From assembly GCA_045837725.1 (NCBI GenBank), contig JBEWZL010000212.1, forward strand, positions 1 to 64,000: 64,000 bases of DNA, written 5' to 3'. Below, in pieces: positions 1-64,000 of this stretch (the first letter of the stretch is position 1; every line of letters starts with the position of its first letter). The stretch is from Vermamoeba vermiformis. Taxonomy: Eukaryota. Made by a program: the position numbers and the translations under genes. Below the pieces are notes generated by a model. That model ran no database searches and was not told the origin of the DNA. It worked only from the letters and a program-made list of their open reading frames with translations.

Positions 1-573
1 CCAAAGACCGTATTTTAGCAGGAGAAAATTTTTTAAGAGTACAGCCAACAGTATTCCACCTTATTGGCGGTTCTTCGGTGGAAATTGGTTTTTCGTTTTT
101 GGATGTCACCAAAATATTCTAAATCTGTAACGCACTTGGCATTATTTAGCCATCGCTTGCAAGTCGTAGACGTTCTGCGTTAATAAATACAGAATTAAAA
201 AATTAATTTTAATTTTAATAATTATTGTAATTCGAGTTCAATTTTCTTTGCAACAAACAATACCTTATTACAGTATGAGTGTCCAACATCCTAATTATGA
301 ATACATTAAGCTCTGAAGGAAGCTGCTCGAACAAGCATTGTTGATTGTCCATTGTGGTCTTCGTTGCGCAACGGTTCGAATAAAATTAACGGTGAGCCTG
401 GCTCATATAATAAATCACTATCGCTACGTGTCAGCAATTTTAGTACAAGTCGCAACGAAGAGTTCGCTCGGTAGTCGTACCTAATAAATGGAATAAAGGA
501 CTCGATATTTTTTTAATTTGTGTATTTTTATGGGTTTTTAATGTTACAAGATGCTCGTAGGCGATCAAATAAT

Positions 574-1752
<1,179 letters not shown>

Positions 1753-2303
1753 TCAAAAGATATTTGTAGTTGTTTGCCGAGATTTTTTTGGTCCACGTGC
1801 GATTTTTTTCTCTGGCTCATACTGCGCGCCTGAGTTTTCTGGCCTTCACGCTATTGGCCGGCTGTTTTTAGCCGCACAGGATTGGACAGTTGTGGTAAAT
1901 TTCGTAAAGCAAGGCGTTCACCAAAGATTGCTCAAGTTGCAATCAATTTCATATTTCGAAGCGCATCTTCTCGATCTGTTACGAAATTGCTGCTTTTCCG
2001 CTTGCGGCATCGTTGTGTGGCATTATTGCTGCACCAGACTGCGAGTTTCAGCTTGGTACAACGCAGATCCACAGCCTCGACTAAAAATTAACTTTTCAGC
2101 AGATTACGTCAATTTAAAAACGCAATCAGCCTCCACCCGTGGTATTATCATATTATACAATGTTTATCTAATACTCTTATCGACAACTGCCGTCAAGTAA
2201 GCGAAGATTCTCCGTTGGGCAAAGATTTTCGATCTGCTTACGTGCAGCCACGTTCAATCTTGACTGAAATTTGACCAGCACGTAGCTCAGCGCGGAGGCA
2301 GCA

Positions 2304-3570
2304 ATGAAGATACTCGTGTGCTTTAGTCTTGCACTGACTCTATTTGAGCTCTTCGCTTATTTGGTCCTCATCTCGCCGCTTGAGTGGAGTTCAAGTTTGC
2401 TTGGCGTGATCTTGAATCTTATTTTTTGGGTGTCCCTGCTCTCATTTATTTTTAACTATATTGTAGCGTGGCTTACGGACGCTGGAAGCTCTCCTCAGGA
2501 CTGGGTAAGTACCAGATTGAAACGGTAAAATTCGTAAATAATTTAAAAAATTTCAAATATATATTCCAAAGTTAGTTATGGAGATCTTTACTCACAAATA
2601 CTATATCTAACATTATCTATCGCATTAGAAGCCAAATGCATCTGAAGAAGAACTTGCAACGGTAATTTCGCAAGCAAACGCAGAGGAGTTGTCCCTTCGA
2701 GAAACATTTGATAAGCCGATTCGCTACTGTGCTAAATGTAAGAAGTTCAAGCCTCCTCGAGCTCATCATTGTCAATATTGCAAGAGGTAAGAAATTTTTG
2801 ATCAGATGCTAAACCAACACGTAATCTGACTCGCTTTATTAGATGTGTAGTGCGTATGGACCACCATTGTAAGTCTGATCATCATAGTTATACGCCTAAA
2901 GCTTCATTCATAAGACTAATTAGGTTCATGGATTGATAATTGCATTGGACACGGCAATATCAAAGCGTTCTTATTGTTTCTACTCTCTGCAACTACTGCA
3001 CTACTTACTTTATCAACGATGTACATATTATCTTTCATTCAAGTCTTTTGGTTTGGATCAGTAAGTTAGATGTCACATTTCAATCCCGATAAAATTAATT
3101 TTGACACTTAGCCTTAAAAAATCTTGTCAGTTAATATCGTAATACTGTCATAATGATTAATAAGCAATATTACATAGGTTCACCATCCTTACACGTTGTT
3201 CCATTGGTGCTTGTTCTTTTTGTCTTTTGGAGCGCTGTTCATTGCTACCATATTCGTGACGTTTACGTGCCACGATAACTGGATCTTGGTGCTGACAAAT
3301 CAAACTACCATCGAGTTGAGTGCTATTGGATGGGCTGAAAGTGCGTGCAAGAGCAAGGGAGAGGTAAAGAATTTTTTTTTCAGGAGATCGTGCTCCGTCT
3401 AACGACTTGATTAGAGGTTTAGATTTCCGTATGATAAAGGATTATGGCGTAATTTTACAGAAGTATTTGGTGCTAATCCGTTATTATGGCTGATTCCAAT
3501 TGAAACAAGTACGACTGATGGATTACATTATCCACCGTTCATGAGCGAACACGAAAAGAAAGTCAAATAA
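2304..3570 (+). CDS. DHHC-type protein S-acyltransferase (palmitoyltransferase), multi-exon
   Basis: Spliced exons give two N-terminal TM helices, [39 protein letters not shown], further TM helices, NQTTIE and PYDKGLWRNFTEVFG. Stop TAA at 3568-3570. Confidence 0.95.
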
Positions 3571-3755
3571 TACTACTAACAAATGTAAATAATAAACGCG
3601 CGGATTAAACTAAAAAACTCCGAGTATCTTTATACAAAAATAAACAAAACCTACAAGTATGTACATAAAATTTCGCATAGCAACAACGCGACCAAGTTGG
3701 ATCGACGCTCTAAAGGCATCAAAATCTAACTGCGCGTTTGCTGATGTTCATTCCT

Positions 3756-6071
3756 CTAATAGGAAAACATCAAATTGCCGTTATTGCCAGACACAAACAG
3801 TGACGAACTCTGATGGTTTTCATTGCAAAATCTGTTTGTGTGCGCACGAGGCGAGGCTGGCGAGTGATGATAATGGTTGAACTTGCTCGGACTCGCCGGG
3901 GACTGATTGTGCGCGTGGTGATGGTGGTGATTTCGATGTGCGTTATTGTTGAAATAACGCGGGCTATGTACAGGTGAACTGTGGTTCGAGTAGTGCTTGG
4001 GGCTCGTGTTAGGACTGTTGTAGCCGCTGTTGTGGTGGCTCAGCGCGGGAGAGCTTGGCGGTGACTTCGACTTGGGCTTCTTTTGGGCCATCACCACGTT
4101 GTTAGGGTTGTCCTTCTTAAACTTCATTTTCATCTGCTGCAACTCTTTTTTGCGCGCAATCAATCGACCACGCCAGACGCGCCACTCTTCCTCCGAGAGC
4201 TGGTTCATATCTACAGTGTGGCCAGTGCTCGAGGGCGGGGCCAAAGAAGGGTTCAATTTGAGCAGCTTTGCTACGGTCAGCATCAACTTGGACTGGTTCT
4301 CGTTGGTCTTGACGACGTGTTTGCACGAGATGTCGAGCCAGCAGGGATCTTTCTTCTCGAGTGAAGGGCTGTTGACGGGACTGGCAACGGAAATCAAATT
4401 GTTTGAAGTCGCGGCATTAGTTACGTTCCACGGGAAGTTGACCAAGAACTGTTGGTTTCGCTCCACGTAGAAGTAAATAATCAACGTGCCGCTGCTGCGC
4501 TTGATGGTAGCAATGGCGCGCTTGACTTGTTCCAAGGTGCCAGCAAATGCTGCTTTCTTGAAAACGACGGTGTCAGGAGCTTCAAAGAGCAACTCTTGAG
4601 CTTGGAACGGATTCTCTTCGTATTCGAGCTCTTCGACGTTTTCGAGGCCACATAAACGCATTTGCAATTCTGATTTCTTCGAGGTTTGAATGCTGACTTT
4701 CACAACTTGCTCAGCGGCGCTTTGAGGTTCAACAGCGAATCTGATCGTCGGTACAATTGACTTGACTTGCTGTAAAGTGCCGCGGAATTGGTAGACTTGA
4801 TACTTGTTGTGACTAGCAAACGGACTTTGCTTCTTATCGCAGAGCAAGGTTTTGTTAATTTTCTTGATCTCTCGGATCGTATTCAACATTGCAATTTCTT
4901 CTTGAGTTTGCGTTTGATCTACACAAATCGTTAGAAACTAGACTCACATTAAAACAGATTGCGGTCATCTGAGCGTAATGATTATGGATTTGGCAGGAAG
5001 TATCTATGGGAAAACTCGTTTGTGGATTCGACTTAAAAGGCAAATCCAATCACTGGTTCCTTTCTTGGATCCGATTTACCGTGCAATTAATTAATTTTGA
5101 TGACTTACCTTCGGTACTGGTGCTATAGAATAAGCATCCTTCGCTCATTAAGTTGAGGGCAACTGTTGCAATGTTGCGTGTGTCATCTAATCCCGAGTGT
5201 TGTCGTCCAGAAAAGTCCATATTCCATTTGCTTAGCATATTATCGATACCCTTTTAAGTGGAGGTGTTAACAATACTGGTTTCGGCCCGAGACAAGTTGT
5301 CAATGGAATAATTAAAGATCTTACCATTGCGCGAATCCCGTAAAACGCAGAAAACAATTGACGAACATCGACCCACTTGGAGAAGGCCAATTTCATGCGC
5401 TGAACAAGGTCATTGTGCTAATTGCAAATGTAATGTCAGAAACGTCATAGGTGAACTTGGATCTGGATTGTCGATCCGTCCCATATTTTGAAAATCGATT
5501 GAATACGGTTCATACCTTTCCATTGTCCAATTTTGAGAGTTCCAAGGCAATAAACTTCTTCATATCCCAAATACCATCGGTTACAAAGCAGAAAGAGCTC
5601 GCGCCTTCTTGGGATCCAAGGTTATTCTGCGCTAACCATTGATCGAATTGTTTAAGAACAACTGAAAATGGTTGGGCATTATCAACGGTGTCCTAGAAAA
5701 ATATTTATATTAATATCAGAGTTTATGAAAAAAGCAAGAAGGTTGCAGTTGACGAAGAATACGACAAGAATCAGCGATATTAATATTACCTGAGTAATGC
5801 CAGTGAGGATAGTGCAGAATTCGCTTAGTCGGGGGTTCAAACTGGGTCGGACGAAACGATGGAACTCTAATGAACGACGATCAGATTGGTCCGAACAAGG
5901 ACTCGAAAAACTAAATCACGTACCTGCTTCTTTTGAGAGAGTTCGTGAGTTAACGAGGATGACCGGGAACTCGATAATTTCATTTGGATAGTTTCGGTCG
6001 TTCTCCTCGCATGTGCACTCCAAATCCATGACAAGGTAGAAGTCGTAGGGTTGTTGGAGTAAGTGACCCAT
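3756..6071 (-). CDS. ERI1-family DEDDh 3'-5' exoribonuclease with long C-terminal extension, multi-exon
   Basis: Minus-strand exons read MGHLLQQPYDFYLVMDLECTCEE..EIIEFPVI, EFHRFVRPSLNPRLSEFCTILTGITQ, FVTDGIWD and GRQHSGLDDTRNIA, matching ExoI/II/III motifs of ERI-1/3'hExo. The join to ORF 3756..4889 is inferred from splice sites. Confidence 0.9.
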
Positions 6072-6651
6072 TTGTACGCCAGGCTAAATGAAATATAACA
6101 ACGGTGCAATACAGAGGTTCAAGTGAATGAACCCCGTGTGGTGTTGTTTGTGATCTGAACGAAGATTAATTCTGTTTTTTCACACGCGCGAAAAGTCTTG
6201 ATATTTTGGCGCGCAAAAAGATGTCAAATTTCTTGTCTGCGCCGAATGAGATTGGCTCTTTTTTTATTCACTGGCACGTGTTTAAGTACCACGATTTCTC
6301 CATTCTCCCGCAGCCCGAGCTTTAGTAGAAAATTTTTGGTGCGAAACTTTTAATCCGGATTGACCTCCACAATCAGCCGATTATTGAATTAATTTCCCAC
6401 GAATCTTATAATATTTGTCTTAATTTTGAATAATTTCTATTACGGTTAGTGCAGAACTCGAGAAGGGCATTCCCTCTTCACCGACGAGAATCTGCTTACC
6501 ACAAGCATAAATGAACATGAAGGTATTATCACATAATGTCTCGATACCCTATCTTATAAGAATTGCGTCTCTTGTGTTTTGCGCACGCAGAAAGTTTTGG
6601 TTAATGAATGGCACGCGCTAACGATTCTCTATTTTCGATAATCACTGCAAG

Positions 6652-8323
<1,672 letters not shown>

Positions 8324-8881
8324 ACTAATGTATGAAAATGTACTCAATGTAATTTATTTGGTAATTTTGTCGCGAATAAAACTACTAATACGTCAATTCA
8401 AATAATTCTTCCTGAATTGCCGAATAATGTTAGAATCGGAGCTAAAAATACAATTAATTAAAATCGGTACAATCAATCTCAAATAACGGCAATCATCATA
8501 TCGTACGCAAACAAATCTATGGTCATTATATTTCGACAACACAGTATAAAATGTTTCGATTAATTGCATTTGTGTGACCAGTCCAAATTTTGTGCTGCGC
8601 ATCTATCTCGACTTCTTTAGTGTACAAACAATTAATTGCTTGCCATGTTTCTGTACGTTTCGCTAAAAACTGTGGATCAGAAGCAGAAAGATTTTCTTGC
8701 AAAGTTTAATAAAACTTCTCACCCGGAAAACTGCGTTAATTAGCGCAGCCCGACAATCGAAAGCCAAGTATTGATCTGGTTTGTATTTTAGAGACGTTGG
8801 ATTGAACTCCTCCGACACTCTATAATAACATTTGGATCAGTTTTCTAAACAAACTGTATTTTGGTTCCAAATAGAAACAAG

Positions 8882-11800
8882 ATGGCGGAGTTAAAGCATA
8901 GTATCAGCAATGACTCCTTGTCTGATTCTATGGGCTTCCGGACCCCAAGAGAAAGTCCATATAGTCAAGGGCTGTTTTTTGGAACATCTCTGCAGCAACT
9001 GCTTTTGGATTCGTTAGGTCAAAAAAATAATCCGAAAAAGCTAGTTCCTGAATGGATTATGGCCAGCTCGAACTATTTAATGAATGAAGGTAATTTTTAA
9101 ATTACTATCGGCAATTTTGTCGGATTAAATTTCTTGGTGCTGTAGTAATATCAAGAGCAATAATATTCACAAATATAGTATCATTAGTACTCTATATTTT
9201 CAATTTTATTATTATTTTAACTATTTGAGTTCAGTAAGGAATAAAGAAACTTGGATTTTGTCCCTGCGCAATAGAAGCGATGTCAAAAAGTTCATGGAAC
9301 AGCTGCATAAATCAACTAATGGTAAATAGTGCGATTTTTAGCATAAATCCTTGTTTGCAAAAACAGTATCAACTTCGATTATCAGTTTGCCAAATCCATA
9401 AACATTAAAAATCAGAAATATTATATTGTTTACGTAAAGTACTATTCTGCGACTAATTGTTTTTATTATAACAGATACTAAGTTTGATTTCAAAAACTTT
9501 ACTCCTGCAACGATCTTCAATGTTCTAAAAACGTTTTTGGGAAAGCTACCAACTCCGTTGATGACGTTCGAACTGCACGAGCTATTTACGAGCGCGTCAT
9601 GTAAGATTCGTTCAGTGAAATTACATTTAATTAAGTGGTTACACGTGTTTGTCCTTATTTAGCAATTTACGCTAGTTTTTCAAAATCTATTTTTGGCTCA
9701 TCTTATAAGTCAAGTCAATATTTGCAGCTAATCTAATCGTAATATTATAGTCCCAGAATTATTGGATAAAGAAGAGCACTTGAATTTTACGCGCAAAATA
9801 GTTTCTTGCTTGCCCGATATAGAGCGCGATACACTAGCGCAAATAATCGAAACTTCGCACGCGATTTTGAGTTCAAATGTTGGCGACGAGAACAAAGAAT
9901 TATTTTTAAAGGGTTTAGGTAACAAATTTAAATGATAAATTATTACCAAATGAGGAAATGGGACTAATAAGGGAATTTCTTTCAGGCCCCGTCATTTTAA
10001 TGCGGAAGGGTGTACAAGAGTCAAAGAAAGAAGACGACGGCGATTCAGTAGCCTTGATGCGATACATGTCAGACAACTTTGAAGATATTTTTATGAACGT
10101 AAGTGCACTTACTGGCAGGTTTCAAGTCGTACACGTGGGTCTTATTTTCCTTATATAGAACCCAGAGTTCAATAAGAAAACGCCGCCCGTGTGGCTGATT
10201 AAAATCAACGAAAGCAAGTTGCAGTTATTAGACGCCAGCATTGCAAAATTAGCACGTGTTGTGGACTACTTGAAGAAATACAACGACACATTGTACATGA
10301 AAATGAGCACCGAATTCAAAGCTAACGTGGCACTGTGCGACTTGAAGTTGTCAATCGCCAAAGAGTATTTGAACCCGAGCAAGTTGACGAAATTAGTGTA
10401 CAGCTATCACTTGGAACGATTCAACTATTACTTGGCAAGCTTATATGACACACTCTATCAAGCAGGTATCAACAAACGATTAGAACGATTGATTGAAAGT
10501 CCTCATCTCTACGGCACCGTTCAAAAGCTGTTGTTATCAATGCAATACGAGTTGGATATTTTCATGTTTTACTTTGATCGTATCGTTGGATTCCCGTCAC
10601 GAACAGATACACAAAAGCGAGATATCTTCATGAAGTGCACGTTGGCCTCGTTGCCTGACCTTGCTACTAAAGAAGTGTGGCGAGACTTTGTTGGCATTGA
10701 CGTAAGTTCAGCTCGAGTTTGGCTTTATTAGATACGCTAATAATTGCATTTTACAGAAATTTATGGCTCCTCGACAAAGGTTTATCGACGCATATTTGTC
10801 AGCGTTAAATTTGCCTGCTGATTATTTTTCGCTCGAGCTTACCGCTAAATTATTCACCGTCCTTGGTACGTCATAGATTTAATTGATAATCATATCGTTC
10901 AATGCTAATTTTGTGACTTAGACGTGCACAATACTGGCTTTATCACTGTATTTTCATTTGGTGATTTTATGCGCGCCTTTGGACCTTTCAAACAAAGCGC
11001 TAACAAAGCACGAGAAACACTGCAGGCCGAGTACGTAGCAAGATAATAATTAGACATCATGATCTAGTTGAGTCTAACGTTACTTAGATGGTTCTATGGC
11101 TATGCGTCACGCAAAGAGACGTCACGGTTGTTAGAGTCAACGCAATGTGGCACGTTCTTAGTGCGATTTAGTACGTCACCGGGTGACTTTGCAATTGATT
11201 TTAAAGACGAGCGGGGGTCAATTAGCTCTATTAAAGTTGAGACCGATCGTGAGCAGAACGGGTAAGCTCTTGCACTAGTGTACATACTGCAGTCGCGCTG
11301 ACATTTGTGTTAGTTATTGCATTCGTGAGGGCAACGAACTGAAGTTGTACCCGTCACTTGCCGCGCTAATCAAAGTGTTCGATAATGCTCTGCAATATCC
11401 CTACACTGAAAATCTTGTTCAAGAGCCGTAAGTCAAACTAACACACAATACTCGATGATAGAAGCGCTAATGTTATTTACATATAGTTGGTTCTTTGGTG
11501 ATTTGTCCTCGGACGAGTGCCAGTTCTTTTTGAGCGACGAGCCTTCAGGATCATATTTGATTCGTTTCAGTTCTCAGGCTAATAATTTGACGTTGTCGGT
11601 GCTATTCGATAACGTTATTCAGCACCATAGATTGGAGGTACGTCGATACTTGAAGCGTTCCACAAAAATTTTGGTCTGATCACTATTCGTAGCGGTTACC
11701 GGACGGTCGGATATACTTCCCAAATAAGAAGCGCGAGTACGATAATATTTTAGTGTTTTTGAAAGAGAACGAAGACTTGTGCATTCATCCGTTCTTCAAC

Positions 11801-13688
11801 GACAATACCATTTCGCATACACAACGCGAAGACGAAGAAAAGAAGATGAGATACGTGCCTGCAGCGTTGATTATGGAGGAGTATATGGAATATTTGGAGT
11901 CCGTTAAGAAGGGCACAAATGACGGCACTCGTCCAAGTACGTACTTGAAGTCTGATTGTAGAGACCGAACATTGACCTAATGCACTATCGTTGTAGGAGG
12001 ATTATCAGACGCCGAGCAGTTGTTGTCGAAGTAAGTACCGTGTTGTGAATATAAGGCGTAGAATCGAGGCTAATTACCGTTGACTTCAGGAGCTTTACCG
12101 AGCAGTTAAATCACCACGAGCAACGTTCCATGTTCGATTATTTGTTTAGGCTGTCTCCCGAAGAACAAGAGCGCGTCGTTAAGAAGGTGCGCAAGTTAAC
12201 CGGTGGCCTTTCAAACAGCGGTGGTACGGGAACATAAGACGAATTTGCAAGTACAATTTGTTTACGCTAACCTTTCTTTAGACAAGAGAAAAACAGTCAA
12301 AAAGGCAACGTTGCTAAAGGTATCATCAACGGTCCTCGAAAAGAAAGAAGCAGAGCTGAACAAAGTACATTTGCTGTCAATCACAATTAACAATCCTCTG
12401 CGCTGCGGTGTCACTTTCTCAGTGCGACAAAAGCAGCACATTGCACGACGATATTTCTTCGGCATTTCACCAGCGGCAGGTCAAATCGAAAAAGGCAAAT
12501 CAATCACGATTACAATTGCCGTTGTGCTGTACCAGCCTATTATGGCACGCATCGTGGTACCGGTCTACTTCGAGTCAGAAGACAAAGAATACAAGGAGTA
12601 CATTCACTTCGCTATTCGTGTCTCATGCTCAAAGACTGCGTTGTTGCGAGAAATCGATCCTGTAAGTAATTTTGCAACGCCTTGTAGGCCTCGTGCTAAC
12701 GTGCTATTTTTAGCCTCCATTTTGGGTCGTGAGTCGTAGTGAAGTTGATATTAAGGAACGACTTGGCGGTGGTGCTAGTGCCAGTGTATTTGCAGCTAGT
12801 TTATACGGAGCTGATGGTAAGGCTTGACGGCTCGTGTTGTTTAAATGTTTGCTAATAACGTTGTTGTTATTTAGTTGCGTTCAAAAACTGGGACTTGGGC
12901 AAGAAAGATCCAACACCACGTGATTGTTTAGCTGAGCTCGAAGTCTTCCGCGCTTATCAACACGACAATTTATTGCCGTTTGTTGGTGGCATCACGGAAG
13001 TCGGCAACGCGTACATTATCACCGAACTCGCGGTCAATGGCAGTCTTGACGGTTATTTGCAACGTCAACGCTCGCTGACCATGTTGGACAAGATCCAAAT
13101 TGCCGTAGACATTGCACGCGGCATGGCTTTCTTACACGAGAACAACAGATTGCATCGTGATTTAAAGAGTCTTAACATTCTCATTGACGCGCAAAAGAGC
13201 GCTAAAGTGGCTGATTTTGGCGAGAGTCGTACAGCTGCTGACACGATGACAATGGGCACGGGCACAAATAACTGGTACGAACCTCGGCTACTTGCCATGT
13301 AATACATACTCATCGAATATAACTAATGTGTATGTTATAGGATGGCTCCTGAAGTGTACTCGTCAATGAACTACACGGCTAAAGCAGATGTGTTCAGTTT
13401 TGGAATTATTTTGTGGGAGTTGTTAACTAACCAATTACCAAATCGAACTTATAAGGACGTAGCGGTAAGTACTTAAATGAGCTTGATTAAGCCGTGCGCT
13501 GTTGCTGATCTTGAATCCGATCGCAGGAAGGAGTAGTTCCACCCATTGATCAGCTCACGGAAGAGGCATTGCCCGAGTACTGCGCACTGATTAAGATGTG
13601 CTGTCGAAAGAATCCGAACAAACGACCTTCATTCCCCACACTAGTTCGGAAGTTGAAGATCATCAAAGAAAAATTCCTCGTCAAGTAA
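8882..13688 (+). CDS. Multidomain kinase: RhoGAP-like - helical/EF-like - SH2 - SH2 - beta-rich - TKL kinase, multi-exon
   Basis: LFFGTSL..VPEWI and [14 protein letters not shown] (RhoGAP-like); [12 protein letters not shown] and [12 protein letters not shown] (SH2); [35 protein letters not shown] (kinase). The single-gene model is inferred from continuous splice signals. Confidence 0.8.
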
Positions 13689-14659
13689 AGTACGAATATA
13701 GATTATTGGAGGATCTGTATTTGTATGTATTAGTTGCACTAGTTTTGTATGTACATTAATTAAATTGCGTCAATAAAAACGTACTTCATCGGCAAGCAGC
13801 TAATATAAAAACTGTTTCTTCTTAAGAAAAAGAGGACGCAACATTACATTGGATCGCAAATATGAAGCTAAATATAAATAATACAATAGTGAGATTACAA
13901 GCAAGAGGTGTTATTTTGGAGATGCGCGAAAGTCAAGTGAATCTGGTAAGGAGGACAAACCTCGAAACATTTTTTAGCAATTTAATTTATTATTGCCTAT
14001 GATTAAAGAGGTATGGTGAGTCAATAAAGCCTCGATTTGTTTTTTTCTGAAATTTTTTTGATCGAGGTTTTTATTGGTGATCCTTGACATCTAAAAGAAC
14101 TGATGTTATTTTCCTTATATGAGGCAATTAAAATCCTCGAAGTGGATTAACTCGTTAAGAAATTAAGAGCTGATTTTTAGTTTTTTAACACTTCAATGAT
14201 GATAGCAGAACAGATTTTGAGAATAATCTTCGGATTATTTGGTGACGATTGTTTCTCTACACACTTACACTATTGCTTCTGAGAAGTGTATAATAATATC
14301 TTTTCAGTTCAGATCGGACTAACTTTTGTCCTTCCACAGAGCCCAAACTCTTGCTAGTTTAGAGCGGCCTTAGTATCGCAGGTAAGATGCATTATTAGTT
14401 ATACGTATTTTTGTCGTACACAATTCAATTCGCCGGATCGCGGAAACGTCGCAAAAATAGCCGCTGATTTCAGACTGAGAGTCAGCAAGGCTCGAGATTT
14501 GAGACTTCATACATATAGTTCGTATATATGACAATATATCCTATTCGAATAAAGCGTTGCACTATTGAAACAAATGCAAACAAAGAATATAAAATCAAGC
14601 CATTTGTGTCCGTAATTATTTACTTCCGATTATCCGTTTGTCAGTAGCTGTTAAACACA

Positions 14660-17600
14660 ATGGACAGATCCATAAGTCTTACTGAATCCGATTCTCTTTC
14701 TTCGAGGTAAGTGCGCTTTAAATATTGCGTCCGTTGTGCACGTTTTTGCGAATCCAATTTTCTGAACTAGTATGTTAGACTAAAAACGAACTGATTTCAT
14801 GCTCTGATTACAAAATATATCAGATAAATATTTTTTGATTAATACAGCAATTTGCTCTCGTAAAATCTTGCGTTCAAAACGGGATCTGCTGTCTGGTGTT
14901 GTCAGCAACTTAATGTTAATTTCAGCAACACCACGATATCACCAACGTATTTTTTATATGTCTACTAGTTCATATAATATCAAAATACTCGGAATATAAA
15001 TAATCAAAGTTTTAAAGTGCTAAGATTCTGTCTCAAATTAAACACTTATCAACAGAGCTGCCAGTCACAACCGACTATGGATTCAAGAGATCGTCTCGAG
15101 CATCGAAGTCAAACTGACGGAAGAGGAGATGGAGGCGATGGTTGAACGCGGTCGAAGATATGGTTTCAAGCAGATCCACCATATCGTGGATGTGGGTACC
15201 AGCTTTCAATTGGAGAACATGTTGCGTGTAGGAAAGAATTGGGTAGACGACCCTGACCGCATCGAACGAACTGCACTTCACTACGCTTGTCTGAGCGGCA
15301 AGCTAGAAATGGTCCAGATCTTGTTGCGAACTAGCGCCAATGTTGCTGCGCGAGATCGTGACGGAAGAACTCCGTTACATTTTGCTTGTTCGCGTGGTAA
15401 TATTGAAGTCGTTAAAGAGCTCCTGGGCGTTGGTAAGTCATTCTTTTTTTATTCCGAACTATAACTGGAAACAGTTTCTAATGACGACAATGCATTGATT
15501 GACAGGTGCCAATTTGAGCGCGGAAGATCGCGAAGGACTTTCATCACTTCATATTACAGTCGCATACGGACAAAATACACTATTGAAGTACCTCCTTGAC
15601 CAGACCTTGGTCCCGATGAACATTGAACAAACGACGCAAAAAACTGGTTTGCGACCGTTGCATGTTGCGATTGAAAGTAACAACTTGGAGGCGATAGAAC
15701 TGTTGCTGCAATACGGAGTTAACATCGAGGCCCCGACTTCTCAAGGAAAATCACCGTTGCATCTGGCTATCGAAAAGGATAACGTCGAGGCAGTCGTGAC
15801 TTTGTTGGAGAAAGGCGCGGATCCGGTCAAACCTTTCAACGGAAAAAAACCAATAGACATGGCTCTAGACGCGCAGAAGCAGAGCATTGTAACAGCACTG
15901 CGACAAAATGATCAGAAGAAACTTTATCCCGGCCACAGCTTGAAGAGTAGCAACAGTCCGAGACCTGAACGCAACGACAAGCCTGCAGCGATCAAGAACT
16001 TGGTGCTGCAAGGCGGCAGTGTCAAGTCAATCGCATATGTCGGTGCGTTGAAGGCACTAGAGAAGCACGGCGTGTCATTCGTGAAGGACATTGCACGCGT
16101 CGGAGGAACTTCCGCTGGATCAATTTTTGCTATGCTTATTGGTCTCGGCTACACGTGGGACGAATTGTTGCAAACACTGAAAGACCTCAATTTTGAGAAT
16201 CTACTGGACGGCAAGTTGAAGAACAAGCTACTCAAGATGAAAGACAAAAAACAGAACCAGATGCGCGTGTTCATCAACATTTTGAATGGAACGTTCAGTG
16301 AAATCTTCAAAGAGCTCCAATCCAAGTTTGGATTATTTGAAGGCGACAATTTATACAAGTTCCTATTGGAGAAGATTGAAGCCAAAGTGAAGTTATACTC
16401 CGATATACCCGCATCCGAAATTACTTTTGCGGATCTTCAAGCAATCAGAAACAAACACCCGAAGAGCTATTTTAAGGACATTTTTGTTATTGGCACCAAC
16501 TTGTCACTGCGAAGGACTGAAATATTTTCCCCGCTGCATACGCCCAATATGATCCTCGCTGACGCCGTGCGGATCTCATCGTCCATTCCCTTCGTGTTCG
16601 TGCCACATCGCAAGTATATCAAAAAGGACGGAAAAAGAATTCCTGATCCGGCCGGTCATCTTTACGTCGACGGTGGTGTCCTCGAGAATTACCCGATTTG
16701 GCTATTCGATCAGGCTCGATACATGGACCCGTACCGCACTGACAGCACCGCACCTGTCGTCAATCACGAGACTCTTGGACTGAGACTGGTGTCAGGCAAC
16801 AAGAAGACCAATTACGAGAAGTTACTTGGCCGCGGACAGCAAGTTGTCAGCGACGACAAGAGCGACAAGGACGTGACAATTGACTCGTTAATGAAGTTCA
16901 TCGTCAATTTCGCTGGCTGCTACAACAAACAGCAAGAGAACGTGCACTTGATCAACAATCACGACATGTCACGCACGGTCTATATTTATCACATGGACGT
17001 CAGTTTGATCAGTTTCAACCTCGGTGACGCGCAAAAAACAGCGTTAATGTTGTCAGGTGAAGTCGCAACCGACGATTACATGCGCAATAGAACTGCTAAG
17101 AAGAAAATGCACGTGCGTCTGAGTCGACTGGCCCTATTACACGATGAAATTTCAATCACAACTAGCGACAATATGCTCGATGATATATCACTAGAGTTGA
17201 GCAAATTGAAGAATATTTCACCCGTCAATTTGTACAAATATTTTATCGGCGCTACAAACGACGAGATCGAGTTTTTAAGGTACTGATTTTCACGTCCTAT
17301 GTTATCATTGCTAATTGATATTTTAGGACCATTCCTTTATGGAACTCACGAGACTCTGACGGCAATACAGCACTACACTTAGCGGTTTTGGCGTCTGATT
17401 ATTCGACCACGGATCTGATGCTCCAATCACGCGTCTTCAAGCAGCCAGCGGTACAAAACAACTTCAATCAAACCATCTTGGATTGTGCTATGAAAGTCAG
17501 CGAGCCTGCTAAATCTGATTTAATTCGTTTGGTGATTAGTGCAGGCGTGGTCTATTGTTTGCCCGAGAATAGATCTGCGGTCAGGCAGTCACTCGTTGAC

Positions 17601-17684
17601 AACGGATCTTTGGCCGCGACTCAACTGCAACGATTTGATTATTTCAATATCGAGGAAAGAGCTGAACAAAATCACTCAAAGTAA
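14660..17684 (+). CDS. Ankyrin-repeat patatin-like phospholipase
   Basis: About 5 N-terminal ankyrin repeats (TALHYA, TPLHFA, SSLHIT, RPLHVA, SPLHLA); patatin motifs NLVLQGGSVKS, GTSAG and YVDGG; an extra C-terminal ankyrin (GNTALHLA). First exon at 14660-14706 is inferred. Confidence 0.9.
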
Positions 17685-18855
17685 TTTGCCGTAATATTAA
17701 ATAAATAAATTGATGTATTGTAAGGATCTCGGTTGACATCTGTCATTGCATCAGGACTTAAAATAGGGCTGCTGAAACCGATGCAGAGCTGCTAACCATA
17801 TTAAATTAAAATAACGCAAACGAAAATCTCGGGTAAATCTCCAGTTGAAATGGAATCGAATCCAATTCTTAGCCAAGAAGATGATACAGTTTGTTAATAA
17901 GTGACTATTTACATAATGTACAGACGGAATTTACAATGAAAGATATTAATTACTTGCGAGCTCCTCTTTGTAACCTTGATCGGACTCGAAAAGCTACTTT
18001 CGGTGGATCAGGTCTTGTGAATTCTTTGTAAGTGATATCAATTAACCAAAATACTATCGAAAATGGCTGGAGAATTTCCAATGCTATACTTGATGCCTTC
18101 GATAAACCATTCTTCGTAGATTTAACCAAGTAGTTGTTAGTGAGCGATGCAGCAATCCTTTCGGCTACCATTGCGATAGTAATGCAAGTCAATACTGTAG
18201 TGCTAACGTTCAGTAGTCTGGAAGAGTGGCAAGCAGAAAGGTAAACGGACATCGTTCGAATCTGGCAACTCGATCGCGTTTTGTGGTGATGCTATTATTA
18301 ATAATAATGAATAATAAAACAAAAATTCTTATTTTAGCGTTCCTTTCCGATTACTTAATTCGTTCCGAATAGAATGCACGTGAACGTCAACAATTGACAT
18401 CAGATTAACGCCAGATTTAGCCATTACGAGATTAAATTTAATTACTCCGCAGCCTAAGGATTAGTACTCACATCATCCACTAAATAACTTACCAAATTTG
18501 AAGCTATATTAAACAGTTACGAGAGCAAAAATTGCGCAGCAGCCAATAACGATTCAATACTTGCCGATCGTTACAAGCGAATGAATCCGCATTATAATAA
18601 ATTGGAATGACCAAACTGGAGCTGGTAGCCTTCATTAATTAACGCATTGCTGCAGATCAGCATAGCAATCAATCGCGTTCGATAGCTAAGCGACGGTGTT
18701 ATTCACTTTATCGAAGGCATAATTGAAACCTACAAATAATTTCTGTTTGCCCACTGAAAAATCTGAACTTCCTTATTTGGCCCGCGAACCAGCGAGGTGC
18801 GTAAGTCTGCTAGAAATATTTTTTTTATCCAAACTTACGAGAAAGGCAGAGTACG

Positions 18856-20655
18856 ATGCTTCACTACGGTCGTATATTGCAGATAGCGATTTACCTTCTT
18901 GTTGGGCAAGCTATTGCCGGATTTGTCCCCGAATCCCATGTTGCGGAGTATCGAAACTTAACCAGCCCTATTGAATTGCCTAAACTCGGTGCATTTGTAT
19001 TTCCTGAACCTTATAATACTATGGCAAGCAGAATAACGAACCCTTTAGACTACGATTCTAACTATTGTAAGTTCGTAAAAATATTTTAAAATTATATCTA
19101 ATTATAAACAACTAGTTATTAGCCCCGATGTATTTCTATCAAGCAATCGACCAATCACCAATAACCACGCCCAAAGCAATGTGATGTACGTTTTGTACTC
19201 AATTTTCGAAGGCAAGATCGGCGGCAATTACTATTTGTACCTCGCCAAGGTGAATAAGAAGACCTTATCCTTGATCTGGATGAAAGATCTTGGTCGAATC
19301 AGTACTGCCCGAGAATACTACTTCAGCTTCACCGATCCATGGAAATTCTATTACTTTGACGGAAAAGCACTTGTAAGTGCCACGCAATCGCAATTCTTTT
19401 CCAGTACAAAAGTTTAATTGTTGTTCGTAGCTATCTGGAAGCATAGAAAATGAAGTTTTCTCCTCTGGCAAAGTTGAATTTGCCCCACCTGATTCAGATC
19501 CGTGGCCCCAAAAAGTGTACTTCCGTGCCCCAAGCACATCAGCCAATGATCAAGTTCATGCAATAGAAGTATACGTCCCCAATGGCATCCAACCAAAATA
19601 CGTGGGTTGTTACATACAGCAAGCAGGTGTCATCAAGAGATACCAACTTGCAAATGACTCCTTCATCTTCTCTTGCACTGTTGACAAATCAGGAGGTAAG
19701 GTTCATCCATTCAGTTACTAACTGAAACTAACCCTTCATATTCTAGAGTATGTTGTGATGCGTGGCCATCAGCAATTCACACTCATTAAGGTTGATGACA
19801 TGTCTGAAAGCACAATCGACATAGGTGACCAGATTGTGAGGGCCTACACTGTGGGGTACCGTGCCTTAGTCTATCAACAACAGTAAGATGCTGCCCATGT
19901 GAAATCAGATTACCATCCATTGCTGACACTGTCCTAGGAATTCCTCATTTGGCATGTCATCCTGGTATTCCTATTATGCTGTTGATTTCAATGACAAACA
20001 GCCCAACCTGGTGTATCAAACAGAGTTTGAGGTTGGCCCATGTATGTATACTTGTGCATTTCCATGACTATTTGTGGCTGACCTTCACAGTTCAACAAGC
20101 TGCATCTGATGCAGAGACATACTTGTCTTGGAATCATGCAGTCGACAGGCCAATGGCGGATCAGGCAGTGTGCAGACTCCTTTCTAAAGGCTCCATTCCA
20201 TACTCTTCTGTCAATGAGATAGGTTGTTTCAAGTAAGTGTCCTTATTTTGACATTTGACCTAGTAAATAGTCTGACTTCATGCTGCAGACTTGATGGAAG
20301 TCAACAATTCTTGGCAGTGGCTCCTGTATACTCAACCATGTATGATGCAAAGTATGCACAGAACATGGTCACTGACCAGACTGGTCAATTTGTGTTGTGG
20401 AATGCCATTCGTTTTCGAGATACACCTGAGGACCTTTACAGGTCCAATGCCTTCATTGCTACTGTTGGTGAAATAACTGCAGTGAGCCCTCTGGACCAAC
20501 CTCAAGCTCCAAGTGGTGGACCAAGTATTGGCAACATCCCTGACTGGGCCTGGGCTGTGGGTGTCATACTGTTTGTGGTCATCATTGGTGCTTGGGTTGG
20601 CTTGGCTATTTGGATCACAAGGGTCAAATTTAGAATTAGAGACAGACAACGTTAA
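18856..20655 (+). CDS. Uncharacterised type I membrane protein, multi-exon
   Basis: Signal-peptide-like N-terminus, beta-rich ectodomain over several exons, Pro-rich stalk, TM WAWAVGVILFVVIIGAWVGLAIWI and a short basic tail. Confidence 0.75.
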
Positions 20656-20670
20656 GTAAAGAGTGTGTTT

Positions 20671-22576
20671 TTAATTGCCTACTGATACACCAAGTTGCTG
20701 CATATTGACTGATGTGTCGTCATGGAAGCCGGTGATGGCTTCATACTCACGTTTCTTGCGCCAATAAAACAGTCCAAAGAAGGTAGCTCCAATGGCCAGA
20801 GCCAAGGCTACTGCAATTGTTGTGACAAGGTAACTGTAGTCTGAGCCAGGGGGTTCAGTGACTCCTGATGTAGGTGTGGCAATGGGGCCTGATGTGGGTG
20901 CTGCAATGGGCTCAGTTTCCTCAGGTAAGGGGGCTGCAGGATCCACAGGAGCTGGTGGTATTGTAATGTTGAAACTTGAACGTTGCCATTGACAGACCTG
21001 CTTTTGTTGTGCAACAGTAGCAAAGAATGTGTCATAACAAGTTGAGTCCCCGCTGCAACAATTTGGTGTGGAATAAGTTGGTGTGGGGCCATCACATGTT
21101 AATCCCTCAAAGGCTAACCATTGTTAGCTTCTCAATGAGTAAATGATAGTTATCTTACTAGTGCCTGTGTGGCAGGAATAGCAACAATAGAAGTCTAGCA
21201 GCTCTGACTTGCAGTATTCATGAATACAACTGTTTTCTGGTCTCCACTCAATCCAGCCATAAGCAGAATAAAATGGTGGGTAACATCTGTTTTGTTGACC
21301 ACACTGTGCCAACTGCTCCCATTTTTTCTGGCACACCTGTTCAACTTGCACCGCTAGACAAGATGTTCCTTCGTTTCTGTCAACAACGGATCTGTCAGTC
21401 AGTGCTCACTACTAACAGGAATTATCATTACCCATTGCAGCCACATGTCTGCAAAGGCCACCGACAATAGCTGTTGTCACGACAGTTGGTAGGTCCGTCA
21501 AATGGCAGCGTGCAGTGACCGACTTGATTGTTGGAGTCAACTGAATACTAGGTCATTACTAATTCACGATTGTCACTCCCAAGTGCTTACCGTTGTAGTT
21601 GTAATACGTGTGATTGCACACGAGTGGAATTTGACACTGCGACGGCCCGTCACAACGACCGCCGAATGGTACACTGAAGAATGGAGTGCACTTGCCTAGC
21701 CAGACAATTAGCACCTGAACTGACACGTCGTGAACTGTTTGATTGCACTTACTGGCACTACAACTGAGCCAGGGGTTGATGCACGGATATTTTGTTGAGG
21801 GACTGGTACATCTGTCGCCGACTGACTTGGCTGGGACACACTTCATATTTGGCGTGTTATCATAGTTGCAATAAGTCCAATTCGAATCTAGCGGGTCACA
21901 TATCTCATACGGACTACGAGAATTGGCGTTAAAACGATTTTTTAAATTTAAAATAATAATAATAAAACGAATTATTCTAAAAACACGTACTTATAAAGGC
22001 AGGTAGAATTACTACTCTCTGGACTCAGTGTATTGGCGCCGAGCAGGCATCGTTTAGTGCTAGTGAGTTCGTCGTCCAGACACTTTAAATGGGTTCCGTC
22101 ACATTGCGCATCTGCTACGCATTTGTCCATGTGGCCCGCTTTCGTCATACACTTAAAATAATATTAGTAATAATTAGGAGACGTTAAAATAATTACTAAC
22201 GTCGTTAAAGTGGTGGACAAATAATATTTTGAGAGGATCTGATCCGTACCTGGTTATTTACGCACACAAAATTCGAATAGCAATCTCCGTCAGTACTACA
22301 TGAGCACCCTATTTGTCCTTTAGTCTGATAACAATTCCTCGAGCAAATTCCACCAAGACAGCACAATCCGGGTTTACATCCAGTACTACACGAGCAAGCA
22401 GCACCTTCCTCTCCGCTCGCAACATAGGCAGTACAAACACCATTGCAGCACAGTCCGAAGGTGCACGGATTGTTAGCATCGCATGCGGAGTTTGCGCAAC
22501 TTGTACCGCAATTAACGTACGGCGACGATTGCAAAATAATAATAGCGCTCAATATAAATAATACTATTGTGTTCAT
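20671..22576 (-). CDS. Cysteine-rich repeat type I membrane protein, multi-exon
   Basis: Signal peptide MNTIVLFILSAIIIL, many short Cys-rich modules (G.xC..xxxC..GLCC..GxC), P/T stalk, TM LVTTIAVALALAIGATFFGLFYW, tail with YEAI. Confidence 0.85.
20864..20911 (-). repeat. 24-bp tandem duplication (PIAAPTSG/PIATPTSG) in stalk
   Basis: cctgatgtaggtgtggcaatgggg followed by cctgatgtgggtgctgcaatgggc. Confidence 0.8.
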
Positions 22577-22928
22577 AGTGGATCTTAGGCGCTCTGTACA
22601 GTTTAATGTAAGAATTTGCGAATCGAACAGTAAATTTACGCACTTACCAAATTTAGAATTTGAGTTTTCTTCCCGCGGTATGAAGCACGACTATAATTTA
22701 GAGGAAGCACTGGATAACACGTTAGCATAAGAATATTATTCTAAGTACCTAGTTGCACGAGCGGATGAAAATTTTGTGGTGCGTGATCTCCGGATAATAA
22801 TTTCCAGTTCAATAGGAACATTCAATTATCGTCCACCAGTTTATACGAAATTTAAACATAATTTTTTCTTGAACGCAGTTATTGAGAACGGCAACGGAGA
22901 CTCACTTTAAAATATTATTAGCGCCAGT

Positions 22929-25881
22929 TCAGTCTATTTTCGCTCGCAAGAACTGACAAAGTTCGTCCATCGTCTAAAAGAAAAGGTTTCAATTATTAAT
23001 GATCCGTCATATTAAATACGCAGCTACAATGACTTACAGGACGATCTTTGGGCTCTGCTTTGAGACACTTGTGGATCACTTCAACGAGTGCTGGATCTCC
23101 ATCTGATGGTATTTCAGGTGTTGCTGCTTGATCACGAATCTTTACAGCAATACTCAACTGATCTTCGTTGACGTGTGGTTCTGTTCTTGAAATGATTTCG
23201 TTCACTGAAATGTAATTGTTAGGTCGTTGCGCGATACAAAAGTGTTAAAACAACGTACCAACGATGCCGTAGGTCCAAACGTCTGATTTCACACTGTATG
23301 ACCGATCACGAAGACTTTCAGGAGCCTAATCAAAGTTTAAGTCAGCTACGCAAAGTACAGCACTCGAACCCTCTCTACGTACCATCCACCGAATAGGACC
23401 AAAACTCGTTTTCGTTTGACCTTTTGATCCTTCATCTTTGACGATGCGAGACATGCCAAAGTCACTGATCTTTGGTTGTTGGTCGTTTGTCAGCTGCGAG
23501 GAGAAACGAGGGTTAGGGTTTGATCGGGAAATCACGATGGTACAAAGAATGACTTACGAGAATGTTTCGTGCAGCAAGATCACGATGAACAATGTTGTTG
23601 TTGTGAAGATGAAGAAGACCGTAAGCGATCTTCATTGCAAACTCACGTTGTTTGGCGACATCGAGTTCCACTGTGCTGTCGTAGAGTAGTTGGTCGAGAC
23701 TTCCACCACCACAGTACTCGAGCACAATGCACGGATTGGGTCCATCGAGACTCACTCCAAAGGTCTGAACGAGGTTTGGGTGTGGTGCAATACCACTGTG
23801 AAGAGTTGCTTGGTAGTCCAACGAAGGCGAGCGTCAAACAGTGTTCTACTTACAGCGTTAGTTTGGCTTCAGCAAGGAATCCATCGACATCAGTGATTTG
23901 ATTGTTCACTTTGATCGCCACTTTTGCTCCTCGCCATTCACTGTTTGTGACACGTGTCAGTTCTGCATTCGTCGTACACGTACTTTTACATACCCCAAGA
24001 AGACTTTGCCATAGCTGCCAGCACCGATCTCTTTGATGAACACAAGACTCTTGTAAGGAATGTGCAATCGTTTGTCGATCTCTGGAAGCTCAATCGCTGC
24101 TGATGCAGTGGTGAAGCTGTCGTTGGTGACATTGCCCAGTGACGTGTAAGTGGTCTTGTTTGTGGTGTTGTTCGATGGCAGGTTCTGATACACACCGGGG
24201 GCAGTTGCTAGTATTGACGGAGGGTTGTTAATGTCATTAACGGGATTGGAGACAGCCTTGTCCTGCGTCTTCTTGTTCCTTCGTCGCAGCAAGAACACAA
24301 GAAGAAATGCACCTGCACCAAGGACGGCCACTGGAACTGCGATACCGACCCCAAGGGCCACTGCATCGACACTTGGAGGTGTGCTGCCATCACTTTTGGG
24401 TCCTTCAACGTTCGAAGAGGGTGATTGTGAGCCAGGGTTAGTTGTTCCGTTCGGAGGATTCACTGGCGAACTTTCAGGCGTGCTCGGTGGTGTATTTGAA
24501 GTCGGATTGCTAGCTGGTGAATACATTGGTGTAGAGCTCGGTGTTGTGCTCGCAACAGGTGACGCAATGCAGCTCGACTGAAACGACCACGAAAAGAAGT
24601 CGATAAAGACCCCAGTAGTATTGGACACAATAACTGACGTTATCTTTTGTGTCGTTGCCATATGAATGGCAGTAAATACGTTCGTCTGTGTGCTCGCATA
24701 GCCTCCGTTGTTTCTTTCCAGGGTCGTCACATCCACCAAGGTGAGGAAGTACTTCGTTTGCGTGGCAATAACGTACGCCAAATTGTCGCAATCTACGAAT
24801 GATATAGCAGCCATAGTAGGTGTGAAAGGAGTGCTGACAACTTGCGTTATTGAAGAGTCGTTGCGGCTGAAGACGCATTCAAGTTGCTGCAACGAATAAG
24901 AATTACAAATTTAATATTAAATCAAACGAGAGACTTACCAAAGTAACTGTACAGACCACCCAATTAGTAGGAGAATACACGGCAATCGATATTGAAGTTG
25001 GTTTTGCCATCGTAGTGTAATCTCCGAACTTGGTGCCTGCGCTACCGGCCAGAATTCCAATGTATAAATTACCCGAGCCATAAGCAACTCCAGCTACTAG
25101 TACGGTTGACGCTAATAATCATATTAGTCCTCGGTGTAAGTATGAAATTTTCATAGAGATCTGAAATCCACCGGTGCACTCCACAAACCTAACGCTTACC
25201 TGATAATCTCCTTGTTTCAAAGTGTTCCATGAATGAGATGTTAAATGGCGGGATTTGAGTCCCCTCACGAAGCACGACGTTAAATCCAGCAGATTCGGTG
25301 TTCGACACTCCAATAGCGTCATACGTCTCGCTAGTCGAAGTATAATTCTTTAAAGATGAGCCAGATATATGCCAGAATTTAGTCTATTAAACGTTAATTT
25401 CTGCGCTACTGTATCGAAAAATATTTGAATCGATGTGCCTCAGCTTAGAGAACAGTATTCGGGTTATAAATATGACTTACATCCATGGCAACTATATTAC
25501 ATTCTGTTGTTCCATCCACAACGTCGATGTCTTTATACGTTTGAAAGGGTGGCGGATTCAGTATTCCTTTGATGATTGGAGCTCCGGTGAAGTTGTAATA
25601 ATATCTTGCAAAACCAGTGTAGTTCGTTGATTGTAGCCATATAGAGCAGAACTCTAAACCCGATGATGCGGCCGGATAAGACTCGATCCGCAACTTTGTG
25701 GGAGAAGTGGCGTTGAGAGCAAGTATGCTATAATCCAGCTTCGGATTAACGACTGAAATAAAGAAATAATTAATTCGAGTGTTCACTATAATATCTGTTT
25801 ACCTCCAAGTGCCATAGAAGAAGAGATCTGATCTAAAAGCGCAACGGATGCCAACACAAGTAACGCTGCATTTTTGTTCAT
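22929..25881 (-). CDS. Receptor tyrosine-kinase-like protein, tandem copy 1 (RK1)
   Basis: Signal peptide, beta-rich ectodomain, S/T/P stalk, TM, GAGSYGKV, VAIK, HRDLAARN (tyrosine-kinase-type catalytic loop), DFG, GPIRWMAPE, DVWTYG. Confidence 0.92.
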
Positions 25882-26261
25882 GACGGTTGATTGCACGTAC
25901 TTTGGTTATTCAAAAATGAATAATCATGTTTCCGTTGCGTATGATCTTATCACTTTTGACATTAAATGACACTTTGACACCTAAACAAACTCCTAAAACG
26001 ACAATTTTTCGGTTAATTCACTAACAAGAATCGATTTGAATAAATCCGATGCAATAAGGTCCTTAATCGTGCATACTAGATTTATGTAATGTCAGCAAAG
26101 TATGAGAATTTCAAAGTGTTTTTACCTTTTGATTCAGTTCGGCGAGGAGATGTAGTACCTATGACGTACTTAACAGTCGTGATAGCTATTGAATTATATA
26201 CATATTTTATATTGGCGACTACTGTTGCTAATCACTTAATCGAGGGACGGCGAATCACAGT

Positions 26262-29200
26262 TCAATCTATTTTTGCGCGCAAGAATTGACAAAGTTCTTC
26301 CATCGTCTGTTAAAAGAAAAGGTTTAAATTATTAATGATCCGTCATATTAAATACGCAGTTACAATGACTTACAGGACGATCTTTGGGCTCTGCTTTGAG
26401 ACACTTGTGGATCACTTCAACGAGTGCTGGATCTCCATCTGATGGTATTTCAGGTGTTGCTGCTTGATCACGAATCTTCACTGCAATGCTCAACTGATCT
26501 TCGTTGACATGTGGCTCTGTTCTTGAAATGATTTCGTTCACTGAAATGTAATTGTTAGGTCGTTGCGCGATACAAAAGTGTTAAAACAACGTACCAACGA
26601 TGCCGTAGGTCCAAACGTCTGATTTCACACTGTATGACCGATCGCGAAGACTTTCAGGAGCCTAGAGAAAGTTTAAAGATCAGCTATGCGAAGTACAGTA
26701 CTCGAACCATCTCTACGTACCATCCATCTAATAGGACCGAAGTTCGTCTTCGTGTGTCCTTTTGAGTTCTCTTCTTGAATGATGCGCGACATGCCAAAGT
26801 CACTGATCTTGGGTTGTTGATCGTTTGTCAGCTACGTGGAGAAACAAGGGTTAGGGTTTGGGTGGCACGGAAACCAAAGAATGACTTACGAGAATGTTTC
26901 GTGCAGCAAGATCACGATGAACAATGTTGTTGTTGTGAAGGTGAAGAAGACCATACGCAATCTTCATTGCAAACTCGCGTTGTTTGGCGACATCGAGCTT
27001 GCTATTGTCATCATAGAGCAACAGATCGAGACTTCCGCCGCCACAGTACTCGAGCACAATGCACGGATTGGGTCCATCGAGACTCACTCCAAAGGTCTGA
27101 ACGAGATTTGGATGTGGTGCGATACCACTGTGAAGCACAGCTGTTAGTCATACGAGGTACAATCGACTGTTCTACTTACAGTGTCAATTTGGCTTCAGCA
27201 AGAAATCCATCGACATCAGTGATTTGATTGTTCACTTTGATCGCCACTTTTGCTCCTCGCCATTCACTGTTTGTGACACGTGTCAGTTAATCATTGTAAT
27301 ATCACTAAGCGGTTTTACATACCCCAAGAAGACTTTGCCGTAGCTGCCAGCACCGATCTCTTTGATGAACACAAGACTCTTGTAAGGAATGTGCAATCGT
27401 TTGTCGATCTCTGGAAGTTCAATCGCTGCTGACGCAGTGGTGAAGCTGTCGTTGGTGACATTGCCCAGTGACGTGTAAGTGTTCTTGTTTGTGGTGTTGT
27501 TCGATGGCAGGTTCTGATACACACCAGGATCAGTCGTTTGCACGGACGGCGGAGGACTATCGATGTCTTTGACAGGGTTGTCGATGGTTTTCTCTTGCTT
27601 CTTTTTCTTGTTCCTTCGTCGCAGCAAGAACGCGAGAAGAAAGGCACCTGCACCAAGGACGGCCAATGGAACAGCGATGCCGACCCCAAGGGCCACTGCA
27701 TCGACACTTGGAGGTGTGCTGCCATCACTTTTGGGTCCTTCAACGTTCGAGGAGGGTGATTGTGAGCCAGGGTTAGTCGTTCCGTTGCCAGCTGGGCTGC
27801 TCGGAGAGTTCACTGGCGTGCTCGATGGTGAGATCTGAGGAGTGGATGGTGCGCTTGTTGGAGCGTTGGGAGAGCTTTGAGGGGACTTTTGAGGCGTATT
27901 TGAGGGTGTACTGACCGGCACAAAGTTCGGGGTGCTGACTGGCACAAAGCTGGGCGTGGTTGTGACTGGAGGAAGTGGTTCAGTGCAACTCGACGGAAAG
28001 CTCCAAGAAAACACATCCAAGAAAACACCACTTGAATTGGAGGTCAATATCGATGTTATTTTCTGCGTCGTAGCGATGCTAACATAGCCATAAGTGTTCG
28101 AGCCAGATGCGCTATTATACCCGATGTTGCTAAGTTGCTGGGTGTTTACATCCAGCAAGCTCAGGAAATAATTGCTCTGCGTGGCAATAACAACGGCTAG
28201 ATTGTTGCAATCTGCGAATGAAATAGCGGCCATAGTCGGAGTGAATGGCGTAGTAACAGGGGTAAAGACGCTTGGCGCGTTGCTAAAGACGCATCCGAAG
28301 CTCTGTTGCAGCTGTGAGCTTAGAATATCATATATAATTAAGTTTACTTACATCAGTAATTGCGCAAACTGCCCATATGTTCTCATCAAACACTGCGATC
28401 GAGATCGAGTTTGGATAGGTCGTCGAAAAGTCTCCTACTGGGATAGCAGATCCGCTAAAGATCTTTCCGATGAATAGATGGCTCGTGTCATTAATAACTG
28501 ACGCTACGAGCAAAGAGGTAGCTATAGTATATAATCGTCGATAATTAGCCTCATAACAAGGTCGAAAGTGTTCGAAGGAAAAATACCTGATAGCCTCCTC
28601 GTTTCAACACCGTCCTTGAAGTTAATAACAAACGGCGATATTTGAAAGCCCTTGCGAAGGACGACATTGTATCCGTTGTAGGATTCAAGATTCGATACTC
28701 CGATCGCGTCAAAGGTACCGTTTGTTGTAACATCAGCTTTGGAAGGTGATCCCGATATATACCATGTCGTAGCCTATTACCAAAACCGTTAATATTGATA
28801 AAAATAAAACTCCAACGGAAAAGTGACCAAATCCGAAAACTAAAAGAGGTCAATTGAATTGGTCCCAATAGTTTTTCACTTACATCCATGGCAACAACAT
28901 TGCAATCGGTCGTTCCGTCAACTACATCGATATCTGTGTAGGTTTTTGCTGGCGGCACGTTCAAAATTGGTTTGCTTGATGGAATGCTTGCCAATTCGTA
29001 ATTAAATCGCGTGTAATTAACCAATCCTGTAGATTGCAGCCAAATTGAACACAAGTCTATGCCGGGCGATGATGCGAACGACTCAATCCGCAACTTTTTT
29101 GGATTTGGATCGGACGACAGTGGCATACTGAACTCCACGGTGGGACTCGCTTCAATACTAAGCATTAATATATGAATAGTATCAATAAGTGCGGAATGAT

Positions 29201-29287
29201 CTTACCATTAACAACTGCAAGGCACGTTGCGATTAAGTCCAAAATCACTACGGAAGCCACCGCAATTAACGCTGTCCTTTTGTTCAT
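26262..29287 (-). CDS. Receptor tyrosine-kinase-like protein, tandem copy 2 (RK2)
   Basis: Same exon structure and motifs as RK1. Kinase exons and some introns are near-identical to RK1. Confidence 0.92.
27908..27955 (-). repeat. 24-bp tandem duplication (PSFVPVST/PNFVPVST) in RK2 stalk
   Basis: gtactgaccggcacaaagttcggg / gtgctgactggcacaaagctgggc. Confidence 0.75.
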
Positions 29288-29526
29288 TGAGCTGCAGTAG
29301 TGTCTCTCGTTTTAATTAAATAAACTCGAGAAACGTTTACGTTGCATTTTGTGTTTGCTAAAAATGACACTTGACACCGCTCAACTTCCCAAACGAAAAT
29401 TTCAAAGCAAAAACCTAATCTAAGAATCTACTTCCTATTAAATTTACTAAACTAAAGTGTTTGCCTACTAACCGAGCAACGTTTCTTGGGCTTGGCAATT
29501 TTTGAGAATTCCAACTTTTTTTTTAA

Positions 29527-32198
29527 TCAAATCTTCGATCGAATGAAATTACAAATGATTTCCATATTCTAAATAGGAACGGTTTAGCAAAGAGTAACTA
29601 AGAATAATTGAATGACGTACCGGTCGATCGTTCTGATCAAATTTGAGGCACATTTTGATAACTTCAACTAATAACGGATCTGCAGTTGCGGGAATGCTTG
29701 GCGTCCTGCCGTGATCGCGAATTTGAATAGCGACTTGAAACTGATCTGCATTGATGTGGGGCTCTTCGCGGGATATTATTTCGTTCACTAAATAAAAATT
29801 AGTTTTTGCTTCTATATTTGGAAATAGCTTCGAATCTCTGGAACGCAGAACAAACAACGTACCAACAATGCCGTAGGTCCAAACGTCTGATTTCGCACTG
29901 TATGAGCGATCACGAAGACTTTCAGGAGCCTATTCAAAGTTGAAAAAGGTAAGCGAAAGTTTGTCAAAAGCATCTCAACGTACCATCCATCGAATGGGAC
30001 CAAAACTCGTTTTCGTTTGACCTTTTGATCCTTCATCTTTGACAATGCGAGACATGCCAAAGTCACTGATCTTGGGTTGTTGGTCGATTGTCAGCTACGA
30101 GGAGGAACATGTCAGGTTTGAGTGGTACGTCGCGCAGTGACTTACGAGAATGTTTCGTGCAGCAAGATCACGATGAACGATGTTGTTGTTGTGAAGGTGA
30201 AGAAGACCGTAAGCGATCTTCATTGCAAACTCGCGTTGCTTTTCTACAGTTATCACATCTTCCACGTCGTACAACAGCTTGTCGAGACTTCCGCCACCAC
30301 AGTACTCGAGCACAATGCACGGATTGGGTCCATCGAGACTCACTCCAAAGGTCTGAACGAGGTTTGGATGTGGTGCGATACCACTGTAGAGGCAAATTAG
30401 TAAGTTTAACAGCGATTTAAGTATTCCGCTTACAGCGTTAGTTTGGCTTCAGCAAGGAATCCATCGACATCAGTGATTTGATTGTTCACTTTGATTGCCA
30501 CTTTTGCTCCTCGCCATTCACTGTTTGTGACACGTGTCAGTTCATCGTCCAAGGCAGTACAATGTGTTACTTACCCTGCGTAAACCTTCCGTAACTTCCT
30601 GCGCCAATCTCGTTGTTAAATATCAGATCTTTGTAGGGGATTTGAAGCCGCTTGTCAATGTCGGGCAATTCAATCTCAGATCTATGCTCCTCATCAAGGT
30701 CTTTGGCTGGGTTTTTAATGGAAGCACTGTCGTGACCCTTCTTTTTGCGTAGGAAGAATATCAACAGAAACACGCCGAGAGCAACGGCGGCTGTTGGAAC
30801 TGACACCCCGACAGCAACGGCGACAACGTCTACTGTTGGTGGCATGGTAGCTGCGACTTCAACTGGCTGATCGGCGTAGACCGGGACACTCTGTTGCGGA
30901 GGATCAGTTGGGAGTATTGTCACTGGTGTGAGTGTGAGTGGCTGTGAAGGTAAAGGCGGGTCAATTGGTGCCAATGGCTCGGAGCAGTTTGGAAACTCGG
31001 GATAGAAATAACTGTCTAAATACAATCCAGTCGAGTTCGACGCAAATACGAAGATGTAGTTATCATATGACGAGTGGTGCAGTGCTGTGACCGATGTATC
31101 CACGACCTCTTGGTAGAGGAGCGGCACATCCGTGTTGAACGAGTAGATCCCGATGAAATACGATTGGTCGTCATATGTCACAAGCGCTACTCTGTTGCAG
31201 TTCAACATCGATGCTGATATGAAGTTGGCGTAGGCATTGGACATCGACAAAATGCGCGTTGGATCGGCGCTGAAGATGCAAAACGTGCCCTGAAAAAATT
31301 ATTCCGTTAGTAATAAATTATTATTAATAATAACGTACTGATCGTCCGTAGCAAACTACCCAAGTAGTTTCGTTATATACACCAAGAGTAATGCTGTCAA
31401 TGAAACTCAAATTGTAGTGAACAACAATCGTTGCAGAATTTTTTTCAGTTAATGTTCCGATGATTAATGTATCGTTGCTTGATACCGCTGCAAAGAGTAC
31501 CGTAGTGTCTATTTAATTGGTCGTAAATACTTAATTTTTCCATAAAAGGAAATTCTGTTGAACGTATAAAAGATCTCCGTTGACATACCCGACAATCGTT
31601 TGGTGGCGAATACGTTAGTATAATTATAGCCCAATGAGCCTCCTGAGTAAGTCAGAGACGTATTTGGTTGCCATATTGTTGCGAGGAAATTTGAAGAGTT
31701 CAAGTGCGAAACACGAATTGAAGATGCATTCGTTGAACTGATTCCAAATTGCACGCCAATATCACCATAAATATTGTATTGATTTTCCTATAATTTATAG
31801 TCAGAAAAACTTCATCAAGAAATGACACGGATTTACCTTCATGGCAGCAATATAACACCCGCTACCTCCATCAACAACGTCCATATCTACAAAGCTCGTC
31901 GGATATGGTATTATATACGGAGTTGAAGTCATTCCTGTTGTGTTATATTTTCTGGCTTGGATGTAGCCATAAGAGGCTGTCATCCAGGCAACACAATTGT
32001 ACGTGAAGTTCCCATCGCCGTAAGCATATGACTCTATTTTAGACCATATATTTGCTGTTGTAGCGACTTGAAGTGTTCGTGTTCGCTCTACATCCAAGTG
32101 TCAGTTGGATGTGCAGGATCTGATTGCAACTTACGCAAGGAACTGCAGTACACTAGCGATGACAATATAGCGATTATTGTTAGTGCAGTTCGAATCAT
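29527..32198 (-). CDS. Receptor tyrosine-kinase-like protein, tandem copy 3 (RK3); apparent 1-nt frameshift in the Gly loop
   Basis: Same architecture as RK1/RK2. It reads GAGSYG-RFTQG where one extra A would give GAGSYGKVYAG in the same intron phase as the paralogs. Downstream kinase exons look intact. Confidence 0.85.
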
Positions 32199-32370
32199 GG
32201 TCAAGCATTCAATCCAACAATTAATTGAACACAGTTTACTGGGTGTACTGCTCGTGCATCTGTTTTTTTAGTTGTGGCTTTCGTTCATTCATGAATGAAT
32301 AAATTTTCCTGCAAATAGATTGCCTGTATTAGTACAAGTAATATACTATAGTCGATGGAGAAGCACCGTA

Positions 32371-32545
32371 CCTGAGAAAAGATTGCCGTTGTTGGTGTCG
32401 GGATCCGTCCATGATCCACCAGCTGGGACCTACCAGATAATATTCTTAGGAACTCGTGCAGCTTGTGTAATGCTTTGTTAAGGGCGTGTATGAGAGGCTG
32501 AATCTTTCACTGGCACCAGGTCAGAGGTGAGCAGAACCAGTTTCA
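32371..32545 (-). pseudogene. Possible decayed exon fragment
   Basis: GC-richer patch in an AT-rich spacer. Minus frame reads LVLLTSDLVPVKDSASHTRP*QSITQAARVPKNIIW*VPAGGSWTDPDTNNGNLFS and ends at a GTACGG donor-like site. Confidence 0.25.
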
Positions 32546-33090
32546 AGCTTTAAGTTCTCTACTGCTTTGAACGAAAGAATTTATCACATCACTATAATCA
32601 TGCGATGATTATAATAAGTTGTAGGTACTATGATCATTGGCACGATGGACAGACCGTCAAATCTGAAGTTTCGCTTTTTTTCCTAATCAAGCAGTGAATC
32701 GTACTTCAATGAAGACTGTATTTATTATTATTATACAATATGCACCTAGTTATTGAAATATTGAATTCGAAACTGTTCGATCCTCATACCGAAGATAGGC
32801 CAGGGAAAATCCAACAGCTTAATTACTCGCGCTTATTTCGTTCAATTTTTTGTTGAATTTTGAAATAAACGGTCATCCACTCGAATTTCAATATTACTAA
32901 CCACTGCAGTGCTTGTCAGTAGATGCTGCTAAAAATAAAAATTAATAATCAGCTTTGAAATAATATTTTATGGTGTAAATTTGAATATTCACGATTTTAA
33001 ATATTGGAATTTGGTGATAGTATTTGTTTGGATCGGCATCCAAGTATTAATTTAATGAATTATTCCAATATTCGGTTATTTAAACTTACA

Positions 33091-33466
33091 TTAATCGCGC
33101 TTTGATTCAGCACCAACGTGAGCAGGTGCCACTTTTTTGGGCAACAATTTATCAATTTCTACCGCTGAATCTGACTCGTCACTGACTGAACCAGATTCTT
33201 CGTCAGACTTCTCGCCTTTCAATTTTCTTTTCATGCGATCTCTTCGCTCGCAGTATCTAGCAACTACATACGACATTAATATGGAATATTTATGAGAAAG
33301 GCCCTTTTAAGAGCGGATTACATACTCCAGATGGCAATAAGAACTACAATAGCAACCAGAACTAATGCGATCGCAGAATACTTCACCACGGTAGGCCACA
33401 GATCCACTGGTGGCGGTGGTGGGGGCTTCCTTCCTCATCCCATTTGTGGTTGATAGTTTTGAATTC
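33091..33466 (-). CDS. Small single-pass membrane protein, 5' end unresolved
   Basis: Spliced frame PPPPPVDLWPTVVKYSAIALVLVAIVVLIAIW-IARYCERRDRMKRKLK.. with an acidic tail. The upstream frame joins only if the G5 run at 33421-33425 gains one base. Confidence 0.55.
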
Positions 33467-33678
33467 TAAAATTGAAATGAACGCGGTGATCTTTCAAAAC
33501 CTTTCACGAACTCACAATCAATGGTCTAAATTTAATATAAATGCATTCCTCCGTGGCCGACACGAGGATCAACCGTAAAAGATGCCAGTAGATCTTCAAT
33601 GCGCAGACAACGAGAATGATAATGACAAGAAATATAGTTGATTGTCGAGGACTATTTACATTTGTATTTACAATCATG

Positions 33679-36600
33679 TTACATGTCCATTGTGCTTTCG
33701 TTCAACTTTTTCTCGATCTGCTGCTCCGTGTCCTCCATCAACAAGTTTGTCAACTGATCTAATCGTTGATGTACGTGTTGATTATGTCGCTCAAGCATTG
33801 CGAGTCGATTCAATAGCTCGGTCATGACATTTTCTTGGTTCTCTTCTTTGTCTTTATCTTTTTCGAGCTCGAAACTTCGGCCCAGCGGGAACACGGTCAA
33901 AACCGAGTTAGGATTCTTCATCTGGGTAATACAACATTAGCTTGGGACCTACTAACTATATCTATAATACGAGCACATACCTTCTTATAGATCTCGCGTT
34001 CTAATTGCGACAACTGGTTCATCTCGCCGTTTGTTATTCGGTCTTTCAAATACATCACAAAGTACAAGTAATGTAATGGATTTTGTTCCGTTTCCAAATG
34101 TTTTTCGAACTCTAAATATCCATATTAACATTGCTCTTTCTAAAAAAATAAGCATAATCAATTTACCTCGACCTTTGTCTTGGAACACTTCTCGTTTCAG
34201 CGTGCAAATAAAACAGCTCTCGCGCATTTCTGTCTTCGCTTCTTTGTATTTTGATCGCATTTCTGCGAAGTGATCGACCAACACTGCTAACAACTATCGA
34301 TTCAAACGGTTAGATCCAGATCAAGAGTTGACAACAACAAAAGCGTACCGTGTTCGTCATGACAAGTGCAATCATAATATAGAACACAAATAAGAAGACG
34401 ATCCACGCGTATTTCATCGCGTCTAATGGTGGCGGAAGCAATGTGTAGATCAATGAACCTCCAGAAATAACACTATTTCCATATTAGTAAAGCCACGTGA
34501 CGCACCGCTCAACGACACTGCTTACCCAGCCCAAAGGTTCGTTAAAGTACATTGCAATACAGTCCCACAAGGAATACCGGATTCAGTGCTGTATTGGGCT
34601 TGGAAGACGTAGTACGATAAAATGGACAACAAATAGACACCAAACACCGCTAGCAGCAGCTACGGAAGAATTAATATGGTCCTTTGAAGCTATCGGCTGG
34701 TCAGTACGTACTGTGATGGCCCAAGAACTAACGCTGCTCTTAAAGGCTTTGAACACAAACACCAAGTGCTTGGAGCGGAACAGCAGTTGCGTCAGTTGAA
34801 AGCCAATGAAGTACGGGGACACGGCCACGCCCAAAATACCCGATGCAGCATACAATATGTGGTACCACACTCGCCCGTCCTTGAGCCAAAAGGCGACTGA
34901 TTGCATGTAGTATCGGAATTTTGAGACATGCAGCTTTTTCTCCGTGATCGTGTCCCACCGCACAAAGAGATAATTTTTGTTCTTGGGAAATTTCTTCGTC
35001 CATTCTTTCCTATTTAGGAAAACTCCATATTTCATGAAAAACGTGATCAACATCACCAACGAGAACGCCAGCGCTAAAAATAGCGTTAATTTCAGTTAGT
35101 CAAAACGGAGTTTGATGGACTTACCAAATATGGTAAGTATGGTAACAGAGTAGTTCAGCTGATCGTTGTCGAAGATTTCAGATTGGATCAATAGCATGAC
35201 GTTCAGAACGAACGCAATCGCGAAGGAAATGTTCCATGCAATCTTGTAGAAGAGCGAGACAATGTTGCCGTAGAACTTCAGCTTGCGTTCTTCAATCAAC
35301 AACCGTTCATGAATCCATTGAATGAACGTTTTGTGCCGCACTGGTGTTTTGGCCCTATTAAAAGACGATAATTAAATTGGTATTCCAAAGCAAACGAATA
35401 TTAATTATTTTACCAATCAACGTCTTGAGAGACCATGTAATCGTCTAATTTCTTCATCAATGACTTTTCCTTTTGTTTGATTGTTTTTTCCTTGTTTTTC
35501 TTGCTCAGGAACGGCTTGAACAAACTTGAAGGAATTTGGAAATAGATCTATTGCAAAGAATCGTCAAAAATTGGTCCTAAATACAGATTATGTAATATCT
35601 AGTACCTTATGCAAGGCTTTGTTATGCAGGACTTCGACGGACGCGAGCTTGTTTTTGGAGTTCTGTTCACAGGCCTGATAACTGTCCGTCAACTCTTTGT
35701 TCTGCAGTCGATGGCTCTCTGCGTAACTGTTCAGCTGTTGGATCAGTTTGAAGGCTAGAGTAGCCAAGTTATTTGACTTGGGCACGGATTTGGAAGATTT
35801 GTTTTTGAGCAAGGAGGTCATTTTGACGAATGCGTCAAAGTCCAGTAATTGAATGATACGGTTAATAACGAGCTTGTCCGCTCTGTCTGAAGAGGCCAAA
35901 AGGAATTCAATGACCGACAGCTGTCACGGTTGTTAGTACTTGCCAAAAATGGAAGTCAAAGTACGTACCTTAAGATCGATCATCTTGACCTTGTAGTCCA
36001 TAGTATTGTTACTTTCAATGCAGGGATTGTTCAATATGTTGTTAATGGGCTTAATAATAGCGGAGTTCATCATGGCCATCTGCAAGAATTCTAGAATATA
36101 CAATTATTATCAATTACATTTTTCGTACCTGACCCACAGGCGAGTCTTTGACAAATTCCGTTAGCGTTTTGAACATTTGAATAGCAAGCTCGATGTTAGC
36201 CTCGCCTAAAATAGTCTCGAATAACTTCAAGAACTGCACTGATTCCTTAATGAGCATGACTGAGGGATCTGAAATCTCGGTCTTCACGGGTGGCGAGTCT
36301 TGACTCAGAATTTGAAGAATACGGCATACATTATAGACCATCTGCCCTTTCTTCAATATTACCAAATTTGGATCTTCAATGATATTGTTGTCGGGTTCGG
36401 ACATTTTTTCACCCGGATCCATACTCGCACCAATACTTGCCCTAAAATACGAATATAAGCATCATTCATGGTAAATCCGTAAGTGCTTGGCGGCTATTAT
36501 ATGCGCGTTAACATAATACGCTATAAAAGACTTACCAAGCAAGAGTTGAGTGCGTGTTTTGCCACTGACCACCGTTGTCCCGCTGGTTTGCCACCATTCT

Positions 36601-39600
36601 ACGGTAACTCTTAATGGCATCGCGTGCGTAGACTAGCAAGCGACCGAGATCAAACAAAAGCTTTGTGCCTTCTACGCCTGAAGTCAATGCACCAATAATG
36701 TTTTCCTAATTGAAAGTTAGGTCGGGGAACCATGAAGCTTGGTCTATGTGTAACGTACTTTGGCTCTCTCGTTCGGCCTCGGGTACTCAGACTTGCCGTC
36801 CTCGAGGAGCATTAACAGTGTCTGCAGAGCAATGTCGACGAGGTTGATGTAGTCAGAGTCCAGGACACTTGCAATAGCGAGGGGAGCAGCGAGTGTTGAC
36901 AACTGGTCTTTGACTTTCAAGCCTCCGTCTCGGATGAAACCTTGAATGATCTTCATGCAGTGCACTTTCAAACGCAAATCAGTTGAAGTAGGGTCTTGGA
37001 TCTCGTCAATAACAATAGGCAAAATATCGATGGTGCCGAGCTGTTTCATGATTTCAATGGACTTTAGCAGCACGGAGTCCTTACTATACGAGGCATTAAT
37101 AATGTTACCGTGCTTAATGTGCTACTTACAGTTCTACCCAGATCGATGTATCAACTTGTTTTTCTTCGACTTCAACTTTTCTTGGGCTGCGCACGAAAAT
37201 GTTCTTGAAAAAGCTCGTTATCATTCTTCGACTTGACACTCGCTTGTCAAGTGGACGTTCAAAAGAATCGCGTCTCACGTCCGATTCCCGGATCGGACGC
37301 GGCGGCGGCGACTCCTTCATCAAGTCTCGTTTTTGCGGTGGTGGTGCAGTCTGTGCTATTTCAAGTAAGGCCTGCGCCAACAATCGCTGTTGAGGTGATG
37401 CCTTTTGCACGACAAAATGTCTGTTCAAGTACTGCTTGACGAACAACGAAGCGAAGCTACGTAATTCTGCCGAGGTCGTGATAGGATGCTTCAACATATT
37501 GAAGATGTGCTGTCATAATCAACATGAGTACGGTTATGAAAAGAGACATATTGTGTTGTGTTACGTACCTCCAATATGAACCAGAAGTTAGCGCTGTACT
37601 GAACAGAGAACACGGCAGGATGTGTCGTACTTTCAGTGTTGAAATAACTCTCAGCAATGAACAGCAACCAAGGCTCGAACGACTTGTTCTTGCGGATCAT
37701 GCGCACGCAGTACTCGACGGCAAAACTGAGCGGAATTAATCTTTGGTTGATCGTCTCGATGGCCGCTGCTCTGCCTTGTGCACAGAAAGCCAGCAGCAGA
37801 ATTATTCCGTCAGCCTTTTCTTGGTCTTCTGGTGCCAGCAACGGCATGTTGTCTTCAGCTTCACGATCCTTTTTTTCTTTGTTCTTGTTCTTTTTCTTCT
37901 CTTTTGGCTGCGTCGGATCCGAGTAAATTCCTTCTTTCATAATATCAGGATTGAGTTCCCTGTAAATAATTAGCATTCACTGAACATAATTTATCGCGCA
38001 AGATATTCCTTACGGTCGCTTATTCACGTATATATTAAGCTTCAATAAGATCTCTTTCGTTTCATCTTGCTTCAATAAGAAGTTATGAAGCAACAATTGA
38101 GTTCGCTTGAGCATTTTAACGTCAGGCTTGGTCAAGATCTACGAATAAAAAATGTCAATTAGCGGATCTTGATGATCATATATAATGTTAGCTTACGAAG
38201 AATAAGTCCATAAATGGTCGCCAATTCGCTGCGGTAAACATCTTTTTGACCAATGCCTCCACGTGACTTTCGCTGATCTGTTCCGACAACGTGATATTTC
38301 CACGGAAAATTTCAGCAGCAACACCAACGAGTTTTGACAACATAGTAGCATTGCCCTTGAGCACACTGATACCCATCAACAGATTGTCAAAGTTCTCGAA
38401 CATCAAGCGTTGATTCTTCTTGTTATATTTACAGAACTAATATGGCACGTGTCAGAAGTTAGTTAGTTACCGGGCCGAATAGACTTACTTTTCGAAGAAA
38501 TACGCAAGTAGCACTAAGAATGTTATGAATCAGCTCTGAGGTTGGGTCAATGCACATCAACGCGATGGATCTGCTGAACAACTTGTGAATCGCTGCGAAC
38601 AACTTTGTGTTTCGCGACAGAGTCTGCAAGGTGTACTTCTCGTCATATTCTAATAATAATGTAATTAGTTAACATATTAAGTTAACTTGCCGACGACGTA
38701 CCTGAGTACAACAAATTGACTTGATTGATCGTGTCAGCCAATCGTTGATCAAATTGAGGTGTCAACACTTCAATCTGCTTGATCAATCGCGTTATGTTTT
38801 CAAAGGCATCGATTTCCTCGGGTGTGACTAAGAACTGCATCTTTTGAATGTTGTGCAATAGGACTGCATGTTGACATCCAGATCGGATCACGTGATTGAC
38901 AATTTTGAACGCGCTGCCAATCACTTTTGTGTTCTCGGTGGATAGAAGCCTAATCAATGCTTGAGCGAACTCGTACTTGTCTGTTTGAGGCAACATTTCG
39001 GGTTGAAATTGACGGGACAAAGTGTACGCGACCTCGTGTTTCAGCTGACTAGCGGTCAGTCCTGCGGTAGCTTGGAATTCCAAAAAGAAGTTGTGGAAGA
39101 TAAGATTGGCGTTCAGATTGAGAAATCTCGGAATGAGTTTGATGATCTCCATTTTCAGTTCCTACAAACAGTCGTAAACTTTGGGTCAAACAATATTCAC
39201 GGTCATGGCCACGTACCATCAACGTCTTTTCCATGTCTTCAGGAAGCTCAATGTAATCACGACTATTGCCTAATTGTAAGGTGTTAGCTACGCCATCGAA
39301 AGTTAGGCCAGCTGTGTCTTACCAAAGTGACAATTGGTCGCGAGAATGTTTTGGAAAATCGGCATTAGAAAGTCTTCCTGGTCTTGCAGAAGACCAAAAG
39401 AATAACACTTTCGCGCCATTCTCATCATTTGCAGTGCGAATTTTAGCTTTCCTGGTAATTCGCGGTGCAAAATATTTTGAAGGTCAAACGTCGCAAAGTA
39501 GTTCACGATAAATGTCGGGAACGGCAACAGATCCTCGTGTACTGCTGGTTTATCGTTGAGCTTGCCGAGAGCTGTCATTCTAAACCACGTGCATTAGTAC

Positions 39601-42600
39601 ACGAAACCTTCCAAATATGGAAAGTGTCCTTACTTTGGTGCGCTCACTGTGCTCGTGTCATGTTCCGTGTTGACGACCCAAATCTTTCGCAACTCTGAGT
39701 AACTTTCAAATCGAGGGTACACGTCCAAGTACATCGTTTCATAGCAATAAGCATATGCTAGGACATTGATGTTAGTACTGTATTGATTCTAAATTATGAA
39801 GTCAGACTTACCTTGTCTCAGGATTGAAGGCAAGTGCTCTTGTTTGACGACAGAGAAAATAACTTCTTCTTCGGCAAAACCAAATGCCTCGGTGATCATT
39901 TTGATGCAGAAGTAATTTCGACCCTCGCACAAGGCACCGAACAACATCAAGACTTCCTTGAAGAACAACATCTCAGGGTGTGCTGTCATGCGTGGATCTG
40001 ACTTTGGTGCGGCCTCGGTGACGGGCAGCCATTGGTCTTTGACTAACAGCTCGTACTTGCCCTCTTGCAACCTTCTTTTAATCACAATGTCTTTATGATT
40101 GACGAGCTCTTGGCCAATGTAAATCTGATTGCGAATCACGTTGATGTCTTTGTACTTGCAAATTTTGCGTAGAAGCTGCAAATATTGCGGGTCTTTAGTC
40201 GCTGTCGCCATCTTGAACACGTCCTTGATGAACTGATGTCTCACATTGAACAACAATTCTTGATTTTCGAACGCGTTTTCAAATGCTTCTGCGATAGGCA
40301 ATTGAATCAAATGGTTAGCCTATCAAAAGCGTTAGAAAAAAATAATATTACGGGGTCTTTTGTCCGTACCCAGTTCTCGCTGCGCTCCATAAAAAAGTTC
40401 AAGTTGAGCGTCTGTAGCAAGTGCAAAGCGAGTTTAGGATGGCCCTTAGAAATCAAGCCCATCAAGTAGATCGATTTACGTGCGATTGTGATGGGCTGTT
40501 TGGACTGCTCGATTCGACTCATTAGACCCAACAAGTCCATGATACCTTGATCAGCCAACAGCTTTTGACGGATAATCAACGTTGCGTATTCTCTTAGCAT
40601 TGATAATTTGACTATAATAAAGTATTAGTTCCTGATATTGAGGCACTCGCATGGTTTCAAAACGTTACCTTCTTCGCCTTCAGCAGAACTCGCGTCTTTG
40701 TCTCGATTAGACGTATCAGGGGCGATTAATTCTTCAATTTTATCCAAGTAATGCATCAGAGTTTGATGCCTGGACTCAGGAATAATCTCTTCCTTCATCT
40801 GCAGAGTGGTCAGTTCGGTCCTATTAGTCCATTTATCTACATACCGCTGCAACGTAATCTTCCATATACTGCTTCATATGGGCGATTACTTCATACTCAG
40901 TGAGTTGTTGAGTCGGAATTTCTTCGACGAGGAACGCGTCTTTGCTGAAAAATCGACGTGTCGCATTGACCTCGACAAATAGTTAGTATCAACGCCTCAA
41001 ATGTGTGCTGATGAAAACTCACTTCAAATGACTCGGTAATACCAATAGGACTCTCGGGATTAGTGTGCAGCCAGTACTTTCCGTTGACCGATTGGATGCG
41101 CGCAACAGATCCGACCGTGACTTCAGCTGAGTAATTCTCCTTGTTCTCAGTCTGATTGACTTTGTCTTTTGCATTCACAAAAATAAATAACGTGAATGGA
41201 TCTTCTTTAGCGTCAGTTAACTTCAACGCAAAATTCTCCGTTGGTTTTGCTGGATTCGCTTCGTCTTTTTTATCGACATTTTGCAACTCTGTTTCTTCAC
41301 TCGCAACTTCTTTAGTTGACCTTAGCGAGTATAGTGATAAATATAACTTTGTGCCAAATAAACGTAGTCTGAATGGCTTAGACCATAAAATTTCTGATTC
41401 CAACGAGGAATTTTCCACTTTGACTTTCTTCACCACATCTTCAATGACCCATATTGACGAATAACAATGCGTCACGAGTGTATTGACGTCAGATTTGCAT
41501 CGCACTACCGAATCGAATTCTACTCGGTTGAGCGTTTGTAAATAATTGAACAGCTTCATCTTGGCATACATATATCCAGTCACCGTGTGAAACAATCTTA
41601 TCGGCATATTGTGTCTTAATGCGTTGACAAGTGCTTCTGGCTGATCGTACAAGTTGATTGAAAAAGTTGTAAATTTTAACGGCTTGAGTTCGACTTCGTA
41701 AATTTCATCGCCTCTAATGCCCTCTGACGGGAACAATGCCTGCTGTAATGTCACGCCAAAAGTGACACTTTCTAACTTAATTTTGTCTCCAATCAACACT
41801 GGCTCTCCGTCTTTTCTCGCTGCATTTTTTATGTTCACGTCAGCAGGTGAGATTTTGAACCAACATCTACGAGAGCCTTCTTTATCCAACATTAGCCTTA
41901 AGTCACCTAGTGTCTGCTCGGCAACGCTGAGATATTTTCGAGTTCTGTAGTGGAATAGCTATTCACAGAAAAAATATTTTAGTCACGCAAGTTGACGTGC
42001 CACCGTGGCATTTTGGCGCTAACTTACCTGAATAATTTGTCCGTAGACGATATTACGAGACCAAAACTGGTCAATGGTCGTGTCTAATTCTTTCCTTATT
42101 CTCGTCTAATATTAAATTAATTAAAGTTCACACAACGGGACTGGTAAAATGTGACCGTCTCATTACCTCACGTGCTTCGACAGTTTCTGCATTTGCGTTT
42201 CTTCTAGCACCACCCTCTTTGTATTGCCTCATAGGAGTAATTTTGAACACAGTTTCTGTATTTGAGTGAAAATTAGCCATGTACAGAAATTTATTTAATG
42301 AAACGGATCTCCTCCACGAAATTGACCGAAAAACGCCGATGAACTCGGCATACTGTCAAACATCGCTAAATACCTTTTTCTTTCGAGGCTTTAATGACTA
42401 CACGGTCTTCTCCAACTCCATCTGAGCACAAGTACCCATCTTCTTCCCCATCTTCAGCAAAAAATAATACCAAGTCTCCAGGCTTTAAATTTCGCTTCTG
42501 TACTTCCACTAATATTTATTTTGTCAGTAATCAAGATTGAATAGCGTTTAATTATTTGTATTTTGTGAATTGAAGGGGTAGATCAAAATTATTACCGCAC

Positions 42601-42740
42601 AGAAAAAACTAATAAAGCGCGTTTTGCCATGGAATTAATTAAACAAGGCAAGCATTAAATGCTTTAGTCAAAAGAATTTACCTGAAGTTCTGGGGACGTT
42701 TGTTTGGATCTAAGCGTTGTGCGTCAAAAGAAGGCTTCAT
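33679..42740 (-). CDS. Inositol 1,4,5-trisphosphate receptor / ryanodine receptor-family Ca2+-release channel-like protein, many exons
   Basis: N-terminal suppressor-like LKPGDLVLF..DGYLCSDG..DRVV..VFKITPMRQY; MIR-like WVIE/FRLR/LYL; RIH-like RNQIYI..LCEGRNY; RIH-associated FKTLTEFV; six-TM region; C-terminal CFIC..FEKHL..HYLYF and coiled coil. The first exon(s) upstream of ~42510 are uncertain. Confidence 0.9.
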
Positions 42741-42950
42741 TATAATTTATGTTTTAATTGTTGTAGTATTTCGTTACATTACGCTGTGGTAGCGTCAATT
42801 GAAGTTGTCAATAAAACTGATCGGCGCGCGTGCAAAATAATTATTGTTGTGATTTCAGGCATTCATGAAAAAGTTAGCACTTTCCAAAATAGGAAAGAGA
42901 ACTAAAGGAACGCTTTAAATGCCTTATTTATACATAAATATATTATATTA

Positions 42951-43903
42951 TTACAAAACCTCTTTTGTGCTCGGAATAATGTGTTTTCGATTCGGATCAA
43001 CTGCAACAGCTTGTCTTAACGCCAGAGCTAAAGCTTTAAATGCAGACTCGACCTTATGATGGTGATTGAATCCGTATAAACATCGCACGTGTAATGTTAA
43101 TCTGGCAGCAGTCGCTAAAAGAGGAAAGATATCGTTAGTATACGGATCTGATGCGGACCATTCATTTCGTACCAAAGGATTGAAACACGTGAGGAATCAT
43201 TTCACACGAAAGGTCTCCAATCTTCTCACGCTCGAGACCCAATTCGATGACTGAGTGTGGACGGCTTGAAATATCCACTACTGCAAGACTCAATGCTTCG
43301 TCAAGTGGCGCGTGAGCAGATCCGTATCTGTACGCAAAATGTCAAAATTCGAACTATCCTTCATTTGGATATAATATAGGTAGGTAATAAATACCTCGCA
43401 ATGCCTGTTCGCTCTTGAAGCGCCATATCAAAAGCCGATCCAAGTGCCAGCGCGCAATCTTCCGCGGTGTGATGATCATCAACGACTAAATCGCCCTTGC
43501 AGTGCAATAATAAATCGAAGTGACCGTGTTTAGCCAATGCGTGGAACATGTGGTCCAAAAATCCTAGTGATAGGGAAATAAGCCAGAAAGAACATTTACT
43601 ACTTAATCCGCAACTCGTGAAGTGATTTTGTATTGAAATAATCTTACCAATGCCAGTATTTACGTCGATTTTCTCGCCAGTTCCATCCAAATTCAACTCG
43701 CATCTAATTTGAGTTTCTTTTGTCTTTCTTTCGACCACCGCAAATCGTCGTTTGCTTCCTTCGATTTTTTCTGAATTTTCTAACGCAGTGCTGATTTTTT
43801 TCAAGTTGGTTTTCAATGTCGTCCTCTGCTCAAGCGTCAACTTTTGCACGACTTGCGCCAGATCTTCATCTTTAAGCTTGAGAAGGCTTTCGATATCAGC
43901 CAT
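42951..43903 (-). CDS. HIS3: Imidazoleglycerol-phosphate dehydratase, multi-exon
   Basis: [62 protein letters not shown]; colinear with fungal His3 / bacterial HisB dehydratase. Confidence 0.97.
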
Positions 43904-44381
43904 GTTTACAAAATGATGTGTATGTATTGGTCTCAAAATAGCTATTGAATGGTCGCGCGACGAAACAATTTCAGACCGTTGTCAAACGATATTTTTTAGC
44001 CGCTCGCAGTAAACACCTCATTTTAGCGCTCCCCACGCTGAATATCAACTAACAACGCTAATTATATCCTTTGGTAAGTTTTGGAATTGCTTTATCGATA
44101 AAAGAGGTCCGCACATACGCGGATCTATTGCAAAAGTTACAACGCTCAATTTAATTATGATTGTAGCGTCACGTATATTTTACAAGATAATTACGTTGGA
44201 TTTTATTTTTGATGGTTCCGATCTCTCGAGAAAATATCTTCCGTCGGTTCAAGTTCCTGTATAATTCGCAAAATAATTGTTTTACGATCAAGAAATATCT
44301 TTTACGTTTTCTTAACCTCCCTAATAAATATCTTCGCCGATATTAACTCAACAATTTAATTCCAGATCCCGCAGCAAACAG

Positions 44382-45828
44382 ATGGAAGAAATTCTCTCAA
44401 ACTTAGAAGGGCGATGCATTCTTGCAGTGCCGAAGAAGGGTCGCTTGCACGAGAAGATTATCCCGCTGTTGGAGAAGATGGACATTCAGTTCGTTCGTCA
44501 ACACCGATTAGACATTGCGTTGAGCACCAACCACGCCAATTTGGCTATTTTATTCTTGCCTGCTGCAGATATTCCGCTGTACACCTCTCTTGGTAAGCAC
44601 AGAACCCCATATATTAACCGCCTTACAAAATTTATGTTTATTTTTAAACTGGATCTCGCCAAACGAGCAACCGATTTCTTATGCCCAATATATTTTACTT
44701 AATATTGCTCTTTTTTTAATGGTATATTTAAAGGACGAGTCGATGTTGGCATTACCGGTCAAGATCTGATTCAAGAATCAAAAGCTGATGTCATCGAGCT
44801 CTCACGTTTGGGATTTGGCAAGTGCAGATTATGCGTTCAAGCGCCTAAGAAAGCTGGCATTAAGGATGTTAAAGTAAGCATCATTATTAATGCCAAACGT
44901 CCTTGCTCAATTTGGAAGCCAATACTCTGGCTCGTGATAATTATTTATTAACGGCTTTTATTTCCTATTTAGTCATTGGTTGGCAAGCGCATTATTACTT
45001 CGTTCCCTAATCTGACGGAACAATTCTTCAAAAAATTGGATCCCAACACTCCGACCACCATCAAATCAATTTCTGGATCCGTTGAAATCGCCTGTGCGTT
45101 AGGCTTGGCCGATGCTATTGTCGATTTGGTCGAATCTGGTGCCACCATGAAAGCTGCTGGTACGATCACATGTTTGACACCGTTTTGTATAAGATAACGT
45201 GTTGATGTTGACACTCTCTCAAGGTCTGGAGATTGTCGACAAAATCCTCGACACTGAAGCCGTGCTGATTGCTAACCCACACACCTCCCACAAGAACGTC
45301 ATTGAAATGGTAAAGCGACGATTATTAGGTACGTCATTTTATTGACACGTGTCAAACTCTGAAGATGACAGTGTCCTCATAAGATCGTATCCATTTGGAG
45401 TAGTGAATAGTGATGCAGTTGTTTGACGCTTTAATTCTTTTTTTGTGATGTGACACGTGTCACTTTTTTTATGCGCAAGGGACCTATCTTCACGTGCATT
45501 TGTATCATTATCTACATTATTATTCGAGCTATACAATATGTCACTATGATGTACTTACGGCCCTTTACTATTAGGCGTATTGACGGCTCAACGCTACGTC
45601 ATGATTGAATACAACATTGAACGAAAGAACCTCCAACAAGCGGTTGAAATTACGCCCGGTCAAAAGTCACCCACTCTGTCGCCGTTAGAAGAGAACGAAT
45701 GGGTCGCTGTTAAGGCCATGGTCAAAGCTAACGAGGTCAATGACATTATGGATCGATTAGTGAACGTCGGTGCTACTGACATTTTTGTCACGCAGATCCA
45801 CAACTGTCGTGTAGAACACTCAAAGTAA
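44382..45828 (+). CDS. HIS1: ATP phosphoribosyltransferase (long form), multi-exon
   Basis: AVPKKGRL, RLDIAL, FLPAADIP, DVGITGQD, GSVEIACALGLADAIVDLVESGATM, and a C-terminal regulatory domain (TPGQKSPTLSPL..GATDI). Confidence 0.97.
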
Positions 45829-45844
45829 AAAAGAAGTAAGGACT

Positions 45845-47309
45845 TTATATTTTAAACAAAAACTTCCGTTGTCCTAAGAACCGAAGATTACAATCATTTG
45901 CACCAACTTCAGCAGTGATTTGTAGCGGCAATGACTGGTACCAATATCTGCAGACCAGTCGGTAGTCGTCCGAGTTATCCAAATGTTTCGTAATTTCGTT
46001 CACTATTTCTGCTAGCACAAGCGCCGTAGGTGCTCCTGACTCGTCGCCCTCAATAACAAGCACCTCTCGTTGAATGTACTTGTCTTTGATCAACGGGTAC
46101 AGCGATAATGAAATTCCATCGGATCCGATTGCAACTTGATGAAAAGTGCCAGCAAGTCTCTTTGGGTTCTTTCCGCTTAACGTAATCTCCAATATGAACC
46201 ATCCACTAGGATGCAATTGGAGTTTATATTCGTCGATACGATCCCACCGGCTGACTTTTCCAGCAGACGAAAATTTGAGAGGCTCTTTGCCAAATTTGGA
46301 AATCCATTCTTCGCTTTCAGCCGGTGAAACCTCCGAGTGCTTTGGGACGGTGAACTCGCGCGATACACTAGCATAATCTTTTGATAAGGGTCGTGATAGA
46401 CTAGTCACTGTAAATTTGAATAAATAACGCTCGCCGGATCGCAGTTGACTTTTTGAATAAAATAACGTTGATGCAAATGAATTCAGTTGAATTAATGTCC
46501 TATTATTGCCAACGCTTTCTACTGTTGCTGAGAATATGCCATCGCCTACATATCGCTCGCCAAAGTTCGCTGAAAACTGGTTAAGTACGGCTAATTCTTC
46601 CACATTAATCCTCAAAAAATCTGACATTTGTTTCCAGTGATCTTTGACGACTATAAGTGGACTCTCTATAGTCACTCCTAGTGGAATAATTTCATGATAT
46701 AGCTGCGCCTCGTAGATCTCGTCCATATACGAGATTTTCAGATCCGAATCTTCACTGTCAATCCAACTTTCAGTGCCTTGAAGTCTGTATCTTAATTTAA
46801 ATATAAATTTTACATGATAGTTATTTTTCGGCTTAATTCGAGCGAGATGGAATGACTGTGTATGAATGACAGGCTCTGATAATTGTTTAGCATAGCCACA
46901 AACGACAATATTACATTGAAATAAATTGTCTTCGCCTTCCACTACTATTTTAATACTAGTACTACTGCTTAATTCGCCATTGGTGAAGTGTAAACCTTTC
47001 AGCTCGTTGTTTTTGTCATCGTACAGCCGCCATGTCAATCTTGGGTTGTTAATCGACACGTTTATTACGTGATAGTAATATTTATCGTTGTTAATAGGCA
47101 ATTTAAATATATGAGTGTTATTCGTGGAACTTCCATACTGTTGAAAGGCGATCTCATAAATATCTGACGAGAAATATCATTAATAAATATTTTGTAGGCA
47201 TTAAAATGTTCATTGATAAGTTAACTATTCGCTAATTATTATATTTTTATGATTTCAAACAAGAATAAATTTGTTTTAAAAATTAAATACCCGGATCAGT
47301 GCTTGACAT
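45845..47309 (-). CDS. Uncharacterised protein with C-terminal F-box-like motif
   Basis: 418-codon open frame plus an inferred short first exon (MSSTDP, ATG at 47309). Near the C-terminus: LVLAEIVNEITKHLDNSDDYRLVCRYWYQSL. Confidence 0.7.
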
Positions 47310-47501
47310 GTCGTTCAAAAGTCAATCTGGTTGCGAAATCAAATAATTCGCTGGATACTATAAGGTAGATTGTTTTGGAGGGCTGTGTTGCGTTGTTTTT
47401 CGTAGTCAAGAAAAGTTACGAATAAATTTCAGGCGATTAACCCGTCCAGCACGTCAACAGGACAATAATAGTACTGAATTGATTATATTACACTTGTATT
47501 T

Positions 47502-48167
47502 TTATTTATTCGGCGGATAAAAGCATACTGAATCAATTGGATTGTTGGTGTGTTCGTACGAGGCATGAACAAAATCTATTTGCATTCCTAGCTTCTTATA
47601 ATCAACATATATATTAACTATACCTCCTACACTAGGCTTTGGTTTGCCTTCTGGCTCTCCATATCTGAAAAGAAAAGAAATTAGCCGTTAGATCCGGATG
47701 TAATTTCATACAGGTAACTACGTACTTTTTAACGATTTCAACATTGTTCATATCCAAATTAAGCTCATTTGGTAATTTTCCTAAATATTTTGCGAATTTT
47801 TGCTTGTTTGTAGTGTTGTACACGAACACTGAATCTAGAGTCCTCTCTCCACTCTTCGACTTTGCAAATTGAAATGATATTCCATATTTCTTGAAGTTGA
47901 TATAAGTACAATCTGAGTAGTCTTTTGTTTCAGCTCCATCGAGTTGTGCAATAAACTTTAGGTCGGGATCTGTTTGCTTTTTCCCAAACTTCGCAAAGAA
48001 AATTAGATAATTAACGATATGATAATATAAATAACAGTATAATATTGCTATATGAAATAGTATCGCTCCTTTTAATTATTTGATTTTTAAATCATTTTTT
48101 GTTTGGATCAACTTACCAGCGAATAGAAATCAATCGTCTTGAATACTTCTGGGCAAGTTTCAGCCAT
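47502..48167 (-). CDS. Small uncharacterised protein (~145 aa), 3 exons
   Basis: Spliced frame MAETCPEVFKTIDFYSL-FGKKQTDP..KDYSDCTYINFKKYGISFQF..LDSVFVYN..LPNELNLDMNNVEIVKK-YGEPEGK..YKKLGMQIDF..PPNK* with canonical splice sites. Confidence 0.75.
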
Positions 48168-48529
48168 GATTATAATAATAGAGTTATAAGAAATAATGCG
48201 CGATGTGTTGTGCTCAGGTTGTGACGAGCAACAAAAATTTCGCTAGATCGAACATTGCGATGACAACACAATTTGTTGGCTTCGTTTTAATAATATAAGA
48301 CCAGATCGAAGTTCTAGAAGACGGCGAACATAATAACAAAAGTCCGCTGTGCTCTCGTTTGTTAAGTGGTGGCGCTAATGACCATAAAAGGAAAGCTTCT
48401 CGATGACGTAGATCTACCGGCGAAATTTACCAAAGATTGACAGTCTCTTCGTCGCCGCAAATGCCTATATTAGGAATGCTTCTTAAATCACGGACACTTA
48501 TCAATAAAATTATTCTCCGCGCTAAATAG

Positions 48530-48537
48530 TATAAATA
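48530..48537 (+). promoter_or_regulatory. Putative TATA box of the NmrA-like gene
   Basis: TATAAATA about 85 nt upstream of the ATG, followed by a C/A-rich leader. Confidence 0.55.
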
Positions 48538-48618
48538 CTTGAGCTTTGTACTCATTCAATTCAACAACAAACAACAGAACAAATAACACAAGCAATACTA
48601 CTACATAATAATAACAAT

Positions 48619-49611
48619 ATGGCTAGTATTTTTGTATTCGTGCCTTCAGGAAACGTCGGTGCTCACGTAGCAGATCAGCTCGCAAAAAAAGGCGTCCAAT
48701 TCAAAGCTGGCGTTAGAGACGCAGCTAAAGGCGAAGAACTTAAGAAGAAGTACGGCGATAAAGTGGAGCCTGTAATTATCGACCTCTACAATCAAGATTC
48801 GTTGGATGCGGCTCTCAAGGGCATTGAAAAAGTTTTCTTGGGCACTCCTAGAGGTACTTTCTAGCCACAATATTTTTACGTATGAATGAGTTAAAACTAA
48901 TTTTCGATTATTTAGGCCAAACAATCGCTCCTACATTAAACGTCGGAAAGGCTGCGCAGAGTAAGTTGCAGATCAGTCACAGTTTTTATCGAATACACTT
49001 CTAACCCCTATTCTTTAGAAAACGGCGTGAAGCATATTGTGAAGTTAGCAGCGTTAGGCGCTGAAAATCCGGACAAATTCTGGTGGGCCGGTGAGCATAC
49101 TAAATCCGAAGCAGGCTTGAAGGAAATGGGCCTCGCAGTGACTTCTATTCGCCCCGCTGCATTCTACAGCAACTTTATCAACTTGAATTCGCAAACTATT
49201 AAGGCACAAAAGAAGATCTTCCAAGCTATGGCAGATTCGAAAGCCAACTTCGTCTATCCTGGAGACATCGCCGCTGCCGTGATCGTCGCCTTGACTACTC
49301 CTGGTCACGAGAATAAGGAGTACTACATCACTGGTCCCGAGTCCTACAGCTACCATCAAATAGCGGATCTGTTCACCCAAGTGCTCGGCGAGAAAATTGA
49401 ATACGTGCCCATCACTGACACTACTCTGCGCGAAGAAGCCAAGAAATTTATGCCAAATCAAGAAGCTATCGATGGAATGGCAAACTTGTGGCAGTACTTC
49501 CGCGACGGCTATTATGACGTGAAGACTAAGGACTTGGAGAACTTGACCGGATCTACAGGCAAGCCACTCAAGGAATGGATCCAAGAAAATGCTGCTTTGT
49601 TCAAGCAATAG
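48619..49611 (+). CDS. NmrA-like atypical SDR NAD(P)-dependent oxidoreductase, 3 exons
   Basis: Rossmann start FVFVPSGNVGAHV, VRD, AALKGIEKVFL, IRPAAFYSN, DIAAA, YYITGPE. Confidence 0.9.
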
Positions 49612-49742
49612 ACTCGTATTTCCTAACAAATAAAAGCTTACGCGTAAACCTGCGTGTATTCTTAGAAATTATTATTATTATCTTATCGACTAGAACTCAC
49701 TTAGAGTGGCAACTATTTACATATAACACAATAAATACACGT

Positions 49743-52700
49743 TTAGAAGTCATCATTATCGTTGAAATTAAGCTTAGTCGGCGCTGCTGAATCAGACTTT
49801 GGAGATCTGCTTTTTCGTCGAGGAGTCAGTGCCAGATCTGCACCTTCATCCTCACGATTCTCTTTCCTTCGTTTAGACATAAATGGCGTCAATGTATCGT
49901 CCGCGGCGGCAGCTTCAGGTGACACGGCTGCCTCGCTCTTGTTCGTTCTTCGTCCGCGACTTTTCGGGGTCACACTTGTCGTGCTCGGCGAGTTCTTTTT
50001 TTTGCCTGTCACGGGCGTAGCTTGATTGTCCCAAATATCTTTGCCGCTCTGTCGCTTTATGAACGGTGGTGAAGCGGTCAGAGAGGCGGTGTCGACGGGC
50101 TTGGCTTGTTTTTTCACGGGCGTTGACGGCTCTTCTTGTTCGAAGCTGTCATTGAGGTTGTCATATCGTTGCATCAACGTGTCAATTGTTGGAACGGGAC
50201 TCTTGTTCTCAACTTCAGAGGTAATCAGATCACGTATCGATTGGCTGTTGTCATCGATATCAGGAATGCTTTGTAAGCCGTGAAAACTGTCACTTTTTTT
50301 GAAATTTCTTCCGCTCAGTGATGCACCCTCTGTTTCGATCAGATCCAAATCGTTATCATCGTCTTCGATCTTCTTTTGTTTCGGTGTTGCCGTTGAGTTT
50401 GGCGTAATATCTGCAGTCGTGGCACTGCTTCCAATGGTCGTTTCATCGTCATCAATATCAATGACAATAGGGACTGCGGGTGTCTTCTTCGCACTACCAT
50501 TGGCGCTCTTTTTGCCTGATCCGCTCTTCTCAATCAGCATGTCATCATCGTCATCCGCTTTAGCCTTCTTTTTGGAGCTGAAGAACGACTGAGACTCGTC
50601 GTAGTTGCGTGACTTGACAGGTGTCACATCTGCTGCTCCAAAGACTTGCTGCAGAAATGGGGACATGGCAGGTTCTTTCTTCACAGTGGCACTAGATCCA
50701 GTTGCACTCGTGTCTTCGTCCTCTATCATTGGCTTCTCTTCTTCCGCGTTGTTATTTTTTGCAGTGGCCCAAAACGACGGTGTTAGTGTCGGTGTAGAGC
50801 TTGGCGTACCATTGCTCGCAGAGGGTTGTGAAGCTGGTATTTTGAACGAGATTGCACCGGTTTGATAAGTCCTCTCTGGCTTGTACGGTGACACATTGAC
50901 GATGGCAGAGTCTTTGCCGGCATTCGCAAAGGGATCAAACGTCTGCACGCTGATTAGCTCTCATGCATGGTATTGTCATTGACGCGTACCTTGTAAAACT
51001 CCATGACCTTTGGATGCGCTCTAAACACTCGCGGATTGAACGCCAATAACTTGAGACCCTCTGGTGAAGATACACGAGATAGGGCCACATAAGCTTGGCC
51101 ACTGCATACAACCCATTAGTATAGACCTCAGTTGACAAGTTAAGCTTGGTACGTACTATTCGAACACGTTGTCTAGCTTGATTTCAACTTTGTCCAGTGT
51201 CTGACCTTGCGACTTGTGAATACTCATCGCCCACGCAAGTTTCAGTGGTATTTGATAGCGCGACTGCATTCGTTAGTGACTGGCTACTAGTGCATAATTA
51301 AACAAACGTGACACTTACAGCGACCTCTCTGCCTTCAATTTCAATAGCCCAACGATGAGGTTCGATTGTCTCTTCAATTCCGTTCACAAACTACGTGCGT
51401 CAAGTTAGTTAGTGCCGAGCTTAATTTAACCTTTGTATCAACCCGCTTACTCTAACACGAGGGTAGCATTGTCTAGTCTCATCGAAACCAATCACTACAC
51501 CACGGGATCCGTTCACTAACCCACGTTCCAAGTTCTGATTTAAAGTTAGATTTCACGTGCTATTGTGTCGCGACATATTCCACCACTCACGATGATCAGC
51601 ATGACTTGTGCTCCAACTTTCAGCTTCAAATCTTCGGGGGCAACACAGTGCTTCAACTGCTCCAAGAAGGGCTCGTCGCCACGGTCCTTTGCTTTGAACA
51701 ACTTTCCTTTTGCGGGAATAGCATCAAGCCGCTCTTCGTTAATTTTATCTAGAATATTTTAGCAAACGGATAATGGCCAAATATTATTATGACTTACCAA
51801 CATCCCTGTTGAGCGTGAACAACTTGGTCGGTTCTACGTCGTCGTCCATATTCAGTGGCTTGTTAATACAGTTCATTAAGAACTGGGTGGTCTCGTCTGT
51901 GCAAATTCCGTGGCGCAACTGATTGAGCATGCGAACAAATGCCACGTCTTTCTGTCGAAACACTTGCTTCAGTTCGATGTGGCACGTGATTGCCTCTTGC
52001 CACGCCTTTGATTCGAAGCAAAATAATTGATCCGAGTCACCAGGCGGCGTTGAAAAGTTATTTGCAGCGCCGTCACTTTTTGGCTCTTTGTTCTTTTGAC
52101 TTCTTTTTCTCACGGGAGGCAGTTGGAAAAAGTCACCGCTGCAAATTAGCTGAATGCCTATAATTATATTTAACAACTAATATTATGGCACGTGACAACT
52201 TAATGTTTGGCATACCTCCGAACGGCTTATTTTGCCCGCGCACAACACGTGCCACAAAGTCCAATTTGTCAAAGAGCTCGGCATCAATCATTGATACTTC
52301 ATCGATTATAAGGACTGGACTATCATTAGTATAGTAGATGATTGTTATATTGATCATACCTTTCGCTCTTTTCCACCAGGCAGCACTGCGCGAGCTCATC
52401 ACACGTGTCGCGAGGTTGACTTTCGAATCATCGCCTAAGCCAATGCCCTGCACATATATGAATATTATGTCGTATTATTGGTCTATCCTACGTACTGCAA
52501 ATGAGTGCAAAGTCCTATCAAAATAATTCAATTAGCTGCGTCAGGGAAATTGACACAAACTTACGTTCCACCAATATTCGTTGCCGCAACACCAGTAGCC
52601 GCTGTAATAAATGTTGTGTCTCGTGGTAATCTTCTAATAATTTCTTTGAGCAACGTCTAATCAAAAGAAATTAATTTGGAATTTTTGGATTATTTTCAAT

Positions 52701-53054
52701 TTACTTCAACTTACGGATTTACCAGTTCCTGCTGATCCCGTGAAAAAAATATTTTTCCCGAACAGAATTTCGTCTAAAACAAGCATTTGCTCCTAAATTA
52801 GCGTAAATAAAATATTTCTGTAATTTCTTCGAATATTTTACCTCGGACAATTTCGGGATGTACTCAGCCCGTTTAGCTGGCGAAGGTGATTTTCTTTGAT
52901 TCCATTTATCTAACCCTCCATTTTCGTCATTATCGTCTGCTTTAAAGCGTTTCGTGCCAGCACTAGCGAAATCCTCTGCAAACACGTCGCCGCTCTTACG
53001 CTTACGGTCCGTTGAGGTTTTGTTAGGCGTCAAGAAATTATTGTTGTTGTCCAT
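49743..53054 (-). CDS. PIF1: PIF1-family 5'-3' DNA helicase with long disordered C-terminal tail, multi-exon
   Basis: [78 protein letters not shown]. Confidence 0.95.
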
Positions 53055-53572
53055 CAATAAGCCATTATTCAGAATCGTGGTCTTTCAGGTCGTTTAAAAA
53101 TTATTTTGACAGGGTTGGATTTCAACAGAAATTGGATCTGCGCGATTTGACTTGACTTCGAACAACTCAAATATATTTACTGTCGATTGTACAAGCTCAG
53201 AACGTCTACACCGCGAATGATTCAAATGGTTGAATTTGATCAAGCTTGCTGGCTCACAAATAATATCTTCACAATTTTAATGAAGAGACACATTACATAA
53301 TACCCAAATTTAATACGTAAATCAAATTGATAATTTATACAATATTCAAATTTCGCTTGGTACCAAAAAAAGTAACCGTTACGAAACCGATCAAGGGTCG
53401 CCTAGGCGACTGCGCGGTACGTCGTAAATGTAAATCACCAACATAGGCAAGACACGTACTAGCACACATGAAAGGTACCATGAGGGAAGCAGTACCAATT
53501 TAATAGTTCGAACAGCTCGAATCTCCGGATCACTAGTGCGAACAGTCTTCAAATCTTTCTGATTCGAGTTAA

Positions 53573-54907
<1,335 letters not shown>

Positions 54908-55398
54908 GAACCTTTCTCTCTTTATGAGCCCTCGAGCTCATTGTAACAACAATAAAACCCAATTAAAAATAATCAATCGCCTTCTTGTTCGTAACGGTTA
55001 TCTCTCGTGCACATGGCCCTGCACCGACGACTACTCTTTCAAGTCCGATTAGCATACGCACTCGCTATCGTACGATACTCATGCAGTGCCATGGACATTT
55101 TATAAAACTGGGCTCTTCGAGTACCTCGGGTTGTCGCGATCAGGCCCAGTTTGTTCTTCAACGAGATCGAGCAGTGCTGCAGATTGTTTTTTCATCCTTC
55201 GATTAATTCCTAGTTGTGAGTGCACGCCAAAACGGTAGTGAAGCTTGCCGAGTTACTACGCAGCTGTATTCTCTCGTCCCCTTACCGACATCCGCTCCAC
55301 TTCTTGCAGTCGTATCAAATGACCAATAAAGGACAAAGATATAATTTTAAAGATAGAGTTTTATTCACAATTCGAGGGATTCACAATCAAAAATTGGC

Positions 55399-57135
55399 TT
55401 AGAAGAGAGCCAACAAGGCAACGGCGGCAGAGGCCACAGAAGCAACAACAGTTGAGGCACTGCTGAAGGCAGGGTTGGACAAAGGCTCAGAGGCAGAAGG
55501 AGTTTGACCAACGTTGTTCAAAGGAGTGATGCCGACAGTGGTGTCGAACTTCTTGTCTTGAGTGCCAGAAGGCAAACCGTTGGCTTGAGCAAAGTTGAAA
55601 GCGAAACGCTTGCCAGTGCTGAGGGTGTTGAGTCCTTGCCACTCGACTTCGACGGTGGCGCTGAATTGGAATTGAGCGTTGGCGTCAATGTTGACGGGGA
55701 ACATGTCATTGGTGGTTTGACCGACAGAGACGACGAATTGGAAGCCCTCAGAGGTGGCGTTGTTGGGAGTCAAGGCGAATTGGTTGGCATTGCCGAGAGC
55801 AGTGTTGTCACCAGCGGCGAGGAGAGAGCGAGAAGTACCATCGGGAAGAGCGTAGGCAACATCAGTGATGGCAGAGGAGACGATGGTAGCCTTGGTGGAC
55901 CAGACGGTGGCCAAGAAGAAGGCGGTTTGAGAGGGCAAGAAGGCAGTCTTCTTGGTGGTGTGTTGAGCGTCTTGGTAGACTTCCAAAGCACCGTTGAGGT
56001 CAATGTCGAAGCGAACGATCTGGCAGAAGTCTTCAGAGACAACCTTGGAGGCAATCAAGGCAGTGTTGGTGTTGGCATCCAAAGGACAAGCGGCTTGATC
56101 ACCACGGCAGATGAGCGAGGTAGTGATGTTGTAGTCACCGTTCAACTTGCAAGCGGCGTTGGGGATCAAAACAAGACGGATCTGTTGAGTGCAAGGAGCG
56201 CCTTGAGTATCGGGGCAGTTAATGTCGGTCAAAGAGTAGTTGGAGACCAAAGGAGCGGGGACCTATGAGATCAATATAGTGAGCACTAGTCGTAGAGTAC
56301 TTGTTATCGAATGCACTTACAATGAGGCCAATAACGTCGGAGATCTTGAAGGGATATTGCAACGAGGTAGTGTATTCGAGGGCACCAGTTCCAGAGACGG
56401 GATCGTAGGCTTGGAACGTGATCGCAGCCAAGAGGTTGACACTGCTGAACACATTGATTTCAGAGGTAACCTATATTTAGAAGCACGTGCGTTAGAAATG
56501 TTCCGATCGAAATTATTCCGTCGAACGTCGTAGCTACTTACAGTAATTCTCTTGGGGAATCTGACTTCAACACGAATGATGGATTGAGTGGTACGGAGGA
56601 TGGGGTCACCACGGAGAGCGAGGTTGTCGTATTGAGAGACGATCAAAATGCTGCGCATGTAGCTGTAAGTGGCATCTTCGTCACGAGTCCAGCCGCACAG
56701 GGAGGCAGAAGACATGGGCATGACGACAGTGAAGGTGTCATTGCACTGAGTGACGCTCTTCACCCACAAGTTGCCGGGGTACGAGCAGCTGGCATCACCG
56801 TTTTGGAAGGCGATGGCGGCATCCATTCTGTTGGTGACGAGAGGCGAGCGGATCACGAGAGTGATTTCACCGTTGTTGGCACCAGAGGCTTGTTCGTCGA
56901 GGATGGGAATGTAGCCGGTTTGGAGGTTTTGAGGAGCAGGGTTGAAGGCGCATTGGTCGTCCTTGAGAGTGCAGTCAGCGAAGCCATTAGCACCCCAGTA
57001 GCCCGAGTAGCAGCTGCACAGGCCATTGATGCTCTTGCCAGCGACTGTTGTGCCGTCACTGTAGAGACAAGTTTGTGCGAAGACTGCGCTCACGCAAAGA
57101 GTGGCGAGAAGAAAACGGATCCAGGCTTTGTTCAT
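55399..57135 (-). CDS. Secreted, probably GPI-anchored surface protein with N-terminal EGF-like Cys motif, 3 exons
   Basis: Signal peptide MNKAWIRFLLATLCVSAVFA, CSCYSGYWG, beta-rich Cys-containing body, terminal SSAS plus hydrophobic tail with no cytosolic part, and actin-like codon bias. Confidence 0.85.
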
Positions 57136-57452
57136 GAAAGGCTAATTTGAGCGAGTGTTGAGTGTTGCGAGTTGTTGTTGTCGATGAGTTGTTGTTCGAG
57201 TGTTCGTTGATCTGAGTTACTTTTTTTGTTCTTTCTTTCGCTGTTGTGTTCGAATCTGGTTTCGTTACTTCTTGTTCTTCGTGAGTTCTTTTGTTCTTTC
57301 GTTGTTACTTGTTCTTATGATGAGCTGTTAAACTCTTCGGATCGAGTTGTCGTTGAGAGCTGTTTGTTATTTGTTCCTGCGCTGTGTTTTTAGTTCGAGA
57401 GTTGTTGTTCTCTCTATTGCTTTGGTTGAATTATTGAGTGTTGCCGCACCCC

Positions 57453-57460
57453 TATTTATA
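57453..57460 (-). promoter_or_regulatory. Putative TATA box of the GPI-type surface protein gene
   Basis: Minus-strand TATAAATA followed by ~290 nt of A/C-rich leader before the ATG at 57135. Confidence 0.5.
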
Positions 57461-58310
57461 TTTTTTGACGAGATTTTGGTGGGATAATGCAGTTGCCAAG
57501 CATAGGCAAAAGTTGCATTTCTTAATTTTTCCGGTGACCATAAAAGGCAATCGACACGCATGGATTAATGCGGATTATGTAACAGCCGTGTTTCTGCGTC
57601 TTCGAGATTGAAAGTATTCCACCGATGTAATCCATTGACGATTTGGTCTTATTTAGCAATATGTGCTTGGAGTTGCGGATTTACATCGGATTTGCTTGCT
57701 CTTGTTCTTGCTTCGCTTTATTCGTACGTGCGAGCCTGTCTATTGGACATTATAATTTATTGTTTGTTTGGCTTATTGGTACAATGGGACCGAGATTGTT
57801 AATCTATCAGCAGATTTACGAAATTAATTAATTGAAAGGAGGAGCCTTAAAATCACTTTTACCGCTTAAAATAGCATAAAAGCTAACAAATACATTTTCT
57901 TAAAATATTTTTGATGGATATTTACCAGTTACAATCCTTATTGATGTTTCGAGCTGTTTACATCCTCGATCTTTGCCCGTACTGCCGATTAAGTTCCACG
58001 CGTGCTTATATAGCCCGATAGCAATAAATACATACTCTTATTTCAGCATCGATTGTTGGTATAAACATTAGAGGGAGAGAGGAGACGAAACTAAATCTTT
58101 CGAAATTTGGCTTGGTGCGTCGTGCGCAATCAATTTAAATCGCGAATTAACATAAGTCAATGTTTTATAGGCGCGTTATTGATATGCTGACTCAGTCTAA
58201 CGTGGCGGATTGTGGCTCCTCAACGTGGATCTTCCGTCCAGATCTTGTGCGGGTCAATAAATCGTCATGGATTGTTTACCTTCAATGTTTTTCGTCACAA
58301 TAGGCAAATT

Positions 58311-60015
58311 TTATTTCTTTGTGTTTAACAGTTGATAGCCATCAACGTATTCAACACGAGCCTTGCGTTTGCGGGCAATTACGACAATCACAACGACGGC
58401 AATTACAATGCCTGCCACTCCTGCAACAATAATACCTGCGATTGCACCTGTGCTAAGCGAGTCATTTTCTGAGCCAGTGATTGCGCCATCGTTCACACAA
58501 GCACCATTCTCGTCACATCTGCCTCCATTCAAGCACTCCGAAGCAACGCAACGTGTTCTGCATTCGCTGCCAAAGTAGTTGCTAAAACAGGTGCACGTAC
58601 CCGTGTTTTGGTCGCAAGTGCCCATGTCGCAGGTACTTGAACTGCAGTACTTGTTACACCTAGGTCCGTAGTATCCAAGGTTACATTTACATCCGCCAGA
58701 ACTCGTGCAATAACCATTGAGGCAAGTAGTGGCTGAACATTCATGAGTGCAGTTGAGTCCGTAGTAGTTATCGTCGCAAATGCATTCTCCATATCTGTTG
58801 CAAGTACCGTGTCCATTGCACGTCTCTTCTCTGCTACAATAAAAATTACACGTGTCCGTGAACCAGTTGGCCTCGCAGTCACATATACCCGTTTGTGGAG
58901 GGGGGGTTGCACGTGCCGTGAACGCACTTAGGACACTTTTTGTATTGACACTTGTCACCAAAAGCATACCAATCGCATGTACAAGTGCCGTCTGCTCTGC
59001 AGTCGCCCGCTTTAGAGCAATTGACTGCACGTGAGCATTGGATCGAGCAGTCCTGAAGCGGATTAATACCTGAATTAGTTTAAATGAAAATAAAAAGGCG
59101 TAGGTACGTACCCTAGACACGAATCCATTGTCGCACTTGCAAGAGCCATCTGGAAGACAATTGCCTTTTCCAGAGCAGTTTGTGGTTCGGTTGCAAGTCA
59201 CGGAGCAGTCCTGCAACGAGTTCGGATAAATATTGTATTTATATATCAATACCCTTCATCACATACGCCTCCATAGTATCCTGGTTCGCAAACGCACTTT
59301 GCATTTTGATCACAAGTACCTCGACCGGAGCATGTTACTGACGGATCACAGAACTGACAAATAAGTCCAAAATGGTTTTCCGTGCAAGTGCAAACGCCAG
59401 TATCGTTCTTGCAATATACATTGACAGAAAGATGTTTCGCTTTGCAAAATCTGAACGGATCTGGTTGATAGTTGCACAAAGCTGCCAAAAAATGTCAGCA
59501 ATAATGTCACCGGCGTTGGGTTTGACAAAACCATAAGAAATCTTACTCGAAGTTACTGCTATATTTACAGTTAATAACGCGGTCTGGCCATCAGTAGTTT
59601 GTGCAACGATGGTGCATTGGCTTGTCGTGACAACGTTGTACAATGTCCAATTGACTTGCACTGTAACGTCTACTGATGAGATAAAGTTGCCATAGGAAGG
59701 TGATAGAGTAACAGCGGAGCCTGGAGAAAGTTAAAAAGTAAGTTTAATTTCACAGACAGATGTGAACCAAAGGTAGCATTATAATTTTACCTTCGATCCA
59801 GACTTACAATCGCCAAAGGTATCGTTTATTCTCCATGAAAAGTTAGGAGATAGAGGTGAATATTTAGATAGCGTGGTTGTATATACAGAGGTGTTGGTAG
59901 AGCTCGGAAGTGAATTGGATGCCGAGATGATCGAACGTGACCAAGTGATGCCGTCAGCGTTTGCTTGATTACAAACTAGCCACACTAAGGCAAAAAATGA
60001 TAATATATAACGCAT
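58311..60015 (-). CDS. EGF-repeat type I membrane protein; apparent frameshift at a G7 run
   Basis: Signal peptide MRYILSFFALVWLVC, Ig-like/beta region, 8 or more EGF-like repeats (C..G.C...G.C.C..GYYG..C), TM AIAGIIVAGVAGIVIAVVVIVVI, tail YVDGYQLL. Confidence 0.88.
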
Positions 60016-60481
60016 GGTATTGGTGTTGTTGCTCAATTTGATGATAACCGAACAACAGCGGAGCTTCTATTTTCTGGCTGGCATTGTGACTTTACTCGAA
60101 GAGATTTCGTTCGGGATGATACCATCATCGCAGAGTTACACAAGTGCAGGTGCTCCTAGTCCTTAACAGAAAGGATAAGCTTTTGGTTCACGTGGAGCAG
60201 ATCGGCTCCAAATAATTTGTTCCACCCTTTCTATGAAGTAAATGCCTATAATTTAATTAAAAAAAAATCGACGTTAAATTTAAGTTAGTTATTCTAATTT
60301 TATCCATCGACTACAGGAAAACAAACTTTCGATCTTACCTTGTAACCAATAATTTACCATTCTGCAGGTTGCTCACAGATTGGACGAAGATATTAATGAT
60401 TAGGCATTTACGTTAAGTAAAAGTGATGTTGTTGTGTGGCTTTGGCGGTTGTAAAAATAAATAAAATTTAAATTAACAGAG

Positions 60482-63400
60482 ATGGGCAACGAGCATCCAC
60501 ACCATAAGAAAAAGGATATTAAAGATATCAAGGACCTCGATGTACCGATCATTGGGCTTGATGCAACAAATAATCAGGGCGTTAGGATCTTGGGACAGAT
60601 TAACTACGCTTGTGACGGTTGTAAGCGTAGAATAGAGCCAAATGAAAATAGATGGGTTTGTTGGGAGTGTGGTGAAGACGTGTCGTCCTATGATCTTTGT
60701 GCTGAATGTCAAGGACAACATCCGCATCCAGTAGTCGGTGCAATCCGTAAGTAGTATTCCAAAATAATAATCTATTATTAATTAATAAAATTATACGAAA
60801 AATTACGACCCTTGATTTGACTTTTAATATTATTTGAAATTTAGCCTCAATGGTGACTCAGCCAACTGCCGCTCCAACCTTTGCTGACCAAATAGAGTAA
60901 GCCAGTATCTTATACATAATAGTGATAGTATTTAATCACCAATTAAGGAATTGGATGATGTTATATCGCGAACGAAAGCTTTATGGCACTCGCGATCCTT
61001 CAGACAACATGAAATACAAGTGGATCTCGTATCAACAGGCGTACGAAATGACGCGAGACTTTAGTTCAGGTCTATTGTCTAAATTTCCAACGGTAAGCGA
61101 TAGAATTCCAAATACAATTTACAAACTAACCGATCTGAACTACAGCGAAGCGTCATTGGTATTTGTGGCATTAATCGCGTGGAATGGTTTGTTACTGACA
61201 TAGGTATATAATATAATGGTAGTAATTGAGTTGTATTAACATTTTTTTTTAGGTTGTGTCTTTGGTGGATTTTTATCGGTGCCGATCCATTGGAACTATG
61301 GTACGCGACTAATCAAATATCAATCTCGTATTAAAATACACCATATAGATGCTGTTGCTGCTTCTCATATTGTTCAACACGCTGAGATCCAGTGCCTGGT
61401 TACAACCGAAAAACAATTGCCGGTCGTAAGTTTTGACTTATTTTGCCCGATTAAATTAACCTTGATTTTTAGTTCGTGGAGATAGCTAAACAGAAGAACA
61501 CACCAGCTTTTAAGACTATAATTTGCATGGATAATATCATTAAGGACTTTGAGATTATTCATGCTGAACTCAAGGACGTCGGAGTTGAGCTGTTTAAATG
61601 GGATGAAATTCTAGCAATAGTATGTTATTATTAGTCTAATATATTCGTGTTAAATATGCTTTTTTTGTAGGGCAAAGCTGATAGAAAGCCAATTATTCCG
61701 CTCAAGCCGGATGACATGATCACACTGACTTACACTTCTGGCAGCACTGGCAAACCGAAAGTAAGTTCATGAACTCAGTGAAATTTCGTATTTATAGAGG
61801 ACTACTAGGGAATTATCGTGCTCGATAAACATTTGAATCGAGACATTCGTCCATGGCGTACAGGCAGTTTGCCAGTAGTGACCATTTCATTCGGTCCACT
61901 CGCTCACGCTACTGCCAGAAGATCAGCTTATGTTACTCTCGCTAGCGGTGGCAGGCTAGGCATATTCAATGGCGTAAGTCTCATCATTAGTTTGACATTT
62001 TGACACGCTGTGCAGGTGGTCAGATCTGTCAGGTTGACACGAAGGAATATTCTAATCTTATTTATCTGTTAGAGTATGGACACGCTGTTTGAAGATATCG
62101 CTGTATTAAGACCGACATTTTTGACTTGTCCTCCAAGGTAACGGCAGTTATTAATTTTTAAGCGGGTCCGGATCTGATCCCGTTCAAAAGAGTGTGGAAT
62201 CAGATGTACACGGACTTTATTCAGACATTAGATCTAGCTCTTAAAGCCAATCCCGACAAAGACCCCGAGAAAATCACCGAGGGCTTATACAACGAAATCA
62301 AAATGAAGCTCGGATGTGACAGGCTTTGGGTACGGATGTGACCTCTAATTTTTCATTAAATTAACTAAACAATAGAGTATTACTACTGGTGGTGCCCCGA
62401 CGAGTCCCGAAGTGATTCAGTGGATGAAAGATTGTTTCAAGGTTGGTGTGTTTGACAGCTACGGAACCACTGAGATTGGTGGCGTTGCCATCGACAGTCA
62501 ACTAAACGCAGACCGTAAGCAACTTAATCAATTTATTGTAGCCGTCTAATATAACATATTTATAGTTGTGTACAAGCTCGTCGATGTGCCCGAGCTCGGA
62601 TACTTTTCGACCGATCAGCCTCTTCCACGGGGTGAATTGTGGGTCAAACCGACGTTAGAAAGAGAAGGCGTCATGAATTACTACAAAGATGAAGTCAATT
62701 CCAAAGAGAATTACGATGCTGATGGTTACGCAACTACAGGCGACATTGTCGAGTTGAATCCGAGAACGAGAATGATCAAAATTATTGACCGAAGGAAAAA
62801 CTTTTTTAAATTGGCACAAAGCGAATTTGTTGCGCCTGAACGAGTCGAAAATATTCTACTGCAATGCTCGTTAGTTAATCAAATGTGGATTTATGCCGAG
62901 AGCATTCAAAGTTACGTGGTCGGCGTGGTCGTTTTGAAAGACAGCGTAAGCCTTACATTGAGACCCTGTTTATCACATACTAATCATAGCATCTTAGACC
63001 TACGAAGACTTTCGAAAAGAGAAAGGCATTGGTGACACTAACGAACAGCTGTCAAATAATCCCGAGTTAATTACACGAGTATTAAGAGCGCTGAAGGAGG
63101 TCGGAGAGAAAGGTAGTTTAAGGCCATATGAAATCCCAAAAGCGATCAAAATAGATCACAGCCCATTCACGGTACAAGATGGGCTCCAAACACCAAGTTT
63201 CAAGCTGAGCCGCGCGTCATTGGTCAAACGATACCGCGACGAAATGCGCGAGCTATATAAGGCCACGAACGACAATATGCAACAACAGATCCAACAACTA
63301 ATAGCTGACCTCGTTGCCAATGATTTGAACATTGAAGTTGGTGATGGAAAAGCAACGCCATTGGTCGAAATGGGTGTTGATTCAGTGAAAGCCACAAAGT

Positions 63401-64000
63401 TGCTTAACGAGATCAAACAGCGATTTAAAGTCGACGTGCCTATATCCGTGCTCTATAATAACGCGGCTAGTATTAATGCTATTGGCGAGTACGTCTTGAA
63501 GCAGCAGCAAGGTCAAGATGTCAAAATTGACAAGCCCAAGTACGATTGGTTCAGTGAATCAGCCTTGCCAAGTGAAGTCATTGAAGCGATAAAATCACAT
63601 CAGTACGAGAAAAAGAGCCGAGATGGCGCGTCAGTTTTGTTGACAGGTGTCACTGGCTTCGTCGGCGCGTTTTTGTTGAACGAGTTACTGGCACAGAAAG
63701 AGAATTACAAAGTTTATTGCCTAATTAGGACAAAAGAGAAGCAAGAAAAGGCCTTTATGAGCCCTGAAGCGATGAAACGATTGGAAGATACATTGACCGA
63801 GTATCAGATCTGGAACAATGTTAATAAGCATCTTGACCGAGTCATACCCGTAAGTTATATAACATTAAGCTTATGGATGAGATGATATACTCAATTTATA
63901 TTATGATAGGTTGCTGGTGATTTGGAACTGGAAAATTTTGGTTTGAACGAAACGGATTTTGATCTGTTGTGCAAGGAAGTTTCGATCATTTATCACAACG
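60482..64000 (+). CDS. ZZ-type zinc finger fused to a carboxylic acid reductase-like A-T-R enzyme (partial, runs off window)
   Basis: ZZ: CDGC..RWVCWEC..YDLCAEC..HPH. Adenylation: YTSGSTGKPKG, YGTTE, YKLVDVPELGY..PRGEL, TGDI, DRRKNFFKLAQSEFV. Carrier: MGVDSVKA. Reductase: VLLTGVTGFVG. Exons 1-3 splice in frame. Confidence 0.92.

Follow-up and report, generated by a model that had tools for sequence, protein, structure and literature searches.

A patch of 1750 bp (19602–21351) that has lost nearly all of its CpG dinucleotides lies across the abutting 3' ends of two convergent genes, here called A and B, in an otherwise CpG-rich stretch of 64,000 nucleotides (the window). The patch is probably the product of slow CpG decay in situ under purifying selection, most likely caused by a local, long-lived domain of CpG methylation (5mC), whatever its trigger. 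The fuller statement, in which such a domain was triggered in situ by overlapping convergent transcription, is put forward as a working explanation with somewhat less than an even chance of being right.

The segment 19602–21351 is the longest CG-poor run of the window. It contains 14 CG, with a CpG observed/expected ratio (o/e) of 0.16 at a G+C content of 0.449, against a CpG o/e of 1.14 in the remainder of the window. At the background density of 0.0508 CG per bp, 88.9 CG would be expected, and the Poisson probability of finding 14 or fewer is 6e-23. Six of the window's eight CG-to-CG gaps longer than 140 bp fall in this segment. Compared with 235 other overlapping 1750-bp windows, whose minimum CpG o/e is 0.83, the patch stands at z = -8.4 for CG. 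In the same comparison, the CA/TG o/e is raised to 1.63 from a background of 1.11 (z = +6.7), GpC is unchanged (o/e 1.00, z = -1.0) and TA is not raised (o/e 0.63, z = -0.9). Undoing about 100–110 CpG-to-TpG/CpA changes brings the CpG o/e to 1.02–1.09 and the CA/TG o/e to 1.15–1.10, values that are jointly background-like, and yields an ancestral G+C content of about 0.51. A strong CpG deficit, a matching excess of TpG/CpA and untouched GpC are the sequence features expected of a 5mC-deamination footprint, and all three are present. The original prediction had placed about 15 CG in 19621–21360, where 15 were counted (CpG o/e 0.17, G+C 0.449), and its count of 7 CG in 21601–21661 was correct. 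It had also described TG/CA as abundant and G+C as not low, in agreement with the values above. Its picture of a genome that is CpG-rich elsewhere holds within the 64-kb window and within 9 kb from a relative, and its scope is limited to these sequences.

Maximum-likelihood (ML) segmentation assigned the depletion to 19431–21461, with support intervals of 19385–19483 on the left and 21351–21478 on the right, and a two-state model was better than a one-state model by 2ΔlnL = 122. The core patch is flanked by shoulders of partial depletion, which extend on the left from the ML edge at 19431 to 19601 (CpG o/e 0.36) and on the right from 21352 to the ML edge at 21461 (CpG o/e 0.53). The island had been predicted to be sharply bounded. 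According to the segmentation and the shoulders, its boundaries are sharp to about one nucleosome but not to a single base. Both edges are located inside exons of the gene models.

These models were built by hand with GT-AG introns, and six of the twelve introns were confirmed by spliced, RNA-like contigs from run X5, which is presumed to be RNA. Gene A (18856–20655, plus strand) consists of seven exons (18856–19066, 19116–19372, 19431–19695, 19747–19882, 19938–20041, 20091–20232 and 20289–20655) encoding 493 amino acids, with a signal peptide, one C-terminal membrane helix and a short basic tail. Four of its introns match X5 spliced contigs, two exactly and two within 1–2 letters, with extra letters at the joint. 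Gene B (20671–22576, minus strand) also has seven exons (22576–22250, 22151–21991, 21913–21753, 21695–21591, 21540–21432, 21391–21159 and 21113–20671). Its product of 512 amino acids comprises a signal peptide, a Cys-rich ectodomain, a Pro/Thr stalk, one membrane helix and a short tail, and two of its introns match X5 spliced contigs. The two stop codons are separated by a spacer of 15 bp (20656–20670), so that the predicted transcripts must overlap in their 3' untranslated regions.

A Pfam search with eight exons returned nothing above the cut-off: no family was found for gene A, and gene B gave sub-threshold matches only. The only relatives of gene A are distant and C-terminal (P0137 and P0138). 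With its exon 7, the HMMER library gave three matches, one fragment at 98% and two weak C-terminal ones; there was no match among longer proteins, none in the Atlas and no locus in metagenome_contigs. Gene B has a relative that is 96% identical, from another assembly (P0139). Genes A and B are described as a convergent pair of spliced orphan genes, each single-copy and each encoding a type I membrane protein.

The depletion affects only the 3' parts of both genes, as had been predicted. In gene A, the CpG o/e is 0.97 in the 5' part (18856–19601) and 0.15 in the 3' part (19602–20655); in gene B, it is 1.11 in the 5' part (21352–22576) and 0.17 in the 3' part (20671–21351). The patch sets in 746 bp from the start codon of gene A and 1225 bp from that of gene B, and runs to both stops as one block that covers 1054 bp of gene A and 681 bp of gene B.

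Within the patch, exons and introns lose CpG on both strands, which was another element of the prediction. The five introns inside the patch have no CG in 256 nt, compared to 16 in 429 nt outside, and NCG codons amount to 1 of 131 inside and 25 of 119 outside (Fisher 4e-8). Conversely, NCA codons number 58 of 131 inside and 33 of 119 outside. Among the 14 surviving CGs, eight are in Arg CGN codons (codon positions 1–2), five span codon boundaries and one belongs to a GCG codon. The Arg codons, correctly anticipated as frequent survivors, are presumably retained because either transition would change the residue. The reading frames of both genes are intact and read through both patch edges. Neither strand nor coding status influences the loss, which in coding DNA has passed through the filter of selection.

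The depleted state is common to related strains, as it was found in both haplotypes of sample X1, in X4 and in X5. For 40 of the 152 differences, the positions were compared with those of CpG. Of the 17 inside the patch, 2 were at remaining CpG positions, which represent 1.6% of the positions (binomial p = 0.03); each removes a CpG without changing the amino acid, one in the other haplotype and one in X4. Outside the patch, 2 of 23 differences were at CpG positions, which represent 9.6% of the positions. At one site in the same small set, a TpG of the window corresponds to a CpG in the relatives. CpG decay is possibly still active.

Genes A and B belong to a block (17650–32727) that also comprises three receptor-kinase paralogues. 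In a relative of about 75% nucleotide identity (L001, L002), the syntenic position lacks this block and is occupied by some 2.1 kb of unrelated DNA. The two metagenome loci retrieved through the neighbouring patatin gene are devoid of genes A and B, so that substitutions cannot be polarized from them. A search with the ankyrin-patatin sequence returned mainly patatins of bacteria, together with a single relative at 94%. One X4 contig (20670–20826) continues into unrelated sequence directly past the stop of gene B, and genes A and B may therefore be non-abutting in some relative. A 21-letter motif from this loose end near the gene B stop was absent from the 64-kb window at up to 3 mismatches.

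In the proposed explanation, a small heritable domain of CpG methylation would long have occupied the 3' ends at which genes A and B abut. As 5mC deaminates to T, CpG would have become TpG or CpA wherever selection permitted. The domain may have been set up by the overlap or collision of the two transcription units, their stops being 15 bp apart. Antisense RNA or stalled polymerases would attract a DNA methyltransferase together with heterochromatin, and the mark would extend outward as far as the active chromatin near each promoter, a limit that would spare the first 0.75 kb of gene A and the first 1.2 kb of gene B. We infer 5mC as the cause, the persistence of the mark to the present day and convergent transcription as the trigger. 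The original prediction is partly supported. At the level of sequence, the footprint of a methylated domain that it announced is borne out in the TG/CA mirror, the intact GpC, the selection filter and the single-copy state; methylation itself is deduced from the nucleotide sequence and should be regarded as probable. The prediction also mentioned a chromatin landmark or an RNA-directed mark, either of which we infer as a conceivable form of the domain. The short distance between the stops, and hence the overlap of the transcripts, provides a concrete basis for the RNA- or transcription-directed idea. Nothing was found in favour of a centromere-type landmark.

Several observations weigh against a trigger by convergent transcription. 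The patch is far longer than any plausible overlap of 3' untranslated regions, and spreading or long read-through must be assumed. A second pair of convergent open reading frames (ORFs) in the window, ending at 49611 (plus strand) and 49743 (minus strand), 131 bp apart, shows no depletion (CpG o/e 0.96–1.37), indicating that convergence alone is not sufficient. The X4 contig 20670–20826 is CpG-poor, even though the genes are perhaps not abutting there. A footprint this deep requires a stable mark, and it is located here at 3' ends, whereas the precedent in Neurospora is dynamic and promoter-enriched (PMC3764098). Against 5mC itself, it may be objected that 5mC in the protists studied so far has been reported from transposons and from genes that are silent or viral-like (PMC12344493, PMC12695648), whereas genes A and B are spliced in X5, the presumed RNA run. 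Among the window ORFs that were examined, which are a part of the total, no DNMT-like ORF was noticed.

Gene-body-type methylation of each gene separately is an alternative that is unlikely but deserves consideration. As in animals, plants and green algae, methylation would extend in each gene from some hundred bp past the start codon to the end. The two methylated bodies would meet by the chance of the 15-bp convergence, and the overlap of the transcripts would play no role, although the patch would here too be a 5mC footprint formed in situ. The sparing of 746 bp and 1225 bp at the 5' ends and the extension of the depletion to each stop are what is expected of such methylation, and both genes yield X5 spliced contigs. 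A comparable arrangement, with 5mC absent beside start sites and present further into the gene, is described for green algae (PMC12636532). Widespread occurrence is not observed within the 64 kb, since no other ORF-bearing region is depleted, including two actin genes, a histidine-pathway gene and the three kinases, and the 1750-bp minimum of 0.83 applies to all of them. Gene-body methylation is thus not a general habit here, and two adjacent orphan genes as its sole targets would be a coincidence. It was moreover reported to be absent in the amoebozoan, the glaucophyte and the heterolobosean studied (PMC12344493).

Homology-directed methylation appears rather unlikely. A present or past copy of the 1.75-kb segment elsewhere, resulting for instance from a mobile element or from capture by a virus, would have caused repeat- or small-RNA-directed marking of the parent locus. 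Marking over the shared stretch only would explain why both edges are mid-exon, without regard to gene structure, and the block around the locus is variable, being absent in a relative. In MIP of Ascobolus and at the PAI genes of Arabidopsis, methylation is known to match the extent of a duplication, and these systems, like RIP in Neurospora, share with the patch sharp edges that disregard gene structure. The patch differs from them in several respects: no duplicate of it was found in the window, other duplicates there show no effect, a CpA-to-TpA signature is lacking and neither frame is broken. More precisely, no second copy of the patch exists in the 64-kb window, and repeat and inverted-repeat scans of 18500–22800 gave only short matches at chance level. 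The depth of X1 contigs is alike inside (362–451) and outside (403–629) the patch, and none of these contigs breaks off at either edge at a likeness of at least 85%. Genuine duplications within the window have retained their CpGs: the kinase segments 22925–24451 and 26258–27786 are 89% identical with CpG o/e of 0.96 and 1.01, and two actin copies, of a protein that belongs to a cluster of 12,508 members, are 98.6% identical with 0.91 each. The signature of RIP is not found, as CA is raised rather than lowered, TpA is not in excess (TA o/e 0.63) and no frame is damaged; the intact frames and the kept Arg codons argue against a mutational burst. Transitions between the receptor-kinase (RLK) paralogues (0.150 at CpG sites and 0.037 elsewhere) were considered as a separate line of evidence and discarded, as the figure is inflated by the counting of CpG present in either copy and by an excess of synonymous sites. 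The original prediction had also stated that the island is not on a transposon. Indeed, it is single-copy and without transposon or viral signature, as judged from Pfam, the repeat scan, the kinase neighbours and viral_contigs, which contained no relatives of exon 7 of gene A or gene B. Rfam returned no family over the whole 64-kb window.

It is very improbable that the segment was already CpG-poor when it arrived, whether through gene conversion or introgression, with the homologous locus of a heavily methylated relative or paralogue as donor, or as an assembly chimera. Sharp mid-exon edges and a length of 1.7–2.0 kb would fit a conversion tract, and Arg-rich survivors would also be expected from a donor with a methylated genome. 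Yet the patch and its flanks show no difference in the ten codon families on which CpG has no bearing (summed chi2 p = 0.18), and the ranges of GC3 and of intron G+C overlap. An impression that the patch introns were foreign-looking, being less AT-rich, was ruled out by counting (0.31–0.45 inside, 0.16–0.46 outside). The TG/CA excess and the CpG deficit cancel out at the local background level, and the divergence of X4 and X5 pieces is similar inside (1–8%) and outside (1–7%). The left edge is bridged by an X1 contig (19233–19650) with 0 differences and by an X4 contig (19501–19651) from a water metagenome; at the right edge, none of the listed contig pieces bridges with 31 letters on each side. 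No donor-like sequence was encountered in the viral or metagenome scans. A chimeric or foreign insert had been named as a possible refutation, and the check came out against it, with the left edge crossed in two samples, both haplotypes depleted, frames that read through the edges and indistinguishable codon families.

Loss of CpG without methylation, for example through selection against CpG in the overlapping RNAs or through a local bias of mutation in which 5mC plays no part, has nothing specific in its favour and is extremely unlikely, given that introns, spacer and both strands are hit equally, that TG/CA mirrors the loss without any general loss of C or G, and that GpC is unaffected.

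The preferred reading, an in-situ 5mC domain, can be compared with known systems. CpG decay is characteristic of germline-methylated DNA, such as the bulk genome of vertebrates and the methylated compartments of invertebrate 'mosaic' genomes. The patch resembles this DNA in its CpG o/e of about 0.2, its reciprocal TpG/CpA excess, its normal GpC and the retention of coding CpGs mainly where they are constrained. It differs in being one 1.75-kb island with mid-exon ends in at least 64 kb of CpG-rich DNA, within a compact genome of single-celled type. The DNA methylation of disiRNA loci (DLDM) in Neurospora crassa is triggered by convergent transcription, can be switched on and off, and is enriched at promoters (PMC3764098). 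It shares with the patch a location in single-copy, gene-rich DNA, and its methylation originates from convergent transcription and not from repeats, as is proposed for the patch. Unlike DLDM, the footprint occupies 3' ends, spares the 5' regions (CpG o/e 0.97 and 1.11) and must have been stable over evolutionary time. In Acanthamoeba, Cyanophora and Naegleria, 5mC is described as sparse and repressive, on young transposons and on silent, often virus-derived genes (PMC12344493, PMC12695648). The likeness consists in a mark, probable in the present case, that is local within a genome otherwise unmethylated, and in lineage-specific targets, the present block being absent from a relative; the difference is that the patch has no similarity to transposons or viruses, affects only the 3' parts of genes and not their promoters, and lies in genes that give X5 spliced contigs. 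The open-access literature searched yielded no account of convergent genes whose 3' ends carry a CpG-depleted island, which is not proof of absence.

If the proposed explanation is correct, a small methylated domain would have been held for long at one fixed place, on DNA that is neither repeat nor virus, whereas 5mC in microbial eukaryotes has so far been described as sparse and directed at transposons and silent or virus-derived genes. The new element would concern methylation induced by convergent transcription, of which the descriptions to date, from Neurospora, are solely of a dynamic mark. It is doubtful, and nevertheless conceivable, that the patch records a stable, evolutionarily old counterpart of it on single-copy expressed genes of an amoeba-like protist, arising purely from the collision of transcription units and limited outward by promoter-proximal active chromatin. 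With 14 CpGs inside and dozens just outside, the patch constitutes a test locus that could show how methylation is recruited to unique DNA and what stops its spread. Simple CpG o/e scans would find such domains in genomes for which no methylome exists and, if the domain does result from transcriptional collision, such scans alone could map collision heterochromatin across protist genomes. Should a methylome show nothing, the patch would be the fossil of a lost mark and would help to date the loss of methylation in the lineage.

The original prediction of a CG-scarce segment at 19621–21360 was borne out: it holds 15 CG, with a CpG observed/expected ratio (o/e) of 0.17 and a G+C content of 0.449. 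For the entire 64-kb window, the CpG o/e is 1.12. The CG-poor run itself, hereafter the patch, spans 19602–21351, 1750 bp with 14 CG where 88.9 are expected from the background of 0.0508 CG per bp (P(≤14) = 6e-23). The median CG-to-CG gap in the window is 15 bp, and six of the eight gaps longer than 140 bp fall inside the patch. Relative to 235 other overlapping 1750-bp windows of the 64 kb, the lowest of which has a CG o/e of 0.83, the patch has a z of −8.4 for CG o/e and +6.7 for the raised CA/TG, while the GC dinucleotide (1.00) and TA (0.63) are ordinary. The patch is a genuine, statistically extreme feature. A two-state CpG model is better than a one-state model (2ΔlnL = 122) and places the left edge at 19431 (support 19385–19483) and the right edge at 21461 (support 21351–21478). 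Since the core is flanked by partly depleted shoulders of 110–170 bp (o/e 0.36 and 0.53), the description as sharply bounded holds to about one nucleosome, but not to one base.

The window DNA is eukaryotic, with GT-AG introns of 40–98 nt. The models of the two convergent genes were built by hand. Gene A (18856–20655, + strand), of seven exons, encodes a protein of 493 residues that carries a signal peptide, a basic tail and a single membrane helix, which is C-terminal. The seven exons of gene B (22576–20671, − strand) encode 512 residues; the protein has a membrane helix and short tail in addition to its signal peptide, Cys-rich ectodomain and Pro/Thr stalk. For six of their 12 introns the model is confirmed by splicing in contigs of X5, a run from a close relative whose RNA nature is a guess. 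Introns 21696–21752 (57 nt) and 21114–21158 (45 nt) of gene B (− strand) are in frame and contain no stop codon; the database protein P0139 reads through the latter, so that ORF-style gene calling mis-annotates this genome. The RNA-seq run X14, of the same species label, gave no read on A or B (18800–22600) from 1.85 billion letters, which counts as no test. No Pfam family exceeded the cut-off for either gene. Among 1.84 billion representatives, relatives of gene A exon 7 were limited to one 98% fragment and two weak C-terminal ones; gene B exon 7 has a single 96% relative, from a different assembly. Viral contigs contained no relative of A or B, the RNA family search found none, and the repeat search returned nothing meaningful. 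Both patch edges lie within exons, exon 3 of gene A and exon 6 of gene B (exon 5 if the maximum-likelihood edge is used).

Deamination of 5-methylcytosine (5mC) causes a CpG-specific, strand-blind and selection-filtered loss with a matching gain of TG/CA. The patch behaves like the decaying CpG of germline-methylated DNA. The CpG o/e drops from 0.97 in the 5′ part of gene A to 0.15 in its 3′ part, and from 1.11 to 0.17 in gene B. Undoing about 100–110 CpG-to-TpG/CpA changes brings CpG o/e to 1.02–1.09 and CA/TG o/e to 1.15–1.10, jointly at the window background, and implies an ancestral G+C of about 0.51. NCG codons number 1/131 inside vs 25/119 outside (Fisher 4e-8), and NCA codons are commoner inside (58/131 vs 33/119). 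CG is absent from the five introns inside (256 nt), against 16 in the seven outside (429 nt). As originally noted, many surviving CGs are Arg codons: eight of the 14 are in Arg CGN, in which either transition alters the amino acid; of the others, one is in GCG and five span codon boundaries. A single mutational burst is disfavoured because Arg codons would have been struck too. The reading frames remain intact through the patch. The decay is best read as slow, in place and under selection. As the loss takes the form that deamination produces, the patch is probably an in-situ 5mC footprint.

That this footprint was set off by overlap or collision of the A and B transcription units is proposed tentatively. 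Such overlap would direct methylation to the patch, and promoter-proximal active chromatin would stop its spreading, sparing the 5′ ends. This trigger is favoured because one unbroken domain covers both 3′ ends, because only 15 bp separate the stop codons, a distance at which the 3′ UTRs must overlap, and because the 5′ 0.75–1.2 kb of each gene is spared. In Neurospora crassa, convergent transcription sets off methylation of unique DNA (PMC3764098). On the proposed reading the patch would share this trigger logic, but it lacks two defining features of that disiRNA-locus methylation, which is described there as dynamic and promoter-centred. The patch is also much longer than the likely UTR overlap, and depletion is missing from a second convergent ORF pair, whose ends at 49611 and 49743 are separated by 131 bp, so convergence by itself is insufficient. 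A further point against this trigger is a 313-nt contig of the water metagenome X4, which matches 20670–20826 with two differences and continues with 156 nt unlike the window directly after the stop of gene B; gene B may not adjoin gene A in some relative.

Separate gene-body methylation of A and B is unlikely; against a general process of this kind, no other gene in the window is depleted. An unseen, diverged copy directing methylation by homology is somewhat less likely still. The patch differs from the repeat-triggered changes RIP and MIP in having neither a duplicate in the window nor a TpA signature. A general repeat-triggered process is unlikely because CpGs are retained in the window's duplicated DNA: kinase segments 89% identical across 1.5 kb have o/e of 0.96 and 1.01, and actin genes 98.6% identical have 0.91 each. 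The intronless actin genes (574–1728, − strand; 53753–54907, + strand) are inverted, 52 kb apart, and encode the same protein; their 16 differences over 1155 bp consist of transitions only, suggestive of a recent duplication or of gene conversion. The receptor-like Tyr/Ser-Thr kinase genes form a tandem array of three (22925–24451, 26258–27786 and 29852–30675, − strand), 80–89% identical, with Pro/Ser/Thr-rich stalks and normal CpG content. In Acanthamoeba, Cyanophora and Naegleria, 5mC is described as targeted at transposons or viruses (PMC12344493, PMC12695648), whereas the patch has no such similarity and promoters are spared.

Import of a CpG-poor tract, or a chimera, is improbable. A foreign donor is disfavoured since CpG-unrelated features match the flanks: ten CpG-unaffected codon families are alike inside and outside (summed p = 0.18; Val alone p = 0.006, uncorrected), and GC3 and intron G+C ranges overlap. 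Contigs of X1, a run of the same species label that is possibly the assembly's own sample and so not independent, cover 30/30 bins, with collapsed-contig depths of 362–451 inside the patch, similar to 403–629 outside, as for single-copy DNA, and two haplotypes, each CpG-poor over the patch. Two contigs span the left edge, one of X1 (19233–19650, no differences) and one of X4 (19501–19651, six differences). At the right edge, none of the listed pieces extends 31 letters to both sides; continuity there comes from the assembly and from the frame staying open. Pieces of X4 and X5 diverge by 1–8% inside and 1–7% outside, so the patch shares the history of its flanks. Among 40 displayed of 152 differences, 2/17 inside fall on remaining CpG positions, which make up 1.6% of positions there (binomial p = 0.03). 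Both of these, seen in the other haplotype and X4, are synonymous and remove a CpG. Outside, 2/23 fall on CpG positions (9.6% of positions). Position 19682 is TpG in the window and remains CpG in the other haplotype and X5. It is suggestive only that decay is perhaps still running. A cause without methylation is the least probable of all.

In two metagenome loci of a relative at about 75% nucleotide identity, the upstream ankyrin-patatin gene is followed by 2.1 kb of unrelated DNA (L001:1101–3226; L002:711–2836) and then by the homologue of 32728–34905. Window 17650–32727 (15 kb; A, B and the three kinase paralogues) is missing at this syntenic place. Related species are thus polymorphic for insertion or deletion of the 15-kb block, and the patch locus sits in a variable, lineage-specific block. 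The ankyrin-repeat and patatin-like phospholipase gene (15499–17684, + strand) is one long exon whose best matches, besides one 94% relative, are bacterial patatin-like proteins (30–38% identity); lateral transfer is possible. A search of open-access literature found no description of such a CpG-depleted island. The best reading of the patch, on its sequence, is that a small methylated domain persisted for long on unique genic DNA and left this scar.
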